Virus record (IMG/VR): IMGVR_UViG_3300033068_001467
Location: 1 to 64,000 of that record
Strand: one strand, 5' to 3'
DNA length: 64,000 bases
From: a virus
Taxonomy: Duplodnaviria > Caudoviricetes
Shown here one piece after another: positions 1-64,000 of the stretch. The notes below the pieces were generated by a model. That model was not told the origin of the DNA. It was given only the letters and a program-made list of their open reading frames with translations, and did not search any database. The position numbers and the translations under genes are program-made. How positions within the stretch are numbered: position 1 is the first letter of the stretch; each line of letters opens with the position of its first letter.

Positions 1-424
1 CTTTAGGTATTTTAAAATTAAATACTTTTATACTTCCAAAAGAAGGTAACTTAAAACCATTAAATGTTGTCTTTACAGATTTAAATGGTAAACTTTTCCA
101 TTTAGCTTTTTTAGCCCATTTTGGTTTTGAAGTTTTATTTCCTTTCTTTAAATCTGCAAAAAACTTTTTATACCCCAGTTCTAACCTTTCTAAAACTGTT
201 TGAAGTGTTTGACTGTGTGGTTTTTTAAGCCAATCAAAATCTTTTTTAGCTTCTGTAAGTTGTTTACTTAAATCGAAATAGTTAATATTTATACCTTTTT
301 TAAAAGATTCTTCTCTAACTTCAATTGCTAAATTATACACATATCTACATACCCCTATTTGCTCTTCAAACTTTCGTTCAACAGCTTTATTAGGTTTAAT
401 TTTATATGTGTACGTTTTAATCAT
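1..424 (-). CDS. tnpB: RNA-guided endonuclease TnpB (IS200/IS605 OrfB family), N-terminal part; truncated by window start
   Basis: Manual minus-strand translation from ATG at 424: MIKTYTYKIKPNKAVERKFEEQIGVCRYVYNLAIEVREESFKK...YFDLSKQLTEAKKDFDWLKKPHSQTLQTVLERLELGYKKFF...KPKW. This is the typical TnpB N-terminal (HTH_OrfB) pattern. Absent from the ORF track because it runs off the edge. Confidence 0.85.
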   Translation of the reverse strand, partial: MIKTYTYKIKPNKAVERKFEEQIGVCRYVYNLAIEVREESFKKGININYFDLSKQLTEAKKDFDWLKKPHSQTLQTVLERLELGYKKFFADLKKGNKTSKPKWAKKAKWKSLPFKSVKTTFNGFKLPSFGSIKVFNFKIPK

Positions 425-549
425 TTTTCTAAAGCTGAAAGTCTAAGATATGTTGATAATTTCAAACCTATTTTGTTTGCTTTTTCTAAAAGTATTTTTT
501 CTTCTTCTAAAGAAACTCTTACAGGTATTATTTTTTCTCTTTTTTCCAT
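421..549 (-). CDS. Small ribbon-helix-helix / MobC-like DNA-binding protein (42 aa)
   Basis: MEKREKIIPVRVSLEEEKILLEKANKIGLKLSTYLRLSALEK; its stop overlaps the tnpB start (ATGA); beta-strand plus two helices pattern. Confidence 0.6.
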   Translation of the reverse strand: MEKREKIIPVRVSLEEEKILLEKANKIGLKLSTYLRLSALEK

Positions 550-652
550 TAGTTATATTTTTATTCTACAAAAGTAACACATTAATATTACATTACCAAA
601 TTGGTTAATTTCTGTGTAATAATTAATCCCACATTGCTAAATAGAAAAGTGT

Positions 653-976
653 TCAGGGGGCATCCTTGTTAGATATATAAATTGATTTCCATTTTCCTTT
701 TTCACAGTCTTCTACTTCTTCACTTGACTTATAATAGATACTGCATCCACAGACTGAACAGCTTCCTAAATTATCTTGCTTATTTTTAAAGGTAATAAAA
801 GAGTAGAAGTCGGATAGAGCTTTAATTATTTTTATTTTGAAAGATGTCTTAGCTTGGTTTTTTGTGTTCCATTTACATATAGCACATATCTTTCTTCTCT
901 GCTCTATCCACTTTTCTATTTTTGGTTTTTTAAATCTTGAAAAGGTAATTATTTTAATCTTTTTCAGCAATTTCAT
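653..976 (-). CDS. Hypothetical Cys-rich (CxxC...CxxC) phage protein
   Basis: ORF track; ICAICKWN and CSVCGC motifs; coupled to upstream ORF. Confidence 0.6.
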   Translation of the reverse strand: MKLLKKIKIITFSRFKKPKIEKWIEQRRKICAICKWNTKNQAKTSFKIKIIKALSDFYSFITFKNKQDNLGSCSVCGCSIYYKSSEEVEDCEKGKWKSIYISNKDAP

Positions 977-1340
977 TTTGATTTAGCATTAATTCATCTT
1001 TGTTCATTCCTTTTATTCTTCTGTTTAATATTTTTCCGCCGTTTATCACTAAACTTAAAAAATTCTTTTCTTCTACAAACATAATCTCTCTTAAAAGATT
1101 GCCATATAAAATAGCTGTAAATTCTTCTTTTTCGGGCAACTTATTAAAATCAAAATACATTGTTCCTACATTTGGAATATTATATGCAGGATAATTATTT
1201 ATTTTACTTGAAGCTTTCCTAGATAAGTATTCTATATAACAATTAAGAACGTCTTCAATATCTTCTTTAGGTACTTTAGGTCTTTTTTTGTGATATAAAT
1301 CTACAATATCTTCTTTTAATAGAAATGGTTTCTCTCTCAT
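954..1340 (-). CDS. Putative HU/IHF-like DNA-binding protein
   Basis: N-terminus KEDIVDLY..KRPKVPKEDIEDVLNCYIEYL...YNIPNVGTM resembles HU helices followed by the GFGTF strand; divergent. Confidence 0.4.
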   Translation of the reverse strand: MREKPFLLKEDIVDLYHKKRPKVPKEDIEDVLNCYIEYLSRKASSKINNYPAYNIPNVGTMYFDFNKLPEKEEFTAILYGNLLREIMFVEEKNFLSLVINGGKILNRRIKGMNKDELMLNQNEIAEKD

Positions 1341-1753
1341 TATATTTTGTCAAATCCTATTAAATACATCATTTTTTCGCCGTTCCTATTCATAAAAACA
1401 TCAGATAAATTTTGCAAATCTTTTGAAAGCACTTTTAATCTTCCGTTTGTTGGATGATTATCTAAATATCCTTTATTTTTTAAAGCGTGATTTATAACAT
1501 CTAAATGCTTTTTAGTTATTTTTGTGTGGTCGTCTTTAACATTATTCTTTTTAACGTCTTTAACTATTGCATTTTTAGTCTTTGCCGAATATCCATATTT
1601 AATGTAAAACATTAGAATATCCTCTTCCTTCTCTGTTAGCTTCTGTTTTCTACTAACCAAAGAATAAATCTTAATAATTGTACTAATCAATTCCAACTCA
1701 TTTGAATATTGAAAAGTATTAAACTGATGTCGTATTTTTAATATTTCGTTCAA
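1340..1753 (-). CDS. Hypothetical protein, possible winged helix
   Basis: ORF track; KLTEKEEDILMFY...INHALKNKGYL pattern; translationally coupled. Confidence 0.55.
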   Translation of the reverse strand: MNEILKIRHQFNTFQYSNELELISTIIKIYSLVSRKQKLTEKEEDILMFYIKYGYSAKTKNAIVKDVKKNNVKDDHTKITKKHLDVINHALKNKGYLDNHPTNGRLKVLSKDLQNLSDVFMNRNGEKMMYLIGFDKI

Positions 1754-2033
1754 GATATATTTCTTTTCTTTTTAATAATCTACGTCGTACTTTTTTTAAT
1801 GCTTTAAAATAATAACCTGTCTCACAAACTATTGGGTCATCTCCGTCGCACAATAAACTAAATGCAAATCTTTGATTTCTAGGGATGTAATAAGTTAAAC
1901 CGCAAAATTCATATTGGACATATCTATTTTTTATAGTCTTAATATGTACTCCACCTTCTCTCTCAAAGAAGTCTATTACTCCTTGAATAAATCTTTGTTG
2001 CCATCTATGTATAGCGTACATTTTTACTTTCAC
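1719..2033 (-). CDS. Hypothetical protein
   Basis: ORF track; lies directly downstream of a minus-strand promoter. Confidence 0.5.
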   Translation of the reverse strand: MKVKMYAIHRWQQRFIQGVIDFFEREGGVHIKTIKNRYVQYEFCGLTYYIPRNQRFAFSLLCDGDDPIVCETGYYFKALKKVRRRLLKRKEIYLERNIKNTTSV

Positions 2034-2037
2034 TTTG

Positions 2038-2069
2038 CAAATATATTAAGAAAAATCTTAAGTTCCAAA
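2038..2069 (-). promoter_or_regulatory. Bacteroidota-type housekeeping promoter, leftward
   Basis: Minus strand reads TTTG (2069-2066) ... TATATTTG (2045-2038). Confidence 0.7.
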
Positions 2070-2125
2070 TATTTTATGTTAAAGTTTTGTTAAATGTTGT
2101 TTTGGTTACAATTAAATTAACCAAT

Positions 2126-2156
2126 TTTGCAGATTAAAACAAATATTGTATATTTG
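2126..2156 (+). promoter_or_regulatory. Bacteroidota-type promoter, rightward (divergent pair)
   Basis: TTTG 2126-2129, TATATTTG 2149-2156. Confidence 0.7.
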
Positions 2157-2160
2157 CAAT

Positions 2161-2394
2161 ATGAAATTAAACCAAGAAGATTTTTATATTGAATTATGGG
2201 AATTAGTGTCTTTTGACATAGTTAGTCAGAGGTACTTAGTGGAGTATGAAGATTTTATAAATAGTCTTTCTAGGGATTTATATTTGCAGTATTTGAAAGG
2301 GGTTTCTATGGATGTAATAGTTAATTTACTACAAATTTTCTTTTACAATTTATTTAACTCTCATAGTTCGGCAAGAAATTTAGAAGAATTTTAA
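2161..2394 (+). CDS. Hypothetical protein
   Basis: ORF track (ATG at 2161, directly after the promoter). Confidence 0.5.
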   Translation: MKLNQEDFYIELWELVSFDIVSQRYLVEYEDFINSLSRDLYLQYLKGVSMDVIVNLLQIFFYNLFNSHSSARNLEEF

Positions 2395-2581
2395 CATAAA
2401 AAATTTGCATAGTTAATTTAATTGTTGTAAGTTTGCAAAATAATAAGTCGTTACGGACGTAGTTGAGGGCTTTTGAGAACAGTATTCTCTTTGTGAAGCA
2501 TTTGACGTTATTTTATCCTTTACCTTGTGTTTGGGAACTACAGAGGTTTTATTGAGTTGCACCCGAAGCAACCTTTTAAAT

Positions 2582-2659
2582 TGCGGAGTGGAGAAGTTGG
2601 TTATCTCGTTAGTCTCATAAGCTAAAGGTCGCAGGTTCGAGTCCTGCCTCACGCTACTA
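2582..2659 (+). tRNA. tRNA-Met(CAT), initiator-like but atypical
   Basis: D-arm GAGA/TCTC, anticodon arm TTAGT-CTCATAA-GCTAA, T-arm GCAGG-TTCGAGT-CCTGC, 1:72 mismatch and A11:T24. It has an extra A in the 3' acceptor strand and ends CTA rather than CCA. Confidence 0.8.
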
Positions 2660-2879
2660 AATTGTCATTACAAAAATTGTAAGGGACGTGGTTGCCCACA
2701 GAACCGTAAATGTGGAGATTACTCATCGAAGTAATCATTTTTATAGTTTAGAATTTTTCTTTAAAAATCCGTCTTCTGTTATTCATTAGCATTAATAGCG
2801 GACGTTAAAAAAGACATTATCGGAGTTTAAAAGTATAGGTTGGAGCATACATAATAAACTAAAAAATATATAAAGACGT

Positions 2880-3300
2880 AAACTCTCTTTAGCAATGATG
2901 AACCGCTCCAACAATTAGGTTCATTTTTTGTTACTGAGAGTTTCGGCATTTTATAAAAGTAAGTAATTAGTGGTATAACACTTTAAAATAGAATTAGGCG
3001 GTACGTGTTGAACGTATCTCACCCAGGAGAAGGGAAACTGAAGTATTGGGTTAGAAGTCGGGTTAGTAGTTTCAAATAGAAACGAGGTTGTCCCCGATAG
3101 CCGAAAAAATGACTTATATATAGGTTAGTGGGCACGATAAGACGTAACATTTTGAAAAGGGTAGTTACGCAGTGTGTGGGTGTAGGAGAAAGTAATACAG
3201 TCTCTGACGTACAGCACTTAGCTGAAGATGTAAGTTAAAATCGCCTCCAAGTAATTGGAAGGTCAGGAGATGTAAAAGTCTTCAAAGGGGTTTTTTGTAT
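2880..3300 (+). ncRNA. Candidate structured non-coding RNA (unassigned)
   Basis: ORF-free, visibly GC-richer than flanks, with many hairpins: GTACGT/ACGTAT, TCGGG/CCCGA enclosing GTTTC-AAATA-GAAAC, CGTAAC/GTTACG, and CCAA-GTAA-TTGG (GNRA loop). Confidence 0.45.
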
Positions 3301-3588
3301 GCCGTCGTTATTATAACTTATGTATTAATCTTTTTCTTTATGTGCTTTATTTTTTATGGCGGAATTCTTAATTAATCAGTTTTTTGATTTACTTTGAACT
3401 TAGTTTTTCCGCCGAATTAATTAATAGCACATATTTATTTTAGCAGTTTTTTGCGCAAAACAAATAGAAGAACAGCTTTATGTTTAAAGATAATCAATAG
3501 ATACAGTAAAAAACGGAAGAGTTTGCAGATTTATTAGTTGCCTAAATTATACCTAAATGTGAAAAAAGTAAAATAAATTACTAAAAAC

Positions 3589-3619
3589 TTGTGTAATTCA
3601 AAATAATTAATTATATTTG
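3589..3619 (+). promoter_or_regulatory. Bacteroidota-type promoter
   Basis: TTG 3589, TATATTTG 3612-3619; near-identical to the promoters at 6370-6400, 11674-11704 and 48134-48164. Confidence 0.75.
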
Positions 3620-4471
3620 CAGAATAATAAAACAAAAATTATGTATAACACAAAAGAAAAAGCTAAAGAATTAATAAATAAATTCAATACAATTTTTGGA
3701 ATACAAAGTATTATGTGGCAAAGTGTTGTTAAAGAACACGCTTTAATTTGTGTAGATGAAATATTGAAAACATTTGTATCTGAGTATAATCCGAATTATG
3801 AATGTGATGAAATTAAATACTGGAAAGAAGTTAGAGAAGAAATTCTGTCTTTTTAATCTTTTTTTCCGAAAATTTAAAAATAAAAAGTATGAAAAGTAAA
3901 GAAGATTATATAGAGTTTTTCAAAGAAAAAGCAAACTATTTATCAAATAATGTAGGCTCAGGAGAATTATGGAACAGAACTGAGTTTTTTAATAAAATAG
4001 TAGGCATTTTATTAGAAGTAGCTGATACAGTACAAAAAGATACATTGGAAAATTTAAAAAATGAATCAACAAACTAAATTACACTTAGAATGGCTTTCTA
4101 TAAAATCGGCGGGCAGGAACTGCGTTCTAAAAGAAAAATACAAAGATATTTTAGATAGAGAAAAACAAAATAAATTAACAGAAGAAGATATAAAGTTTAT
4201 ACAGAAATTAGAAAGCTGTTTTCTTTAAAGAACTTTGTTCTAAATTTTTTTCGCGCAAAAAAATAAACTAAAATGACAGAAAAAATAACAGAATTAATAT
4301 TACACCATAAACTAGCTTGTGAAGAACTTACAGAGCTTATAAATGAACTTTATGGTTTAAAAGGTAAGGAAGGTATAGAACAAGAAATTGATGCCTCTAT
4401 AGAGCGTTATTCAAGCGAAAAGGCGTGGCGCAAAGTCTTCATATCTCAACTAGAAGATTTAATTTAAAATT

Positions 4472-4996
4472 ATGGAAGAAACAACAAGAGAAAAATCTTT
4501 AGATTGGTTTTTCGGCAAAAATGAAATAGAAAAACAAGAACTTAAAGAAAAATACTTTCCAAATACTTTTATTCAGTTTGATAGTCATTGGGGTTATTAT
4601 TTTACTTTTGAGCAAATAGAAGAAATGTATACTTTATCTAATAAATGTGAAACTTGCAATGGCACAGGATTGGTTGAAGGAATGGAATTTGATGATGTAT
4701 ATTCTTGTTCAAATTGTTTAGGTAAGGGTATTTTAATTAATAATAAAATTATGAATTGGACAGAACCAAAACCACCAAAACAAGGAATTAGTTATTACAA
4801 CTATATAACTTGTGAAACTCCATTAGGAAAAGCTATAATTGAATGGAAGTCATGGAAAGATAATACAAGTTACGATTTAGAAATTGATGGTAAGTTGATA
4901 GCTTGTGAATATAGTTTAGATGATGCTAAAGAAAAAGCTTTAGAATACCTAGTAGATAAGGAAAAAGATTTGAATTTATTTTTAAATGGCTACTAA
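4472..4996 (+). CDS. Hypothetical protein with DnaJ-type zinc ribbon
   Basis: CETCNGTG ... CSNCLGKG repeats. Confidence 0.6.
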   Translation: MEETTREKSLDWFFGKNEIEKQELKEKYFPNTFIQFDSHWGYYFTFEQIEEMYTLSNKCETCNGTGLVEGMEFDDVYSCSNCLGKGILINNKIMNWTEPKPPKQGISYYNYITCETPLGKAIIEWKSWKDNTSYDLEIDGKLIACEYSLDDAKEKALEYLVDKEKDLNLFLNGY

Positions 4997-5381
4997 AAAA
5001 TCCGCAGAAGAAAAACTAAAAATAAAGCAATTTCGTGACTCTTCTAGTAATTGGTGGCTTAATTCAAAACATTATCATTTAAATGAAGAAAATAAAATTA
5101 TATTTATCGCAGGAGGTATTCCTACTAAAGATGAGATTGAATTTTTAGAGGAGTTTTGTAAAAGAAATAAAAAGGTATTTAAGGACAGAGAACCTAGTAT
5201 TTTTGAAAATGAGCCTAAAGAGTATAAAGCAGTTTTTACTTTTGGAAAATACATTAATAAATCAGTAGAGGAAGTTAAAGCTATTGATGTTAAGTGGCTA
5301 AAATGGTGTAGAGATAATTTTCAATTTTCTTTGGCGCAAAAAGAATTAAAAGAACAGATAGAAGAAATACTTAAAAAGTAA
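4986..5381 (+). CDS. Hypothetical protein with C-terminal FGKY (DUF3820 / exonuclease X C-terminal-like) motif
   Basis: VFTFGKYINKSVEEV...DVKWLKWC. Confidence 0.55.
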   Translation: MATKKSAEEKLKIKQFRDSSSNWWLNSKHYHLNEENKIIFIAGGIPTKDEIEFLEEFCKRNKKVFKDREPSIFENEPKEYKAVFTFGKYINKSVEEVKAIDVKWLKWCRDNFQFSLAQKELKEQIEEILKK

Positions 5382-6369
5382 ATTGCTATGGGAAAAACTT
5401 ACAAACACAAAGGAGAAGGTAAATTTAAAAATACAGACACTCCTATAGATAAAATACATAAATCAACAGTTTTAATGTGGGATAGGCATAATTCAGATTT
5501 TGGCGAAGATAAAGAAAGACAGCTTCAAATAAAAGAAAAAATCGCGGAAAAAGAAATGAAAGAACAGTTAAATATAGATGAATACAATTTCAAACAAAAC
5601 GGAGAGTTTATAGAAGATATAGATGACCCATATTATACTTCAAAAAATAATGCAAGATAAAGATATTTTAAAAATTTATATGGAGGGGTTTAATGATGAG
5701 TTAAATGGAAAATTTGACCAAGCTAAAGTTAATCCTAATATAGATGGTAGAGCATATAATTTAGGCTCATTGCACGCCATAGTAGGAGATGATTTCAGGT
5801 CAGTTGATTATTTAAGTGATAAACAAATATTAGAAATTTTACGTAAAAAAGTTAAATAAAATGGAAAAATTTAAGACAGTACATCAAACTAAAAATGATT
5901 TAGAACAGTTTTACACTAAACCACTAACTCCAAGTGAAACATTAGAGTTAATAACTAGAACTCAAATTAAAACATTAATAAAAGCAAATCCTAATGATAC
6001 TGAATTAGGAGCTATTGTTAGAAAATTATTTTCATAATAAAAAAAAATAAAATATGATACAGGAAATGGAAATGACATACCAAGAAAAGTATGATTTATA
6101 TATGAGTTTAGAAAAAGAAAGTTTAGTTAAAATGTTAATTGAAGCTAATAGGCATTTAAGCAGTAGACCATTAACTTGGAAAAATGAAGGATTTTGCCCT
6201 GATAAAATACCTTATAATCAAATTTGTTCATGTAATCCTTTGAATGGGGGTTCAGGTGTGTGTGGGTGTACTATGGCTAATGAAATGGTTACAACTACAC
6301 CTTTTAAAACTGAGTATGTAACAGAAATAACTTATAATTCGGTGAAAAAATAATAAAAACAGTTAAAAC

Positions 6370-6400
6370 TTGCACAATTCAAAATAATTGTTTATATTTG
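6370..6400 (+). promoter_or_regulatory. Bacteroidota-type promoter
   Basis: TTG 6370, TATATTTG 6393-6400, ATG at 6405. Confidence 0.75.
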
Positions 6401-6404
6401 TAAA

Positions 6405-6845
6405 ATGATTAGAAAGAAATATAAAAAACTTGATTATAGTACAAAAGACTTAGAAAGTTTGTCTAATTCTGATTTAAAGAAAGTTGCCGATTATGAACTA
6501 CGTAATTATTTACTAAAAGGAGAAACTTATTTATGGTGTCCTATAAAAAAAAGAACCTATCATAAAGACCAAATGCATGTAGCTCATTTTATTGATAGAG
6601 GTATAATGAGTTTAAGATATGATTTAAGAAATGTACATTTAATTTCTGCTGTTTCTAATACATTTGATGCACAAGTTCAAGTTGATGGTTATAAATCAAA
6701 ACATCATAAAGAGTACGAACAGTTTTTGATTGAAGAATATGGTTTTGATGTTTTAGATTTTTTGCGCGAAAAAAGTAAAGAAATAAAGATATTTTATAAA
6801 AACGATTATATAGAAGTAATAAATAAGTTTAGAAATAATGAGTGA
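6405..6845 (+). CDS. NinG/Rap-like junction endonuclease
   Basis: KKVADYELRNY...MHVAHFIDRGIMSLRYDLRNVH...SNTF...Y..FL...YG matches the NinG family pattern (Cys ligands partly lost). Confidence 0.7.
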   Translation: MIRKKYKKLDYSTKDLESLSNSDLKKVADYELRNYLLKGETYLWCPIKKRTYHKDQMHVAHFIDRGIMSLRYDLRNVHLISAVSNTFDAQVQVDGYKSKHHKEYEQFLIEEYGFDVLDFLREKSKEIKIFYKNDYIEVINKFRNNE

Positions 6846-7251
6846 AACGCATCCATTTTATAAATTAACAGAATTAATAGATAAATTTAATAAAGAAAGA
6901 AATACTTTAGATTTAAAAGGTTTACAAGATTTACGTGAAAATATTGCACTTACATTATTCTATTTAAGTGATTCTGTTTCTATGACAATTGCAAATGCAG
7001 AATCAAACGATTTTGCAAGAAAAAGATTTTATGCAGAAAAAGAAGAATATTATAGAAATGAAATAGATGAAAGAACAGGTAAACATTATAATGTTGCAGA
7101 TTCAGAAAGAAAAGCAAGATTGGATTCAAAAAAAGTAGATGATGATTGTGCTCACGCATTTAAACAAAAAGAAAGAGCAAGATTAGTAGTTTTAGCAACT
7201 CAACAGATTTTAAACAGTATTTCAGGACGTATTGCACAATTAACCAAATGA
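6838..7251 (+). CDS. All-helical protein, possible UvsY-like recombination mediator
   Basis: 137 aa with coiled-coil character, between NinG-like and RecA; based on size and context only. Confidence 0.3.
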   Translation: MSETHPFYKLTELIDKFNKERNTLDLKGLQDLRENIALTLFYLSDSVSMTIANAESNDFARKRFYAEKEEYYRNEIDERTGKHYNVADSERKARLDSKKVDDDCAHAFKQKERARLVVLATQQILNSISGRIAQLTK

Positions 7252-7994
7252 TGAGATATAATCAAAAAAATCATAATCAATTTTTAGAAGACCTGTATAA
7301 AAATAATGAATTTTATAGAGCTAAAGATTTTATAGTTAAAGATGAGTACAAAACATGTAAAGATAAAATGTTATTAGGTACTAAATATGGTGATGTAAAA
7401 GTGAGAGCTAGTCATTTATTAAGTGGATTAAAATTTACAATAGAGTCAGCAGTAGATAAAAATGAATTTGCTAAAAATAAAATAATCGAAGTTCATGGAG
7501 ATGTATTTGATTTATCAAAAGTTAACTATACAAAGTCAAGAGATAATATAATAATAGGTTGTAGTATTCATGGATTTGTAGAAGTGCAATTTAATAATTT
7601 AATCCAGTCTAGAGGTTGCCCTAAATGTGGGAATAATTTACTTAAAGAAGAAGTAAAAAAGAATGGTGGTTGGGAACATAGTAGATGGGAAAAACAAGCT
7701 AATAATTCAAAAAATTTTGATTCATTTAAAGTTTACGTAATAAGGTGTTGGAACGAGGAAGAGGAATTTTATAAAATAGGTAAGACATTTACTACTGTTA
7801 TGAAGAGAATGAAAGGAAAATCAAAAAACAAAGTAATGCCTTATAGTTGGGAGCTTATAAAAGAGTATATTTTAAACACAGCAAAAGACGCTTGTCTTTT
7901 TGAGTTAGAAGCTAAAAAAATACATAAAAATTATAAATATATACCTAGAATAAATTTTAATGGGCGCAGAGAGTGCTTTTCAAAAATAATTTAA
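7248..7994 (+). CDS. Free-standing homing endonuclease (Zn-ribbon repeats plus C-terminal GIY-YIG/T5orf172-like domain)
   Basis: GCSIHG...RGCPKCG repeats; C-terminal KVYVIRC..EEEFYKIGKT. Confidence 0.7.
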   Translation: MMRYNQKNHNQFLEDLYKNNEFYRAKDFIVKDEYKTCKDKMLLGTKYGDVKVRASHLLSGLKFTIESAVDKNEFAKNKIIEVHGDVFDLSKVNYTKSRDNIIIGCSIHGFVEVQFNNLIQSRGCPKCGNNLLKEEVKKNGGWEHSRWEKQANNSKNFDSFKVYVIRCWNEEEEFYKIGKTFTTVMKRMKGKSKNKVMPYSWELIKEYILNTAKDACLFELEAKKIHKNYKYIPRINFNGRRECFSKII

Positions 7995-7999
7995 ATAAA

Positions 8000-9004
8000 A
8001 TGGCAAAAGAAAAAAAATCAGTTGATGGTGCATTTGAAAAAGTAGAATTCTTATATGCTCGTGGAGCTATAGTTAATTTAGATAAAAATCCAAGATTTCC
8101 CGAAAAAGTTTTAACAGGTAGACCCTCTATTGATTGGGTAACTGACGGTGGTGTACCTCGTGGAAGAGAAATACTTATTGCAGGAGAGCCTAGTGCAGGT
8201 AAAAGTTCACTTACAATACAAATAGCACAAGAAATAGGAGAAAAAATACTATACGCAGATACAGAAGCAACATTAACAACAGATTATATTATAAGTTTAG
8301 GGGCAGACCCTGCTAAATTTGACCACTTTATTCCTGAAACAACAGAATTAATGTGTGATGTTATAAGACAACAAATTCCTAACTATGATGTAATTATAAT
8401 TGATTCTATAAATAACAGTGCTAGCGGAGAACAACTACAAAAAACAGCAGGAGAAAAAACAATGGCTAACCGTGCAAACGTGTTATCTTCTCAATTACCG
8501 ATTTTAATAGGGCTTTGTAATCAGTATAACACAACTCTTATTATTTTATCACAAGTGAGAGATAACATGGATAAAGCTAACAAATATAGCCCCGATACAG
8601 TTATTCCAGGTGGGAAAAGTCTACATCATAATAGTTCAATGACTTTAGAACTTTTTAAATCCTCTAAAAAAGAAAAAGATGAAAAAGGCACTTTAGGTAA
8701 TAAAGATAAAGTAGTTGAAGGGAATATGGTACGTATTAAATGTACTAAAAATAAAGTTGGGATTGTAAATAGAGAAGTATCTGTTGAATTTACTTATGGA
8801 ATGGGGTATACTATTGAAGCAGATGTAGCTTCTTCAGCTAAAAGACTGGGTATTTTAGAAATGAAAGGAAGTTGGGTTACATATAAAGGCACTACATTAG
8901 TACAAGGTATTGATAATTTAGTTCCTATGTTGTTTGATAATCCTGAATTATTAGAAGATTTAAAATTAGAAATTTCAGAGAAAACTAAAAAAGAAACAGA
9001 ATAA
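8000..9004 (+). CDS. recA: RecA/UvsX recombinase
   Basis: TG...IDW...GGVPRG, Walker A GEPSAGKS, DTEA, Walker B IIIDSI, LSQVR, PGGKSLHH, TKNKVG; ATG at 8000 preferred. Confidence 0.95.
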   Translation: MAKEKKSVDGAFEKVEFLYARGAIVNLDKNPRFPEKVLTGRPSIDWVTDGGVPRGREILIAGEPSAGKSSLTIQIAQEIGEKILYADTEATLTTDYIISLGADPAKFDHFIPETTELMCDVIRQQIPNYDVIIIDSINNSASGEQLQKTAGEKTMANRANVLSSQLPILIGLCNQYNTTLIILSQVRDNMDKANKYSPDTVIPGGKSLHHNSSMTLELFKSSKKEKDEKGTLGNKDKVVEGNMVRIKCTKNKVGIVNREVSVEFTYGMGYTIEADVASSAKRLGILEMKGSWVTYKGTTLVQGIDNLVPMLFDNPELLEDLKLEISEKTKKETE

Positions 9005-9006
9005 AC

Positions 9007-9186
9007 ATGAAAAAATTATTATTAAGATTATTACAATTAACAGCAGAAAAAGTAATTTGTAAAACAGGAACTAAAGCTCCTTTAAGTGGTATTTGGTTAT
9101 CAGGTAAGGAGTATATTGCATTGACCAAAGGTGAACGTTTTCCACCTGGAATAGATAATTATTGGACTTTAGTAGTTTCTGTTTAA
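9007..9186 (+). CDS. YjzC-like small protein (59 aa)
   Basis: Manual translation MKKLLLRLLQLTAEKVICKTGTKAPLSGIWLSGKEYIALTKGERFPPGIDNYWTLVVSV; TG.KAP.SG.W...GERFPP motif. Confidence 0.55.
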   Translation: MKKLLLRLLQLTAEKVICKTGTKAPLSGIWLSGKEYIALTKGERFPPGIDNYWTLVVSV

Positions 9187-9479
9187 TCTTTTTCTCGAAA
9201 AATGAAAAACTCAACAACAGCATTTATACTTTTCATTATATGTATGATGGATTATTTTTGGAAATTAGAAGTACATGTATTTTTAATGGCTTGTATTTTT
9301 GCATCAACATATTTAATTACTAAAACTTTAGAAAAGAATGGAAAATAAATTAAAAGAACTAGTTTATACAGCAGTGGGGTCAGCCTCTATGTGTTGGTAT
9401 ATGACACCACAAGGAGAGTTTGATGAAAAATCTGCAAATAAAGTTGCAGAAAAATTAGTAAAAGATATAGAGGAATTAT

Positions 9480-9920
9480 ATGGCAATAAAGAAGAATAAA
9501 GTTAACTGGACTTATAACGGTTCTGAGATAACAGCACCTCCTGAAGGATTTGAGGGATTTATTTACTGTATATACAACGATACTAAAAATATGTTTTATA
9601 TTGGTAGGAAATCTTTTTATAGTTATTCAAAAAAGAAATTAACACCTTCTGAAAAATTACTACCTGAAAATAAAAGAAAAACTTACAAGATAGTTAAAGC
9701 AAACACTACTTGGAAAACTTATACAGGCAGTTGTCAAGAACTTAACCAACATATTAAAGATGGTGATATAATAAGAAAAGTAATTCTTAGATTTTGCCGA
9801 CAAAGAAAACAAATGACAGCTTGGGAAACTAAGTATATTTTATGTGATTGCTTTGGGCAAGCTAATTGTTATAATGGGAATGTTCTCGGTAAAATATTTA
9901 AACAAGATTTTGAGGATTAA
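9480..9920 (+). CDS. GIY-YIG family endonuclease (SegE-like, T4-like phage type)
   Basis: WTYNG...GFIYCIYN...YIGRK...WKTYTGS..ELN...YNGN. Confidence 0.75.
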   Translation: MAIKKNKVNWTYNGSEITAPPEGFEGFIYCIYNDTKNMFYIGRKSFYSYSKKKLTPSEKLLPENKRKTYKIVKANTTWKTYTGSCQELNQHIKDGDIIRKVILRFCRQRKQMTAWETKYILCDCFGQANCYNGNVLGKIFKQDFED

Positions 9921-10895
9921 ATGAAATCAGGAATTTATAAAATTACAAGCCCTTCAGGTAGAGTATACATAGGACAAAGTGAAGCTATTAAAAGGAGAAA
10001 AAATGAGTATAAAAATTTATATAATAAAATACAATCTCAAACTAAAATATACAATTCCATTAAAAAATATGGTTAGGAGGCTCACACTTTTGAAATTATA
10101 GAGTACTGTGAAGTAGAAGAATTAAATTGTAGAGAAAGATATTGGCAAGATTTTTATGATGTTTTAAATGGGGGGTTAAATTGTATTTTACAAGAATGTG
10201 GTGAACAAAGAAGAGTTTTATCTGATGAAATTTTACAAAAAAGGTCTGAACGTATGAAAGGTGAAAGTAATCCTATGTATGGAGTAAAAAGACCAAAAGA
10301 GTGGGGTGAAAATCACAGTAATTTTTTAAAAGAGATGTTTGCAAACCCTGAATATATACACCCCTTAAAAGGTAGAAAAATGTCAGATAAACAAAGGCAA
10401 ATATTATTAAATTCAAATTTAGGAAGAAAAGCGTCTGATGAAACTAAACAAAAAATGAGTAATTCTCACAAAGGCAGAGTTATAAATGAAGAAGGTAGAA
10501 AAAATATAGCGAATGGAAAATTAGGAGATAAAAATCCTATGTTTAATAAGGTAGGAAAAGACAACGTTAATTCTAAAATTATAATAGATACCTCAACAGG
10601 AGATATAATATATGGAATAGCAGAGCTAAGTAAACTAACAGGTATAAGTAAAAATATATTAAAAGACCAATTAAATGGCTACAATACGAATCATACACCT
10701 TTTATGTTTTTAAATGTAGTTTTAGATTTTGAAAACTTCTTCGAGTTGGGTAAAAACATAGTACTTTCAGATGTATTTACAGAAGAGGAAGTCTTTTTTA
10801 TAAATAACAGCACACTTACAGATAAAAAGAAAAAAGGTATGGCTTTCTATAAAAAATTTTTAAAGTATGGTACTCATAATTTTAAAAACATGTAA
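9921..10895 (+). pseudogene. GIY-YIG homing endonuclease with NUMOD3 repeats, interrupted by an in-frame TAG
   Basis: ATG 9921 MKSGIYKITSPSGRVYIGQS...KKYG*EAHTFEII; TAG at 10074-10076 where Trp is typical; the same frame continues into ORF 10254-10895 (NPMYG, SDETKQKMS). Confidence 0.85.
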
Positions 10896-10923
10896 ATATT
10901 TAAAATAAAAACAGAAAAATTTT

Positions 10924-11685
10924 ATGCCAATGCAAAATAAACCAAAAAGAGAGTCTAGAAAACCATCTAAAGTAGTAGATAAAACTCTAACTTCATCAAA
11001 TACAGAATCTATTAGCACAAGAAATTCAGACAATTTTAGATTGCAATTAAAGGATATACAAAAACCAATTGTAAACTTACACAGAGAAAATGACATAGTT
11101 GTACTCTTAGGTGGTGCGGGAAATGGAAAAGACTTTATGCAAATCTATAGAGCTATGTCAGGATTAATTAGTAAAGAGTTTGAAGAAGTTATTTTTATGC
11201 GAACAATTTTAGAAGCTACTAGTTCTAAATTAGGCTATCTTCCTGGGGATGAGACAACTAAGGAAGCTCCATACCTTGAGATATTTTATGACCAAATGAA
11301 AAGTATGTTAAAACCCGCTGTATATGAAAGATTAAAAAAGAAAGTAAGATTTGAGTATCCTGGATTTGCAAGAGGGAAGTCTTTTGGTGGAAATGATAAA
11401 GGAAATGTTTGTATTATATTATCGGAGGCGCAAAACTGCGAACTTAGAGAATTAATTTTGATTAGTACTCGTTTATCTGAAGGTTCTAAACTATATATAA
11501 ATTCTGACCCCAATCAAAGTGATATTGGTAATAAATCAGGTATATTAGATTTTATCAAAATTGTAAAAGATATAAAAGGTGTTGCTGTTGAGGAACTTGG
11601 AGAGGAATTTCAAATGAGAGGTAGGTTAGTACAAGAAATTGATAATAATTATAGAAAATTTTTAAATAAAAACTTGCACAATTAA
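10924..11685 (+). CDS. phoH: PhoH-like ATPase
   Basis: LGGAGNGKDF, LGYLPGD, ARGKSF, ILSEAQN, TRLSEGSK, DPNQSDI. Confidence 0.9.
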   Translation: MPMQNKPKRESRKPSKVVDKTLTSSNTESISTRNSDNFRLQLKDIQKPIVNLHRENDIVVLLGGAGNGKDFMQIYRAMSGLISKEFEEVIFMRTILEATSSKLGYLPGDETTKEAPYLEIFYDQMKSMLKPAVYERLKKKVRFEYPGFARGKSFGGNDKGNVCIILSEAQNCELRELILISTRLSEGSKLYINSDPNQSDIGNKSGILDFIKIVKDIKGVAVEELGEEFQMRGRLVQEIDNNYRKFLNKNLHN

Positions 11686-11816
11686 AATATAATATGTATA
11701 TTTGCAGAAGAAATAAGAAAGCAGTGTTAGTCAGCACATAAATAATTGGAAGTATAACCAAAAGATTTCTGTTTTTATCTTTTTTGCGCAAAAATAAACT
11801 AAAAATAAATAAAATT

Positions 11817-11984
11817 ATGAATTGGACAGAAGAAGAAAAACAAAAAATGCTAAACTTTGCAGAGGCATCAGACCACGAAAGAAACGACGATATGTTTGAT
11901 TATATTTCTAGTATGATGTTAGAAAATGGTTTTGTGAGAACACCATCACAAATAAAATCAATGTATTATAAACTAACAAAGTAA
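11817..11984 (+). CDS. Small Myb/SANT-like protein
   Basis: MNWTEEEKQKML...RTPSQIKSMYYKL. Confidence 0.5.
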   Translation: MNWTEEEKQKMLNFAEASDHERNDDMFDYISSMMLENGFVRTPSQIKSMYYKLTK

Positions 11985-12934
11985 TGACAGAAACACAAAT
12001 TAAAGAATACTTAAACAAATACAGCTTAACTACAAAAGAAAAGTTAGCAGAACATATAGAACAACTAAAAAGAAATACTAATCTTAATTTAGAACTTATT
12101 AGTGAGTTAGCTTTTGTTTTAGCTGATGAAGAAAATCTGTTTTTTAATGTTTTTGGCGGGCAAAGCCCTTTAATGAAGTGCGGCGAAAAGTGGACTCCTG
12201 ATTATGTTACAACTTTACATGCTGATAAAATTAAAAGATTTGGATTATTAGAATTAGAACCAAAAATAGTTGGAGATTTAGAAGGTATAAATAAACCACC
12301 ACAAAGAACAGTTTCTTCACACTTTTTAGATGAAGTTTTAGAACAGACAAATCCGATGGGAAAAGAAAATACTTTATCGTATCAAACTTATTACCAAGCT
12401 GTTTTAACTAAGCCTGCCTCAAATTGGAATAAACTTGAAATAACTTTTTCAGATAGTGACATAAATAAACTTGAAGAGACGACTATTTCTGATATTATGC
12501 ATCTTTTTAATAATAGTTCTTCCGCAAAAGAAATTAAAACAGAAGAAACTAAAGGTCACAGCACTAGTTTAAAAGCTAATACACCTATGAAAGAAGATTT
12601 AGTATTTACAGAAGATACAGAATTAGGTAAAAAAACAAATAAAAATAAACCTCAGATTTCACTTTTATTTAAACAATTTCCTAAAGCTTTGGAGGCAATT
12701 GCAAAATGCTCAGAATATGGGCACGAAAAGTATAAAGAAACCGATTTTGATTATCTAAATTATACAAGAGTTGAAGGAGGAAGTAAGACATACGCAGATG
12801 CTGGATTACGCCATAGATTAGAACAAGGTAGTGACTTAGAAAGCAAATTACCACATCAATACCATATTGCTTGGAATGCCTTAGCAGAACTTCAATTGTG
12901 GATAGAAGAAAACGAACTTAAAAATAATAATTAA
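11984..12934 (+). CDS. Unknown N-terminal region fused to a dATP/dGTP diphosphohydrolase (DUF5664) domain
   Basis: GKKTNKNKPQISLL...ALEAIAKCSEYGHEKY...NY...YADAGLRH...DLESKLPHQYHIAWNALA. Confidence 0.8.
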   Translation: MTETQIKEYLNKYSLTTKEKLAEHIEQLKRNTNLNLELISELAFVLADEENLFFNVFGGQSPLMKCGEKWTPDYVTTLHADKIKRFGLLELEPKIVGDLEGINKPPQRTVSSHFLDEVLEQTNPMGKENTLSYQTYYQAVLTKPASNWNKLEITFSDSDINKLEETTISDIMHLFNNSSSAKEIKTEETKGHSTSLKANTPMKEDLVFTEDTELGKKTNKNKPQISLLFKQFPKALEAIAKCSEYGHEKYKETDFDYLNYTRVEGGSKTYADAGLRHRLEQGSDLESKLPHQYHIAWNALAELQLWIEENELKNNN

Positions 12935-13428
12935 TGCAGATACTAAATTTAACAGCAATATCAACAGTACCAAATGAAGAGGGTGAAGCTTTAATCGATA
13001 AAGCTATGAAACCAACTAAAAAAGATAAAGACCCTAATAAACTTTCAAAAGAGTGGTTTCGTGAACAAGGATTAGTACCACCTGACGATGCAGAAGACGA
13101 TGAGCCGAGTTTAGATGAAGACGGAATGATTCATTTAAAAGAAGAACATTTACAAGAGATAGCCTTAGATTTATCAATACCTTTAAAAAATATTGACAGT
13201 TATGTTGAATCTTCTGACCACGGAACTTTAATTTATACCAAGAGTGGTATTCAATATCACGTAGTTGAAGAAACTTTTGAGATTGACTCTTATATTGAGT
13301 ATATTACTATGGGTTGGTTTAAGAGAAATAAAATACTGTTTTTTAACTTTTTTCGCCGAATTAAATACAAATTACAAGGAAAGAAAGTTGTAAACTTACA
13401 AGAAATTTTAGACAGACCTGAAAATTAA
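12934..13428 (+). CDS. Hypothetical acidic protein
   Basis: ORF track, coupled to upstream gene. Confidence 0.6.
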   Translation: MQILNLTAISTVPNEEGEALIDKAMKPTKKDKDPNKLSKEWFREQGLVPPDDAEDDEPSLDEDGMIHLKEEHLQEIALDLSIPLKNIDSYVESSDHGTLIYTKSGIQYHVVEETFEIDSYIEYITMGWFKRNKILFFNFFRRIKYKLQGKKVVNLQEILDRPEN

Positions 13429-13448
13429 CAAAACTTTAACATAAAATA

Positions 13449-13480
13449 TTTGCAGAGTGCTTAAAATATGAGTATCTTTG
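13449..13480 (+). promoter_or_regulatory. Bacteroidota-type promoter
   Basis: TTTG 13449, TATCTTTG 13473-13480. Confidence 0.75.
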
Positions 13481-13517
13481 TAAGATAAATAACAAATTAA
13501 ATAAAACAAAAGTAGAA

Positions 13518-14285
13518 ATGGCGGCAGAAACAATGCAACAAGGAAGCGGAAGAAAAAACTATTATGGGGTTAGTTATGGAAAACTATCAACAAGAGTGAA
13601 AGAAATTCCACAAGATTACACAGAAATTACAGAAGCTGATTTAAAATCAAAAACACAGGCTGTTGAACAAATTGATTTAAGAAAAAAATATGTAGATAAG
13701 GCAAAAGGAGATTATCCTTATGTAGTTTTCTATGACAGCTTAACAGGAAATATTGTAGCTCAAGAAAAATTTGAGAATGATAATGGTACAAACTTAAATC
13801 TTACTATTCTTGATAAAGATGGAGATGAAAGTATTTTGCAGTTGAAATTTTATTCAAAATACAGTGAAAATCTTCTAAACAGGTTACTAAATACTGAAAC
13901 ATCTAATACAATGACTTTCTTTCCTTACTCAATTCCAAATTCAGCGGAGATAGATGGACAATCAAAAACATTTTATACTTCAGGAGTATCTGTAAAAGTG
14001 GATGGTAATAAAGTAGAGCCAAAGTGGAAAGATAAGAGAACTGACCCAAAATCAGAGTTACCTGATACAGCACAAGTAAAAGTGCAAGGTAAAATGACTA
14101 CAAGTAGAGACGAAAGAATTGATTTTCTTTATGATTCTTTCGTAGCACATTTTAAACCTAGTATATCTGCACCAAAAACAGAAATACCAAAAAATGCAAT
14201 TCCTAAAGGTAGTCCAGCAGAAGCATTTGCACCTGCTACAAACTATATCCCTAATAATCCTGATATAGACAATTTACCATTTTAG
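13518..14285 (+). CDS. Putative single-stranded DNA-binding protein
   Basis: Beta-rich core, Pro-rich linker, acidic C-terminal tail DIDNLPF. Confidence 0.55.
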   Translation: MAAETMQQGSGRKNYYGVSYGKLSTRVKEIPQDYTEITEADLKSKTQAVEQIDLRKKYVDKAKGDYPYVVFYDSLTGNIVAQEKFENDNGTNLNLTILDKDGDESILQLKFYSKYSENLLNRLLNTETSNTMTFFPYSIPNSAEIDGQSKTFYTSGVSVKVDGNKVEPKWKDKRTDPKSELPDTAQVKVQGKMTTSRDERIDFLYDSFVAHFKPSISAPKTEIPKNAIPKGSPAEAFAPATNYIPNNPDIDNLPF

Positions 14286-14326
14286 TAAATGCTTGATTAT
14301 CAGTAACTTATAATAATACAAAACCA

Positions 14327-15045
14327 ATGTCAGAAACAGAAAAAAAACCAATTAACCTAGCAGATTACACTTACGAAAAAGGAACTAAAATTGAAATTAG
14401 TTCAGAATTGTTTGAAGCACTTATGGAAACTCTAACTATTGTAGAGCAACAAGAAACTAAAAACGTTCTTTTAAATACTTTTCCGCAAGCAAAAGCTAAA
14501 GATAAAATTGAATATAAAGACCACGACGCAAAAACGTTTTTCAGCCAAGATGTACAAACAGCCTTAACAGTTGTAGGAGCAAGTTGTTTAGATTTAAAAT
14601 TTAACTTACTTCAAGTTCATCAGGAAAATGTAATTTCAGGAAAAGCTATTAACAAATACGAAGTAAGAGATGAAGTTAAACTTTCATAATGTGTGGCACA
14701 ACCACCTAAAAAAAGAACTTGGAGCATCTTTTGTAGGGTTTGAAACTTATAGAGACAAAATCTCTCTGAAAGTTACGGTGAATAAGAAAACAAGATATGT
14801 AGATTTGAAAGTGGGGTTGGATAGACTTGACCCCACAGTCTACAATAATATTTTAAACGATTTAAAGAATGAGTTATAAAAAATTGTATGAGACCTTGTT
14901 AGAGAACGAAGACTTGTATGTTTTATTTGATGGAATGACAGGTGTTTGGGAACAAGATAAAAAAAGATTTAAAGAAGAACAATTAAAATTAGAGTCGGAC
15001 GCTTTTGACTTAAACATAGAAACAGAAGATGACTACACTGAATAA
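14327..15045 (+). other. Three small hypothetical ORFs (14327-14689, 14670-14879, 14869-15045)
   Basis: ORF track plus manual translation (MSYKKLYETLLENEDLY...); overlapping starts and stops. Confidence 0.6.
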
Positions 15046-16555
15046 CGAACACTTACTTTATGGATTCAATCACGCCTGCAATTCAGCAAAATTAACTTTA
15101 GGAGCTGAAGGTAAATTAGCAGTTTTAGAGAAGCAAATGGGTATGTTAACATACACTAAAGATGGTGTATCAGTTGTAAAATCTATTTTCTTTTATGAAG
15201 ATGTTAATAGTACGGCGGAAGAAAGAGCTATTATAAAGCAAAAACAGGTTGGAGCTAATGCCGCTAAACAAGTGGCTGTAAAAACTTTAACAGAGGCAGG
15301 CGATAACACTACAACAGCCTTAGTTTTAGCACAAGCACTTTTAAATAAAGGTCTTAAAGCAAAAGCATCAACAGTTGAATTAAGAAATGGAATTGAACTT
15401 GCTTTTAAAGATGTTGTTAAAGAATTAAAAAAGTTGTCAAATGTTGTAACCAAAGAAGATTTAGTGAATATTGCAACTATTTCCGCTAACGGAGATAAAG
15501 AAATTGCAAATATGCTTATTAAAGCTTATAGTGAAGTTGGAGATGGTGGAATTGTAGATATTGTAAAGGCAGATTCTCCTACAACAACTTTCAAAAGTAT
15601 TAAAGGTATGAAACTTGAAAAAGGATATATGAGTCCTTTTATGGTTACAAATAACGAGAGTTTAGTTTTCGACGAGCAAGATGTAACTGTGATTGTTTGC
15701 GAAACTCCTTTTGGAACTACTAATATTGCTCCTTTAGAGCAGTTGATTGGGCAGATTAAAACGCCTATTTTAGTTATTGCCGAAGATTTTTCAGAAGATG
15801 TTGTTAACAGTTGTGTTTATACACATTTGAATAAAATCAGAAGTTTATGCTTAGTTAAAACACCTGACTTCGGACAAAACAGAAAAGATTTATTACAAGA
15901 TTTAGCAGTTTATACAGGGGCAGAGGTTTACATTCCAGGAGTTTCAGAAAACTTTGTAGTAGGAACAGCTAAAAAAGTGATAGTATCAAAAGACACTACC
16001 TTTGTAATTCAAGATGAACTTAATGAGGCTTCGCAAAAAAAACTACTTTCATTGAAAGAACAAGAAACAGATGATGAAGAGTTTTTAAAGAAAAGAATTG
16101 CTAACTTTGAGAATGGTGTTTCAACTATCTATGTAGGCGGTATTACAGATGCAGAGAGAGATGAAAAATATGACAGATATGATGATGCTAAATGTGCTAT
16201 TAAATCGGCTTTAGAAGAGGGTTATGTAGCAGGCGGTGGAAGTACATTCTATCATATTTCAAATAAATTAAAAGCACCTAAAAAATTAAAATCAGGAGAA
16301 AAAGTTGGGTATAATGTTTTATTAGATTCTTTAAAAGAACCTTTTCTACAAATTTTAAGAAATGGTGAAGTTAAATGGAATTGGTGGAATAGACTTAATA
16401 ACTATGGAGATTTATATGACATCAAAGAACGTAGAATTACAACAGCAGAGAAATCAGGAATTATTGATTCTACAAAATCTTTGAGGGTGGCTTTGGAAAA
16501 CGCTAAATCCATTTCAAGTTTATTAATTAACACAAAAATTATAACAACTTTATAA
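15029..16555 (+). CDS. groEL: Phage-encoded GroEL-like chaperonin
   Basis: LTLGAEG, TKDGVSV, AGDNTTTA, IATISANGD, KTPDFG, IANF, YVGG, EEGYVAGGG, GIID..KSLRVALENA. Confidence 0.95.
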   Translation: MTTLNNEHLLYGFNHACNSAKLTLGAEGKLAVLEKQMGMLTYTKDGVSVVKSIFFYEDVNSTAEERAIIKQKQVGANAAKQVAVKTLTEAGDNTTTALVLAQALLNKGLKAKASTVELRNGIELAFKDVVKELKKLSNVVTKEDLVNIATISANGDKEIANMLIKAYSEVGDGGIVDIVKADSPTTTFKSIKGMKLEKGYMSPFMVTNNESLVFDEQDVTVIVCETPFGTTNIAPLEQLIGQIKTPILVIAEDFSEDVVNSCVYTHLNKIRSLCLVKTPDFGQNRKDLLQDLAVYTGAEVYIPGVSENFVVGTAKKVIVSKDTTFVIQDELNEASQKKLLSLKEQETDDEEFLKKRIANFENGVSTIYVGGITDAERDEKYDRYDDAKCAIKSALEEGYVAGGGSTFYHISNKLKAPKKLKSGEKVGYNVLLDSLKEPFLQILRNGEVKWNWWNRLNNYGDLYDIKERRITTAEKSGIIDSTKSLRVALENAKSISSLLINTKIITTL

Positions 16556-16560
16556 AAATA

Positions 16561-16716
16561 TTTGTGCATTTAAAATAAAAGTTGTATCTTTGCATTATAA
16601 CAATGGTTTACATCAATAGCGGTGATAGTAAATTTTTGTAATCGGCAGTAAAAGATAAAACAACAGTAAAAAAATTAATAATTAGGCTTACTTAATCCGC
16701 TACTAATGTAAGCCTT
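16561..16716 (+). promoter_or_regulatory. Promoter plus leader tag (TAGCGG) and hairpin whose loop carries CCGCTA
   Basis: TTTG 16561 / TATCTTTG 16585-16592; stem AGGCTTAC/GTAAGCCT. Confidence 0.55.
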
Positions 16717-16828
16717 AACGTTAGTAGCAAGCTTAGCTTAAAATTGACGATTAGAAAAAACTAAACATAAATGAACTTTGAATGTTGTAATAAGGATAGA
16801 ATAGAGTGTTCTAAGTGGTCAAAAAAAC

Positions 16829-17257
16829 CTACTGACAAATCTCTTTTTTTTCAGTTGAAGCAGAACTTTTATCAGTTGTTGAATAGATTGAAAATAAAAT
16901 AGATAGAATTGCCAAAAACATAGAAATGAAAGCAATCAAGATATTTCTTTTTGAATTTTCATAATCTATAAGTTTAAGACAAGCATCTCCTTTCATAATA
17001 AAATTACAAGTTAAATGATTTTCAAAATCATCAAAACTTACAAGCTTTTTATCTGAACCTTTATGATGAAAATTATCATAAAACCACTGCTTAATCGCTA
17101 ACTCAATACAATCACAACTAAAATCATAATTTTTCTTTATTAATTCTTCTTTTAATGTGTTGTAAGACAAGCCATCTTTAGCCGTCTTTCTTCCAATTTT
17201 AAGAACATCAATATATAAATTATCGTAGTTAGGATTATCACTTTTAAAAATAGACAT
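16829..17257 (-). CDS. Hypothetical protein with C-terminal TM helix; accessory gene against the local gene direction
   Basis: ORF track; hydrophobic ILIAFISMFLAILSILFSIY; inside the groEL-groES insertion. Confidence 0.65.
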   Translation of the reverse strand: MSIFKSDNPNYDNLYIDVLKIGRKTAKDGLSYNTLKEELIKKNYDFSCDCIELAIKQWFYDNFHHKGSDKKLVSFDDFENHLTCNFIMKGDACLKLIDYENSKRNILIAFISMFLAILSILFSIYSTTDKSSASTEKKEICQ

Positions 17258-17393
17258 AAATAAAAAATTAAAAAAATGGAAACAGTTGAAAAAAAAACAG
17301 AGGAAATTTTAAAAATCCTAAAAGGTTTAACTTTAAGACAGTATAAACAAATCATCAGACTTTTGGAAGATAAAGTTACAGATACATATAAGA

Positions 17394-17564
17394 TTATTTA
17401 GAAGTATTAGTATCAATATATCCCAACTTAGTCACAACTTCATCTAATTTATCACAAACATTATCTGCACCATAATCAGATGCTAGTTTTGCGGACATAT
17501 CAGAGAGTTTAGTACTTATTTCTTGTAATAAGTCAATCATAGTTTGTGCTTGGTCTTCTGTCAT
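17394..17564 (-). CDS. Small hypothetical protein
   Basis: MTEDQAQTMIDLLQEISTKLSDMS...; ATG at 17564. Confidence 0.55.
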   Translation of the reverse strand: MTEDQAQTMIDLLQEISTKLSDMSAKLASDYGADNVCDKLDEVVTKLGYIDTNTSK

Positions 17565-17638
17565 AATAAAATTATTTAAAGTGAAAACCAAATATAATAA
17601 AAATTTTGTAAGTTAGCCACAAACAAAATATAAACGCA

Positions 17639-17932
17639 ATGAAAAGAGGATTTGGAGTTTTCTTTATAATAATTGGAATATTAAATCTTATAATCGGTTT
17701 TCTAGGTTTAGCAACAGAATATAAATCAGAAGCATTTTCTAAAATTATTTTTGGTTTAGTTGTTTTACCACTTGGAATTTGGATGTATGAATCTTCAAAA
17801 CCAAAAGAAGTTGAAAAAAATTATGAATACAAGTCTTATAAACTTAAAAAGCTAAAGAAAAAACACAAAAAGGAAAAGAGAAGACTTAAAGTAAAAATCG
17901 AAAGTGAGTTTCCTATAAAAAAGAAAAAATAA
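17639..17932 (+). CDS. Small membrane protein; cassette-like gene
   Basis: Two TM segments and a Lys-rich tail; preceded by GTTAGCC (17612-17618) and followed by GCTAAC plus an attC-like repeat. Confidence 0.7.
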   Translation: MKRGFGVFFIIIGILNLIIGFLGLATEYKSEAFSKIIFGLVVLPLGIWMYESSKPKEVEKNYEYKSYKLKKLKKKHKKEKRRLKVKIESEFPIKKKK

Positions 17933-17940
17933 AGCCGATT

Positions 17941-18071
17941 TGCTAACAGCGGTTTTGCAATAGTGTGGCTTTAGTAATATTTGTAAAATTTCGGGCGAAA
18001 ATAAAAATTAATAATAATCGGCTATCTTTGGTGCTTATTTGCCCACACCATTGCAAAGCCACAAAACGTTA
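17941..18071 (+). repeat. attC-like recombination site (TAACA...ACGTT orientation)
   Basis: GCTAAC-A-GCGGTTTTGCAATAGTGTGG ... CCACACCATTGCAAAGCCAC-AAAAC-GTT; long imperfect inverted arms bounded by AAC and GTT. Confidence 0.75.
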
Positions 18072-18073
18072 AA

Positions 18074-18322
18074 ATGAAACCAATATTTAAACAAACAGAA
18101 GTTGTAGTTTTAGAACCTGAAAAATTAGGAGGAGTAGATTTAGGTTCTTCAGCTAAAGAAATTAAAGCAGTAGTCAAGTACATAGGAAATGAAACTAAAC
18201 TCTATACTGTGGGCGAAACAGTATTCTTTGATGAAGAAAGGTCTAAGAAAAAAACAATAGAGGGAGAGAAATTAATGATTATTGACGAAAGATACGTCAT
18301 TTGCGAACTAAAAGAGGTGTAA
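18074..18322 (+). CDS. GroES-like co-chaperonin
   Basis: 82 aa; mobile-loop-like KLGGVDLG, AVVKYIG...TVGETVFF...EGEKLMIIDERYVI; first resident gene after groEL once the insert is removed. Confidence 0.7.
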   Translation: MKPIFKQTEVVVLEPEKLGGVDLGSSAKEIKAVVKYIGNETKLYTVGETVFFDEERSKKKTIEGEKLMIIDERYVICELKEV

Positions 18323-18336
18323 AAGCCTCTTTTTTT
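18311..18336 (+). terminator. Intrinsic terminator
   Basis: AAAGAGG-TGTAAAAG-CCTCTTT followed by a T-run. Confidence 0.8.
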
Positions 18337-18433
18337 GTTTTTATGTAAAATTTTTTAGTTTTTATTTGGTGGTTTGAAAAATTAGTTTTATATTTGCAGA
18401 AGAAAAGAACAAAATTCAAAAATAACAAAAATT

Positions 18434-19156
18434 ATGAAATACACAAGAGAAATTATTATAGCAGGATTACTAATACTACTACTTTCAGTTTACAACTGTT
18501 CAAATAACAGACAACATGAGTTAGCAGGAGAGGCTGTACAATTAAAACAGCAACTTAGAAAACAAGTCGATGGACTAAAAACACAAAAAATTAGAAATGA
18601 ATTTTTATTTGATTCTATTTCGGCGGAAAATAAAAAAAGAGACTTAGAAAATTTACAACTTCAAAAAACAAATTTAGCTTTAATGCAAAGAATAAACTAC
18701 AATGCAAAACAAACAGCTAAGAAAAAACAAGAAGTGAAAAAATATTCTTTTAAGCAGTCTGCTGAATTCTTGGCTAAACGTTATGAAACAAAATCTATTG
18801 AGGCTACACCTACATCAGTTAATCTAAAAGAGAATATTCCTAACAATGTAGTGGAAGAACTTATAGATAAAGATGCTATGGTGCAAGATTTAGGAGATTT
18901 ACATAAAATTATTGAAAATAAAGACTCTGAAATAGGTAATAAAGATAAAACTATTTTAAGTAAAGACCTTGAAATCGCCGCAAAAGAAATAGAAACAAAG
19001 AAAACTCAAGAAGCTTTAGACACATCTCAGGAAATAACTAAAAAAATAGAGAAAGAATTAAAGCAATTAAAAACCAAAACTTTTATTTTAAAATATATTG
19101 TACCACCTGCCGCTTTTATTGGAGGAGTTTTAATTGGAAAACAAATTGTGAAGTGA
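18434..19156 (+). CDS. Membrane-anchored coiled-coil protein (signal/lipoprotein-like N-terminus, C-terminal TM)
   Basis: IIIAGLLILLLSVYNCS; long heptad region; IVPPAAFIGGVLIG; promoter at 18365-18396. Confidence 0.6.
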   Translation: MKYTREIIIAGLLILLLSVYNCSNNRQHELAGEAVQLKQQLRKQVDGLKTQKIRNEFLFDSISAENKKRDLENLQLQKTNLALMQRINYNAKQTAKKKQEVKKYSFKQSAEFLAKRYETKSIEATPTSVNLKENIPNNVVEELIDKDAMVQDLGDLHKIIENKDSEIGNKDKTILSKDLEIAAKEIETKKTQEALDTSQEITKKIEKELKQLKTKTFILKYIVPPAAFIGGVLIGKQIVK

Positions 19157-19405
19157 TGAATAACTGCTTAACGCACTTACTAAACCTTTGGTTAGAGGGG
19201 CATAGGTTTATTATTTTAACTAATGAAGACCATTTTATAGGAGTAAATAATAAAAAAATCTTTGAGTTAGGAGATGCTTTTAAAAAAGATTTGCAGTTAG
19301 GGTATTCTTTAGGTGGTGGAAATAGTTATTTACCTTTAGAAAAAGGTGGAAAAGAAAGAATAAAAAAGATTTTTAATTTAAGTGAAAAATATAGTAAAAT
19401 ATTAG

Positions 19406-19891
19406 ATGAGTATTATGATTATAGGAATAATTTTAGCAGTTAGTATAGCAGTTTTTATCTTTTTAAATGTTTTTGGCTCGAAAAAAGATAGAAAAGATGT
19501 TATAAAAGAAAACACAGACGTACAATATAACTACTCTAAGTTTGAAATAGATATTTTAGATTTAGTAAATAAGCACAGAGCAAGTCTAGGACTATCTCAA
19601 TTATTAAAAAATGATTATATATCTACAAAATGCGAAGAACACAGCAGATATATGTTTGAAAATAATAAAGCAAGTCACGACTACTTCTCAATTAGAGAAC
19701 AGGAAATAATTGATAGTTTAGAAGTAAAGTCAGTGGGTGAGAATATCGCTTACAACTTATCAACAGCAGAAGCAGTTTTAAATGCTTGGTTACAAAGCCC
19801 AAAACATAAAGAAAATTTAGAAAATCCTAATTGGAAACTTTTTGGAATTTCAACTATAGATAAATTTACAACTAATATTTTTACACAATGA
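19406..19891 (+). CDS. CAP (SCP/Tpx-1/Ag5/PR-1) domain protein with N-terminal anchor
   Basis: ILDLVNKHRASLGL..L...CEEHSRYM...SHD...GENIA...AVLNAWLQSPKHKENL. Confidence 0.9.
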   Translation: MSIMIIGIILAVSIAVFIFLNVFGSKKDRKDVIKENTDVQYNYSKFEIDILDLVNKHRASLGLSQLLKNDYISTKCEEHSRYMFENNKASHDYFSIREQEIIDSLEVKSVGENIAYNLSTAEAVLNAWLQSPKHKENLENPNWKLFGISTIDKFTTNIFTQ

Positions 19892-20637
19892 TTAAATTTA
19901 ATTTTACAGAGAAAGACACAGAAGATTATAAAAAATGGGTTAGTTTTTATCCAAAAAGAGATAAAGGTACAGGATTTGAATTAGTATACGATAGTAATGG
20001 TTATTTTGACCCAAGACCACAGATAAATACTAATATAACAACATTAATTAGTTTAGCTTTACCATTTATTAGTTTATGGTTATTACCTTTATCTCTATTA
20101 TTGTGCTTTTATAGCTGGGGAAGTTTATATATTAACTTACCTTTTGATACAGGCAGAAATAATACAGCAGAGTCTAAGAGTTACGGAATTACATTCTATC
20201 ATTGTGATAGTGGCTTTCCAAATCAGTTTTGGGTTAGAGGTTTAAAATCTTTTGATTTTCCATGGACTTTTAAATTTTGGAAAAGGGAGGTATTACACAA
20301 ATCAGGTTGGCGCAAAGAAGAAAAAGGAGATGATTTTTGGGATAAAGATAAGTGGAAAAATGAAATTATTTTAGAAACACATCCTTACACATACACTTTA
20401 AAATCGGGAGAAAAACAAAAAAGAACAGCAACTATTCATCAAGAAAAAAGATATTGGAGGCGTTGGTTTAACTTACTTTCAAAATGCAATCATTCAATAG
20501 AAGTTGAATTCAGCGATGAAGTTGGTGAAAGAAGTGGTAGTTGGAAAGGAGGTTGTATAGGTTGCTCTTATACAATTAAGAAAGGAGAAACACCTTCAGA
20601 GTGTTTAAGAAGAATGGAAAAAGAAAGAAAATTTTAA
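19888..20637 (+). CDS. Hypothetical membrane-associated phage protein
   Basis: ORF track; TM segment; C-terminal VEFSDEVGERSGSWKGG. Confidence 0.65.
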   Translation: MIKFNFTEKDTEDYKKWVSFYPKRDKGTGFELVYDSNGYFDPRPQINTNITTLISLALPFISLWLLPLSLLLCFYSWGSLYINLPFDTGRNNTAESKSYGITFYHCDSGFPNQFWVRGLKSFDFPWTFKFWKREVLHKSGWRKEEKGDDFWDKDKWKNEIILETHPYTYTLKSGEKQKRTATIHQEKRYWRRWFNLLSKCNHSIEVEFSDEVGERSGSWKGGCIGCSYTIKKGETPSECLRRMEKERKF

Positions 20638-20795
20638 AATGAGTATTTGGCATATATTACCAATAAATGATTCTAAAGAGCATATAGAAAAATCAACCTG
20701 CACTTGCTTACCAACATTAGAAAATTTAGAAAACGGTGATTTAATGATTATTCACAATTCATTTGATAAACGAGAAATAATAGAAAGATTGATTT

Positions 20796-21122
20796 ATGAT
20801 TAAAAAGAAAATAAAAATTCCTTTATATTTTCAAAATCTAACAATTATACAGACAGATGATTTTGACACTATACATAAACAATATAATTTAAAGGGTAGT
20901 GTAGATTTTGCTGGTATTACAATATTAGACGACGATTCTATAATTGCTGTTTTTAGGTCAGATGTAACCCCATCTATTATAGCGCATGAAGCTTTACATG
21001 TGTGTAGTTATGTTTTTCAAGGTATTGATGCCAAATATAATAGAGATGATGACGAAACTTTGGCTTATTTATTAGGGTGGGTTGTAGAACAAATTCATAA
21101 AACAATCGTTTTAAAGCCTTAA
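20796..21122 (+). CDS. Small HExxH-motif protein
   Basis: IIAHEALH...DETLAYLLGW. Confidence 0.6.
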   Translation: MIKKKIKIPLYFQNLTIIQTDDFDTIHKQYNLKGSVDFAGITILDDDSIIAVFRSDVTPSIIAHEALHVCSYVFQGIDAKYNRDDDETLAYLLGWVVEQIHKTIVLKP

Positions 21123-22257
21123 AATATATCAAACTATATAAGACTACCAAAAATATAAAATAATGTCTTAGAATGGCTGTAAATATGCTTAAATTAGATT
21201 TTAGCTGTCGGGTGTAGTTTTATTTGGCGCAAAACAAAAAATATGGAAATTAAAGAAAAAGAATGGTTTTATAATTTAACACCAACAGAAAGAAATAGAC
21301 TTTATTTGAAGTATAGAGGTACTTATGTTTATGGTATATTTAAAGATGAAGTGTTTATAGAGATTTATAATTTGGAAAATAAATAAAAGTTAATTATGAC
21401 AGCAAGAGAAATAATAATGGAGGGTAATGAGGGTTATTCTTTTATAGATGTAATAAACAATCTAACGGAAGACCAGATAATAGATTGTATGCATGAATAT
21501 ACTAGAATTAAATGCAAAGAACTGCTTGAAATTGTGGCGGAAAAAGCCAAAATAGTTGAAGACGGATACGAACAATACGATGAATATTGGTTAGATTTAG
21601 GTGGTTCTTTAAAAGTAGACAAAAACAGCATCTTAAATGCAGTAGATTTAAAAGAGTTTATAAAATAATGAAATTCAGTAAAAACTTTGAAAGGGATTAT
21701 AATTGGTACTTGAAATATAAAGATATTTTTATTTTTTCAGGTTCACCAACAAAAAAGATTGAAACAGGAAATAAATACTCAGCAAAAGAAGCTTTCTATT
21801 TATATGATAGTCAGGGTAAATTAGTATCAACTTATGAACCTGAATTACTACAACAGATTTTTAAGTGTAAGGAATCTATAAATTTTCAAATAAAGCAGTG
21901 GGTGGAGGGGTTAACAGATTACAATTTTCCTTATATTGACATATATTCTTTTTTAAACAGAAGAGATTTGGTTTGGAGTCCTGATGGTACTTTTATAAAA
22001 AAAAAGTTTAATGGAGCAGTATGAATTACTACCTTGGATGATAGAAGCAATAAAAAACCAATATAGAAAACAATGGAGATAGAGGAATTATATAACAGCC
22101 TACCGAGATTTACAAATATTTACATAAATGGTGAAGAAATTAACCCTATACCTTCAGATGTAAAATTAACAATTTTTTGTAGTAGCGATGATGAAGAGGG
22201 ATTTTTAGAAGATGTTACGAAACAAGAAGCAGGTTTAAACTTATTTATAGCAAAGAA

Positions 22258-22440
22258 ATGGATATTACAGAAAGACTTATAGGGCAAACAATAAATTCCG
22301 CCGAAAAAGAATTAAAAGATAAAATTTATAGAATAGTTAAAATAGATGGTAAAGGAATGATAGTGACCTGTGACTTTATAACTGACAGATTAAACTTAGA
22401 AATAGAAAATAATATAATTGTAAATGTGTATGAAGGATGA
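22258..22440 (+). CDS. Putative peptidase inhibitor (I78 / potato inhibitor I-like fold)
   Basis: LIGQ.....E.....YRIV..DG...IVTCDFITDRLNLEIENNIIVNVYEG matches the vT.Dy..dRLN reactive-loop signature. Confidence 0.65.
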   Translation: MDITERLIGQTINSAEKELKDKIYRIVKIDGKGMIVTCDFITDRLNLEIENNIIVNVYEG

Positions 22441-24225
22441 ATATAGATACTAGAGATAACATTTCAAAATGGAAAAATCTAACTAATGAAATAACAGAGA
22501 ATTGGATTAGAGATTATTTTGAAATAGAGGAAGATGAGCAAGTTTATTTTGATTGGGTAGCTGATGATACAGGAACAATTTTTAGTTTTGCTGATTATTG
22601 GTTTGACTTTAATACAGTTTTAAAATGTTATGAGTTAGGTATAAGTAAAGAGCAGTTGTTTGTGTGGTATGACTTCTGCCTTTCTAATCAATCTGTTAAT
22701 ATTTCTTTGGCTCGTTTTATTTTATCGCCTGAAGAAAGAAAAGAAGCAGAGGAAAAACATTTAGAAGAATTGAAACAGAGAGCTGAGTGGGCGGAAAAAG
22801 AATTTAAACAAGCTTTAGAAAAATATGAAAATAGAAACTAAGTACAACATAAATCAAGATGTTTGGTTTATGTATGCTAACAAACCAAGAAAAGATAAAC
22901 CTTTTAAAATAGAATTCAGCTATGATGCTAAAAAAGGTGAACAAGAAGTATATTATACTTTTCCAAAATTTATTGACGCTCAATATTTGTTAGATGATAC
23001 AGTTGAGGAGTCAGATATTTTTGCCACAAAAGAAGAATTAATAAACAGCTTGTGAAAAATAAAATTTGGATTGCAGAAGAAGAGTTAGAGTTATATAAAA
23101 CAATAGTAAAAGAACAAAGTTTAGAATTCACTAAGAAATGTATGTATATGAAGAAACATAAAATAAGAAACATGAACGATATGTTTAAGGTATTAACTTT
23201 AGAAAACTACGATAGATTTACAACAGACTTCCTTGTAATGTTCCATAATATAGTAAAAGCTAAAGAAACCATGACACAAGAAGAAATAAAATTGGTAAAA
23301 CTTCCTTACTTTGAGTGGATGGATGATAATGAGTGTAGAAGTGGTTACAAGTTTAATAATAATGAAATAATTTGGACAGATGTTAATAAGTAAAGTAAAA
23401 CAAGTATACAGCTATGAGCTTCAAACTAAATTTAAAAAACGATTTGGAGTTCAAGAAATAGATTACAGATATAGAGAATTTTTTGATGAACTTTGTGATG
23501 ATGGTTTGTATGTTAGAGATTATCTTAAAAATAAACCTAAATTAAGAATAACATTTATTCCGTTTTTATTTTGTGTGATTGTTTTATATGTAGTAGCTTT
23601 TTTAAAATACATTTTTACAGGAACTTTTTATTTCGGCGAAAAGAATTTAATAATAAGAAAAATGATTGATTGGGATAAATATTGTAGATTTAATATAATT
23701 AGCTAACACATGAAAGATAAAATAAACACAAACATACAATTCTATTTAGAGGATATAGAATTAAATATCTCGGTTAAAGGTAACTTGACAAAACATTTAG
23801 AAAATGAGCCTATACACAACTATGGATTTATTCAAATTACAAATGGGGGTTTAGATGATAAACCTTTATTTTGGGACAATGTTTCCTTCTTCATTTCGGC
23901 GGGCAAAAAAGAATTTAAAGAAGAATGTAAAAAAGAACTACAAGAAAAAGGATATGATTGGAAAGAAGTATACAAGCAAATTAAAACACTTTTAAAACGA
24001 GCTAAAAAATTAGATTTATTATGAAATATACAGAATTAACATTTGTAGAAGATATTGGTTTCTATACTGACGAGTTAGAAAAAATACAGTTTTATAAAAA
24101 AGATAGATTGTACTCTTCTTTAGGAAGTCACAGTATGTATGTAGATTCAGACAAACTTGAAATTGGGCGAAAAAAGTTTAAAAAAGATTTATTAAAACAC
24201 TACAACAACTTAATAAAACAAATAA

Positions 24226-24846
24226 ATGACAATATTACAAATACTTAAAGATTATCCAATAGCGCAAAAAGCTTTAAAACACATAATCTTAACAAACACA
24301 GCAAATAACGCTCCTTATCACAATTTAAATCATTTACTTACTGTTACAAGACACGCTTATAATGCTTTAACTTTTAATAATAGTTTTGCAGGCGGTTGTG
24401 TAGAAGATGTTTTAGTGGCTTGTTTATTTCACGATTATAATCATTCGCAAGGAAAATTTAAAGATGATGAAAATATAAGAATTGCTAAAGAGGGAATGGT
24501 CTCCTTTTTAAACTCTTTAGAATATAACTCCTTAGATACAGATTTTATGGAGCATATTATAGATGCCACTCAATATCCCTATGTTATACCAAGTGAAGAA
24601 TTATGTCCATATCAAAAAATAATAAGAGACGCAGACTTATGTCAAATTTATGAATATGATTGGTTGAAGCAAAATATTTTTGGATTATCTTTAGAGATTG
24701 GAATTCCTGTTGTAGATTTATTACCAGGACAAATAAATTTTTTAAGTGGTATTAAACCTTTAACAGAATATGGGAAGTATATGCACGATAAATATTTTGA
24801 AGCTGTGTGGGGAGAAGTTATATTTTTAGAAAAAATAATGGAATAG
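24226..24846 (+). CDS. HD-domain phosphohydrolase
   Basis: APYHNLNH...ACLFHDYNH...IIRDADL. Confidence 0.85.
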   Translation: MTILQILKDYPIAQKALKHIILTNTANNAPYHNLNHLLTVTRHAYNALTFNNSFAGGCVEDVLVACLFHDYNHSQGKFKDDENIRIAKEGMVSFLNSLEYNSLDTDFMEHIIDATQYPYVIPSEELCPYQKIIRDADLCQIYEYDWLKQNIFGLSLEIGIPVVDLLPGQINFLSGIKPLTEYGKYMHDKYFEAVWGEVIFLEKIME

Positions 24847-26313
24847 TTATGGAAATAGTAAAACAATATATAGTAGAAGTAAAGGGAAATAGATTACTTG
24901 GAGTAGTAACAAAAGAAGGCAAACACTTTATTCAGTCATTTACAAATCAGATAGGATTTGATGAGGTTAATGGAGAATTATTTAGTGGTTTTGGAGAATT
25001 GATTTATAGTGACAAAGACGCTGATAATATGTGTAGTAGTTGTAATTGTTGGAAGCAAAAAAGAAATAGTTGTAGTTAATGGAGAAAAATATAAATTTAT
25101 GGAGAATTGGTTAGAAACAGACGCAGATTGTAAAGAACAGTATTATGCAATTAAAGAGATTAAAAATAATATGATACAGAATAAGAAACAAGGTGTAAAA
25201 ATACTTTCAGAGTTTATGGGATTTTCAAAACCATTTAATACTTCTTGGGATGCACTTATGCAAGTAGTTGATAAACTAGAAAGTTTAGATTTAAAAGATA
25301 AAATTTATTCTTGGGAAGACAGTAGAGGAACTAATTATAATTTTCAGTGTGTTGAAGTTGAAATATCTTCAGGTAAATGTTGGATAACAATAGAATTAGA
25401 TTTAGACCCTTGTATAATTATAAATAAAGAATGGGCAGGAACACAATATCAAGAATGGTATAACTCTTCAAGATTAAATGCTGTTTTTTATTCGTGTGTT
25501 GAGGCAGTGGAATATTTAAAAGAAAAAGAACTAATATAATGGCACATATAGAAAAAGAGTTACAAAGTTATAAAAATAAAGCTCAAGAATTAACTTCAAT
25601 TTTTGGCGAAAAAAGTTTAAAAGTAGTAGAACAAATAACAACCACTTTAGAAAACCTGCTTGCTTGGGATGATAGTGAATTTACAGCAGTTGAACTTGGG
25701 TATTGGTATAATGTGGAAGCTGAATTAAAAATAATGCACGAATTATGATAGTAGCGGTTTGTAAAAGACATGGTTTAGTAGCTTGTCACCAATGTAATCC
25801 AAGAATAGATTTTAATAAATCAGTAAAAAAAGAGAATCCTTATCAATTGACTAAAGAGGAGCAAGAAAATATTAAAAACATTGATAATGCTTTTGACAAA
25901 TTGTTTAAAGAATCTAAATGGGATACTAAACAGGTTATTGAGTTTGTTAATTGGTACATTGATTTAAAAGAATTAGGAGAGAATAATAAACTAGAGAACT
26001 TTACTATTATTGAAAGTTTTTTAGACGGAGATTCTGTTGACGTGTGGAAGAACATAAAGTCTATTCCTGAGATATTCAGTTTTTTAAGAAAATACTTTAC
26101 TTACGATAATGAAAATGAAGTTTTTCAGTCAAAGAAAAGAAGAATTAGTGCGGGAACAGTCGATGACTCAAGTTTATTTATAGCAAGTGATAGTCAAGGA
26201 ACAGTTATTTGGTGGCGAAGTAACCTAGGTGAGGAAGACACTATTTTCGACGGAAAAGAATTAAAAACAGAAGAAGAATTTAATCAAGTATTTGAATTAC
26301 TAAATATATCGAA

Positions 26314-26639
26314 ATGGCTTACGGAAGCAAAGAAGAACTAATAAGTGTAGCAAACATAATAAGAAAAACTATGTTTGACTTTTACATGGGTAAGATAGAC
26401 AAAAAAAGTTTCTAAGGGTATATTGGGAATTTGAAGGATTTCTTTTAGAGCATGAATACGCCAAAGAAGATGATTATTTTAAATGTGATTTACCTGACAC
26501 AGAAAGATTCCTGGAAAAAGAGTATAGTTTAGAAGATATTAAAAAAGCAATTGACTTTAATAAATATCACACAGATTACGGAAACATTATTGGTGGAAAA
26601 TCAGATGAGGAAATTGAGGAGTTTATAAACAGCTTATAA
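26314..26639 (+). pseudogene. Split ORF, frameshifted at an A7 run
   Basis: ATG 26314 reads to TAA 26413-26415. The -1 frame stays open from the A7 tract (26401-26407) to TAA 26637-26639 without its own ATG. Confidence 0.5.
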
Positions 26640-26955
26640 TTCGCCGCGTAAAAAATTAAAAAACAGAAAATTATGACTTTAGAACAACTAAAACAAAACC
26701 AACTAAACCTAAACAACAGTTTAAGAAACTTATTAGACCAACAAAGAAATATAGTATCAAAAATAACAGGAGACTATGAAACACCTACAGAAGAAAATCC
26801 AATAAAAGCTCCATCAGGACTAATAGAAGAAATAGATTTATTACAACAGACAACATACAATATTATTTCTGAATTAAACATTGCTTCTAATAGACTATCA
26901 GATTACACTTATGAACCTGTAGTAACATGTAATTCTCAATAATACTTTCTTATCC

Positions 26956-26986
26956 AACCCCCTCCTAATACCAAGGAGGGTTTTTT
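26956..26986 (+). terminator. Strong intrinsic terminator ending the middle gene block
   Basis: CCCTCCT-AATACCA-AGGAGGG plus TTTTTT. Confidence 0.85.
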
Positions 26987-29325
26987 ATTTGTGGGAATGT
27001 GGTGTTTTTTAGTTGAGGAAAATTATTTTATTGTGTGGGTGTAGTATTTTTAAAATTGTAAATATATGGTTAAAAGATTTTTAATTACGGGGGGTAATAT
27101 TTTATTAAATAAAAATGATTTTACGAACATTTCTCCTGTATGACCAATATACAAGTCGGTCAGTCTAAAATTCATTTCTACTCCTACCCGTACCTAATTA
27201 TATCAATCGAAAATTATCGTGCCTAAAATCGAGTTTTTGTTTGGTTTTGAAAAAATGTTTTTTATTATGTACGTTTATAAGGTTTTTGTTTATAATAATG
27301 TACATTTTGCCGTTTTTTTATCTTTTTTGTGCCGTTTTTATCTTACATTATTGTAAGAATTTACTTTATTGATTGTGTAGTTTGTCGATGTTTTTATGCA
27401 GTTAATCGATTTTATTAGGTTTTATTTGTTTTGTAATGGTTTTATGTTGTATGTTTGCTCCATCAAATAACAACAACGAATATTAATTTAATCTTATATA
27501 TTATGAATGCAATTACAATCGAAACAATAAATTTTGATACAGTTATAGGATTTTTAACAACGTTTAAAGAACTACCTAAAAAAGCTGAAAACATTGGTTA
27601 TGTAGTTGAAAATGATACTTTGCAAACTTACGCCATTTATAAAGTATTTAAAACTAATAAAACTTATTTAATTAAAACACTATAATTATGAAAACAACTT
27701 TTAAAATCATTCGCTTTTGGTTATCTGTTAATTATAATCAAATTTTTATTCTGTTCTTTTTAATCTTTTTTACGGCGCAATTATTACGCTTAATCTTTTA
27801 AATACTAATGCTATGAATTACTTCTTATTAGAAACTCAATCCGACAAAGGTACATTATTTTTGAAAACTAATGCAACCAACAAAGAAACAGCAATAAATA
27901 ACTTTTGCAACCTTTACAATGCACCAAAAACCGCCGTAAAAAATGTATATAAATTTGAATTAATGTTTTGGAACTTTAAACCTATTACATTAATTCGTAA
28001 AAACCTTGCAACACTATGTTAAAAATTAACAAACATTCAAACTATTATGAAGCCTTATTTTTAGGCGGCAACTTATACGCTTTTACTTTGCTTGACTTAT
28101 TTAAGCAGTTACTAACTATCTATAATATTAGAACTGAAATATTTACTTTTGATAACTTAAATTAATCCGTTTCTTTTTAACTTTTTTCGGGCGAAAATAA
28201 ACATAAAACAAAATCTTATGAAAGTACTACCAGCAACAAAAGTATTACAAAATGTAATTGAAGCAAAAGAAACGGCACAAAGTTTCTTAAAGTATGCTAT
28301 TGCAAACAAACAACAAAACGAAATTGATTATTGGAATAAACAAATTGAAATTTTCACTAATTTATTAACTAAAAAATAATAATATGAAGCCTTGTTTAAG
28401 TGAGTTAAAAAATAGCGATATAGTTAAACTAATTGAGTTTAATGTATTAGAAACAAAGGAGGGTAAAACGAGTAAATTTTTACACAATCTTATAAATATA
28501 GGTACTTCATTTACTTACCTAAAAATAGGAGCAAATTTGTATCAAATATCATTTAGTAGTGGTAATTTTTACCCTCAAATTTATAAGGTTTATGCGTGGC
28601 AACATATACCAAGTTATCAACCAATTGATTATTATTTATTTAAAAAAGTTGATGACAGTATTAAAGTAAGTCAATATTATGGTAACTTAAACACGTATAG
28701 AAAATTAAACTAAAAACCGCCGTAAAAAATTAAAAAAAAATGAGTATAGAAAATATAACCTTTGAAAATACAGACACTTTAAAAGATACATTAACCAAAA
28801 CCGTACTTTTAAATGCAGGTAGTCACAGATTAAAAACCGAACTTACAAAGTTAAAAGTAAGCTACACAAAAGTATGTAAGGGTGCATTCACTACATACAT
28901 TTTGAGAGGTAAAAATATAGGAGTATTAAAAGTTAAATTATAAAAATTTCCGCAAAAAAGAATACAACAAAAGAAAAAATTTACTATCTTTACAATCAAT
29001 TTAAAAACATATATTATGTACACAATTCAATTAACAACAACAAAGCAAGTTAAAAACCCAAACACAAAAACAACCTATAAAAATGAAAGTGTTGAGGTTA
29101 CAACAATAACAGACAAAGAATATCATTTAATTACTAATGAGGATACAGTTAAATTCTTTAGACGTTTGGGAGGTAGTGAAAGTTTACAACGGTCTTACAC
29201 TTGTGCGGGTTATAAAGTTTATAAAATGGTTTACACAAGTCCTGACAGACAAAACAAAACTATTAGAGAATTTAAATTTATTGATAACTCTTAAATTCGG
29301 GCGTAAAAAACTAAAAACAAAAGTT

Positions 29326-29532
29326 ATGGAACAACTCCCAAAATTCATCTATTACGACGATAAAGATAGAGCAGGAAGAAAAAACACAAAACCGTATAGA
29401 GGACAGTTTACATATAAAAACACTCAATACTTTTGCGGACAACACGAAACAATAAAACAAGCTCAAAGAGCCGTTGATATAAAGCGTTTAAGTTTGGGAT
29501 TAAGTCCTTTGTATTTGGTTGCTAAAAAATAG
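29326..29532 (+). CDS. AP2-like DNA-binding domain protein
   Basis: KPYRGQFTYKNTQYFCGQHETIKQAQRAVDIKRL; ATG at 29326. Confidence 0.55.
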   Translation: MEQLPKFIYYDDKDRAGRKNTKPYRGQFTYKNTQYFCGQHETIKQAQRAVDIKRLSLGLSPLYLVAKK

Positions 29533-29609
29533 TATTTCGGCGCAAAAAAATAAAAAAAGATTTTGTAAATTAAAATAAATTTATTACATTTGACAATAAT
29601 TTAAAAACT

Positions 29610-29849
29610 ATGAAAACAAATAAATACACTTACTTAAAAGTAATACAACAGAATTACGGGCAAGGTTGGGAGGATGTAAGCGAATACGAAACCAATTCAT
29701 AAGGCGAACCAAAAGAGTGGAGTAATATACCGCATATAAGCACAACAGGTAAAGAAAGAAAACAAAGCCTACTAAACCACGATTTAAAAGAATACAGACT
29801 AATGGGCTATTCAACTAGAGTGGTACAACGTAAAGAGTTGAACAACTAA
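29610..29849 (+). pseudogene. Small phage gene with an internal TAA
   Basis: MKTNKYTYLKVIQQNYGQGWEDVSEYETNS*GEPKEW...RVVQRKELNN*; in-frame TAA at 29700-29702. Confidence 0.6.
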
Positions 29850-29881
29850 AAACCGCCGTAAAAACTAAAAACAACAGAAAA

Positions 29882-30181
29882 ATGAAAACAACAACACTAT
29901 TAAAAAGATTGAAAGGTATTCCAACAGTTGAAGCCTTAATAAGTCCAAGAAGCGGGGAAGCAGTAAGAAACCAAGTTGTTATAAATATGAACAACGGCAA
30001 AGTATTCCAAAGCTATGAAAGTACAATAGCAATAGAGTACAAAGGTATAACATACCTAACTAATAAATTTGATTATTCCGTTACAACAAGTAAGTACTTG
30101 AAGCAGTTTTGCGGAAAGTCGGCAAAAGAAGTTAAGACAGAACTAAAAAATAAAAGTAAGAAGTTTGTTTTGTTGGAATAA
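29882..30181 (+). CDS. Conserved phage early protein, paralog 1 (FQSY...DYSVTTSKY)
   Basis: Clearly homologous over its full length to 34567-34869. Confidence 0.75.
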   Translation: MKTTTLLKRLKGIPTVEALISPRSGEAVRNQVVINMNNGKVFQSYESTIAIEYKGITYLTNKFDYSVTTSKYLKQFCGKSAKEVKTELKNKSKKFVLLE

Positions 30182-30742
30182 ATTTTATACATTTGTACAA
30201 TAATCAAGTTTTAACGTATAAAAAAGCTATTCAATGGGATTTATTGCAAGAAATTTAACCACTAATCAAGTTTATTATAGTAAAGGAGCTAACAAAATAG
30301 CTAATTTAATCGGGTGCAACTACTCAACTATAACAAAATTCTATCAAAAAAGAGAAAATCAAACCAAAGATAAACTTATTAAGGGGTGGATTGTATCAAA
30401 AACAATAGAAATAAGCAACCAAAATAGAGGAATTAATATTAAATTCAATGTTTAACGTCGAAAAAACTTTCTAAATTCCGCAAAAAGAAAATAAAAACAG
30501 AAGAAAATGAAAACAAAAGATTTATTAATATGCAAAAGAGAAGATGTTTACTACACAGATACATTAGAAATGTGTAAACACTACCCTAAAATAAACGAAA
30601 TAGTAGAGGTAGAACAAGTAATAAAAGATGAGGATGGTATTTGGCTTTGTTTGGTTGGATATGATGAAGATATGTTCGACGCAAATTGTTTTCGTAAACT
30701 AAATTTATCAGTAAGTAATTCATTTTCAGAAAGTTATTAAGA

Positions 30743-30758
30743 TGTTCCACGTGGAACA
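30743..30758. promoter_or_regulatory. parS-like centromere site
   Basis: Intergenic perfect palindrome TGTTCCACGTGGAACA (18 bp with flanking A/T), matching the bacterial chromosomal parS consensus TGTTNCACGTGAAACA. Confidence 0.8.
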
Positions 30759-33700
30759 TAAGGGTGGGACAACCCCCAACAACCATTTTAATCATAGGTT
30801 AGTAGGCTCAAAAACCAACAAAACAAGTATAACAACACCGATATATAAAGATAAAAAATACAGTTTCTTTTTTTAGTATGGTGGTAAAAGTAAAAATTAT
30901 GATAACAGAAGGACAAAAAGTAAAAATTAATACAGGAACTTCGCCAACAAAAACAGGGTTAAATATCTTATCAACAACAGTAAAGAAAGTTTTATCTAAT
31001 GGTAATTTTATAACTTATGATTGCGAACCTTATTTTGGATATAATTTGTTTAACGTTAAAGATATTGTACTATGATTATTTATATTACTATGTTTATATT
31101 TTTTGTAATTGTTATATCGATTAGTGTATTAGCTTATTTTGATAAAAATGGTCACAATCCTTTTAAGTAATCTTTCTTTTTTAATTTTTTCCCGCCGAAT
31201 TTATTTACAGTAAAAAGATTGAATAGACATTAATAACAGCCGTTTTAAGGCACTAAAAACATAAACACTATGACAACTATTAAAACAAAACTTTTAGCAC
31301 ATTTAAGACAAGATAACGATTTTAATAAATTTGATGACACTATTTTAAAACAAGTAGTTGAGAATTTAGAAATTAAAAACTATCTATTAGATAAAGAATA
31401 CCTTGATATTTCTTATCTTATTATAGACAATAAGATTATTAATTTAGATGAGATTTATTTTCTTTGTAGAGATTTTAACCTTTAATTCTTTTTTACGGCG
31501 GAATTTAATTTAAACATATTATAATTATGAATACAACAGAAAATAACAAATTAATTTTAGAATTTATGGGCGAACCTCATAAAGTTTGGCAAGATTTAGC
31601 ATATCATTCAGATTGGAATTGGTTAATGGAAGTAGTAGAAAAGATTGAAAACTTAGGCAGTAAAAGTGCAATTGTAAATCATTTAGGGAAGCATATTTTT
31701 ACTGTCTCATTAAATGATAATATAATTTCAGAAGATGGAAATACTAAAATTGAAGCTGTTTACAATGCTTGTGTAGAGTTTATAAAGTGGTATAATGAAA
31801 ATAAATAATCTTTTTTTGCGGAAATTCAAAATTATTTATTATCTTTGACAAAAATTAAAACATTATGAAAAAATTTATAAAAAATTATGTTGAAAAGTTT
31901 GGTTATAAACCTACAATATTTGAATTGTTTAATTATTATACTAAGGGTATGTTAGTTTTAACAGATAGCGAAGAGAATAGTTTGTTATTAGAATTTGAAA
32001 ATAATAATTTACTTTAATCTTTTTCCGCCCGATAAAACTAAAACAAACAGAAATACATTAATAGACACTATTTTTAACCATTTTAAAACATTATCTTATG
32101 AAAACAATATCAAACTATCAACAAGCAAAACAAACGATTAAAAACGTTGCAGATGAAGTAAAGAAAAATCACCCAACAGATAAACCACTTATTAGAATGA
32201 CAATTAATGATGAAGTTAATAATTTAAGTTATAATTTAACAGAATATCAAAGAAACTTATTAAGTAATTATGCTTGTAAGTTGCATCCTAAAGATTAAAT
32301 TCTGTTTTTATTTTTTTGCGGAAAATTAAAAATATAACTTCGGCAAAAACCAACTAATTTTGCCAATAATATACGAAACTATGACACAAGAAGAAAAAAT
32401 TGCACAACAAAGATATGATAACGGGGAACAACCAAGTATATCAACTTTTATAGACGAGGACACAATTATTATGGGTTATGGAAAATTAGACTATGACTTT
32501 GAATTTCCTTTACCCGTTGAAACAGTAAGACAAATACATAAAGCAACATCGTGGAGCGAAAAGTTTAAAAAAGAAGGTTATAACAGATATATAACTACTA
32601 ACAAAGAAACTCAAGAGCAATGTATTTTAGGTTGGTGCAAAGAAGAAATAGTTGAGCAATACAGAAAGGAAAATCCGAATCATTTAATTGAAATTTTATT
32701 ATGAAACTATCAGACTTAAGAATAAATCAAACTTTTAAATTAGCGACAAGTGATAACACTTGTATATTTAGAGGTTATATTTATAATGGAAGTACAAAAA
32801 AATTCTTTTATGAATGTGTAAATAGTGGAAACACAATTGAAACATATAACGATTATGAAATTTTAACATAAAAACATTTGTATATTAGAAATATTATTAT
32901 ATCTTTGATTAATCTTAAAACCGTTTTTTATTCTTTTTTCGGCGAAATTAAAAGAAAGTCTTATGAACGTAACAGAATTAAACCAAGACCAATTAGAAGA
33001 GTTAAAATGGACTTACTTCTATGATGTAGAGAATGATTATGAATATGCTTGTCAGATACCTAATGAAGTTATCTTTCAGCATTATGCACATATTAGTTTT
33101 GTAGAGGAGGATTTTTCATCAAAAATAGAATAGTTATGAAAGCAGGAACACAATTTGAAATTACACTAATTGCTGACGAAAGATTTTTAGGTAATTGTGC
33201 AAATGTAGAAACACTTTTATCAGTTTTTAGAAGCAGTTTAAAAACGGCAGTTAGTGGCGAAGGTATTGAAATTTATTCTTTTGGTGAAGAAAGAGTTTTA
33301 GATGACTGGCAAGGAACAGAAAAAGAAAAACAGATAAGACAGAAAGTAACACTTATTTTGTCGCAAAAGAAAACTAAAGAAGAAATTTACAAAGTAATTA
33401 ATCAAGTACAAAGTCAACCAATAAAATTTTTAAGATGAAACTATCAATATCAACAATTAAAATAATTTGCAGTTTGTGGCATTATCCTGAAGAAATTTTA
33501 GAAGATAAAGAGTATTTAAACTTAACAATTAAGCAAATAGATATAACAGATATAAATTTTTCGGCAGAAGAAAAAGAAACAGCAAAAGAAGAAATAAAAG
33601 AACTTTTAGAAACATTAAACTTATGAAAAAATTAAATTTAATAAACGATATTTTATATATTATTAAAACTTACGGAGATTTTAACACAAGTGTTATCTTT

Positions 33701-34566
33701 GCAGAAAGTAGTCCAAGTATTAATACAAAAGGAAATTTAACACATTTACTTGAAGAATTTTATGATAATTGTGTGAAAGTAAATGTTTATGACAGCAGAG
33801 ATACTGAAATTGACACTTACACTTTGAAATACGAAGAATTATCTTTACCTTTGTTAAAAGAGATTAAATATTTAGCTATAATTTGGCAAGAACAACAGAA
33901 ACAAGAGTTAAATTAATAGAGAAGAGTTTGATTGATAATGAAATTGATTTTTAACTTTTTTCGGCGCAAAATAACATTAAGATAAGCTATGAAAATACTA
34001 ACAACAGAGAAACAAGAAATTATCCGCCTAACAATAAAATCAGAAAAACAAACAGAATACCTCAACTTAATAGAAACAACACACGAACAAGCAGTTAAAT
34101 ACATTCAGAACTTGTTTAAAGAATATACTATTAAGAAAGGAGATAAAACTACGGTTGATTTGAGATATAGTTTTTCAGGCAAAAATGGAAAATCTATCCG
34201 TTGTTCTTTTTATTCTATTTCGGCGGAAAAAATTAAAGAAAAAATAATAACCGACTTAGGTCATAAAAATTTAACAAAATAAATTAGTTTATTAAAATAA
34301 AAATTGTATATTTGTACTATACGAAGTGAACTTAAAAACAATAACATTATGACAATTAAAAAATTCGATTATTCAAAAAGTAAAGAAGATATATTTTATA
34401 AAGTATTGTATCCAATTTATGCAAAGGAGTTTTTATACGGTAACAATTATGAAAACTTTGCTTTTACTGTTTCGGCAAACTTTATATTAAATTCGGAGCA
34501 GTGGGAGTATATTTTAGAACATTGGGAACAAAAAGAAAGTATTTTAACAATAGAAAATAAATAATT

Positions 34567-34869
34567 ATGAAAACACAAACATTATTAAAAAGATTAAAAG
34601 GTATTCCACAAGTAAGACCTTTAACAAGTCCAAGAAGCGGTGAAAAAGTTAAAAACCAAGTTGAAATAATTATGAATAACGGAGTAGTTTTTCAGTCTTA
34701 TTCTTCTACTATTGCTATTGAACATAAAGGAGTTACTTATCTTACAAAAGATTTTGATTATTCAGTTACAACTTCTAAATATTTGAAACAATTTTGTGGA
34801 AAATCGGCAAAAGAAATTAAAACAGAATTGAAAAATAAGAGTGTTAAATTTAAAATGTTAGAACAATGA
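34567..34869 (+). CDS. Conserved phage early protein, paralog 2
   Basis: MKTQTLLKRLKGIP...SPRSGE...FQSY...DYSVTTSKYLKQFCGKSAKE. Confidence 0.75.
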   Translation: MKTQTLLKRLKGIPQVRPLTSPRSGEKVKNQVEIIMNNGVVFQSYSSTIAIEHKGVTYLTKDFDYSVTTSKYLKQFCGKSAKEIKTELKNKSVKFKMLEQ

Positions 34870-35079
34870 AAACAAATAAATTAATTGGAGATTTAATACT
34901 ATTCATAATTAATTTAGTAGGTTTTGGAGTTAGCTATTCAGTCCTATTTTTAAGTAAAACTATAAACTTAGAAACATACCTTATTTTATCTTTTTTAACG
35001 GCGTGGTTTTACACAAAATCACAAGTTGATAAATTAGATTTAGAAAACAAAATTTTTGAATTAAAAGAACTAATTAAAG

Positions 35080-35544
35080 ATGCCAACACCAAGACCTAAA
35101 CACAGAACATATTGTAAAACTTGTCAAGACTTTACAATCCATACGGCAGATTATGTTTGTCAAACTTGTGAAACTAAATTTACCTCCTACTTTCCAAGTG
35201 AAGTTGATGCAGTTTTAGTTGAACAACAAAGAAAGCGTTATTCCAAACAGAAACAAAATGATGTTTTAGGACTTTATGGAGCGTTTATGCAAGGTAATGG
35301 TATTAATGTTTTAATGAGAGATTTTGAACAAGTTAAGATTATTGAGTGTGATGCGGGGCAAGAAGAAATAGACAACAGAAAAAAAGAACAAAGAGAAGAA
35401 GCTAAAAGAAGAGGGCAAGAAATCTTAGATGATTATAACACCAACTACAAACACTTAAACAGAAATGATAAATGTAATTGTGGAAGTGGTAAAAAGTTTA
35501 AACAATGCCATCTAATTGAATTTAGAAAATACTTAAATATCTAA
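35080..35544 (+). CDS. Zn-ribbon protein with a C-terminal SEC-C motif
   Basis: N-terminal CKTC...H...CQTC; C-terminal LNRNDKCNCGSGKKFKQCH. Confidence 0.8.
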   Translation: MPTPRPKHRTYCKTCQDFTIHTADYVCQTCETKFTSYFPSEVDAVLVEQQRKRYSKQKQNDVLGLYGAFMQGNGINVLMRDFEQVKIIECDAGQEEIDNRKKEQREEAKRRGQEILDDYNTNYKHLNRNDKCNCGSGKKFKQCHLIEFRKYLNI

Positions 35545-38391
35545 TTATGAACAAAAAATACAACTTATTAGTAAAAATAAAAAATCAAACAGTTTTAAGA
35601 GCAGAAGATAACAGACTTAATAGAATATTTATTAAAGGTTTGTTTGAAGGAGAGAATTATAAAATTTCTGTTCTTTAATTCTTTTTGCGGAAAATTAAAC
35701 AATAAACAATTATGAAAACAATACAATTTACAGGAGAAGAACATAAAATAGAAAATTTACACTTAGCTTTAGGTATTTCAGATAATGATATGCCACAACA
35801 AAGTGAGATTAGAGTTTATGTAGTAGATACAGAAGATGAAAAGCACACTTTATCAATGAGCGATGATGAATTTATGACTTTAGCAGAAGAGCAAGGAACA
35901 GTTTATACATTAGAAAGTTTCCAACACGCATTTAACTATGGAGATGTTAATGCTTTTACAGATGTTATAAGATTTATTTCTGTTCCTTTATTTTAATCTT
36001 TTTTACGGCGAAACTATGACACCAACAACAAAAACAATTTTAAGAGAAGGTATTAACACATTTTTAGCTTCAACAAACGAAGAAAAAGAAAGATTGATAG
36101 CCAAAGTACAAAACAATTTAGAAATTCACTACAACGCTTTAAATTCAATTGGAATGGGTTGTGTTGAAGACCAAGTTCAAGCAGGTAGAATCTTTTTACG
36201 AATTTTTGGCGGAAAAAACAATTAAAAATAAGATATTATGAACAAAAATATAGTACAAGACTACTTAAACAAAAACTCTCACATAATAGATGAGAAAGTA
36301 GTTGTAAAAAGTATAGTAGATAATGGAAATTATATCACAGCTTATTGTGAATGGAAAAGTGAAGAAGGTTTGAAAAGTGATTATCTAACAATATCTTTAT
36401 TTGATTTAATGGTTTTTATTTATTCTAAAATTTAATATTATGAACAATTGGCAAGAATTTAAAGCAAGTGAACACTTTGGTTTAGTACAAAACAAAGATA
36501 TTGATTTAAAACTATTTAATGGTAGAGTTATTTCTGTTTATCAAGTTGTTGGAGTAACTATTTTAGATAATAAAAATAATGAAATTTCTTATAAAGATAT
36601 TGGTTGGTTTTGCGCAAAAAAAGACTATAATAGGTATAAAAAACTGCAAAAACATCACGAGTTATTAGAAAAATATAACTTTGATACTTTAGATAATTTT
36701 GAATTTGCTATCTACGATACTTACACACAGCAAGAAGATAGAGATAAAATAACTAAGTTGTTTAAGAAGTTAAAAAATCATATTGAAAAAGCACAAGAAC
36801 AGATATTAACAGAATCTAAAACATTTTTATAATGACACTGCAACAATCATTAGAATTTATATATCAAAACTATTTTAACATCTTAAACTTTTTAAAACAA
36901 TGAAACTAAAAGATATTTTAAACAGCATAAATTTTGAAGATAAAAGAATACAAACAAATCCTGATTGGGAAGAGTTAGCTCAAGAATTTGGAATTGATTT
37001 ATATTGGTCAGAAGACAGCAGACTAAAAGCATACCACGTAAAAACTTGGCAATGTACAGATACTTGGGTTGGTTGGGAAGCGTATTTCTTAGATAAGGAG
37101 TTAATTTGTCTTTCTTCTCAAAATGCAAGAAAATCAGATAAAGATTTTGAATTTATTTCAAGAGAAAGTTATATTAAAGTTAAAGATTATTTATTAAGTT
37201 TAACTGTGGATGAAAAAACTATTAATATTCTTGACTTAGAATTTAATATACCCGAAAAATACACTATAAATTATAATGACCAAATCTTACATAAGACAGC
37301 TTGGTTAGATGGAAGTAAAGTGGAAATTTTAAAAAGAAAATATAGTTTTAATGAAAAAGAAAAGTATTTTCATACAGTTGAAATAAAAACAGAAGATGAT
37401 AATGTAAAAGAAGTTGATTGCAGAGAATTATTGTTTGACTATAACACATTAGATTAATTATGAACAATTTTATAAATAAACTTTTTACATTATCGGGTTG
37501 TGTAACAGGTATATTATTTATTTTAGTAGCTATCAGTTGGTTATTTGATAATGAACCTAATAATTTATGGAGAGTCTTTACTTCGAGTTGTAATATTACA
37601 ATAGTAACCTTTCTTTTTTACCTTTTATTCGGCGGAAAAAGAAACTAAAAACAGAAAAAATTATGAGCAAAATACTAGAATTAAACGGATATAAATATTC
37701 AAGAGAAGAGTTTGAAGATTATAAGTTCAGAACTATTTTCAGAATAGGTACAGACACAGATTGGATAAATGATAATAATATAACTATTTACACAAATAAT
37801 CCAAGTAAAGAAGATGTTGACAAAGTAATATTATCAAGAACAACAGACAGAGTAGTTTCTTTTAAAATGGAACATTGGACTACAAAAGAACAAGACGATT
37901 TAACATCACAGTTTTTAGAAGAAACCTTAAAAGATATTTAATTATGAAAGTAGCACTTGTTGGAAATTAAGCAGAAAGTAATTCAGTAAAACTATTAATA
38001 TTTGGATACACACAATAATGGAAACAGAACACATCTTCGCCAATTTAAACAGAAAAAAAGCTTGTTTGCAAGTATTCTCTAAAGATTATTTTTGGGAAGT
38101 ATCTTCTTCTCCTAGAGAGTGGAGTTACAAGGAATTAAATCATAGAAGGCATTATGATTTTGCCAAAGAAATGAGTGAGAAATTCGAGTTCATTAAAAGT
38201 TACAAAAAACCTACTGAAGAACAAACTAAAGAATTTTATGAGTGGTTAGAAACAATTAATTTAGAATATTATTTTTTAAACGATGAGCAGTAAAGCAGAA
38301 GTTTTAGAGAAAATAAACCCCAACATAAATTATATGGTAGAAGAGTGATTACATACAGACTAACCAATTTTTATAATTCATTTTTATTCTT

Positions 38392-38506
38392 TATATTTGT
38401 GGCTTAAATTGATAGAAGTCGAACACTATCTTTGAAAAACATAGCCTCATTTAAAAGTAATTATCTTTGTTCGACCCTGAAGATAGTGAAATTGGTGAGG
38501 CATTAT
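38392..38506 (+). promoter_or_regulatory. Promoter plus leader tag GTCGAACA and hairpin loop TGTTCGAC upstream of the HNH gene
   Basis: TATATTTG, then GTCGAACACTATCTT; hairpin GCCTCA/TGAGGC with inner TATCTT/AAGATA. Confidence 0.55.
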
Positions 38507-38520
38507 TATTTTAAGTCAAA

Positions 38521-39927
38521 ATGGAAAACAAAAGGAAATGTAACGCGTGTTTAGAAGAGAAAGAATTATGTGAATTTGGCAAGGATTCTAGTAAAAAAGG
38601 TGGGTATGATAACAAGTGTAAAAAATGTAAAGTCAATAAATATCCGTCCATAAAAATAAAAGAGCCCTTGGGTGTTATTTTTAAATGTAAAGCTTGTCTT
38701 GAAAACAAAGATGCTACTCTTTTTTACAAAAATAAAGCTTTTAAAAATGGATATAACACTAGATGTATTGATTGTATAAAAAATAATGTATATAAAACAA
38801 TAGAAATAAAAAAAGAGACTAAAAAATGTAATAGCTGTTTCTTAGATAAAAGCCTTAGTTATTTTAGTAAAAATTCAGGATTAGAAAGTTATAGGTCACA
38901 ATGTAATGCTTGTAAAAATAAAGGCATAAAAGTACCAAAAAAAGAAATTACTATAAGTGAATATAAAATATGTAATGAGTGTAATTTAGAAAAACATGTA
39001 GAAGAGTTTCATAAAACTAAGAAAAGGGATGGTTCAAACACAACAGCAGGTTTTTGTAAAAAATGTTTTAACTTTAAACAAAATAAACAAATAGAGTGTT
39101 TAAAATGTAAAGAATTAAAGACTAAATATTGTTTTGAAAAAGGTTCGACTACGTGTAAAAAATGTAACAAAGTTACAAAAGAAAAGGTTAAAAAAGAGAA
39201 GGATGTTATTCTTAAATTTTTACAATGTGTTGGTTGTAACATTACTAAGCCTATAAAAGATTTTACAAAAGATAAATCTTCTAAATTAGAAGCAAAAAGT
39301 TTATGTAAAGATTGTAGCAATGTCAAACGGTACGAAAAGTCAAAGAAAAAGGAAGTATTTAGTGCTAATGAAAAAAGATGCTCAAAATGTAGTATTATAA
39401 AACCTTTGACAGAGTATTGTAGAGACAGAGATAAATTTAGAGCAGAGTGTAAAGATTGTAAAAAAGAATATAATAAAAGAACAAAAGATTTAGCAAGAGA
39501 ATCATCAAGAAAAAGAGCAAGAAAAAAGTCAAAGACAGACAGTTTATATAGATTAAGTAATAACGTGAGAGGGTTAATACATCAAGCAATAAAGAAAAAT
39601 AAAAATATTAAAAGGAAAAACACTCAAACTATAGTGGGGTGTACTTGGGAAGAGTTTAAAAACCACATTGAATCTCAATTTGAAAGTTGGATGAATTGGG
39701 ATAACTATGGTAATGTTTGTGGGAATTATCCCGAGTATAATTGTTCTTGGGATTTAGACCACATTATTCCTATAAATTATGCAAAAACAGAGGAAGAGAT
39801 ATATTTATTGAATCATTGGAGTAATTTCCAACCACTTTGTTCAAAAGTTAATAGATGGGAGAAAAAGGGCACATTGTACCCTTGTTGTAATATTGAGTTA
39901 AATATAACTGTAATATTGGAAAAATAA
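38521..39927 (+). CDS. HNH-type homing endonuclease with seven tandem CxxC...CxxC modules
   Basis: Repeats of C..C...K....F.K........C..C; C-terminal WMNWDNYG...WDLDHIIP...HWSNFQPL. Confidence 0.8.
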   Translation: MENKRKCNACLEEKELCEFGKDSSKKGGYDNKCKKCKVNKYPSIKIKEPLGVIFKCKACLENKDATLFYKNKAFKNGYNTRCIDCIKNNVYKTIEIKKETKKCNSCFLDKSLSYFSKNSGLESYRSQCNACKNKGIKVPKKEITISEYKICNECNLEKHVEEFHKTKKRDGSNTTAGFCKKCFNFKQNKQIECLKCKELKTKYCFEKGSTTCKKCNKVTKEKVKKEKDVILKFLQCVGCNITKPIKDFTKDKSSKLEAKSLCKDCSNVKRYEKSKKKEVFSANEKRCSKCSIIKPLTEYCRDRDKFRAECKDCKKEYNKRTKDLARESSRKRARKKSKTDSLYRLSNNVRGLIHQAIKKNKNIKRKNTQTIVGCTWEEFKNHIESQFESWMNWDNYGNVCGNYPEYNCSWDLDHIIPINYAKTEEEIYLLNHWSNFQPLCSKVNRWEKKGTLYPCCNIELNITVILEK

Positions 39928-40880
39928 AAAATTAAAATAATTGTTGCGTAATTCAATAATAATCAATACATTTGCAAAATGAAACTAGAACAAAAAAACC
40001 AAATAGAACACTATTTATTAATGGCAGTTAAGAGATGTACTGAATTCGATGAACAAAATGACATAGCTTTAAAAGCTTATTGGAAGGGTCAAGTTTATGG
40101 AGTTATAAAAATGATACACGTACTTGAATTAAATATTGATGACATATATTGGTTAAATCAACTACCATGATAGAGCTTCAAAAAATAGACTGTAATTGTA
40201 ATGATTGTATATTTATGGTTAGAGATATGGAGAAGTTTAAATTATCACTTAAAACGCATGAAAAGTGGCAATTAGACTATTTCAACGTAACTAAAGCTAA
40301 TCTTAAAAAACGCGCCGAAGAAAGAAAACTAAAAGGAGAAACAGAAAAAGCTAATAACATACTAAAAGAGATTAGTAAAATGCGTTTTCAATTTGATAAA
40401 AGTACTTGCTCTATTAACTATGGAAATTGTACTAAGTTAAATAAATCTGTCTCTTTCATACCTAATATATTGCAAATTGAGACGCAACATTGTTTTAAAC
40501 ACCGAAGAGAACTATGAAAACAATTCAAGACTATCAAAAACGGCACAATCACATAAAAAACTATTGTGAAAAAATGATTACTAAGTTTACAAGAACTTTA
40601 GAAGAACATCCTAATAGTTTTGATGCGCAAATTAAAAGAAAAGCATATCAGGATATTTTATATAAATTAGACTATGAAAATCTCGGCAATAAAAACTGAA
40701 AAGGAAAAAATAGAAATACAAACAAACAAAGGAAATATAATTCTAAGAAAGTTTGGTAAAGACTATATATCACAAACAGATATTCCTTATGGTTTTTCTA
40801 AAGAGAGTAAGTTATATTTACAGATAAAGAAATGTTTAATAGCAGGAGAATCTTTAGAGCAGTTTATAGGTTGCTGTTTT

Positions 40881-41016
40881 TAACGTTTTGCGGCTATACG
40901 AGGTTGTTGCCGAATTAAAAACAGACCTCATAAACATAAACTAAATTTTAAAATTATGACTGAACTTTCAAAAAATGCCGAATTGCAACAATCTTGTATA
41001 ACCGCTGTTATAAGCC
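40881..41016 (-). repeat. attC-like site (TAACGT...TGTTA on +, i.e. inverted relative to the gene)
   Basis: TAAC-GTTTT-GCGGCTATACGAGGTTGTTGC ... GCAACAATCTTGTATAACCGC-T-GTTATAAGCC; arms match at 18 of 21. Confidence 0.8.
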
Positions 41017-41240
41017 GTTTTTCTAACACAATTGAATTATGGTTAAAAAGCGATATTAACGGAAATTGGATAAGGAACGAAAAAAACACAAATACGTTTA
41101 CCGACATTAAAGGCGGTAGAGCTTTGTATGTTTATGAAGACTGCATTAAGTATTGGGATGATATTAGACAACATTCTGGAGTTTGTGAATATATGATTCC
41201 AACTTCAAAAATAGAGTTGTTTGATATACTCGGTGGTTAA
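40956..41240 (+). CDS. Cassette gene, hypothetical protein
   Basis: Starts inside the attC loop; bracketed by GTTATAAGCC (41007-41016) and GGCTTATAAC (41244-41253). Confidence 0.7.
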   Translation: MTELSKNAELQQSCITAVISRFSNTIELWLKSDINGNWIRNEKNTNTFTDIKGGRALYVYEDCIKYWDDIRQHSGVCEYMIPTSKIELFDILGG

Positions 41241-41243
41241 AAT

Positions 41244-41305
41244 GGCTTATAACTCCTATATATAAACAACCAATATAAACACTAATAAAATCAATACTAT
41301 AAGCC
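41244..41305. promoter_or_regulatory. Candidate attI-like site abutting the integrase start
   Basis: GGCTTATAAC ... TATAAGCC-ATG short inverted repeat, with no long attC arms. Confidence 0.4.
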
Positions 41306-42136
41306 ATGAACATTCGAAAATACATAGACGACTATTCGAGAGATATAGAATTAGTTTATAACTCTAAAGCAACAAAAAATAATTATAAAAGCCAAATATG
41401 GTGTTTTTTAAATCACTTTAAAAATGAAGTTGAACCAAAATCAATAACAAATGCTAAAATAAAAGACTGGTTATTAGAGGCTAAAACTATAAACACAAGA
41501 AAACATAGACTTTGTGCTTTGAATTCTTTTTATAAAATTACAATTGGTATGCCTTCTAAAATTCAGAAAATACCTTATCCTAAATCTGAAAAGAAATTAC
41601 CAATAGTACTAAGTCAAGAGGAGGTTCAAAAAATGTTTGATGTGTGCGAAAATACTAAACATAAGGTTATTTTAGCTTTACTTTATTCTACTGGAATGCG
41701 AGTTTCGGAATTGATTAATTTGAAGTGGGAACATTTTGATAGGTCAAGAGGAATTATAAACATAATTGGTGGTAAAGGAAATAAGGATAGACAAGTAATG
41801 TTGTCTAATGATTTATATCCATTACTAGAAAAATATTGGAAAGAGTATAGGTCTTTTCCTTATGTTTTGAAAGGTCGGTTTTCGGAGCATTATTCGGATA
41901 GAAGTGTTGGTCAAGTGATGAAACAATTAGCAAAAAAAGCAGGAATAAGTAAAAGAGTTTACACTCATTTGATGCGTCATAATTGTTTTACACATTTAGT
42001 AGAAAATGGTATTGATATTAATTTAATACAAAAACTAGCAGGTCATTCAAACGTTAAAACAACTTTGGTTTACACACATATATCACACAACTTAATAAGT
42101 AAAATAAGGTCACCTTTAAATTTAATAAAATTATGA
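41306..42136 (+). CDS. Tyrosine recombinase (XerD / integron-integrase-like)
   Basis: KKLPIVLSQEEV, LYSTGMRVSEL, GKGNKDR, HLMRH, LAGHSNVKTTLVY; full R-K-H-R-H-Y catalytic set. It lacks the IntI-specific insertion. Confidence 0.92.
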   Translation: MNIRKYIDDYSRDIELVYNSKATKNNYKSQIWCFLNHFKNEVEPKSITNAKIKDWLLEAKTINTRKHRLCALNSFYKITIGMPSKIQKIPYPKSEKKLPIVLSQEEVQKMFDVCENTKHKVILALLYSTGMRVSELINLKWEHFDRSRGIINIIGGKGNKDRQVMLSNDLYPLLEKYWKEYRSFPYVLKGRFSEHYSDRSVGQVMKQLAKKAGISKRVYTHLMRHNCFTHLVENGIDINLIQKLAGHSNVKTTLVYTHISHNLISKIRSPLNLIKL

Positions 42137-43096
42137 CAGAAAAATGGCGTTTAATTAAAAGTTTCACTTGGACGATGTTAGTTTTAATAGTTGTCTTTGA
42201 AATAGTAGTAATGTTAAAAGTAATAAGAGATGCAAGTATTTAAAACAAAATCATTCAATCCTGACATAACAGACAAGCAATTAGAAAGAAAAGTTAATAC
42301 AACTTCTTTTTTATCTTTTGAGCGCGCTATAAGAGAATCAGAAGAACTAAATAAACTAAGCAGAAAAATAGTTGGTTATCAAGTGACAGAACAAGGTATA
42401 ACTTTAATTTTAGAATAATGAGAGAAAAAATAATTGAAACGAAAGCACTTTTGATATATTGGCTTGTTTTAGCAATACACTTTTTTACCATATATTCTAA
42501 ATGGTATCTTACAAACGCTGCCAAACCAGGTAACTTTTGGTTATTATTCAGTATATTTAGTTTTTGTATGTTTATTATACAAGGAGTTAAATTAGAAATT
42601 TTAAGAAATAAAAAATGACACAAATAGTTAAAAATTGGTGGCAACGTCGCCAAGAAAAATTAAAACAGCAAGATTTCTCAACAGCAAGAGAAGTAATTCT
42701 ATACAATTTAAGTAACGATTTAACAACAGAAGAACAAATCAATTTGTTTAAAGATGTTTCTGATGTATTTACTAATAAGATGGTTAGTAGATTAGATAGT
42801 ATTAGTAGAGAGAAAATTGTTTTAGAGCGGTTTTTAGACATCAGTTCTTCAATTTCTTAATCTTTGCCTTTACGGCTTTAAATGCGCGAAATTATGGACA
42901 AAAATAGAGCACTAATAGAAATAGAAAAAATTATTTGGTCTAAAGACTCGGATAGTAAATCAAGTGAAAATATAAGAGCTGAAATAAAAGAAGTTTTAGC
43001 AGAATTGCAAACCTATCATTATAATTTAGGTAAAAGACAAGGATTGTTTAAAGCAATCAATTTATTAGAAGAATTTGCCAAAAAAGAATAAAAAAT

Positions 43097-43501
43097 ATGA
43101 ACACAATTAACATCGAAGGAAGAGACTTTACAATTGAACAATTAAAAGAACTTATTAATAAAAATGAAGATAAGCTACAAAGAGTTTTCATATTTAATAA
43201 AACAACAGAAGAAGAGTTTAATAAGAAATGGGACGGATTTGAAGACCATGAAAAATATGGAGCTTTAGAAAAATTAATAGTTAGTTTCTATAATAAAGGA
43301 GAAAAACCTGATTGGAAAAACGAAAAACAATATAAATATTTTCCATATTTTGTTATGGACTCAGATAACTTCCGTTTCGATGATTACGACGACTGTTGTA
43401 CTAACGCGTTTACTTCTTCCCGCCTCGCTTATTTAAGAAAAGAAGATATGTTAGAAGCTGTAGAAGTATATTTAGATGTTTATAAAAAATCAAGATTATA
43501 A
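43097..43501 (+). CDS. Conserved Bacteroidota-phage-type hypothetical protein
   Basis: KPDWKNEKQYKYFPYF...SSRLAY motif. Confidence 0.6.
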   Translation: MNTINIEGRDFTIEQLKELINKNEDKLQRVFIFNKTTEEEFNKKWDGFEDHEKYGALEKLIVSFYNKGEKPDWKNEKQYKYFPYFVMDSDNFRFDDYDDCCTNAFTSSRLAYLRKEDMLEAVEVYLDVYKKSRL

Positions 43502-43504
43502 GGT

Positions 43505-44476
43505 ATGAATCAAACACTTAAAAAAATAAACGAAGAGTCAATACTATTCTTTGATATAGAGGATGTTAGACAATCAAAAGAACTTATAGAAGGTTCTACT
43601 GAGTTTAACTTGTATAGAAAAAAAATAAGAAACAAGGAAACAGATGAATTACCTTCTGTTGAAGAAACTATAGAAAATTACAGAAAAAGAGGCGCACTAA
43701 AAATGTGCTACACTAAGATTGTATCTATAGGGGTGGGATTTATTAAAGATGACCAAGTTCACATAAAAGCATTAGAGGGTTCAGAAGAAGATATAATTAG
43801 ACAATTTTGTACTATTGCAAATTCTTTTGATTACATTTGTGGTGCAAATGTCATAGCGTTTGATATTCCAATGATTATTGTTAATGGAATGCGATATTTT
43901 AATGTCTCAGAACACTTAAAAAACGAGTACATCACATCAGGAAAAAAACCTTGGGAATTAAAGGCAATTATAGACCTTTTAGACCAATTTCGTGGAACAC
44001 ATTATGGTAATTCATCTGTTGATGAGATGTGCTTTCATTTTGGATTAGAATCAAGTAAATCTGAAATTGATGGTTCGATGGTAAGCGATGAGTATTGGAA
44101 AAATGGAGTTGATAAAATAAATACCTATGTAAAAAAAGATGTTTTTTCAAATATAAATATTTTTAAAAAAATGCGTTTTGAACAACCATTTGAAGCATTT
44201 ATTGATAAGAATCAAAACACAACAGTTGAACCTTTTGTAGAAGAAAGACCAATATTACAGAGGATTTATACATCAAAGATAATAACAACAGAGGATAAAA
44301 AACAGATAGAAGAAGTCTTAAAAAAGAATAAACTGTCCAAAAAAGAAAAAGACATTGTATTTGATTTAATTAAAGCATCATTAGCAGAGATAGACCAAAA
44401 TTTCGGCGCAATAAAAAATCAAAAACAGATAGATGAAATTATAAACCAATTAAGACAAGAATTTGAAAGCAATTAA
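43505..44476 (+). CDS. 3'-5' exonuclease (PolB-exonuclease-like, DEDD)
   Basis: LFFDIED, GANVIAFDIP, SVDEMC..FG....K..IDGS.V, YVKKDV. Confidence 0.85.
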   Translation: MNQTLKKINEESILFFDIEDVRQSKELIEGSTEFNLYRKKIRNKETDELPSVEETIENYRKRGALKMCYTKIVSIGVGFIKDDQVHIKALEGSEEDIIRQFCTIANSFDYICGANVIAFDIPMIIVNGMRYFNVSEHLKNEYITSGKKPWELKAIIDLLDQFRGTHYGNSSVDEMCFHFGLESSKSEIDGSMVSDEYWKNGVDKINTYVKKDVFSNINIFKKMRFEQPFEAFIDKNQNTTVEPFVEERPILQRIYTSKIITTEDKKQIEEVLKKNKLSKKEKDIVFDLIKASLAEIDQNFGAIKNQKQIDEIINQLRQEFESN

Positions 44477-45200
44477 AATAAATTTACCCAAAAAGTACGA
44501 TTATAAAGAAGGTATTTCAAGACCCGAATATAAAAAGTTTGATGGGTGGAATAAAATAAGTTATTCCCAAAATGGTTCTTTTAAAGATTATAAGGAACAA
44601 TATTTACAGGATTATATTTTAGGAGTAGGTACAGGGGAAAGTGGTATTTTTGCTAGCTTTGGGTCTGACTGCGGAGACTACCTAAATCCTTATGATACAG
44701 GTGATTACCTATTACTTTCAACAGAAGATAAAGTTATTTTAGATACTCTAAAAGAAAAACACCCCTTTAATGCGGAATTTGAATATGAAATTTTAATTGA
44801 TTTAGAACCTTTTGGATTAGAAAAAACGTGTGTTCAAGCTTTTACAGATAGGCAACACTATGTTGAAGATAAAATTCACATATTAGATTATAAAACATTA
44901 ACTATAAAAACAAAAAGAGCTTACTACGAATCAGATGACTACAAACAGCTTTCTGTTTATGGATACGGTTTAGAAGAGTTAGGTTTTAAGATAGGTAGAA
45001 CTTCAGTTACGGGACTTGGTAGACTTGGTAATACCACTGAACAAGGTAATAAAAATGTACTTAGACTTTCAGGAGAAATAATTGAGATAGAAAAACCTTA
45101 CGATAGAGAAAAAGCAATTTTAGCTATAAAAGAGATAGTAGAAAGTTGTAAAGAAATTTCTGAGTATTGGAAGATTTATTCAAAATTATTTGCACAATAA
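44463..45200 (+). CDS. PD-(D/E)XK (Cas4/RecB-like) nuclease
   Basis: FEYEI, QAFTDR, HILDYKT, QLSVYGY. Confidence 0.8.
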   Translation: MKAIKINLPKKYDYKEGISRPEYKKFDGWNKISYSQNGSFKDYKEQYLQDYILGVGTGESGIFASFGSDCGDYLNPYDTGDYLLLSTEDKVILDTLKEKHPFNAEFEYEILIDLEPFGLEKTCVQAFTDRQHYVEDKIHILDYKTLTIKTKRAYYESDDYKQLSVYGYGLEELGFKIGRTSVTGLGRLGNTTEQGNKNVLRLSGEIIEIEKPYDREKAILAIKEIVESCKEISEYWKIYSKLFAQ

Positions 45201-45369
45201 ATAATTAAGTAGTATATTTGCAGAACAAAAATAATAAATAGATTGACAGTTCTTAAAAGACAGCCTTGCTCGGTGTAAAGAGGTGTAGGGGATATAAGAT
45301 TAAGGATATGTATTACACCACAGAATTCCTGCAATCTATTTTTAAACTCAATTAAAACAATAAAAAAAG

Positions 45370-45790
45370 TAAGCAACTAACATTGGTGAATATCCAAAGC
45401 CATAAAAACTATAAGGTTAGAACACTAACAAGAAAGTGTGTTTGTTTACTGAGTATAATACGAGTATCTTGAACAAAGCGGTTGACTAAGGCTGTGGAGT
45501 AAGATTAGATAAAGTGTTCCTTAATCTTGAATAGGTGAGTTTTTTTAAAATATACAGAAACGGTAACTGACATGATAACCAAGTGAAAAGTGCCGTAGAA
45601 ATAGAGCATCTTGGCAACGTAAATGCTTTCCAAATCTTAACGTTGTATATATTGGTTAGTACTATACCACATAGGAAAGGAAGTACATTTAAAGATTCAG
45701 AAGTTCCAATGGCATGGGCTTGAAAAGTAAAAATATGATAAAGAGATTTTCATATCTGTTAGATAGAAGCTACACAAACTTTTCTTCTGT
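45370..45790 (+). ncRNA. ROOL-like large structured RNA (candidate)
   Basis: ORF-free about 600 bp gap downstream of a promoter (45189-45220). Blocks GAGTATAAT, GCGGTTGAC, GGTAACTG..AACCAAGT, TGCCGTAGAAATAGAGCA, GGCAACGTAAATGC, CCAATGGCATGGGCTTGAAAAGTA and ATATGA..TTTTCATAT resemble ROOL as recalled. Closing helix about 45431-45445 with 45771-45785. Confidence 0.55.
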
Positions 45791-46125
45791 TTCTTTTTTT
45801 TTATTCGGCGCAAAAAAACATTAAAAACAAATAAAATGAAAGAACCGCAAATAGAAGATTTTTATGATGAACTAGACCCCAAGAGGAATATCATCAACAG
45901 AGTATAATGAGTATTTAAAAGCTTTAGAAGAATATGAATGTAGTACAAGAGGAAATTTAGTATGACACTACATAAAGACATAGGTTATGACGAAATAGGA
46001 GAAGAATACTACGGTTTATATATTATAGACGAACAAGGTAAAATATTTTGTCAAGTATTCGAAGAAACAACAGAAATCTGCGATGAGAAAGCAGATAAAA
46101 TTTTAGAATTAAATTACTTATAAAT

Positions 46126-46967
46126 ATGAGATTAAATAAAAATTGGAGAATTGATACAAGTAATGATAATTGTACATTAATCTTTTCAGAAGAGAGGATT
46201 AGAAAAGACGGTAAGGATAAAGGAAAAACTTATGTTTTTGAAGAACCTTATTACTATGCCACCATACCTCAATGCCTTAAAGCGTTTTTAAACAAATCTT
46301 TAGAGAAAAGTAAAGATGTAGAAGACTGTCTTAAAAGAATTGATTTAGCTATGGAAGAAATTAAAAATTTAAAGTAAAGTGAAAAGATTATACGAAAAAT
46401 ACAAGAATAAATTAGTTAGACTAAGTGACGAAGTTATTGGAACAATTGTAGGCTATTCAGTAAGTCATCTAATTCTTTTATTAGAAGAAGGAGTAGAAGT
46501 AAGTTACTCTTTCAGTTTGGATGATTTAGCTGAAGAAGAGTTTTTTATAGATATGGAAGCTATTGGTGATTGTGATACTTGTTTGCTGTCTTGGGTGGAT
46601 GAAAATCAAATAAAGAAAAGAAGTGCAAATAAAGGATAGTATTTTAGAATTATTTGAATCTGAATTATCTCTCACTTGTTTTGATATTGCTAATCTCTTA
46701 TCAGTTGATGTGAATTATGTTTTAAAAGTAGTTTATGAAGTATTCGGTAATTATCATTGTGATTTTAGTGATTTATATTTAGTTCCGAGTATTGATTTAA
46801 AAGGCTGTTTTTATCTTTTTAGCGGTTTCGGAGAGAAAAAATTAGAAATAGAGAACAACTTAATAACTAACAATCCAAGTCTATCAGAAAAAGAACTAAT
46901 ATTTTTAAGTAAAAATTATAATATTTATATTGAAGAAACAAGAACACCCTTTCACCTGGAGCTTTAG
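46126..46967 (+). other. Three hypothetical ORFs (46126-46377, 46379-46639, 46623-46967)
   Basis: ORF track, contiguous. Confidence 0.6.
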
Positions 46968-47095
46968 CTATGGGAGTTGTCAATTAAAAAGGTAATATGG
47001 AAGAAGAAACTTGGACACGTTGGTGTGAAGTATGCCAAATGATGTCAACATTTTCAGATAATAATCCTTATGGAACTTGTAACTGTAGTTAAATT

Positions 47096-47299
47096 ATGAC
47101 AAAAAATAAAATATTGTGGGAGATATTTCTTAAAGAAGATTGTTCTCAAATACAATTTGCGCAAAAAGTAGGAATGAAAAGAACTGCAAATATCTCAATG
47201 TGGCTTTCAAATCAAAAAGATATTAGTTTTGAAAAGTTAGAAGATATAGCAAATAGATTAGGATATAAATTAAGTGTAAATTGCTTACAGAGAAATTAA
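47096..47299 (+). CDS. Cro/XRE-type helix-turn-helix protein
   Basis: SQIQFAQKVGM..TANISMWLS.QKDISFEKLEDIANRLG. Confidence 0.8.
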   Translation: MTKNKILWEIFLKEDCSQIQFAQKVGMKRTANISMWLSNQKDISFEKLEDIANRLGYKLSVNCLQRN

Positions 47300-48185
47300 C
47301 CAATTTTGAAAGTTAATGTTTAAGTTGTATATTTGTCGGATAATTACAGAATCCTTTTTCTGTTTTATTTTTATCGGCAAAAATTGATTTTAGACCCATC
47401 ACCACAAAATCGTCAAAAATATTAAGGTATAGCCTTAACAATTAAGACTAAATGGATACGGAGTGATGGCTGTTGAAATTTAGTTTTTTGCGTTAAGGTT
47501 ATTTTTTATTTTTAAACTATACCAACCATAAAAGGTATCAAGCCAATGACTATGTAACGATGAGTGTGGCTTTTATAGGGTTTTATAACTGCATCTTTGG
47601 AATAATAAGAAAACATAGCGGTGACATTTGAAGAGATTATTCTCGCAATCCTATGGTATAAAAGATAATAATATAGGCTACCCCTAAAGATTTTTAGAAT
47701 CTTCTTCGCAGAAATGTGTCGGGTCAGAGAAAGACGATTGGTAGTTAAGGTTATTATTAAAATGCACAAAGGAAAAGTTAAATTTTTTAAAAAATTTGAT
47801 TTGTTCCTAATGGGGTTACTATATCCATTACTAAGGGGTTATTTAGGTGTTAGTTTAGTTAATTTGTGTATAAAATAAAATATAATAGTTTTACACAATA
47901 CAAAACTGTTCTTTTTATATGCCGAAAATTAAATAATGTATAAATTAATCTCTTTATTATTATCGTCTACTAACAAAGATTCGGCGCATAATATAAAGGT
48001 AAAGAATATAAAAATAGATACAGTAAGAAAGAACTGTAGAAAAACAATAAGGAAGTAGTTGTTCTATTTTGTTTCGCCGAAGCTGTGCGGGGTTGTGAAC
48101 GTAGATAAAATTGTAAAATAATCATTAAAAAACTTGCACATTTAAAATAAACTACTTATATTTGCAGAACAATAAAACCAAAACA

Positions 48186-49181
48186 ATGACTTTAGATATT
48201 TTAAAACAATATGAGAAAGATGGACTATTATATAGTCAAACTCATCCAACTCTACCTTTAAGCATTTATAATTATACAGATAAAGTTCAATGGGAAAATC
48301 TTTGGGATGAAATAACTTTACAATGTAGAGGTCTTGTTGTAGATGATTTAGGAAATGTAGTTGCAAGACCTTTTAGAAAGTTTTTTAATTTATCTGAGGG
48401 TAAAACTAATGTAACAGAATCTTATGAGATTTTTGAGAAGCTGGATGGAAGCTTAGGTATACTTTTCTTCTATAAAAATCAATGGGTATTTGCTTCAAGA
48501 GGTTCATTTAATTCGGAACAAGCTATTAAAGGTAAAGAGATGTTAAATGTTGTTTGTAACTATAACCTTTTAAATAGAAATTACACATATTGCTTTGAAA
48601 TAATTTATAAAGAAAACAAAATAGTTGTAGACTACGGAGATTTTGAAGGAGTTGTTTTAACAGCAGTTTTTGACACTCAAACAGGTATAGAACAATCTCC
48701 TTACGAATATGATTTATTAACACCCTTAACATTTGACTCAGAGACATCTTTAAAAGATTTACATACAACTATAAAAGATACTGAAGAGGGCTATGTAGTG
48801 AGATTTTCAAATGGAGAACGTTGTAAGATAAAAGGTGCTGAATATTTAAGACTCCATAAAATGATGTCAGAAATGTCAACCACGGCTGTTTGGGATTGCT
48901 TGAGAAATGGAGATAGTATTTTGACTTTATTAGAGGGTTATCCTGATGAATTCTTCGATGTTGTCGCTCAATATGAACAAGAATTAATAAAAGAATTTAA
49001 AGGTATTGATGGAGAAGTTTGGGAAAAATACCTACAGATAGGGGAAGTAGAATCTGACAAAGAGTTTGCAGAGATTATAAAAGATTATAAATATAAACAT
49101 ATATTACTCTCTTTAAGAAACGGCAAAAGAATTGATGAGCAGATTTACAGATTAATTAAACCTGAATACAGAAGACTATGA
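48186..49181 (+). CDS. RNA ligase 1 (T4 Rnl1-like)
   Basis: IYNY, CRGLV, RPFRKFFN, motif I EKLDGSLG, FEII, EEGYVV, KIKG..YL..H. Confidence 0.9.
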   Translation: MTLDILKQYEKDGLLYSQTHPTLPLSIYNYTDKVQWENLWDEITLQCRGLVVDDLGNVVARPFRKFFNLSEGKTNVTESYEIFEKLDGSLGILFFYKNQWVFASRGSFNSEQAIKGKEMLNVVCNYNLLNRNYTYCFEIIYKENKIVVDYGDFEGVVLTAVFDTQTGIEQSPYEYDLLTPLTFDSETSLKDLHTTIKDTEEGYVVRFSNGERCKIKGAEYLRLHKMMSEMSTTAVWDCLRNGDSILTLLEGYPDEFFDVVAQYEQELIKEFKGIDGEVWEKYLQIGEVESDKEFAEIIKDYKYKHILLSLRNGKRIDEQIYRLIKPEYRRL

Positions 49182-49876
49182 ACATAAAAATAACAAAAGA
49201 ACAGCACGAAAGATTGTGTAACTTAGATTATGAAGAATATTTATTTGGTAGTCAATTACATGGTATAGCTAATGAAAATAGTGATTTTGATTATGTGAGA
49301 GTTATTTCAGATGATTTTTATGGTAATTTTAAATCTTTGGCGAAATTTTTACCTAACATACACTCTTTTCAATATACAGAAAGTAAAGAAAAGCAGTATC
49401 TTTGGATGACAGAAACTCAGTTTTATAGGGGATTATTTTCAGGCGATGGAAATCTACTTGCTGATATAATATTATTAAACGAAACTCATAAAGAATATAA
49501 GAATAGATTACACTTATGTAGATGCTACCGAGTGATAAAAGGCTATATAGGTGTTGCCAAAAGGGATTTAAGACTGCATGGAGATTGGAACAAAAAACTT
49601 TTTCATGCTCTAAGAAGTTTGTATATGGCTGAAAAATTAATCGACAATAAATTACCTACGGTAGACGGAATTAAAATACTGTATAAAAATTATTCTGAAT
49701 CTAATTTACCCTCAAAAAATACATTAGTTGAAAGAGAAAAACTCCTAAGAGAAAGATTAAATAATATGCTTAATAAAAATGAAATAACATTATTTCCTAT
49801 ATTTGACGAAGCGGACGATTTAGTAAATTTAATGTCACGAAATAATAATACAAAAGAGTTTAGATATGAAAGTTAA
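49178..49876 (+). CDS. Nucleotidyltransferase (Pol-beta superfamily)
   Basis: YLFGSQLHGIANENSDFDY; KKLFHALR. Confidence 0.8.
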   Translation: MNIKITKEQHERLCNLDYEEYLFGSQLHGIANENSDFDYVRVISDDFYGNFKSLAKFLPNIHSFQYTESKEKQYLWMTETQFYRGLFSGDGNLLADIILLNETHKEYKNRLHLCRCYRVIKGYIGVAKRDLRLHGDWNKKLFHALRSLYMAEKLIDNKLPTVDGIKILYKNYSESNLPSKNTLVEREKLLRERLNNMLNKNEITLFPIFDEADDLVNLMSRNNNTKEFRYES

Positions 49877-50483
49877 AATATTAAGTAGTTTTCCAAAACA
49901 AACATACAACTTTGATAAAGTGTGGTTTTCAAGTGATTTTCATTTAAATCACGAAGCTGTTATTAAATTTGGGCGTAAGTTTGACAATGTTACACACATG
50001 AACGACCATATTTTAGTTGAAACTAATAAGCTTGCAAAAAAGAATGACTTACTTGTACTTTTAGGAGATTCGCTTATGGGTGAAAAGAATTACAAACAAT
50101 TTTTAGATAGTTTAGTGTGTGATAATATTATTATGTTATTTGGCAACCATTGTAATAGAGGTAAATTACAAAGTGCTTTATTTGAGTGTGATAAATTACT
50201 ATACATTGGAGATTATTTAGAACTTAATATTGAGGGTCAAATAATTTGTTGTTCACATTTTCCTATGTTTAATTTTAACTATCAAGATGATGGCTCTTAT
50301 CATTTACACGGACATTTACATGGAGATGAGAATAGTATAATAAAAGAAATTCATAAATACCGTTCTATGGATGTTGGAATAGATTCTTATTATAATATGT
50401 TTGGGGAATACAGTTTATTTTCATTTGAACAAGTAAAAGAAATACTAAAAGATAAATTAATTATAGGAAGACATGAAAACTAA
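49866..50483 (+). CDS. Calcineurin-like metallophosphoesterase
   Basis: SDFHLNH, LGD, GNH, SHFP, HLHGHLH, DVGID. Confidence 0.9.
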   Translation: MKVKILSSFPKQTYNFDKVWFSSDFHLNHEAVIKFGRKFDNVTHMNDHILVETNKLAKKNDLLVLLGDSLMGEKNYKQFLDSLVCDNIIMLFGNHCNRGKLQSALFECDKLLYIGDYLELNIEGQIICCSHFPMFNFNYQDDGSYHLHGHLHGDENSIIKEIHKYRSMDVGIDSYYNMFGEYSLFSFEQVKEILKDKLIIGRHEN

Positions 50484-50865
50484 AGAACTGTTCTTATTAC
50501 GTGGAATTTGTGGTGCAGGAAAATCAACATTAGCTAAATCATTAGGAGGAAAACACGTTGAAGCAGATATGTTTTTTGAAAAAGATGGGCAGTATATATT
50601 TGACGCAACAAAAATAAAAGATGCTCATAAGTGGAGTCAGCTTTTAGTAGAACATGGGATGAAGGATAATGAAGAAAGGATTGTTGTAGCTAACACTTTT
50701 ACACAAGAGTGGGAAATGAAACCCTATTACGAGCTTGCTAAAAAATATAACTATAAGGTTTTTTCTTTGATTGTTGAAAATAGACATGGTGGTGTAAACT
50801 CTCACAATGTGCCCGAAGAAATTTTAAATAAAATGGAAAATAGGTTTGAAATTAAATTAAAATAA
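50473..50865 (+). CDS. Polynucleotide kinase-like P-loop protein (AAA_33)
   Basis: LLRGICGAGKSTLA, EADMFF, VVANTF, HNVPEE..KM..RFE. Confidence 0.85.
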   Translation: MKTKELFLLRGICGAGKSTLAKSLGGKHVEADMFFEKDGQYIFDATKIKDAHKWSQLLVEHGMKDNEERIVVANTFTQEWEMKPYYELAKKYNYKVFSLIVENRHGGVNSHNVPEEILNKMENRFEIKLK

Positions 50866-50882
50866 CTATATTTGCATAACAA

Positions 50883-52267
50883 ATGAGATACACAATACAA
50901 AAAGGAGACAAATTTAAATGTATAAAAACATTTATAATGGATGACGGAGAAAAAGCTTATACTAAAGGCAAAGATTATTTTTCAGAAGTAAAGAGTTGTA
51001 TAACAGATAATGCATTGTGTGTTTATCACAATATGGATAACGTTAAAGGATTTTTTAATTATTTTAAATTAGTAGAGGATGAAAAAACTAATTAGCATTT
51101 TAGTATTAGGAACTGTATTCAGTTCTTGTGGAGAAAGGGACGACAAGGTAAAACCTATAGAAATTTATAGAAATAAAGGTGTTATAGTTATAGAAGAGCC
51201 TTATGATTCAAATAGCGGTAAAGGAAATATGTATGTAAGATGTAAAACAAAAGATTCTGTATTCACTATAGGTATTACAGATTTTGACGCAAAAAATTTA
51301 AAAGTAGGAGACACATTATAAAAATGGAAAATAAGCACTTAGAATCAACAGAAAAATACATAGAGAAACTAAAATCTATGGACTATACACAACAACAAAT
51401 AGATGAAGTAATAAAATTCAGAAGTGAAGCAGATATAATGCCTTTTGATATGTTTACAGAACTTTGGCGCAATCAAAAAATAGTACAGAGAAAAGCTAAA
51501 TTAAAAACACCAAGAAACATTTTAGTTGTAGGAGACGAATTATTTTATTTAAATCATTACAACAAAAAATATGAATTGTGTGGAGAATTTAAAAACTTAG
51601 AATAAATTATGACATCAACATATAACGACGGGCTTGTAATTCACGAATTTGAATATAAAGAACCTGAAAGAAAAGACTTATTCTTAACTTGCTCTTGCGA
51701 ATCAGAGCTTTTAAGATTTAGTAAGTGGGAAGACGAAGAAGAGGTTTACATAACACTATATTCCTATCTTAACGAAAAGTATAGTTTTTGGGAGAGATTG
51801 AAATTTTTATTCGGTGGAAAAACCAAGACAGCGGATGTAGTGCTGAGTAAAAAGGAATTTAATAAATTAAAAAAATGGAAATAACTAAAGAAAAACTTAT
51901 CTGCGCTTTAAAATCTAATTTAGCACAAATTAATAAGGAATACTATTATGGAAGCAGTTATTCTGCTGAATTACGTTTAAAAGCAGGAGATTCTTACATA
52001 AGAGTCTACTCAGAAAGAAAACTTAAAAGAGAGACTATAGAAACAGAGGTAAATGTAAAGCCTAAATATTTTTGGCAAAAAACTGAAAAGAAAGTAATTG
52101 AAAAAGGTACACTTGTTTATGACGGATATAAATACTTTATCTCTTATGGTAAACAATTTGAAATTACAGAGGAAGAATATAACGATTTATTAGATAGTTA
52201 TAGAGATTATCAAAAACAAAAAGATTACAATACAATAGACGAATTATGCAAAACTACCAAGAATTAG
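50883..52267 (+). other. Small hypothetical ORFs, including a lipoprotein-like gene (51079-51321)
   Basis: ORF track; LGTVFSSC lipobox-like. Confidence 0.55.
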
Positions 52268-52779
52268 CAAAGAGAACATGTGCATCTTTAGGAGATGAGA
52301 AATTAGATTTAGCTCACATGATTTTAGGAATTATCTCAGAGCAAGAAGAATTATTACAAGCAATTGTAAAAGAAGATGAGGTAAATATGAGAGAAGAAAT
52401 GTCAGATATTTGTTGGTATTTAGCAAATTACTGTACTTTCAGAGGTTATGACTTTAATAAATTGGTTGAAGAATATCAATTTGATTTTGAATTAGAAGAA
52501 TGGGAAAGTGGTGTTTGCACATTTGATGTTTACAGCTCTAAACTAGCCGACTATGTTAAGAAATATATCGCTTATGGAAAACCTATTGACAGAGTTTTAG
52601 AAGAAAGAGCTTTAGGTGGAATAATCTATTCTTTTCAGTTTGAAGAGTGTTATTTTAGTTTTAAAGATGATTTGGACAGGAATATCAAAAAATTACAAGC
52701 AAGGTTTCCTGAAAAATTTTCACAAGAAAAAGCTTTAAACAGAGATTTAGAAACAGAAAGAAAAATATTAGAAAGTTAA
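52246..52779 (+). CDS. MazG-like NTP pyrophosphohydrolase
   Basis: HMILGIISEQEEL...REEMSDICWY...NIKKLQARFP. Confidence 0.85.
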   Translation: MQNYQELAKRTCASLGDEKLDLAHMILGIISEQEELLQAIVKEDEVNMREEMSDICWYLANYCTFRGYDFNKLVEEYQFDFELEEWESGVCTFDVYSSKLADYVKKYIAYGKPIDRVLEERALGGIIYSFQFEECYFSFKDDLDRNIKKLQARFPEKFSQEKALNRDLETERKILES

Positions 52780-53106
52780 AATTTGAGAGCAGTTTTAAAA
52801 TTTAATTTAGACAATCCTGATGACAATATAGCACATTTAAGGTGTGTTAAGTCGCAAGATTTGTGTATAGCTTTAGGAGAGTTTTTAAGAAATTCACGCA
52901 AAAAACTAGAAAACACAAACTATTCAACAGACAGCGATGTCTATGATGGGATAGAAATAACTTACAAGGAGTTATTTAATTTATTAGAGGAGTACAACAT
53001 TAATATAGATGAATTATTTTGAAAAGAATTAAATTTTGGATTTCATTAACACCTTATTTCTTGTTATTATTCTTCCTAATTTTTGTTTTAATTAAAATTA
53101 TTCAAT

Positions 53107-53694
53107 ATGTCATATATTAATGTTAAGTTACTTAAATCGAGAAATCTGTCTCTTTTAGATTTGCAGATACTACAATTAGCTAAACAAGCTAGAATAGAAG
53201 ATGTTTCAGACGTTTTAAGTGAATATTCTTTAAATGTGGATAGTTTATTTAACTTAGGGTATTTAGAGTCTATAAAGGGTAAAAAAGGAGAAACAAAATT
53301 TCAAAAAATCCGCACAACAAAATTAGGAAATGAGACCTTGGATTTAATATCTACTCCATTAATAACTGATGGAGACGTCCAAATGTATTCATATTTATGT
53401 CAGATGTACACGGAAGAGGATGCCACACGTACACTTGGGAATCGTAAAGCGGGCTTAAAGTATTGTACAGAATTCAGACAGATTATGGGATTTACTTTAC
53501 ATGAGATGTATTGGTTATGCTATATGTTTGTTCAAAACACCACATATTCAAAGGTATTGGAGTACATTTTCTTTGAAAAGAAGAACAACCCTTATGGAAA
53601 ATTTAAAGATAACTTAGAATCAAGTAAAATCTATCAGTTTTGGATGGATAACGAATATGAAATTAGAGAATTTTGGTCGGAAAAAATAAAATAA
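53107..53694 (+). CDS. Hypothetical protein upstream of the helicase (possible wHTH replication factor)
   Basis: ORF track; SLFNLGYLESIK...RTTKLG wing-like motif; context. Confidence 0.5.
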   Translation: MSYINVKLLKSRNLSLLDLQILQLAKQARIEDVSDVLSEYSLNVDSLFNLGYLESIKGKKGETKFQKIRTTKLGNETLDLISTPLITDGDVQMYSYLCQMYTEEDATRTLGNRKAGLKYCTEFRQIMGFTLHEMYWLCYMFVQNTTYSKVLEYIFFEKKNNPYGKFKDNLESSKIYQFWMDNEYEIREFWSEKIK

Positions 53695-53703
53695 CAAAAA
53701 TAC

Positions 53704-54810
53704 ATGCAATTAGACTCACGTATAAAAAGGGCAGGACAACTAGCAACAGAGGCTTTTACATATCTAAATAAACTACAACAAGGAGAAAAACAACTCTTAA
53801 AAACAGGTGATGAAGCTATTGATTGCCACATAACAGGGTTGTTACCCTCTGACTGTATATTATATGCCGCAAATAGTGGGATTGGAAAAACCAAAATGCT
53901 TTTTGACACCTTAGACCAAATACTTGATGAGAAAATAAACCCAAATGCTAAGAATATAAAAACTTTAGAGTTTCAATTAGAAATGAAATTTTTAAATAGA
54001 ATTCTTCGTAGTACAAGTAGTTTAACATCTAAGAAAAAGAGTAAAATTTTAACAGAAGAATTTACAGAAGAAGAAAAAGAGGTTGTGAGGAGGTATTATG
54101 AGGGTTTACAAGATGATAGAAGATATATTTGTGAGGAATCTATAACAACAAAGGATTTTTATGAGATGACTAAAACTTTTTGTGAATTAAACAAGGAGTC
54201 TGATTCTTTAATTATTTGCCTTGACCATTGCCTATTACTAAAGAAAGAAGATAAATTTGAAGACCCATTAGAAGCATTAACAAGTTATATTAATCAACTT
54301 AGAAAAGAGTTTAATAATGTCTATTTTATTTTACTATCGCAGATGAATCGTGGCAGTTTGACTAATATTTCGGACAGAGATAATTCTATGATACCAACAA
54401 CAGCTATGATTTATGGTAGTTCTCATTTTGAATTTCTTTGCTCTTATATTGTAGTTTTAGTTGACCCTTTTCGTTTAGGCGTAAATTCATACTTAAAAGT
54501 TAATCCTGAGCGTTATGATTGGTTATCTGATTATATGCAAGATGAAGATAAGAATGGTAAAGTTTCTTTTAACACTTTAAGTAATATGTTTAAATTTGTG
54601 TTAAAAACGAGGGAGTCAGATAACCCATATAAAAATTTGTTTGTGAAGAAGATGGATTTAACGTCTGACCAAATAGAGAAAATGAAACAATCTGTAGAAA
54701 CAAAACCCAACACAGCATTCATACAAACACCTGTATTCACACCTCAATCTCTAACAGCGTTTGAACCTGATTTTAAAACTTTATCGAATCCTGATGACAG
54801 CCCCTTTTAA
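53704..54810 (+). CDS. dnaB: DnaB-like replicative helicase
   Basis: AANSGIGKT, QLEM, CLDHCLL, LLSQMNR, YGSSHFE. Confidence 0.85.
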   Translation: MQLDSRIKRAGQLATEAFTYLNKLQQGEKQLLKTGDEAIDCHITGLLPSDCILYAANSGIGKTKMLFDTLDQILDEKINPNAKNIKTLEFQLEMKFLNRILRSTSSLTSKKKSKILTEEFTEEEKEVVRRYYEGLQDDRRYICEESITTKDFYEMTKTFCELNKESDSLIICLDHCLLLKKEDKFEDPLEALTSYINQLRKEFNNVYFILLSQMNRGSLTNISDRDNSMIPTTAMIYGSSHFEFLCSYIVVLVDPFRLGVNSYLKVNPERYDWLSDYMQDEDKNGKVSFNTLSNMFKFVLKTRESDNPYKNLFVKKMDLTSDQIEKMKQSVETKPNTAFIQTPVFTPQSLTAFEPDFKTLSNPDDSPF

Positions 54811-54829
54811 TTAAGGGGTTTATTTTTTT
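54799..54829 (+). terminator. Intrinsic terminator
   Basis: AGCCCCTT-TTAATT-AAGGGGTT plus T-run. Confidence 0.75.
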
Positions 54830-54897
54830 GTAAAAATATTTGTTTTATTGGAAAATTTTGTTTTACTTTGCAGAAGAAAATTAGAAAATTAGAAATT

Positions 54898-57206
54898 ATG
54901 TCACAATCATCACCCGAAGGAATAATTTTAGGAAAAGGCTCTAAGTTAGTAAGTTTTGAGCTGTCAATAAATAAAGAAAAAGTTTTACATATTGAGAAGA
55001 AACCTAATACTTTTTTAGGTTGGTTAGATAAATTTAAAAAGAAATTATGAGAGCAGAGGATTTTTTAACAGGTTTGGTGGTAGGTTTTGTAATAGGGTGC
55101 TTATTCGTTGGATTTTTATGGAATGAGTCTTGTAAATCCGAAAATCAGTAACTATGGAAAATAACACCACTTATATTTTCACTTTAAGAAACACAATTAA
55201 AAGTGAGCCACGTATTACTCAGGAGCGTATTTATTTAACTCCTTTTGAATATAAGAAATTCAGTTCCTTTGATTTTTTATTTTCCGCCGAAAAAGATAAA
55301 GGAAAGAAAGCAGATAAAGAAAAACTAAAGATGTTTAAGTTAGAAAGACCGCTTCAAGACTATTTTACAGATGGGAGTAGGTATTTAAAATTTTTGAATA
55401 AATTTGTAGAAACAACAGAAGGAATTGGTAATTTAAAAAATAAATAATTATGAAAAAATATATAGATTTATCAAAATATGATGATAAATATACTATTGCA
55501 CAATTAAAGAAAGCAATAGAAGCTGACGAAAAATTGGCAAAGGAAAAAGAAGATAAAGGATTACAAAAAATAAAAGAAAAATATCAAAATACTTATTTAA
55601 AATATATAGATGAAGATAATATATTTGGAAAAACATTAAATGTAGTCCATCTAAAAGAATATGTAAGAAGTGAAAGGACTACCGATTGGGAACTTATATA
55701 TTACTTTGAAGGGAGAGAAATATCTTTTTCAGAAAATAATCTTTTTTATAAAGTCTTTGATACTAACAGATGTAGTAATAGTTTTTCCGCAAAAGAATTA
55801 AAAGTAATGGAAATTATTACAGAAGAAGAGTATTTAAAATACGAAGATAAGTACAGACAGATTAGTGCTGAATTAGAAAATTTAATAAATTAAAATATGA
55901 CAAAATTTGCAATAACAATGGTAATGTTAATTCTTTTCGGGATACAACATCTTTTAAATTGGTTTTGGCGTAAAAATTACAAAGATGATTCGCTTATCGT
56001 TCTTGGTTTTTTACTTATGTTTATCTCTGTATTAGTTAGCTTAGGTGGGGTTTTATTAATAATTAATTGGGGTAATAAGCTTTGAAACTCTTAATCTTAC
56101 TATTTTTACTCCAAATTTCGGCGGTAAAAATAAATAAAACAGAAATAATAATCCAAAACACTCACTATACAGTAACAGAAAAGAAAACTTTATACAAAGA
56201 CACTCTATATTATTGCAAAGGTGATGTAGTTTTTAGAAGACACGATACAATACTTTACTATTACAAACAAGGAGAATATAAAAAATTTAAAATATGAGAA
56301 AATTTACAGTGTCTTACTACGCAGAAAGAAATGATGAATGTACAGACTTAGAAATAGATGTTGAGTGTAATTCTATTTGGGATGTTAAAGAAACTTTTGA
56401 AAAACAAGTTAGATTATATAAAAGAATTTACGAAATAAAAGAAATATGAGACTACCAAGTGAACCTGTAAAACAAACTTGTCCTGATATAAATCGGCTAC
56501 AAAAAACTATAGAAGAAATTAGAAATAATTTTGCAAGTTTTAAAGATACAGATAATGTTGATGATTTTTTAAGTTATATGGTAGATGCCTCATGGGAACT
56601 AAGAGGTGTTTATGATACGCTTGAAGAATTGAGGAGTGCTAATTCAGCTTTAAGAGATTGGGGGCATGAACTTACCTCTTTGGTAGAACAAATGGAGAAT
56701 GAAAAAGATAGTGAGATTGGAGAATTAGAAATTGAAATTTCGGCAAAAGAAGATAAAATAGAGGAGTTGGAAGAAATAATTGACGAACTAAAAGAACAAA
56801 TAGAAAATGACAACATACTTAGTAACAACAGAACTAAAAACCCCTTGGTGGTTAAAGCTACTTAGATTTTTCCGCATAAAAAATAAAAGAGAAGAATTTA
56901 AAATGATGTTTGATTATGATAGATATAAGGAAAATCACATTTTTTGCATATATAAACAAGACTTAAAGGTAATTAAAAATTATGAAAGGTAAATTAATAA
57001 AAATAGAAGGTAATTGGTGGGTTGAAACTTTTGATTTATACAAATTTAATCACCCATCAGAAATAGAAGTGTTAGACTACCCAAGAAATACTGTATTAGT
57101 AGAAGGTGAAGAAGTAGAGTTTGAAGCTGTTTCTATTGAGGATTATGTAGGTTTTGCAGGACACACGAGTTATCCTACATTTACAACTAAAGCTAGAATA
57201 TTTTGA
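54898..57206 (+). other. Run of small hypothetical ORFs, including a coiled-coil protein (56446-56865)
   Basis: ORF track, co-oriented. Confidence 0.6.
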
Positions 57207-57360
57207 GATGGTTTTGAGTGACTACCTTCAAGAAAATAAAAATAGTTACACTAAAATGGGTGTAGTTAGTTTTGATTTTAGATTATAATTTTCGCCGTAA
57301 AAAAGTTAAAAAACAGAGAAAAATGTACACCTACAAAGGTAAAGAATATAAAGTAATAAA

Positions 57361-59469
57361 ATGGAAAATACAGAAATATCGGTTTTAGATAATAAAATGT
57401 TTGTCACTTATGATATAGAAACTTTCTTGAGTATTTTCTGTGTTGTTTTTAAACATGCTGATAAATATAAAGTATTTGAAATAAGTGAAAGAATTGACCA
57501 ATATGACGAACTTGTGGAATTTATAAAATTGGGTTCTTCACAAGGCTGGTTTTTTGTGGGGTTTAATAATGTTCGATTTGATGCTCAGGTTTTACAATGG
57601 CTGTTAGATGCTAAAGAATCATTTAAAAAACTAACAGGGAAAACAAAAGCAAAACATATAATGGAGTTTGCACAATCTGTTATTGAAAAAATTAATAGAA
57701 AGGAATTTCCACCATATCAAGAATCTAAATTAACTTTCCAACAGTTAGATTTATATTTACAATCACATTACAATAATCGTGCAAGGTCTTGTAGCCTAAA
57801 ATGGTTGGAATACTCAATGAATTGGAACAAAATCCAAGATTTACCATATAAATTTGATGAAGTTTTAAGTTCAGATAAATTTGATGATGTAATCAAATAT
57901 TGTATTAATGATGTAGACGCTACAGAACAATTTTTCAAAAAATCTAAAAAACTTGTAGAATTGAGATTTGCTCAACAGGCTGAAAATATGCATTTGGAAT
58001 TATTCAATAAATCTGATAGTAGTATTGGAGAAGCTTTATTTTTAGATTTGATGTCAGAAAAATTACAAGTAGAAAAAAAGTACTTGAAAAAAATGCAAAC
58101 TCGTAGAGAAAGTATTGAATTAAAAGATGTTATTCTTCCTTATATTAAATTTGAAACTCCCGAATTCAATTCTGTTTTAGAATTTTTCAAGCAACAGATT
58201 ATTACAGAAGCTACAAAAGATGCTTTTAAACATTTAATGGTGTTTGATGGTATGGAATATTTCTATGGTTTAGGTGGTTTACACGCCGCACGAGATAATT
58301 CCATCTTCAAATCAGACGAAGAAAATATAGTTTTATCAGTGGATTTTGCAAGTTTTTATCCAAATATCTCAATTAGAAATAGACTTTACCCTGAACATTT
58401 ATCAGAATCTTTCTGTATATTGTATGAGGAATTATTTGAAAAACGTAAATTAATTCCTAAATCAAACCCTCAAAATACAGCAATCAAACTTCTACTTAAT
58501 AGTAGTTTTGGTAAGGCGGGGGATGAATATAGTTTTCTTTATGATAAATTATTTCAAATGGCTATTACAGTTAATGGTCAATTAATTCTTTCCATGCTTT
58601 GTGAACAACTTTCTCAAATCGAAGGTGTGAGGATGGTTATGGTAAATACGGACGGAGCGGAACTAATTGTACCAAAAGTCAAAAAAAGAGAAGTGTATAA
58701 TGTTTGTTTAGATATAGAAAAATTAACACAGTTGCAATTAGAATATTCAGTTTATGATAAATTATTTACTCGCGACATCAATAATTATTTGGGAATTGAT
58801 ATTAATGGTAAAGTAAAAACAAAGGGATGTTTCGATATTGATTTAGAATTACATAAAAACCGTTCAGAAAGAATTGTTCCTCTTGCTATAAAAAGATATT
58901 TTGTAAATGACGTTCCTGTAGACGATACAATCAAAAATCATTTGAAAGTTGGTAATTATGGTAAAATTGAGAATCAAGGAATTTATGATTTCTGTATAGG
59001 TAAAAAAATACAAAGTAATCAAAATTATACTATTGAGGATGATGGGGGAAATATATTAAAGAATATTGATGACAAAGTTATTCGTTTTTATGTTTCTACC
59101 GATGGAAATAATCTAAGAAAAAATTATAATGATGGTCGAAAGGAAATTACAGTTGGGGGAAATAAAATAACTATGTTTATGGATTATTATAAATCTGAGG
59201 ATTACAAAGTAGATTATGATTATTACATAAACCAAGCAAATAAAATTATCCATGCTGTTGATGGTACAACTGAAAGATTAGAAGCTCAAAGAAAGGCTGA
59301 AATAGCCCGTTTAAAGCAAGAAAAAGAAGAGAATGACTATATTACTTATTGCTTAAATAAAACACCTACAACACTACAATTTGCTAAATATGGAAAACCT
59401 TATATTGTAGCTAAATTAGGTGAACCAAAAGAAATAAAACCATCGAAAATTAAGTTACACACAGATTAA
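57361..59469 (+). CDS. Family B DNA polymerase
   Basis: ExoI YDIETF, ExoII GFNNVRFD, ExoIII YCINDV, motif A SVDFASFYP, motif B KLLLNSSFGK, motif C VNTDG; no intein or intron seen. Confidence 0.95.
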   Translation: MENTEISVLDNKMFVTYDIETFLSIFCVVFKHADKYKVFEISERIDQYDELVEFIKLGSSQGWFFVGFNNVRFDAQVLQWLLDAKESFKKLTGKTKAKHIMEFAQSVIEKINRKEFPPYQESKLTFQQLDLYLQSHYNNRARSCSLKWLEYSMNWNKIQDLPYKFDEVLSSDKFDDVIKYCINDVDATEQFFKKSKKLVELRFAQQAENMHLELFNKSDSSIGEALFLDLMSEKLQVEKKYLKKMQTRRESIELKDVILPYIKFETPEFNSVLEFFKQQIITEATKDAFKHLMVFDGMEYFYGLGGLHAARDNSIFKSDEENIVLSVDFASFYPNISIRNRLYPEHLSESFCILYEELFEKRKLIPKSNPQNTAIKLLLNSSFGKAGDEYSFLYDKLFQMAITVNGQLILSMLCEQLSQIEGVRMVMVNTDGAELIVPKVKKREVYNVCLDIEKLTQLQLEYSVYDKLFTRDINNYLGIDINGKVKTKGCFDIDLELHKNRSERIVPLAIKRYFVNDVPVDDTIKNHLKVGNYGKIENQGIYDFCIGKKIQSNQNYTIEDDGGNILKNIDDKVIRFYVSTDGNNLRKNYNDGRKEITVGGNKITMFMDYYKSEDYKVDYDYYINQANKIIHAVDGTTERLEAQRKAEIARLKQEKEENDYITYCLNKTPTTLQFAKYGKPYIVAKLGEPKEIKPSKIKLHTD

Positions 59470-59503
59470 CCAAGTTGTAAATTGTAAAACTAATTATTAT
59501 ATT

Positions 59504-59617
59504 TACACTTTAATTTATCGTGCAGGGTATTTTGAAAACTAATTTAAATAAAAAAGACATATAATATAGAGATGCCAATCTGATTCCTCTGCACAGGATG
59601 ATGATTGGTTTTCTCAT
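59504..59617 (+). promoter_or_regulatory. Promoter plus leader tag GTGCAG and hairpin loop CTGCAC upstream of the GIY-YIG gene
   Basis: TATATTTA, then GTGCAGG; hairpin CCAATC/GATTGG with inner TCCT-CTGCAC-AGGA. Confidence 0.5.
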
Positions 59618-59634
59618 TTTTACAAGTCGAAGCT

Positions 59635-60429
59635 ATGAAAGAAGTAAAAAGTGGTATTTATGGAATTAAAAATTTAATAAATGACAAAATATACATAGGT
59701 AAGTCAAAAAATATCTTTAAAAGATGGGCAGTACATAAGTCCGAATTAAAAAGATGTGTAAAAAAGAAAGATACAAACAGGTTTTTATGGAATGCTGTTA
59801 AAAAGTATGGACTTGAAAAATTTGAGTTTATTATAATAGAAGAATTACCTATTGATGAGGAATTATTTAAAATAAGAGAACTGTATTGGATGGATTATTT
59901 TGACAGTTGTAATAGAGATTTTGGATACAATTTAAGAAGAGATTCTAAAACAAATATGATAGTACATGAAGATACAAAAAAATTATTAAAAGAGTTAGTG
60001 AAGGGTAGTGGTAATCCTAATTTTGGTAATACTTGGTCTGATGAACAGAAAAAATATATGTCAGAGCTTAAAAAAGAAGGGTATAAGAATGGAACACTAC
60101 TTGTTAATAAAGAGGCTCTTAAAAAGGGCAGAGAAGAAACACAAAAAAGATATGAGGAAAATCCACAATTGAAAATTAATATGCGAAAAAAAGTTTCTGA
60201 AAATCATAACTTATATCAATATTTAAAAATAGATAGAGTAAGTGGAGAAATATTAGAGACATTTGAAAATAGATTAGAACTTTTAGAAAAATATCCTGAG
60301 TATAAAACAAGCCCTCTATTATCTGTTTGTAATGGTTGGAAATCTTCCTATAAAGGGTTTATTTGGAGATATAGGATTAGAGAGACAAATCAAATAATTG
60401 AGCCTGAATGTAAGTATTGTAAAAAGTAA
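59635..60429 (+). CDS. GIY-YIG homing endonuclease (free-standing, next to the polymerase gene)
   Basis: SGIYGIKN....KIYIGKS.NI..RW..H...RE.YW...GYN; NPNFG; C-terminal NUMOD1-like region; ATG at 59635. Confidence 0.9.
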   Translation: MKEVKSGIYGIKNLINDKIYIGKSKNIFKRWAVHKSELKRCVKKKDTNRFLWNAVKKYGLEKFEFIIIEELPIDEELFKIRELYWMDYFDSCNRDFGYNLRRDSKTNMIVHEDTKKLLKELVKGSGNPNFGNTWSDEQKKYMSELKKEGYKNGTLLVNKEALKKGREETQKRYEENPQLKINMRKKVSENHNLYQYLKIDRVSGEILETFENRLELLEKYPEYKTSPLLSVCNGWKSSYKGFIWRYRIRETNQIIEPECKYCKK

Positions 60430-60502
60430 CAGACAAAGAGATTTGTATTCTAAGGATTGGCTTATAGATAAATATGGTTTACCTAAATCAAGAGAAGAAA
60501 TT

Positions 60503-60525
60503 AAAGAGTCTATATAAGGCTCTTT
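60503..60525 (+). terminator. Probable terminator hairpin
   Basis: AAAGAGTC-TATATAA-GGCTCTTT. Confidence 0.5.
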
Positions 60526-60639
60526 GTTATTTAAAATGGTTCTAAATTACTGTTTTTTCAGTTTTTTATGCGGAAAAAAATGCTAATCGCTTGCGTATAT
60601 CATAATTAATAACTACATTTGTCGAATAAAATATAAAAC

Positions 60640-61752
60640 ATGTTACCAAAAAATTCAAAGATTATTTTTAGAGGTATTGTAGGAAGTCAGTCTTATGGCT
60701 TGGCTACTGAAACTTCAGATACAGATTATAAAACTATTTACATTCAATCTAATGAGGATATTTTATCTAATAATTATATTGCTCAAATTGATATAAATAA
60801 GGATGACGTGGCGTACGAGTTACGCAGATTCTTAGAGCTTGTTTCAACAGGAAACCCTAACGTACTTGAACTTTTATTTTTGCCCGAAAAATGTATTTTA
60901 GAATCTTCTGCGGAATATGAATATTTAAGAGCCAATAGAGATATGTTTTTAACCAAAACCTGTTACTACACTTATTCAGGATATGCTAAAACACAACTTG
61001 GAAAAGCGAGAGGGATTAATAAAAAATTCAGGTGGGAAGAAAGTAAAACTGTTAGACAAAATGTTTTAGATTTTTGTAAAATTATTGACAGGCAAAGTGG
61101 TAAAAGCTCAACTTTAAAAGATTGGTTAAAATTAAATGAATATACTCAAGAACAATGCGGGTTAGCACAAGTTGAGGGTTTTAGAGATTGTTACAGACTT
61201 TACACTGATGATATTAAGTGGGTTAGAGATAATCAAGCTAATCATAGATTTGGAGATATTGAGTTTGAGACTCGTAATTATAAAGGTATAGCTGATGAAA
61301 ATTCAAATGAACCTAGAAAATCAGAGATTGAAAAGTATAGAATTGATGAGTGGAAAGGTTTAATATATTGGAATAGAGAAAGTTACAGCACACATTGTAA
61401 GGAATATCGAGAATATGAGAATTGGTTAAAAAACAGAAATGAAAATAGAGTTGCTACAAATAAAGCACATGGACAACAGTTTGATTCAAAAAATCTTTTA
61501 CACTTAGTTCGTTTAATTATGACAGCTCAAGAGATACCTTTAGAAAAAACAATTAATGTTGATAGAACTCCTAATAGAGAATACTTACTTTCTGTAAAAA
61601 GAGGGGAAGTTGATTTAAATTCTATTGTAGAAGAGTGGGGTAAAAAAGCAGAAGAATTAGAGCAATTATATTTGGACAGTGATTTACCTGAAAAAGTAGA
61701 TATTGAAGTAACAAAACAATTAGAACTTAAAATTAGAAAAAATGAATTATAA
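60640..61752 (+). CDS. Predicted nucleotidyltransferase (PF10127 / RlaP-like)
   Basis: GIVGSQSYGLATETSDTD, YELRRFLEL...GNPNVLELLF, YSGYA..QL, KNLLHLVRL, LLSVKRG. Confidence 0.85.
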   Translation: MLPKNSKIIFRGIVGSQSYGLATETSDTDYKTIYIQSNEDILSNNYIAQIDINKDDVAYELRRFLELVSTGNPNVLELLFLPEKCILESSAEYEYLRANRDMFLTKTCYYTYSGYAKTQLGKARGINKKFRWEESKTVRQNVLDFCKIIDRQSGKSSTLKDWLKLNEYTQEQCGLAQVEGFRDCYRLYTDDIKWVRDNQANHRFGDIEFETRNYKGIADENSNEPRKSEIEKYRIDEWKGLIYWNRESYSTHCKEYREYENWLKNRNENRVATNKAHGQQFDSKNLLHLVRLIMTAQEIPLEKTINVDRTPNREYLLSVKRGEVDLNSIVEEWGKKAEELEQLYLDSDLPEKVDIEVTKQLELKIRKNEL

Positions 61753-62452
61753 AATAGTTAAGTGTGAGGAAACCTTTAATCAGTTTTTAGAGTGGCTTCC
61801 TGAGTTAGAAGATGGTCAAAAGTTTTATTTTAGTCTTTTTGCCCGCAAAAAATTTGGTAAAACAGAGGGGTTAAAAGCCGATAAAGGGCAGTTGAAAAGA
61901 TTCACTACATCTAAAGAGCAAGCTTTAAATAAGATTAAAAAACTAGAGGTTGAATTAAGTTCTTATGAAGTAGATGGTGTGAAAGTTAATGAAGAAAGTT
62001 TAGTTTTATATGTGACTGTAAATCCTCGTGATATGCACAAAGCGGGTTTAAAAACAGCTAAAGAGTTAGTTTCTATGATGGCTGATGGAAAAACTATTTA
62101 TAATCCTCAATCTGTAGCTTTAAATCAAATTCAAGTTACAGGAGTTAAAAAGTATTTTGATATTGATTTAGACTTGAAAGAGGGACAAACTTTATCACAT
62201 ATTCAGCTTTACGATGTATTGATGGATAAAGATTTAATAAATGCAAATGCTGTTGATAAAAATATTATTAAAACAAGAGGTGGTTATCATATATTAGTTG
62301 AGCTTGATAAAATTTCAGAACCTTATAAAAAATCTTGGTATAATAATTTTAGCCAATTAAAAGATGAGCGTTTTACTATTATGATGAATGGAGATAATAT
62401 GACTCCTGTTCCTGGCTGTATACAATCTGATTTTGTACCTTATTTAATTTAA
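61742..62452 (+). CDS. Hypothetical protein, possible archaeo-eukaryotic primase (AEP) fold
   Basis: YFDIDLD (DxD) and KTRGGYH (T..G.H) spacing. Confidence 0.45.
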   Translation: MNYKIVKCEETFNQFLEWLPELEDGQKFYFSLFARKKFGKTEGLKADKGQLKRFTTSKEQALNKIKKLEVELSSYEVDGVKVNEESLVLYVTVNPRDMHKAGLKTAKELVSMMADGKTIYNPQSVALNQIQVTGVKKYFDIDLDLKEGQTLSHIQLYDVLMDKDLINANAVDKNIIKTRGGYHILVELDKISEPYKKSWYNNFSQLKDERFTIMMNGDNMTPVPGCIQSDFVPYLI

Positions 62453-62484
62453 AAACATGATAAAAATATTCGTAAGCTATCATA

Positions 62485-62538
62485 TAACGTTAAGGTGCTT
62501 TGCGCTCGTTTTAATGGCGCAAAACACGTGTTACCTGC
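62485..62538 (-). repeat. Short attC-like site
   Basis: TAAC-GTTAAG-GTGCTTTGCGC-N11-GCGCAAAACAC-GT-GTTACCTGC. Confidence 0.8.
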
Positions 62539-62596
62539 TGGTGCGGTTAATTAACGAGAAATTTAAATTGAAATACTAAACAAAAAAATATTAAAA

Positions 62597-63478
62597 ATGA
62601 GCGTAGGCAAAAAAGAAAAAATTAACGTATTATCACTATTTGATGGTATGAGTTGTGGACAAATAGCTTTAAATAAAGTAGGAATTGAGTATGAAAATTA
62701 CTTTGCTTCTGAAATAGAACAAGCACCTATAAAAGTTACGCAACATAATTACCCTAATACTATACAATTAGGTAGTGTTATTGATGTAAAAGGAGTTGAT
62801 TTACCAAAAATAGATTTAATGTTTGGTGGAAGTCCTTGCCAATCATTTTCAAACGCTGGTAAAGGAGAAGGATTTGATGGAAAAAGTGGGTTGTTTTGGG
62901 AATATGTAAGAATATTGAAAGAGGTAAATCCAACTTACTTTTTACTTGAAAATGTAAAGATGAAGAAAGAATGGAAAGATATTATTTCTAAAGAATTAGG
63001 TGTTGAGCCTATCGAAATAAATAGTTCTTTACTATCTGCTCAAAATAGACCAAGATTATATTGGACAAATATTCCAAATGTTGATATTCCAAAAGATAAA
63101 GGGCTTTTATTTAAAGATGTATTAAATAGTGATTATGAATTTAAACCTTTAACAAAATGGTTTTTTTCTAAATGGGGAGATAAACAAAAAATTGATACTT
63201 TAAAAACAATTGAAGCTGAAAAATCATTTTGTTTAACAACAAATAAAAGCCATTCAAAAAACTATTACTTAACACCTGATAAAACTATGGCTCGTATGCT
63301 TGAAAGAGATGAAGTAGAAAGATTGCAAACTATCCCTAACGGATATACAAATATTGTTTCAAAAACAGATGCACATAAAATGATTGGGAATGGATGGACG
63401 GTAGATGTAATTGCTCATATTTTTTCTTCTTTAAAGGAGGGGGAAATTTTTAATAATTTTTCTAACGAAAATGTTTAA
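62597..63478 (+). CDS. DNA cytosine-5 methyltransferase carried as a gene cassette
   Basis: VLSLFDGMSCG, GGSPCQ, LLENV, QNRPRLYW, IGNGW; bracketed by GTTACCTGC (62530-62538) and GCAGGTAAC (63501-63509). Confidence 0.92.
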   Translation: MSVGKKEKINVLSLFDGMSCGQIALNKVGIEYENYFASEIEQAPIKVTQHNYPNTIQLGSVIDVKGVDLPKIDLMFGGSPCQSFSNAGKGEGFDGKSGLFWEYVRILKEVNPTYFLLENVKMKKEWKDIISKELGVEPIEINSSLLSAQNRPRLYWTNIPNVDIPKDKGLLFKDVLNSDYEFKPLTKWFFSKWGDKQKIDTLKTIEAEKSFCLTTNKSHSKNYYLTPDKTMARMLERDEVERLQTIPNGYTNIVSKTDAHKMIGNGWTVDVIAHIFSSLKEGEIFNNFSNENV

Positions 63479-63500
63479 TAGAAGAGCGAATGAAGCACTT

Positions 63501-63638
63501 GCAGGTAACGTTTCGCAACTTGTGTTAGTTGCGTAAATTAAAAAACAAACTTAACAAAAATTAATTAACATTAAATTTAAAACAATGGAAACAAATAAAA
63601 CACATACTGAGCAATTGACACAAGATGCTGTTATGCAA
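63501..63638 (-). repeat. attC-like site
   Basis: GCAGGTAAC-GTTTC-GCAACTTGTGTTAGTTGC ... GCAATTGACACAAGATGC-T-GTTATGCAA; arms match at 15 of 18. Confidence 0.8.
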
Positions 63639-63995
63639 TCGGTTTTAAAAGCATCTGATTTGAGAGTTGGAAATCTTTTAAACTTATTAGGAGAAATAGT
63701 AAAAGTAGAATGTATTTCTAATGTATTTAAAAGAAAAGATATGTATTGGATTAGCACAGAAGGGTTATTGCCAATGAAAATATTTCATTTTAAACCAATA
63801 CTGCTAACTGAAGAATGGTTAAACAAATTAGGCTACGATTTAATTTCTGAAAATCATTTTGGAGTTTTAGGACATTTGATTTGGAAAATTGAGGGAAGAT
63901 TTTATTGCGATAAAAACGGAGTACAATTAAAATACGTTCATCAACTTCAAAACTTATATTTCGCTTTAACGCAACGTGAGTTAACTGTTGCATAA
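63585..63995 (+). CDS. Cassette gene, conserved Bacteroidota-phage-type protein (LRVGN...LTEEWL...VHQLQNLYF)
   Basis: Starts in the attC loop; its stop TAA is the TAA of the core TTGCATAAC (63988-63996), complementary to GTTATGCAA. Confidence 0.8.
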   Translation: METNKTHTEQLTQDAVMQSVLKASDLRVGNLLNLLGEIVKVECISNVFKRKDMYWISTEGLLPMKIFHFKPILLTEEWLNKLGYDLISENHFGVLGHLIWKIEGRFYCDKNGVQLKYVHQLQNLYFALTQRELTVA

Positions 63996-64000
63996 CGTTC
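63988..64000 (-). repeat. Start of a further attC-like site (array continues past the window)
   Basis: TTGCATAACGTTC has the same TAACGTT junction as the other sites. Confidence 0.65.

Follow-up and report, generated by a model that had tools for sequence, protein, structure and literature searches.

The 1.5 kb of DNA that separates groEL from groES in the phage analysed here is probably a mobile cassette, or the fused remnant of several, of an integron-like gene-capture system of Bacteroidota and phages. Both of its ends are complete copies of one hairpin site, of which 541 were located and which forms arrays in phages and in Bacteroidota chromosomes. The window, i.e. the whole stretch of DNA analysed, covers positions 1 to 64,000 of IMG/VR record IMGVR_UViG_3300033068_001467 (Duplodnaviria; Caudoviricetes), and its relevant features are collected in Table 1.

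Table 1. Features of the groEL-groES region and of the two recombinase regions (window coordinates).
Feature	Position	Strand	Remarks
groEL, left neighbour of the insert	15029..16555	+	508 aa; Pfam Cpn60_TCP1, E 4e-37
Promoter-like element, Bacteroidetes-type, reading into site A	16556..16598	+	TTTG, 20 nt, TAnnTTTG-type box
Site A, complete hairpin recombination site, with 12-nt flanks	16587..16734	+	AAC 16599-16601, GTT 16720-16722
142-aa ORF, hydrophobic C-terminus	16829..17257	-	ORF list; antisense to site orientation, as usual in phage arrays
41-aa ORF, doubtful reality	17276..17401	+	ORF list
Acidic 56-aa ORF	17394..17564	-	ORF list; 65 aa if started at TTG 17591
Divergent leader, 56-aa gene / membrane-protein gene	17565..17638		GTTAGCC at 17611-17617
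97-aa ORF, putative membrane protein	17639..17932	+	two hydrophobic stretches resembling membrane helices; lysine-rich tail
Site B, complete hairpin recombination site	17933..18082	+	AAC 17945-17947, GTT 18068-18070
groES-like gene, right neighbour of the insert	18074..18322	+	82 aa; Cpn10 E 0.004, below cut-off
Site adjoining int1	40870..41021	-	R1 102 bits; opposite orientation to sites A and B
int1, Xer/IntI-like tyrosine recombinase	41306..42136	+	276 aa; PF00589, E 6e-39
Short-form site, last of the int2 array	62474..62544	-	47 nt from AAC to GTT; R1 40.3 bits
C5 DNA methyltransferase cassette gene	62597..63478	+	293 aa; antisense to sites
int2-array site	63495..63644	-	R1 56.9 bits
Further int2-array sites	63982-64131, 64490-64636		reach past the window end
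int2	64971-65804		past the window end; 50% identical to int1

The groEL-groES locus and its relatives

An insert of about 1.5 kb, with two minus-strand ORFs and a membrane-protein gene, had been described at this place in an earlier note made from the letters alone, and it is present as described. A script confirmed that almost no other free-standing minus-strand ORFs occur after about 2.0 kb, as that note had also remarked.

In the window phage, 1518 bp lie between groEL and the groES-like gene. Adjacency of the two genes had been predicted for related phages, and in the related loci L003, L004, L005 and L006 as well as in the elemo Flavobacterium phages groEL and groES indeed overlap or abut. 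In the three closest relatives the genes for the GroEL proteins P0002, P0004 and P0005 (51-54% identity) directly precede groES, and the genes upstream of groEL are syntenic with those of the relatives. This comparison supports the interpretation of the stretch as an insertion relative to kin. Homologues of the three insert ORFs are absent from L003-L006, and also from 239 site-bearing loci. Since the insert breaks a tight coupling kept in all relatives, it bears on co-chaperonin expression in the window phage.

The groES-like gene scores 17.5 bits against Pfam Cpn10, which does not reach the gathering score of 21.1. In L004-L006, the gene of 78-82 aa that is fused to groEL shares 38-44% identity with it, and the counterpart in an elemo phage is annotated as co-chaperonin. 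Position and identity together support orthology with the groEL-fused genes of the relatives.

Relatives of the groEL locus were obtained by protein search; a search for related loci with a single GroEL sequence returned no relative, and no cultured phage matched 14300-19200 in blastn. In the relatives, no recombination site that might have served as insertion target was found between groEL and groES. No contig from four sequencing runs was seen to skip across the insert. The same contigs mostly showed the conserved left arm of site B, in many contexts.

Hairpin sites bounding the insert and their family

Sites A and B were recognised with model R1, a covariance model built from 12 site copies. 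Site B (112 bits, E 3e-21; 126 nt from AAC to GTT) is the 130-bp repeat that had been noticed ahead of groES, with GCTAAC at 17942-17947 and an ACGTT (18066-18070) that stops three bases short of the groES ATG. Its orientation, said to be the reverse of that of the sites near 40.9 and 62.5 kb, was verified, as R1 finds the latter on the opposite strand. The core-like motif reported at 16719 exists as well (ACGTTAG is present at 16718), but it is not a lone core: it forms the right end of the complete site A (95.4 bits, E 1e-17; 124 nt from AAC to GTT). A contig from wastewater (run X4, record 25) matches the insert from 16717 on, behind 22 unrelated letters. The element at 16556-16598, whose TTTG / TAnnTTTG-type consensus we take to be that of a predicted Bacteroidetes promoter, falls into repeat families D2 and D4, whose members stand upstream of genes at several places in the window; L006 has a similar promoter-like element ahead of its first site.

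The DNA fold of a single copy (17925-18080) gave z = -0.1, a value uninformative alone, and an Rfam scan of the window found tRNA only; the structure of the site became visible only via covariation. From 5' to 3', a site of about 150 bp in all consists of a variable flank, AAC-A, a conserved inner box, a covarying stem that encloses an A/T-rich centre, an inner box, AC-GTT and a second variable flank. Alignment A1 shows no variation in AAC and ACGTT, and compensatory changes were detected in 11 of 14 stem pairs. The AAC-to-GTT length is 124-128 nt in 12 of the 13 first copies and peaks at 123-126 nt among the 541 sites. Mean fold energy is -16.5 kcal/mol, against -8.8 for shuffles; the advantage of the bottom strand over the top strand is slight, at 0.4 kcal/mol, and it is the more stable one in 273 of 500 sites. 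Like attC, the sites are thus imperfect inverted repeats from AAC to GTT in which structure is conserved over sequence.

Viral contigs with sites of the family number at least 119, and Bacteroidota genome contigs at least 120; a single orientation is seen in 72 of the 76 loci that hold at least three sites. The cassettes had been called host-chromosome-style, and the site family is indeed shared with the chromosomes of Flavobacteriaceae and other Bacteroidota, in which it forms arrays.

Genes carried by the insert

The 142-aa ORF matched no Pfam family and has 78 representative homologues, none of which is named. Its region (16757-17285) shares 76% nucleotide identity with L257, and the contexts of its homologues (L257-L259) are phage-like, with no site detectable by model R1. 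At a place matching that of the doubtful 41-aa ORF, the related four-gene cassette L252 has a plus-strand ORF of 49 aa; sequence similarity between the two was not found. The acidic 56-aa ORF is 67% identical to the 56-aa gene of cassette L250, which also has the membrane-protein gene.

The putative membrane protein of 97 aa gave weak Pfam matches only, all below cut-off. Its homologues reach 89-93% identity across two thirds of the protein, and 17581-17884 shows 85% nucleotide identity to L250-L256. Homologues of this gene occur in site-bounded cassettes with exact junctions at AAC and GTT, and its orientation relative to its site is identical in every context seen. In this the membrane-protein gene agrees with the expectation that homologues of the insert ORFs would lie in repeat-flanked arrays.

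A cassette made of the membrane-protein gene alone, starting at GTTAGCC (17612), was considered and rejected. GTTAGCC belongs to a leader that is conserved with the homologous genes of L250 and L253, whose cassette boundaries fall elsewhere, so that it does not mark a cassette boundary; it is the whole block of three to four genes that two full sites enclose.

Capture of the insert from a host chromosome had also been suggested. Nothing shows it, and the phage-like contexts of the 142-aa relatives do not speak for it. An exchange between phage and host cassette pools fares no better: among the sampled cassettes, 4 of 242 phage ORFs have a homologue among 227 host ORFs, and gene orientation relative to the site differs, being 231 to 11 one way in phages and 190 to 37 the other way in hosts.

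Tyrosine recombinases and their arrays

No recombinase gene lies near the insert, int1 being 23 kb away, and the insert is in this sense CALIN-like. The paralogues int1 and int2 both pass PF00589 (E about 1e-40) and each is located 285-335 bp from a site; int1 has one site and int2 an array of four. Between the 40870-41021 site and int1, a cassette with a 94-aa gene is bracketed by a 10-nt complementary pair, whose int1-proximal partner (41244-41253) is without a hairpin. The first cassette near int2 is likewise bracketed by a complementary pair with a hairpin-less int-proximal partner, and a shared 16-mer follows the hairpin-less first sites near both int genes. In hosts, arrays of 7, 18 and about 40 sites begin within about 1.2 kb of recombinase homologues (37-39% identical). 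At int1, at int2 and in the hosts the layout is the same, with the recombinase ahead of sites that all point one way; the hairpin-less first sites near the two int genes would correspond to the primary site (attI). The C5 methyltransferase of the int2 array, which owes its name to an L004 homologue carrying PF00145, has homologues adjoining sites in many viral loci.

The best NCBIfam model for int1 is XerA/integron integrase, below cut-off; the integrase_gron model matches in two stretches and scores 169 bits, its cut-off being 265. Aligned with VchIntIA (2a3v), int1 matches over 18-176/17-179 and 195-272/241-318, and the C-terminal SPL motif of the recombinase is aligned as well. Between the two blocks int1 has 18 residues where IntI has 61, so that it is about 43 aa shorter at the IntI-specific insertion and lacks the additional domain specific to IntI. 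Since its recombinases are without this insertion, the system is integron-like rather than a canonical integron.

Cassette rule, junctions and alternative explanations

Neighbouring sites are linked by a simple rule: the heptamer that follows GTT is the reverse complement of the one that precedes the AAC of the next site. The base at +8 after GTT is A in 292 of 293 cases and never complementary to its partner, and complementarity resumes at +9 to +12. A complementary run of at least 4 nt was found in 194 of 293 adjacent pairs (66%) and in 4.6% of shuffled partners. The rule holds at 6 of 6 junctions in the relatives and at 3 of 3 in the int2 array of the window phage, where the left flank of the 62474-62544 site is complementary to the right flank of the 63495-63644 site over 9 nt. 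It does not hold for the groEL/groES cassette itself: beyond GTT, the right flank of site A corresponds to the left flank of site B, ahead of its AAC, for just 2 nt. Because its ends are not complementary, this cassette is a mosaic.

Identical cassettes were found with different neighbours, and divergence then begins exactly at GTT or AAC. L253 and L254/L256 have cassette and hairpin in common and diverge directly after ACGTT; in L250 and L253 the end of the cassette is common and divergence sets in after AAC. For a strand exchange between G and TT, divergences at ACGTT, as also in the X4 contig at 16717, do not fix the exact phosphate within an invariant pentamer, and the junctions at AAC are not predicted by a strict integron mechanism with exchange at GTT only.

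These observations bear on a first alternative, in which the repeats are promoter/terminator hairpin modules and the genes shuffle by homologous recombination between the arms, in a PeSL-like manner and without a dedicated recombinase. Homologous recombination would not make complementary flanks or maintain the invariant unpaired A at +8, nor would it be expected to place breakpoints exactly at AAC and GTT or to start arrays beside tyrosine recombinase genes, as seen in the window phage and in hosts. We therefore consider this explanation unlikely, even though the centres of many copies are occupied by motif families that recur upstream of genes genome-wide (D5, D9-D11), a promoter-like element lies ahead of site A and homologous stretches of 20-25 nt are available in the conserved arms. 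Of five near-complete phage genomes that carry large arrays, moreover, three have no recombinase homologue, and PeSL cassettes are said to offer a precedent.

The complementary flanks might also be inverted repeats that flip each gene segment, as in shufflons or invertons, and thereby choose which of two convergent genes faces a fixed hairpin promoter, with no mobilisation of cassettes. Bacteroidota are rich in invertible promoters, the segments are flanked by inverted repeats of at least 12 nt with conserved GTT, A(+8) and AAC, those of L004-L006 often pair one plus-strand with one minus-strand gene, and models of tyrosine-type DNA invertases match int1 as well as int2 weakly, below cut-off (E 1e-16 to 5e-10). 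Frequent inversion would nevertheless blur the strand biases of phage and host cassettes, the membrane-protein gene keeps one orientation relative to its site, and one cassette with its hairpin followed by different downstream neighbours (L253 and L254) indicates reshuffling; we regard inversion alone as very unlikely.

Least probable is that the 150-bp elements are MITE-like transposable elements, inserted independently, two of which would by chance bound ordinary accessory DNA: they are short, non-coding, have terminal inverted repeats, abound in Flavobacterium genomes and phages, and may have been counted in a census which found many MITEs shared between Bacteroidota and their viruses (PMC11602168), but direct repeats of 3-5 nt, i.e. 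target-site duplications, flank only 0-1 of 536 sites (1 with a 3-nt repeat), as in shuffled controls, the arrays are unidirectional, neighbouring elements are tied by the cassette rule, and the elements adjoin tyrosine recombinases, not transposases.

Proposed mechanism and significance

Under the preferred interpretation, that of a mobile cassette system, the recombinase would bind the site, which would probably be single-stranded and folded like attC, and strand exchange would take place inside ACGTT; cassettes would consequently be released in circular form and could integrate anew at any resident site. The groEL/groES block would have come as a cassette oriented opposite to the other arrays of the phage, which would account for its two typical cassette genes, antisense to the site, being on the minus strand. 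Later recombination inside cassettes may have scrambled the block, and for that reason its two ends would no longer match. Cassette genes would bring their own promoters. Their products, which elsewhere include DNA methyltransferases, probably have accessory host-interaction or anti-defence functions, and the same is probably true of the small membrane and acidic proteins of the insert.

A broader reading is possible, if somewhat short of probable. Bacteroidota and their phages may have in common a second, hitherto unrecognised kind of integron, defined by a recombinase that is short, XerA-like and devoid of the IntI insertion, by a hairpin site fixed at 125 nt with an invariant unpaired A outside the core, and by host arrays of up to dozens of cassettes. 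Lytic phages would swap promoter-bearing accessory or anti-defence cassettes by means of these sites, flipped relative to the genes, recombinase-less phages would borrow the enzyme of the host, and the groEL/groES insert would be one such swap in a core operon.

The site family is easy to model, occurs in hundreds of phage and Bacteroidota contigs, follows the cassette rule that is diagnostic of integrons and is associated with a recombinase devoid of the domain by which integron integrases are usually defined. Should this recombinase act on the sites, the IntI insertion would not be required for recombination of hairpin-site cassettes, and the system would supply a mechanism behind the hypervariable regions of small genes in many aquatic phages, as well as a testable path by which genes could move between phages and hosts.

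Comparison with known systems

Integrons are the textbook gene-capture device of Proteobacteria; from phages, to our knowledge, little more than a few clusters of orphan attC sites has been reported. They share with the present system the unidirectional arrays of imperfect hairpin sites that start with AAC and end with GTT, the complementarity that links the flank following GTT with the flank preceding AAC in the downstream site of the same cassette, the junctions at GTT, the Xer/IntI-clade tyrosine recombinase that stands upstream of the array, behind a first site that lacks a hairpin, and the occurrence of satellite arrays without integrase. The IntI-specific insertion, which reads the extrahelical bases of attC and measures about 43 aa, is absent from the recombinase described here, which is about 277 aa long and remains below integron-integrase cut-offs. 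Other differences are a near-fixed site length of about 125 nt, inner boxes conserved in sequence, a complementary flank made of 7 nt, an invariant unpaired A and then at least 4 nt, junctions at AAC too, and phage cassette genes that are antisense to the site, have predicted promoters of their own and are often several per cassette. The present system was found in Bacteroidota, in which IntegronFinder reported almost no integrons (PMC9024848).

Clusters of attC without integrase (CALINs) were reported in virulent phages including the Flavobacteriaceae phage Polaribacter P12002L, one predicted attC of which was recombined by IntI1 (Qi et al. 2023, PMC9892861). There, as here, attC-type sites flank DNA methyltransferase and small genes. 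We detected two short-form sites of the family in P12002L (L260, 30005-30060 and 30905-30960), one with R1 (20 bits) and one by eye, with the same loop as the 62.5-kb site of the window phage; the two P12002L sites assayed in that study may or may not coincide with them. The P12002L methyltransferases showed no similarity to the C5 methyltransferase of the window. That study differs from ours in its use of generic attC detectors; it reported no cognate recombinase and described no Bacteroidota-specific site family, host chromosomal arrays or 125-nt long form.

The PeSL cassettes of T4-type phages, which Arbiol et al. reportedly described in 2010, are said to be small accessory genes flanked by a repeated promoter and stem-loop that shuffle as modules. 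They resemble the present cassettes as small accessory genes of hyperplastic phage regions flanked by repeated elements, and differ in that their shuffling is attributed to homologous recombination; we know of no PeSL cassettes with complementary ends, with fixed junctions at AAC/GTT or with a tyrosine recombinase linked to them.

By sequence, finally, the best structural relative of the recombinase is Pyrococcus XerA (4a8e, E 7e-38). XerA, XerC and XerD have the same two-domain layout and length as int1 and int2, but they act on a single 28-bp duplex site of the dif type, in contrast to the arrays of 125-nt hairpin sites described here.

Boundaries and content of the groEL-groES insert

The window covers the initial 64 kb of a viral contig of 87.8 kb in IMG/VR. 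No cultured phage was close to this genome at the DNA level by blastn, and the nearest GroEL proteins (51-54% identity) were found on three metagenomic or viral contigs. In all three, the groEL stop codon is overlapped or abutted by a gene of 78-82 aa whose product is 38-44% identical to that of the gene at 18074, and three small genes 5' of groEL are syntenic with these relatives. In the more distant elemo Flavobacterium phages, the annotated groES is fused to groEL. Since groES is joined to groEL in every relative found, as the earlier note had anticipated, the 1518 bp separating the two genes here represent an insertion relative to them.

The insert carries two minus-strand ORFs (142 aa and 56/65 aa), a doubtful plus-strand ORF of 41 aa and an ORF of 97 aa with two hydrophobic stretches which, by the look of the sequence and without a transmembrane predictor, resemble membrane helices. 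A script scan agreed with the previous strand observation, with almost no free-standing minus-strand ORFs beyond 2 kb besides those of the insert, and all short motifs quoted previously were found in the sequence. Two complete copies of a hairpin site (sites A and B), located with a covariance model (R1), delimit the insert on its two sides. The core-like motif noted at 16719 is present but is the right end of complete site A.

Coordinates of the main features (positions beyond 64,000 lie past the window end)
Feature	Position	Strand	Evidence or remark
groEL	15029-16555	+	clear Cpn60, Pfam E 4e-37
groES-like gene, 82 aa	18074-18322	+	weak Cpn10 match only
Site A	16587-16734	+	R1
Site B	17933-18082	+	R1
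Site	40870-41021	-	R1
Short-form site, 47 nt	62474-62544	-	R1
Site	63495-63644	-	R1
Site	63982-64131	-	R1; reaches past window end
Site	64490-64636	-	R1; beyond window
int1, tyrosine recombinase	41306-42136		
int2, tyrosine recombinase	64971-65804		beyond window
C5 DNA methyltransferase	62597-63478		recurrent cassette gene
tRNA-Met (CAT)	2582-2654		sole Rfam or ARAGORN match in window
Promoter-type element	3569-3628, 6343-6424, 11654-11713, 16542-16601, 18346-18405, 45170-45229, 48114-48173		recurring
T-tract/CGGCG/A-tract motif	3848-3884, 27758-27787, 31481-31510, 35991-36020, 37614-37661, 45790-45837		examples

Structure of the hairpin sites and cassette signature

Comparison of the spacer with the relatives by blastn gave several short significant matches in intergenic gaps of the variable region 3' of groES, and inspection of these gaps revealed head-to-tail copies of a single element separating the small genes. 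Read from the left, the element opens with AAC-A and a conserved inner box, followed by one arm of a stem, a centre rich in A and T, the returning arm with its own inner box, and finally AC-GTT. Of the first 13 copies, 12 measure 124-128 nt from AAC to GTT. The stem varies in sequence among copies while its complementarity is kept, with compensatory changes in 11 of 14 predicted pairs (12-copy alignment); the bottom-strand folding advantage of the sites is small.

Integron cassettes are defined by complementarity between the nucleotides following GTT and those preceding the next AAC. In the relatives, each junction shows 6-9 nt following GTT that are reverse-complementary to the bases preceding AAC in the next copy. 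The same rule holds at all three junctions of this genome's minus-strand array and in the cassettes nearest int1 and int2, where the partner end is hairpin-less. Using nhmmer, 541 sites were located in the fetched loci; a run of 4 or more complementary nt was present in 66% of the 293 adjacent pairs versus 4.6% with shuffled partners, and no complementarity was seen between the flanks of one and the same site in the 541-site set. Position +8 after GTT is an A in 292 of 293 pairs and in no case matches its counterpart, nearly always C or G at the other cassette end, with complementarity restarting beyond: a mismatch conserved outside the core. No target-site duplication was found at the sites, and 72 of the 76 loci holding at least three sites show a single orientation.

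Evidence for cassette movement and a probable mosaic structure

DNA of the putative membrane-protein gene (the 97-aa ORF) recurs with 85% identity over 17581-17884 on short metagenomic contigs, where its homologues occupy a cassette with 9 matching nt at its two ends. One such contig (L252) has the same four-gene layout as the insert, and in another (L250) the gene has other neighbours, among them a homologue of the 56-aa gene. Contig L253 shares a cassette and hairpin with L254 and L256 up to a divergence directly after ACGTT, and a cassette end with L250 up to a divergence after AAC. In a wastewater contig, the match to the insert starts at 16717 and is preceded by 22 unrelated letters. GTTAGCC at 17612, proposed earlier to bound the membrane-protein gene, lies inside a leader conserved in all of these contexts and was thus rejected as a cassette boundary.

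The insert's own ends, after the GTT of site A and before the AAC of site B, agree over 2 nt only. Its blocks have different relatives, that of the 142-aa gene matching a contig (L257) in which a site was not detectable. These comparisons suggest to us a mosaic, or else a fusion of two cassettes in which the site between them was lost. Several features fit the integron-like cassette reading poorly: the scant agreement of the two ends, the differing relatives of the blocks, the small bottom-strand folding advantage, junctions at AAC, and the position of the first site between two overlapping genes, for which the reading offers no explanation. Within the last codons of groEL (16536-16548), 9 nt repeat the left end of site A (16592-16604) exactly, AAC-A included; groEL of a near relative (L005) has the same 9 nt, which might have acted as a secondary target.

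Associated recombinases

The products of int1 and int2 are paralogues (50% identity), and each gene lies 285-335 bp away from the upstream boundary of either a site or an array. Both proteins score best against models of XerA and 'XerA/integron integrase', always under the curated cut-offs, and their alignment with VchIntIA skips about 43 residues at the IntI-specific domain, so that neither counts as an IntI as usually defined. An identical 16-mer (41283-41298, and 64947-64962 past the window) sits in the spacers from the hairpin-less first site to the int1 and int2 start codons, and might act as an attI-like or a regulatory sequence.

Distribution in phages and hosts

A strict DNA pattern was matched by at least 119 viral and at least 120 genome contigs, nearly all Bacteroidota (Flavobacterium, Chryseobacterium, Pedobacter, Chitinophagaceae), and R1 identified 303 sites across 100 viral loci, the largest array counting 14. 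Arrays of 7, 18 and about 40 sites, seen in a set of five host genomes, begin at most about 1.2 kb from a recombinase homologue of the same length. Five phage genomes that are nearly complete and have large arrays were compared, and only two of them encode a homologue. No description of such recombinase-linked Bacteroidota arrays was found in the full texts searched.

Phage cassette ORFs are mostly antisense to the site (231 versus 11 sense; viral loci L011-L129), and host cassette ORFs mostly sense (190 versus 37 antisense; genome loci L130-L249). The groEL/groES array runs opposite to the other arrays of the phage; because of this, and because cassette ORFs in phages lie antisense to their site, the two typical cassette genes of the insert are on the minus strand. 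The observation of the earlier note is confirmed and extended, and its interpretation is partly right: the insert belongs, as a site-bounded cassette, to an integron-like system common to Bacteroidota phages and hosts. The proposed capture from host chromosomes found no support: only 4 of 242 sampled phage-cassette ORFs have a homologue among host-cassette ORFs, the two pools barely overlapping in this sample. The C5 methyltransferase start abuts a hairpin site in many unrelated viral contigs (L014, L024, L025, L076, L104, L107, L151).

Other features

A 60-80-nt upstream element of the Bacteroidetes promoter type (TTG box, about 20 nt, TAnnTTTG-type box, then CAGAA) recurs in the window and probably corresponds to phage early promoters. 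A dispersed motif on both strands (T-tract, CGGCG or GCGG, A-tract; repeat families D5, D9-D11 and D16), similar to motifs at the centre of numerous hairpin sites, may act as a promoter or terminator specific to the phage. A 300-nt direct repeat (29861-30160 and 34546-34845; 74% identity, 4.7 kb apart) probably reflects paralogous genes. Among the relatives, L005 (1-542) encodes a 665-aa PhoH homologue whose internal LAGLIDADG/Hom_end matches suggest an intein, and a GIY-YIG homing endonuclease gene adjoins phoH in L004.

Comparison with known systems

CALINs have been described in virulent phages, among them Polaribacter phage P12002L, which has methyltransferase cassettes and one predicted attC that IntI1 recombined (Qi et al. 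2023, PMC9892861). We found in P12002L two short-form sites of the present family (30005-30060 and 30905-30960), not necessarily those assayed. They flank methyltransferase genes, and the 11-nt loop of one is identical to that of the short-form site of the window. IntegronFinder 2.0 detected almost no integrons in Bacteroidetes (PMC9024848), and a MITE census (PMC11602168) may have counted these hairpin elements. Classical integron recombination does not predict junctions at AAC such as that between L250 and L253.

Follow-up and report, generated by a model that had tools for sequence, protein, structure and literature searches.

A probable integron-like gene-cassette system in Flavobacteriia phages, inferred from comparative analysis of a one-cassette locus beside an Xer-type recombinase gene

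Integrons are regarded as bacterial, IntI-dependent systems that are nearly absent from Bacteroidota, as was also found for Bacteroidetes with IntegronFinder 2.0 (PMC9024848). In these systems, and especially in sedentary chromosomal integrons, a tyrosine recombinase gene lies beside a simple site (attI), which is followed by an array of cassettes, each consisting of an ORF that reads away from attI and then its own attC site. The attC sites are imperfect hairpins with AAC/GTT cores that are conserved more in structure than in sequence, and the R helix is completed by the two ends of a cassette only in the circle. An insertion specific to IntI has been reported to be essential for integron function (PMC8138268). 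Parts of integrons have also been described in phages: in 17 phages, Qi et al. 2023 (PMC9892861) reported CALINs, integrase-less clusters of two to four predicted attC sites. In vivo, IntI1 recombines five of the six tested phage sites; P12002L_attC1, from a Polaribacter phage, did not recombine. These sites were read as integron parts recombinable by bacterial IntI, and no phage recombinase, attI-like site, large arrays or Flavobacterium phages were described. In T4-type phages, small accessory genes in hyperplastic regions are bracketed by stem-loops called PeSLs and are gained and lost in a modular fashion; PeSLs are promoter-terminator motifs exchanged by homologous recombination (PMC2839356, PMC4122927). 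No description of the phage cassette system presented below was found in the full-text literature searched.

The locus under study lies in a stretch of 64,000 nt (hereafter, the window) that was analysed from the virus record IMGVR_UViG_3300033068_001467 (87.8 kb, estimated completeness 61%). It comprises the following features.

40674-40883, + strand: resident ORF of 69 aa that flanks the platform on the left; TAAC (40881-40884) overlaps its stop codon TAA (40881-40883)
40881-41010, + strand: attC-like folding site, a hairpin of about 130 nt, supported by fold, homology, covariation and its own covariance model
40884-41252, + strand: inferred mobile cassette unit (hairpin and gene body) of 369 bp, assuming crossover between A and C of TAAC
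40956-41240, + strand: cassette ORF of 94 aa, with its ATG (40956) inside the hairpin loop
41007-41016, + strand: R' box GTTATAAGCC, the start of the cassette body according to the end rule given below
41244-41253, + strand: R'' box GGCTTATAAC, the end of the cassette body according to the same rule and the terminal TAAC of the array
41254-41305, + strand: putative attI-like simple site of 52 nt, also the leader of the recombinase gene; conserved across 25 loci
41306-42136, + strand: Xer-type tyrosine recombinase of 276 aa, with intact catalytic residues and without the IntI insertion

The hairpin is closed by TAAC (40881-40884) and GTTA (41007-41010) and consists, in order, of TAAC, an unpaired spacer (GTTTT), a long imperfect stem, an A-rich loop and T-GTTA. 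The stem arms (40890-40910 and 40985-41005) are 21 nt long and 86% complementary, and the inverted repeat measures 136 bp when followed through the end of GTTATAAGCC. Since the 12 nt ending in TAAC at the end of the resident ORF have no complementary partner upstream, the array begins at this point. The first 17 codons of the 94-aa ORF and the GTT codon are located within the hairpin, and the body runs from 41007. GTTATAAGCC and GGCTTATAAC are exactly complementary over 10 nt, and the extended pair reaches 15 nt at 93%. A sequence-only reading of the locus had claimed the 94-aa gene, the 136-bp imperfect repeat, the complementary cores, the overlap with the resident stop codon and the intact recombinase, all of which held. 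It had also claimed a short inverted repeat abutting the recombinase start codon; a perfect 10-nt repeat (41242-41251 and 41298-41307) does adjoin the ATG at 41306, but it is probably incidental, because TAAGCC before this ATG is also kept in related loci with other cassettes.

The surrounding genome encodes a RecA-like protein, a chaperonin, an RNA ligase, a DnaB-type helicase and exonucleases, and since these replication genes surround the locus, the virus is taken to be a large lytic-type phage; it is of Flavobacterium type. It carries a second platform, with hairpins at 62478-62540 and 63499-63640 and a recombinase gene located just beyond the window (64971-65783), the product of which is 48% identical to that of 41306-42136. 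The earlier proposal that a phage carries its own cassette-shuffling machinery is supported by the comparative evidence set out below and can be refined: judging from sequence comparison, the locus is likely to be a minimal, one-cassette platform of a widespread system.

The catalytic residues of the recombinase all align with those of XerA and IntI, and Pfam and PHROGs label the protein a phage integrase. Its placement is based on model scores and two alignments. The protein scores 193.5 bits against the XerA_Arch model (cut-off 220), 172 bits against XerD (cut-off 329.6), 168.9 bits in two stretches against the IntI model TIGR02249 (cut-off 265) and 166.7 bits against XerC (cut-off 335), and XerA (4a8e) is the best structural-sequence match. 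Its identity to IntI1 amounts to 32%, and the two proteins have a C-terminal RSPL motif in common; however, 14 and 28 residues of IntI1, which make up the 42-residue IntI insertion, have no counterpart in the alignment, and when the recombinase is aligned with VchIntIA (2a3v), chain residues 180-240 stand opposite only residues 177-194. Because the scores lie below the cut-offs and the insertion is absent, the recombinase is neither an IntI, by the defining feature of that clade, nor a canonical XerC or XerD. Hence the claim that it lacks the IntI-specific insertion held, and the possibility that it is simply a canonical XerD did not; it is closest to the XerA and IntI models and reaches the cut-off of none. 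No dif-like site was identified.

The hairpin in the window has the properties of a site that is maintained as a structure. On the + strand it folds at -34.8 kcal/mol as RNA (z = -4.6, with none of 200 shuffles as good) and at -17.4 kcal/mol as DNA (z = -2.5), and in both cases the - strand folds more weakly. A covariance model built for these sites scores it at 107 bits, and an Rfam search of the region returned only chance-level matches and no matching family. The TAAC-to-GTTA element of about 130 nt is 76-89% identical in 28 Flavobacterium phage records (Muminvirus and Lillamyvirus) and 24 IMG/VR contigs, the similarity of which to the window is limited to the hairpin, with sharp borders at TAAC and GTTA. 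In every one of at least 17 independent contexts, the loop ATG is in frame with a different downstream protein of 66-325 aa, one of them an N6/N4 DNA methyltransferase. Two stem variants of the window-type hairpin exhibit compensatory changes that radically alter the leader peptide and keep the pairing, which argues that selection acts on the nucleic-acid structure and not on the peptide. A hairpin-encoded N-terminal targeting peptide (cf. the capsid-targeting sequences of T4) was ruled out on the same grounds. A MITE with a TA duplication was also considered and ruled out, as the element is single-copy per phage, is always fused in frame and follows the end rule.

The cassette catalogue contains 151 unique cassette bodies and 147 unique hairpins, mostly 120-130 nt long, with a second class of 60-70 nt. 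Across 83 diverse long hairpins, pairing is found in 92.7% of cells, compared with 65% in shuffled controls and 37-47% when the partner is slid, and there are 479 double-change cells versus 137. AACG...TGTT is invariant in the hairpin alignment, and two G·T wobbles of the + strand are conserved; the covariation over these 83 sites, together with the invariant motif, fulfils the attC criterion of imperfect inverted repeats with AAC/GTT cores that are conserved as structure. About half of the long hairpins hold a start codon in the A-rich loop. By eye, a TAnnTTTT box, a candidate Bacteroidetes-type promoter element, can be seen 5 nt ahead of the loop ATG, without a correctly spaced -33 TTTG. The energies of whole hairpins are no different on the + and - strands (p = 0.47). 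Stem counts, by contrast, favour the + strand (379 versus 261 G·T pairs; outer stems longer in 86 hairpins versus 41), so that the folding preference for this strand is modest and rests on the stem counts alone. The strand that folds is the one represented in the mRNA, and some of the conservation could therefore reflect roles at the RNA level. Hairpin 40881-41010 is a member of a large family of TAAC...GTTA sites that lie between gene cassettes in phages of Flavobacteriia.

The ends of the cassettes obey a simple rule: the body begins with GTTA and six further nucleotides and ends with the exact reverse complement, i.e., six nucleotides and TAAC. When the 12 nt starting from GTT were taken at 19 independent loci and their reverse complement was sought downstream, 18 of the 19 obeyed the rule, with 9-10 nt from GTT matching a reverse complement that ends in (T)AAC. 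The complementary end is placed 0-15 nt past the ORF stop codon in 18 of 19 loci, and the second-best runs are 4-7 nt long. With six free positions, the probability of such a match arising by chance is estimated at well under 1% per locus. A genome-wide search for GTT/AAC pairs of at least 9 nt was dropped as sole evidence, because the background in this AT-rich genome is too high (98 pairs observed versus approximately 55 in shuffles). A lone 10-nt inverted pair is not unusual here; what lifts the geometry above chance is its recurrence in 18 of 19 unrelated loci, in a constant position just behind the cassette stop codon.

The next hairpin usually starts after the TAAC of a body end, and arrays can be found by walking from site to site via the end rule. 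At least 19 cassettes were counted in this way in L022 (a contig of 143 kb), 13-14 in Lillamyvirus isolates, at least seven in snusmum6-1, 4-5 in L011 and L013, and one in the window. When the two ends of a cassette are joined to each other, as they would be in a circle, the basal R helix lengthens to 10 bp, and in 137 of 144 cassettes the site thereby gains stability over its form in the array; the window site goes from -17.4 to -25.8 kcal/mol. The cassette ORFs are co-oriented with the recombinase gene and run towards it in 148 of 151 cases. These results bear on two further claims of the sequence-only reading, namely that the locus has cassette geometry with an R helix that is fully paired upon excision, and that the sites are inverted relative to the genes. 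The geometry held, the helix that pairs fully when the ends are joined is 10 bp long, and the circles themselves are inferred; the inverted polarity held as well, the unit being a hairpin followed by a body.

The arrays are linked to the recombinase by position. Homologues of the recombinase (39-80% identity) were taken from 29 IMG/VR contigs and five genome contigs, and at 25 loci, one of them in the window, the distance from the end of a cassette to the ATG of the homologue is 51-53 nt; this is the case wherever enough upstream DNA is available. At the few loci where the cassette walk failed, TAAC is still found at the 51-53-nt position, and four contigs start exactly at the terminal TAAC. 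The region between the terminal TAAC and the ATG is conserved as two sequence families, and this conservation suggests that it is an attI-like simple site, a function that is inferred from sequence alone. Nucleotide homology between the window and its closest relatives starts within TAAC and covers only the attI-like region and the recombinase gene; the cassettes and outer flanks differ. No homologue of the window recombinase is encoded in Lillamyvirus and Muminvirus phages, although these phages do have arrays. Since they contain arrays and show a recent cassette move (see below), their cassettes must be served by an enzyme acting in trans or by another enzyme altogether.

Comparisons between relatives show that entire units are acquired, lost or relocated and that the junctions lie at TAAC. 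The cultured phages lillamy9-1 and lillamy9-3, both of 38,268 bp, differ in the place of a 439-nt unit consisting of a hairpin and a body (R box GTTATAACTC / GAGTTATAAC), which lies between cassettes E and G in lillamy9-1 and at the terminal site of the array, equivalent to the attI-like site, in lillamy9-3. Between the two phages there is no difference in the moved segment or in the array around it (100% identity); the only part that differs is the distal block past the terminal site (98.4%). The three junctions of the move read TTACATAAC|G, GAGTTATAAC|G and GCTTATAAC|T and have only ATAAC in common. Lillamy9-7 has the same offset as lillamy9-3, and sniff9-1 possesses two extra cassettes, one of which encodes a methyltransferase. 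The differences between relatives are moves and indels, and no inversions were seen. The earlier reading had proposed that related genomes should break at the TAAC/GTTA cores; gain, loss and movement do occur exactly at TAAC, and over longer times the GTTA side is involved as well.

Homologous bodies at different loci have kept the upstream hairpin and differ in the downstream one in seven cases (and partially in two more), and the reverse was never found. Together with the moved lillamy unit of hairpin and body, this places the recent crossover on the TAA|C side. A single crossover at TAA|C is not the whole story, because bodies and hairpins re-pair across loci. In particular, the window body (41004-41253) has a 97.6% identical copy in the same orientation in the metagenome contig L155, where the hairpin ahead of it and the in-frame leader are both different, and where another hairpin follows it instead of the attI-like site and recombinase gene. 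One body likewise stands behind different hairpins in L018 and L020, and one hairpin type is found upstream of at least 17 different bodies. Over longer times, therefore, the GTTA side is also a breakpoint, and the hairpin itself behaves as a module. It is possible that the breaks on the GTTA side arise when the other strand is occasionally used or when hairpins exchange internally, though this is inferred and has not been shown. The exact crossover base within TAAC is not resolvable from sequence.

These observations are best accommodated by an integron-like, site-specific gene-cassette system in Flavobacteriia phages, in which the neighbouring recombinase would act on folded strands; we consider this reading likely, on computational evidence only and with the mechanism inferred. 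In the proposed mechanism, the Xer-type recombinase would recognise the site in its folded, single-stranded form, probably on the gene-sense strand, cut at TAA|C and excise the hairpin and body as a circle with a fully paired 10-bp R helix. For the window, the predicted circle measures 369 bp and would have the junction GGCTTATAA|CGTTTTGC. The circle may then re-insert at the simple attI-like site beside the recombinase gene. Exchange at the G|TTA side would be rarer or proceed via the other strand, and hairpins and bodies would thereby re-assort. The window-type loop is envisaged as an A-rich translation start followed by approximately 17 codons in phase with GTT; because of this phase, any body joined to such a loop would be expressed as an in-frame fusion. 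Folded-strand recognition remains an assumption, given that the recombinase lacks the insertion on which IntI depends.

The system thus resembles integrons in several respects: a tyrosine recombinase gene lies beside a simple site and a cassette array, the sites are structurally conserved hairpins with AAC/GTT cores, the two ends of a cassette would complete the R helix only in the circle, and, judging from the comparison of relatives, a moved cassette has come to lie at the recombinase-proximal end of the array, its passage through a circle and its dependence on the enzyme being inferred. The simple attI site expected beside the integrase gene, ahead of the first cassette, has its counterpart in the 51-53-nt region at the 25 loci, with the reservation that its function is inferred. 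In contrast, neither membership of the IntI clade nor the ORF-then-attC order of a cassette is met, since the phage site lies 5' of its gene and the ORFs run towards the recombinase gene. The + strand of the phage corresponds in geometry to the bottom strand of integrons (xxxAA|C, hairpin, GTTxxx, body), but in the phage this is the gene-sense strand. Furthermore, the phage R helix has 10 bp with six free but paired positions, many phage sites supply a start codon plus some 17 codons that read in frame into the body, breaks occur at both borders of the hairpin, and the system is phage-borne. What is new relative to known integrons is therefore the enzyme, the polarity, the translation-start-bearing sites and the phage location, with the mechanism being inferred from comparative sequence evidence.

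Similarly to the loci described here, the phage CALINs (PMC9892861) have TAAC...GTTA hairpins between phage genes, often DNA methyltransferase genes. P12002L_attC1 has an 18-nt core in common with the short hairpins of this family, and the methylase cassette beside it obeys a 9-nt end rule; this was the only rule-obeying cassette, and no long array was found, when the chain was walked on Polaribacter phage P12002L. Unlike PeSLs, the present system has a recombinase of its own, junctions of 5 nt and ends whose complementarity is specific to each cassette, and the PeSL criterion of exchange via homology in a repeated promoter or stem-loop is not met, as the lillamy junctions are limited to ATAAC. 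With XerC/XerD-dif and archaeal XerA, the phage enzyme shares the simple two-domain Xer architecture, but it stays below every curated cut-off, is always tied to cassette arrays and, in one phage, occurs as two diverged copies.

The strongest alternative is that the hairpins are regulatory RNA or DNA stem-loops (functioning in translation start, RNase processing or termination) like PeSLs, that the cassettes are shuffled by homologous or illegitimate recombination, and that the recombinase is an unrelated neighbour. In favour of this explanation, the folding strand is the mRNA strand, with a start codon in the A-rich loop of about half of the long hairpins; the main element is similar enough across unrelated phages to allow homologous exchange; and PeSLs provide a precedent (PMC2839356, PMC4122927). 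However, the junctions of the lillamy move have only 5 nt in common, the hairpins of one array have mostly diverged too far to recombine by homology, an RNA or homologous-recombination model leaves no role for the 6-nt complementarity that is specific to the ends of each cassette, and the recombinase gene lies at a fixed distance from the terminal TAAC in 25 loci. Taken as one joint reading, this alternative is very unlikely. It is also very unlikely that single-stranded circles are moved by another enzyme, either an HUH transposase of the IS200/IS605 type or a host factor, inserting 3' of TAAC, while the Xer-type enzyme does another job, e.g., dimer resolution or phage integration. In favour of such an enzyme, phages that lack the recombinase nevertheless have arrays and show a recent cassette move. 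Insertion after a fixed tetranucleotide beside a hairpin also resembles IS608. On the other hand, no HUH gene was seen beside the arrays, each unit has one hairpin and not two end hairpins, recombinase and array are almost universally adjacent where the recombinase is present, two platforms in one genome each have their own recombinase, and L011 encodes a separate integrase of 384 aa with a repressor for lysogeny.

Two further explanations are all but excluded. A perfect 10-nt inverted repeat around the body and the adjacent recombinase gene might suggest an invertible on/off switch of the 94-aa gene, similar to a shufflon or inverton; however, the shufflon criterion that both orientations occur is not met, given that nearly all cassette ORFs have one orientation and homologous bodies always have the same one (L155 included), relatives show moves and indels instead of inversions, and an inverted window cassette would meet a stop after approximately 29 further codons. 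That the protein is an ordinary phage integrase, as Pfam and PHROGs call it, with the hairpin as attP or a nearby regulatory site and a coincidental likeness to cassettes, is contradicted by the two recombinase copies in one large lytic-type genome and by the repetition of the cassette rule in dozens of loci.

With regard to cargo, the integron-like system seems to carry mostly DNA methyltransferases among its identifiable products. The 143 non-redundant cassette proteins include 11 of these enzymes (six N6_N4, three C5, one Dam and one UPF0020), three PAPS-reductase-like proteins, and thymidylate synthase, HNH and HTH proteins in single cassettes; the remainder have no Pfam family, and approximately 85% of the cassette proteins are unannotated. 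The 94-aa protein of the window belongs to no family in Pfam, PHROGs, NCBIfam or the ESM Atlas, and a homologue search yielded only three close clusters and no relatives in IMG/VR. The combination of DNA methyltransferases with many unknown small proteins suggests a shuffled store of counter-defence and accessory genes.

The system may extend to host chromosomes. A homologue of the recombinase (E ≤ 1e-35) is found in 130 of 201 sampled Flavobacteriaceae genomes, with 34-43% identity and about 100 extra N-terminal residues. All six chromosomes examined have rule-obeying cassettes with CAAC/GTTG cores after the homologue gene, and three of the six contain 3-6 cassettes. The hairpin model built here matches 118 of 151 genomes, although these matches were not sorted by array membership. 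Leaving that membership aside, related recombinases and sites are likely to be common in Flavobacteriaceae chromosomes. A bolder reading would be that there is a second integron-like lineage, Xer-type and without the IntI domain, common to Flavobacteriaceae chromosomes and phages, that its sites are portable translation-start modules, and that phages use it to shuffle DNA-modification and counter-defence genes and maybe to exchange them with hosts; this reading as a whole is more likely than not.

If the proposed mechanism is correct, the logic of integrons also operates here with a simpler recombinase, which either evolved it or diverged early, and this is relevant to how the ability to recombine folded single strands arose in IntI. 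A small recombinase accepting structure-defined sites with any 6-nt R-box, as is inferred, could be useful for genome engineering. Experiments are feasible, because cultured Lillamyvirus isolates already differ by one cassette move. For phage biology, the system offers a concrete and testable explanation of why small accessory genes turn over rapidly in "hyperplastic" regions, and the unannotated cassette proteins that lie next to methyltransferases are candidate counter-defence genes.

By sequence comparison, the right end of the window (62478-64000, extending beyond it as far as approx. position 65783 in the record) holds a second platform of the same system as the main locus. Its recombinase is preceded on the 5' side by TAAC and an attI-like region, and the platform comprises the following features:

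62478-62540, hairpin
62530-63509, cassette
63499-63640, hairpin
63630-63996, cassette
64971-65783 of the genome record, recombinase, 48% identical to the window recombinase

Elsewhere in the window, the covariance model of the hairpin sites yields two strong matches on the opposite strand, separated by about 1.2 kb with small ORFs:

17937-18078, minus strand, strong hairpin-model match, 87 bits
16591-16730, minus strand, strong hairpin-model match, 61 bits

Neither complementary R-box partners nor a recombinase accompany these two matches, which might represent orphan or decayed sites. The window also encodes a 468-aa ORF (38521-39927) that contains many repeated CxxC pairs and an HNH-like end at its C-terminus; a Pfam search of this ORF returned no significant family.

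In four of the other contigs compared (L009, L012, L014, and L016), the conserved element is reduced to its right half (loop, ATG, 3' arm, and GTTA; e.g., L009:1622-1771, minus strand), with unrelated sequence in place of the 5' arm, and no cassette-end partner was found for these half-elements. Several hairpins are preceded, 15-20 nt 5' of TAAC, by the conserved short motif (A)ACGTAGC(A/T)AT, whose position corresponds to the end of the preceding cassette and whose role is unexplained:

L013:4959-4968, motif just upstream of the main element (the window-type hairpin); also in L017, L018, and L020

In Flavobacteriaceae chromosomes (L110-L134), the DNA upstream of the 380-aa recombinase genes contains, at a distance of approx. 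40-90 nt, repeated TATACG...CGTATA-like inverted motifs; it is possible that they constitute an operator controlling these bacterial homologues of the window recombinase.

Finally, L011, a temperate-looking contig, contains an Xer-type recombinase gene, beyond which the opposite strand encodes a separate 384-aa integrase together with an HTH repressor-like gene (L011:11828-13574); the cassette recombinase is therefore a different enzyme from the lysogeny integrase.

Follow-up and report, generated by a model that had tools for sequence, protein, structure and literature searches.

Integrons are built of tandem, promoter-poor, single-gene cassettes of about 0.5–1 kb, joined at structure-conserved attC sites (imperfect palindromes of 57–141 bp) that carry an R″ box (RYYYAAC), an R′ box (GTTRRRY), and L boxes. 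The start of each cassette is complementary to its far-end box, as a circular intermediate predicts, and a hairpin-less primary site adjoins the recombinase gene, intI, which is positioned upstream of the cassettes and in divergent orientation. Arrays of two or more sites with no nearby integrase are termed CALIN. Xer-type systems provide a second point of comparison. In CTX phage, host XerC/XerD integrate the whole genome into dif via a folded single-stranded attP hairpin of about 100–150 nt, a structure resembling a core site with two arms and an unpaired middle; these Xer enzymes are without the I2 helix of IntI. In Acinetobacter plasmids, the accessory genes of pdif modules are flanked by inversely oriented XerC/XerD sites, which are double-stranded, conserved, and 28 bp long. 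T4-type phages have PeSLs, mobile stem-loops with a conserved promoter that lie beside small accessory genes in a hyperplastic region; they have been associated with modular shuffling, thought to occur via homologous recombination, and we know of no dedicated recombinase, partner site, or cassette-end complementarity described for them. The folded-DNA recombination of integrons, the textbook example of structure-specific recombination, has been credited to one protein innovation, the IntI I2 helix, a region regarded as permitting single-strand recombination (PMC7790495). Qi et al. 2023 (PMC9892861) identified attC sites in virulent phages, including P12002L with its methylase cassettes, and found that predicted sites, one of them from P12002L, are able to recombine through the bacterial IntI1. 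In addition, a 2024 preprint described anti-phage defence cassettes in bacterial chromosomal integrons, which phage arrays would mirror.

Here we analyzed a window of 64,000 nucleotides (the whole stretch of DNA examined) from the 87.8-kb genome of a phage of Bacteroidota type (IMG/VR record IMGVR_UViG_3300033068_001467). The final 1.5 kb of the window was found to be the beginning of a four-gene array, which is capped by a recombinase gene just beyond the window. We interpret the array as a phage-borne gene-capture system that acts like an integron via its adjacent Xer-like recombinase, and give this reading a probability of roughly 0.8. No description of such a phage cassette-recombinase system was found in a literature search.

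Anatomy of the arrays and their recombinases

Copies of the heptamer TAACGTT were located on the + strand at 62485-62491, 63506-63512, and 63993-63999, the three positions given by the first-pass annotation. Past the window, a fourth TAACGTT junction was seen at genome position 64501, followed by a TAAC on its own at 64916. The junctions displayed a common layout of TAAC|G, a spacer, an imperfect stem of about 20 bp whose two sides are separated by an A-rich loop, and TGTTA. The array genes are small, each is flanked by one of these hairpin-forming TAAC…GTTA sites, and the bases that follow GTTA are complementary, across the gene, to the bases that precede the next TAAC, like those of integron cassettes. 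The features of this array, with those from 63993-64120 onward given in genome coordinates, are:

62485..62544, + strand: site 1 (short type), leftmost junction of the array; TAAC|GTTAAG, 11-nt loop, GTTA at 62530
within 62485..62544, + strand: site 1 stem, 11-bp imperfect, GTGCTTTGCGC / GCGCAAAACAC
62530-62544, + strand: box X opening cassette 1, GTTACCTGCTGGTGC
62597..63478, + strand: C5 cytosine DNA methyltransferase, cargo of cassette 1; 293 aa; PF00145, E-value 9.5e-40
63495..63509, + strand: box X′ of cassette 1, GCACTTGCAGGTAAC; 13/15 complementary to box X at 62530-62544; terminates at the crossover core TAAC|G
63506..63638, + strand: site 2 (long type), TAAC-to-GTTA span of 128 nt; TAAC|GTTTC, A-rich loop, TGTTA
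within 63506..63638, + strand: site 2 stem, GCAACTTGTGTTAGTTGC / GCAATTGACACAAGATGC, and box X of cassette 2, GTTATGCAA
63585..63995, + strand: cargo ORF of cassette 2, no assigned function; 136 aa; phrog_10066, E-value 5.6e-17, aligned from residue 21
63988..64000, + strand: box X′ of cassette 2, TTGCATAAC, and opening bases of site 3
63993-64120, + strand: site 3, beyond the window
64206-64490, + strand: third array ORF, beyond the window
64490-64504, + strand: box X′ after the third ORF, beyond the window
64501-64625, + strand: site 4, beyond the window
64667-64906, + strand: fourth array ORF, beyond the window
64907-64919, + strand: box X′ with the terminal TAAC, beyond the window
64916-64970, + strand: attI-like segment before recombinase 2
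64971-65804, + strand: recombinase 2, Xer-like tyrosine recombinase; 277 aa; starts 971 bp past the window end

The ends of cassette 1, GTTACCTGC (62530-62538) and GCAGGTAAC (63501-63509), were complementary at 9 of 9 positions, as were those of cassette 2, GTTATGCAA (63630-63638) and TTGCATAAC (63988-63996). Both pairs had been proposed from the initial inspection; the first extends to 13/15 (GTTACCTGCtgGTGC / GCACttGCAGGTAAC). The repeat spans of 54 and 138 bp and the assignment of a C5 DNA methyltransferase to cassette 1 likewise proved correct. At the nucleotide level the methylase had 67–75% matches in phages of Flavobacterium, Cellulophaga, Synechococcus, and Pelagibacter. The stop codon of the cassette 2 ORF is the TAA of the following TAAC core, and an alternative start is possible at the ATG at 63633, within GTTATGCAA. 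Pfam and PHROGs provided no function for cassettes 2–4 or for the 94-aa cassette ORF at 40956, and no family in Rfam matched the sites. The DNA fold of site 1 was calculated at −8.9 (+ strand) and −9.7 (− strand) kcal/mol; in the minimum-energy folds, the arms of site 2 were not joined (z −0.6) and the long stem of site 3 at 63993 was not formed (z −0.35). TAACGTT alone was not enriched in the window (16 copies against an expectation of 10.2; 12 of 100 shuffles had at least as many); significance rests on the linked features, and the heptamer count was not used as evidence. A 15-nt inverted-repeat scan starting from GTTA/TAAC mainly picked up AT-rich pairs expected by chance and was replaced by a hairpin scan, for which the score alone gave about 2 hits of ≥23 per simulated genome of equal composition. 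The extended core was present in all top-scoring TAAC…GTTA hairpins of the 87.8-kb genome.

The first-pass annotation had anticipated further units downstream, and these were found in the form of the site at 64501-64625 and the terminal TAAC at 64916. Its suggestion that the array is a CALIN on which the 41.3-kb recombinase acts in trans did not hold, as the array has its own recombinase gene (64971-65804) behind an attI-like segment, with a gap of 51 bp between the local array end and the gene. The 41.3-kb recombinase is a paralogue (50% identity) next to a separate cassette that belongs to it. The features of this second array, and of two sites of the same family in reverse orientation, are:

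40881..41010, + strand: site of the one-cassette array; 130 nt; 21-bp stem, 18/21 matched; the genome's best hairpin
40956-41240, + strand: cassette ORF (cassette 40956..41253); 94 aa; no Pfam or PHROG match
41239-41253, + strand: box X′ of the 41-kb cassette, AAAATGGCTTATAAC; 14/15 complementary to GTTATAAGCCGTTTT at 41007
41250..41305, + strand: attI-like segment; hairpin-less terminal TAAC, then TCCTATATATAAACAACC...AATAAAATCAATACT; recombinase ATG 52 bp after TAAC
41306..42136, + strand: recombinase 1, Xer-like tyrosine recombinase; 276 aa; PF00589, E-value 6.3e-39; 50% identical to recombinase 2
16598..16723, − strand: reverse site; core AACGTTA at 16717-16723; score 32; flanks the minus-strand ORF 16829-17257
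17944..18071, − strand: second reverse site; core at 18065-18071; score 34

The DNA fold of the 40881 site was −17.1 kcal/mol (z −3.6), which none of 200 shuffles equalled. The attI-like segment at 41250..41305 could be aligned with the segments preceding recombinase 2 and its homologues. In total, five co-oriented sites were detected upstream of the two recombinase genes, with all genes bracketed by complementary boxes. The two reverse sites bracket an insert between the Cpn60 gene and the ORF at 18074.

The recombinases were further examined by comparison with profiles and solved structures. The catalytic residues R133, K157, H222, R225, H248, and Y257 were invariant across 31 homologues. 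The best structural matches were an XerC-like archaeal recombinase (4a8e), IntI4 (2a3v), XerD, and XerA. The alignment to 4a8e was colinear. With the NCBIfam IntI models the match was split in two, leaving some 60 profile positions without a counterpart, and phmmer aligned query residues 38-172 with 35-175 and 202-274 with 247-319 of the VchIntIA chain. The IntI-specific I2 alpha-helix region is missing, with 29 query residues opposite 71 in VchIntIA (2a3v). Both recombinases scored under every curated NCBIfam Xer and IntI cut-off, including: (i) TIGR02249 (IntI), 153.5 and 168.9 bits vs 265; (ii) PRK15417 (IntI), 93.5 and 118.8 bits vs 435; (iii) XerA_Arch, 200.7 and 193.5 bits vs 220; (iv) XerD, 182.6 and 172 bits vs 329.6; and (v) XerC, 178.3 and 166.7 bits vs 335. 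The term Xer-like is used here as a description and not as a statement of membership, the Xer families being nearest by score.

Sites and cassettes among related loci

Relatives of the recombinase in IMG/VR were not found by a single-sequence search and required a profile of the 31 homologues, with which more than 500 contigs were identified; in the phage isolate collection, no recombinase homologue above about 37% identity was detected. For comparative statistics, 80 IMG/VR loci were selected solely by recombinase homology. Co-oriented sites in these loci numbered 131 in 357 kb upstream of the recombinase vs 3 in 550 kb downstream, a density 67-fold higher upstream, and at least one site was present in 35 of the 54 loci having more than 1.5 kb of upstream sequence. 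MAG contigs, mostly labelled Bacteroidota, displayed the same upstream pattern. Among 47 distinct loci, the attI-like motif, TAAC with a TATATGTA-like sequence, preceded the ATG by 49–53 bp in 28 and by 67 bp in another 4; the 49–53 bp spacing from TAAC/motif to ATG persisted in homologues down to about 40% identity. As a search pattern, TAACGNNNATATATGTAAAA was too strict and retrieved 3 viral contigs only.

The cassettes ranged from 170 to 1900 bp (median 589 bp) and usually carried one gene. The ORF was co-oriented with the site ahead of it in 109 of 114 cassettes, the longest ORF started inside the site in 40 of 108, and the loops contain or just precede gene starts. When the 5 nt after GTTA were compared with the 5 nt before the next TAAC, all five positions were complementary in 74 of 102 cassettes, vs 1.5% of non-cognate pairs; when both flanks of a single site were compared in place, 2 of 163 were complementary. 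Complementarity at 5/5 was seen in all four local cassettes. This pairing occurs within a cassette and not with its neighbours in the array, and thus fits a circular intermediate.

Sequence alignment of 71 sites revealed compensatory changes at all 8 variable stem pairs, which substantiates the attC-like conservation of structure over sequence that had been surmised from the junction repeats. Cells altered on both stem sides numbered 205 vs 65 ± 7 in shuffles (0/500), and the covariation score was 0.50 vs 0.07–0.11 with the partners slid. Of 152 sites, 144 had both arms united in the minimum-energy DNA fold (median z −3.65). The site set for these statistics was chosen by an arm-complementarity score, which makes the paired percentages partly circular. 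Independent support is provided by position, orientation, end complementarity, and a natural indel described below. The sense strand gave the more stable fold at 126 sites, as against 23 for its complement (p 9e-20). Every site had fixed C:A and fixed G:T positions, including a C:A mismatch at stem position 5; since both types are fixed, the mismatches alone leave the strand unsettled, and it is the energy comparison that favours sense. The anatomy, the stem covariation, the cassette-end complementarity, and the association and orientation of the sites with respect to the recombinase are directly supported by these data.

Natural gain and loss of cassettes at the core, and turnover of whole arrays, were also directly observed. 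The Flavobacterium phages filifjonk9-1 and mumin6-1 were found to differ by a 1,581-bp, three-cassette indel with flanks 99.98% and 100% identical and both breakpoints within a shared TAACGTT, in keeping with the tandem array of mobile cassettes that the first-pass annotation had described. Its further proposal, that methylases and accessory genes are swapped as modules, agrees with the content of the arrays, which is wholly different in the closest relatives. In six contigs with a 72–88% nucleotide-identical recombinase gene, homology to the present genome was confined to that gene; the onset of homology was ≤7 bp from the terminal TAAC in five of the six, and the upstream arrays were unrelated. 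A homologue of cassette 2 (82% at the nucleotide level) was identified as gp012 of Flavobacterium phages filifjonk9-1 and mumin, where it has different neighbours and the homology stops at TAACGTT; in filifjonk9-1, this homologue has retained site 2 and the two boxes. In the uncultured phage LR745206 (634 kb), a homologous methylase is preceded by a homologous site with compensatory stem changes. The Muminvirus phages and LR745206 carry arrays but no PF00589 gene in the whole record, and Polaribacter phage P12002L has a single weak site of the present type and no tyrosine recombinase. Arrays in recombinase-free phages imply that the enzyme acts in trans or that a host enzyme works there.

Comparison with described systems, proposed mechanism, and alternatives

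The phage arrays share with integrons (i) tandem promoter-poor single-gene cassettes of about 0.5–1 kb; (ii) structure-conserved junction sites of 45–130 nt with outer …AAC / GTT… boxes; (iii) a cassette start complementary to the far-end box; (iv) a hairpin-less primary site adjoining the recombinase gene; and (v) a recombinase of the Xer/IntI branch of tyrosine recombinases. They differ in that the recombinase is without the IntI insertion (153–169 bits vs 265 for TIGR02249) and its gene is downstream and co-oriented, whereas intI is upstream and divergent. The phage site precedes its gene and the coding strand folds better, while in integron cassettes the gene precedes attC; the attI-like site lies between the last cassette and the recombinase, and attI of the canonical layout between intI and the array. 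The core is TAAC|G…TGTTA with fixed mismatches instead of RYYYAAC…GTTRRRY with extrahelical bases. Compared with attC, AAC/GTT are kept and the inner stems covary, but the R/Y positions are not kept (e.g., AGGTAAC and GTTACCT) and the irregularities are C:A and G:T. The carriers are Bacteroidota phages with counter-defence cargo. We regard the system as a new form of the integron principle, one that works like an integron and is not one. The CALIN definition, which the local array falls outside of, fits the Muminvirus and LR745206 arrays. The phages of Qi et al. (PMC9892861) are alike in their attC-like clusters around methyltransferase genes, the lack of an integron integrase, hosts that include Flavobacteriia, and a proposed benefit of escape from restriction; they differ in that bacterial attC models were used and no phage recombinase or attI-like partner was described. 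Accessory-gene modules bounded by Xer-type recombinase sites in varied contexts are common to pdif and the phage arrays, though the phage sites are direct repeats with a variable hairpin of 45–130 nt and a 5-bp invariant core. PeSLs are similar as repeated intergenic stem-loops that bound small phage accessory genes. CTX is different in that here single-gene cassettes are carried in tandem arrays in a phage genome that encodes the enzyme.

A cassette unit begins with G and a spacer of 4–5 nt, continues through the two stem halves with the A-rich loop between them to TGTTA and box X, and closes, after the gene, with box X′ and its terminal TAAC. In the mechanism that we propose, X′-TAAC of a circular cassette would pair with GTTA-X to form one long imperfect hairpin; its two duplex arms would flank an asymmetric spacer that stays unpaired, and the whole would resemble a folded tyrosine recombinase core site. 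The adjacent Xer-like recombinase may then cut at or beside TAAC|G. Strand exchange with another site would result in excision or shuffling of cassettes, and exchange with the hairpin-less attI-like site about 51 bp before the recombinase's own start codon would result in insertion; owing to the location of this attI-like site, new cassettes would enter immediately upstream of the recombinase gene. The substrate is likely a folded single strand, presumably the sense strand, which folds better, and replication would resolve the Holliday junction, as it does for integrons and CTX phage. Because the recombinase is without I2, a folded-strand mechanism is not a given. The CTX precedent renders the proposed chemistry feasible for a Xer-type enzyme of this kind. 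With odds slightly better than even, we further suggest that a separate integron-like lineage is widespread in Bacteroidota phages, at least some of them virulent, in which a compact Xer-like enzyme without I2 recombines coding-strand hairpins and builds and reshuffles counter-defence arrays, and that this lineage may be convergent with integrons or similar to their ancestor.

An alternative is that the sites are genuine but the catalyst is host XerC/XerD or a bacterial integron integrase, with the phage recombinases performing other work (genome multimer resolution or integration) and merely residing in a variable region. Host XerCD acts on the folded CTX single strand, and the sites of Muminvirus, P12002L, and the 634-kb phage occur with no PF00589 gene in the record. 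Predicted phage attC sites are also substrates of the bacterial IntI1 (PMC9892861). We nonetheless consider this explanation unlikely, given that the 131 upstream vs 3 downstream sites are co-oriented with the phage recombinase, the terminal TAAC and attI-like motif keep their 49–53 bp distance to its ATG down to about 40% identity, homology among relatives begins at the terminal TAAC, and each of the two paralogues in this genome has its own array.

The sense-strand folding preference is also compatible with a role at the RNA level, and the hairpins could be mainly transcript-level elements (processing sites, terminators, or PeSL-like promoters), with shuffling as a by-product of general or microhomology recombination. 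The better fold of the sense strand in 126 of 152 sites, the many mismatches that are G:T in the sense orientation and hence G:U in RNA, the loops that hold or just precede gene starts (40 of the 108 longest ORFs starting inside the site), and the arrays in phages without any tyrosine recombinase would all agree with this possibility. Set against these are the indel breakpoints, which lie inside a core of 7 bp, less than ordinary homologous recombination would need, the 67-fold site density upstream of one recombinase family, always co-oriented, the hairpin-less partner site at a fixed distance from the recombinase gene, the mutual pairing of the cassette ends expected of a circular intermediate, and the lack of an Rfam match. 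On balance, a mainly transcript-level role appears decidedly unlikely.

Elements of the IS200/IS605 type have subterminal hairpins and insert beside a fixed tetranucleotide such as TTAC, and an IS605-type tnpA/tnpB pair is present at about 77 kb in this genome. Mobilisation of the cassettes as non-autonomous elements by the Y1 transposase TnpA (genome 77217-77591) was rejected as very improbable, for five further records that carry arrays, one of them a 76-kb genome of 100% completeness with 10 sites, contain no Y1_Tnp, the units have one hairpin apiece instead of one at either end, and the arrays abut tyrosine recombinase genes. Finally, chance or an AT-rich artefact, to which the window-wide frequency of TAACGTT and the hits in simulated genomes might point, has next to no probability and is excluded by the comparative data, given the linked features and the recurrence of the pattern in hundreds of independent contigs.

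Cargo and significance of the cassettes

If the capture of cassettes by the adjacent recombinase is correct, a second widespread cassette system would exist with a plain Xer-like enzyme, another site grammar, and a reversed layout, and it would provide a direct test of whether single-strand site recognition evolved twice or predates IntI. It would also account for the rapid exchange of methyltransferases and counter-defence genes among Bacteroidota phages. Together, site and recombinase are a candidate tool for sequence-independent recombination, and experiments are feasible with cultured pairs, namely Flavobacterium sp. LMO6 and LMO9 with the filifjonk and mumin phages.

The cargo was composed mostly of DNA methyltransferases (five families), DNA-modification enzymes, and small proteins without known function. 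Among 103 genes, family matches included at least 22 DNA methyltransferases, 3 PAPS_reduct, 2 TAGT, and 1 Tad3, the last a match to a Thoeris inhibitor. The cassettes probably serve as a swappable counter-defence kit, and the arrays flag hundreds of small uncharacterised genes as candidate anti-defence factors. In the Muminvirus isolates, methyltransferase content has already been tied to plating efficiency on alternative hosts (PMC7077304), and the differences between these isolates now map to cassette junctions.

Array layout and recombinase genes

The three + strand TAACGTT heptamers that the first-pass annotation read as junctions of a tandem cassette array were confirmed at 62485, 63506, and 63993. 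Also confirmed were (i) the C5 DNA methyltransferase of cassette 1, ORF 62597-63478 (PF00145, E 9.5e-40); (ii) the 9/9 complementarity of the boxes at the ends of this cassette, GTTACCTGC (62530) and GCAGGTAAC (63501), which extends to 13/15; and (iii) the 9/9 complementarity of the cassette 2 boxes, GTTATGCAA (63630) and TTGCATAAC (63988). The heptamer is not enriched in the window (16 seen versus 10.2 expected); the argument therefore rests on linked features. The window covers positions 1 to 64,000 of a viral record of 87,793 bases that is 61% complete (CheckV), and the further units predicted downstream were found beyond the window end.

Features of the array past cassette 2 and of related loci (genome coordinates)
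63993-64120, site 3
64206-64490, 94-aa ORF flanked by boxes GTTATAGTtAgTGGC and GCCAtTgACTATAAC
64501-64625, site 4, opened by a fourth TAACGTT
64667-64906, 79-aa ORF flanked by boxes GTTAGCaGTAgCC and GGtTACgGCTAAC
64916, terminal TAAC without hairpin
64971-65804, recombinase 2, a 277-aa tyrosine recombinase starting 51 bases past the terminal TAAC
40881, 130-nt site before recombinase 1 (gene at 41306)
between 40881 and 41306, cassette with one 94-aa ORF and boxes 14/15 complementary
16598-16723 and 17944-18071, reverse-oriented sites from the genome scan for TAAC...GTTA hairpins

This downstream continuation, the end complementarity, and an indel at the core in related phages support the tandem cassette reading. 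In place of the proposed CALIN dependent on the enzyme at 41.3 kb, the array forms a complete unit that has a recombinase gene of its own. From these sequence features we rate the array as a putative new variant of the integron principle. The same layout of site, one cassette, hairpin-less TAAC, and similar spacer precedes recombinase 1, which is 50% identical to recombinase 2 at the protein level; these are the only two PF00589 genes in the whole record. The reverse-oriented pair flanks about 1.2 kb of inserted sequence, with a Cpn60-type chaperonin gene (15029-16555) on one side and ORF 18074-18322 on the other. Two ORFs lie in this insert, one on the minus strand (16829-17257) and a small one on the plus strand (17639-17932), and its end complementarity is imperfect; as no recombinase lies near, the units at 16598-18071 may be cassettes that entered a secondary site.

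Site structure and cassette ends

All copies share one grammar: the TAAC/G core, a spacer of about 5 nt, a stem of about 20 bp, an A-rich loop, the second stem half, about 1 nt, and GTTA. The stem arms vary between copies, each still matching its own partner, while a C:A mismatch at stem position 5 and G:T pairs near positions 11-14 are constant and a single additional base is frequent in the 5′ arm. Precisely these copies head the genome-wide hairpin scan; simulated sequence yields about two hits per genome, and the hairpin score is therefore a detector, not proof. Covariation was examined in 71 aligned long-type sites, for which paired percentages are inflated by construction because arm complementarity was used to pick the sites. 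RNAalifold recovered an outer TAACG/TGTTA helix and an inner helix with compensatory changes at 8/8 pairs, 205 cells were changed on both sides versus 65 ± 7 in shuffles (0/500), and the covariation score was 0.50 versus 0.07-0.11 with slid partners. With DNA energy parameters, the arms paired in 144/152 sites (median z -3.65), the more stable strand being the sense strand in 126 and the other in 23. Three of the five local sites folded as expected; those at 63506 and 63993 favor small local hairpins.

End complementarity, which played no part in site selection, was perfect between the 5 bases after GTTA and the 5 before the next TAAC in 74 of 102 distinct cassettes, compared with 1.5% of non-cognate combinations and 2/163 for the two flanks of a single site in place. 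A circular intermediate with crossover at TAAC/G predicts this complementarity.

Association with the recombinase and exchange at the core

Homologues of the recombinase number in the thousands in metagenomes. A profile of 31 homologues retrieved 514 relatives in IMG/VR, and in the best 80 of these loci co-oriented sites numbered 131 in 357 kb upstream of the recombinase versus 3 in 550 kb downstream, with at least one site in 35 of the 54 loci whose upstream sequence exceeds 1.5 kb. The same upstream pattern was seen in metagenome and MAG contigs, labeled mostly Bacteroidota. The attI-like segment, in which a TATATGTA-like motif comes after a TAAC that lacks a hairpin, preceded the ATG by 49-53 bp in 28 of 47 distinct loci and by 67 bp in 4 more, most others having obvious variants. 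In contigs whose recombinase gene is 72-88% nucleotide-identical, homology to this genome is confined to that gene and begins no more than 7 bp from the terminal TAAC in 5/6; their upstream arrays are unrelated, in agreement with the predicted variation of array content among relatives.

Flavobacterium phages belonging to Muminvirus carry a homologue of cassette 2 (82% at the nucleotide level) that keeps both boxes and the core, with homology stopping at TAACGTT. The methyltransferase-rich region (8.5 kb) of these 38-kb phages carries 13 sites in filifjonk9-1 and 10 in mumin6-1, with 99.98% identity over their first 6,245 bases and 100% past a 1,581-bp indel. This indel corresponds to three cassettes, has both breakpoints within a shared TAACGTT, and is the trace expected when a site-specific reaction excises or inserts DNA at the core. 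The published account of these phages ties methyltransferase content to plating efficiency and does not mention repeats or cassettes (PMC7077304). The filifjonk9-1 site before the cassette 2 homologue (3975-4110 of L003, a stretch of that phage; upstream of gp012) resembles a chimera, with a 5′ arm, GTGGCTTTAATACAGTTGCGG, that matches the one of the same-array site at L003 position 1653 and a 3′ arm that matches the site in the window; exchange within the sites, besides that at the core, may therefore take place.

LR745206.1, a 634-kb uncultured phage, also carries the C5 methyltransferase cassette and its short site of 45 nt, with nucleotide identity of about 75% (7993-9060 of L116, a stretch of that record), and the array there has three or more sites. 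The stem of this copy, TTTGCGC/GCGCAAA, differs by compensatory changes from CTATACGC/GCGTATAG in the window site, the cassette terminates in TAAC then T without a hairpin, and no tyrosine recombinase gene is present in the whole record.

Catalysis by a host enzyme is possible for arrays in those phages that have no tyrosine recombinase, and less likely in this genome. Mobilization of cassettes by an IS605-type element is improbable: a tnpA/tnpB pair lies at 77 kb, yet five other array-bearing records, including one complete genome with ten sites, have no Y1 transposase. That element (77217-78807; 3217-4807 of L002, a further stretch of the genome) lies beyond the window and comprises a minus-strand Y1 transposase (tnpA, 123 aa, PF01797, E 2e-38) and a divergent 369-aa tnpB/Cas12f-like gene (OrfB_IS605, TNB domain, HTH). 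Action of the hairpins at the RNA level, although consistent with the greater stability of the sense strand and with loops containing gene starts, is at odds with the core-exact indel, the complementary cassette ends, or the association of sites with the recombinase. A chance pattern is excluded.

Enzyme identity and cargo

The nearest solved structures to the recombinase are 4a8e (XerC-like, archaeal), VchIntIA (2a3v), XerD, and XerA. It falls below all NCBIfam curated cut-offs (XerA 201 versus 220, XerD 183 versus 330, IntI 154 versus 265), and has 29 residues where VchIntIA has 71; the IntI-specific region is therefore absent. The enzyme would thus operate in an integron-like setting, but it is not an integron integrase. 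Its catalytic residues are invariant in the 31 homologues. In CTX phage, host XerCD works on a folded strand, a precedent for a plain Xer-type enzyme acting on a hairpin. In IntI, the I2 helix is held to be the step opening single-strand recombination (PMC7790495). CALINs have been described in virulent phages, including a Polaribacter phage with methylase cassettes, and bacterial IntI1 was able to use phage CALIN sites (Qi et al. 2023; PMC9892861); a phage recombinase and attI-like partner were not described there. No description of the present cassette system was found in the literature searched.

Across the 114 cassettes, the median is 589 bp for the unit and 126 aa for its ORF, which runs in the same direction as the site in 109. 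The core supplies the TAA stop codon in 21/108 cassettes, and the longest ORF starts within the site in 40/108. For the 136-aa ORF of cassette 2, the phrog_10066 alignment begins only at residue 21 (63585-63638 region) and an in-frame ATG at 63633 lies within box GTTATGCAA; the true start may thus be this ATG in the box, not in the site loop. Among 103 distinct cargo proteins, Pfam identified 22 DNA methyltransferases (N6_N4 14, C5 3, Dam 2, D12 2, MT-A70 1), three PAPS_reduct, two TET-associated glycosyltransferases (TAGT), two DUF4326, and one Thoeris inhibitor Tad3, the remainder being mostly without a Pfam match.

Just upstream of the array, the GIY-YIG and NUMOD3 homing-endonuclease-like gene at 59605-60429 adds another, unrelated type of mobile gene; its neighbors are ORF 57361-59469 (weak, sub-threshold PolB match) and an RlaP-type nucleotidyltransferase (60640-61752). 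The C-terminal third of ORF 11984-12934 matches the dATP/dGTP diphosphohydrolase N-terminal domain (PF18909, E 1.9e-15), which hints at nucleotide pool manipulation or modified DNA in the phage.
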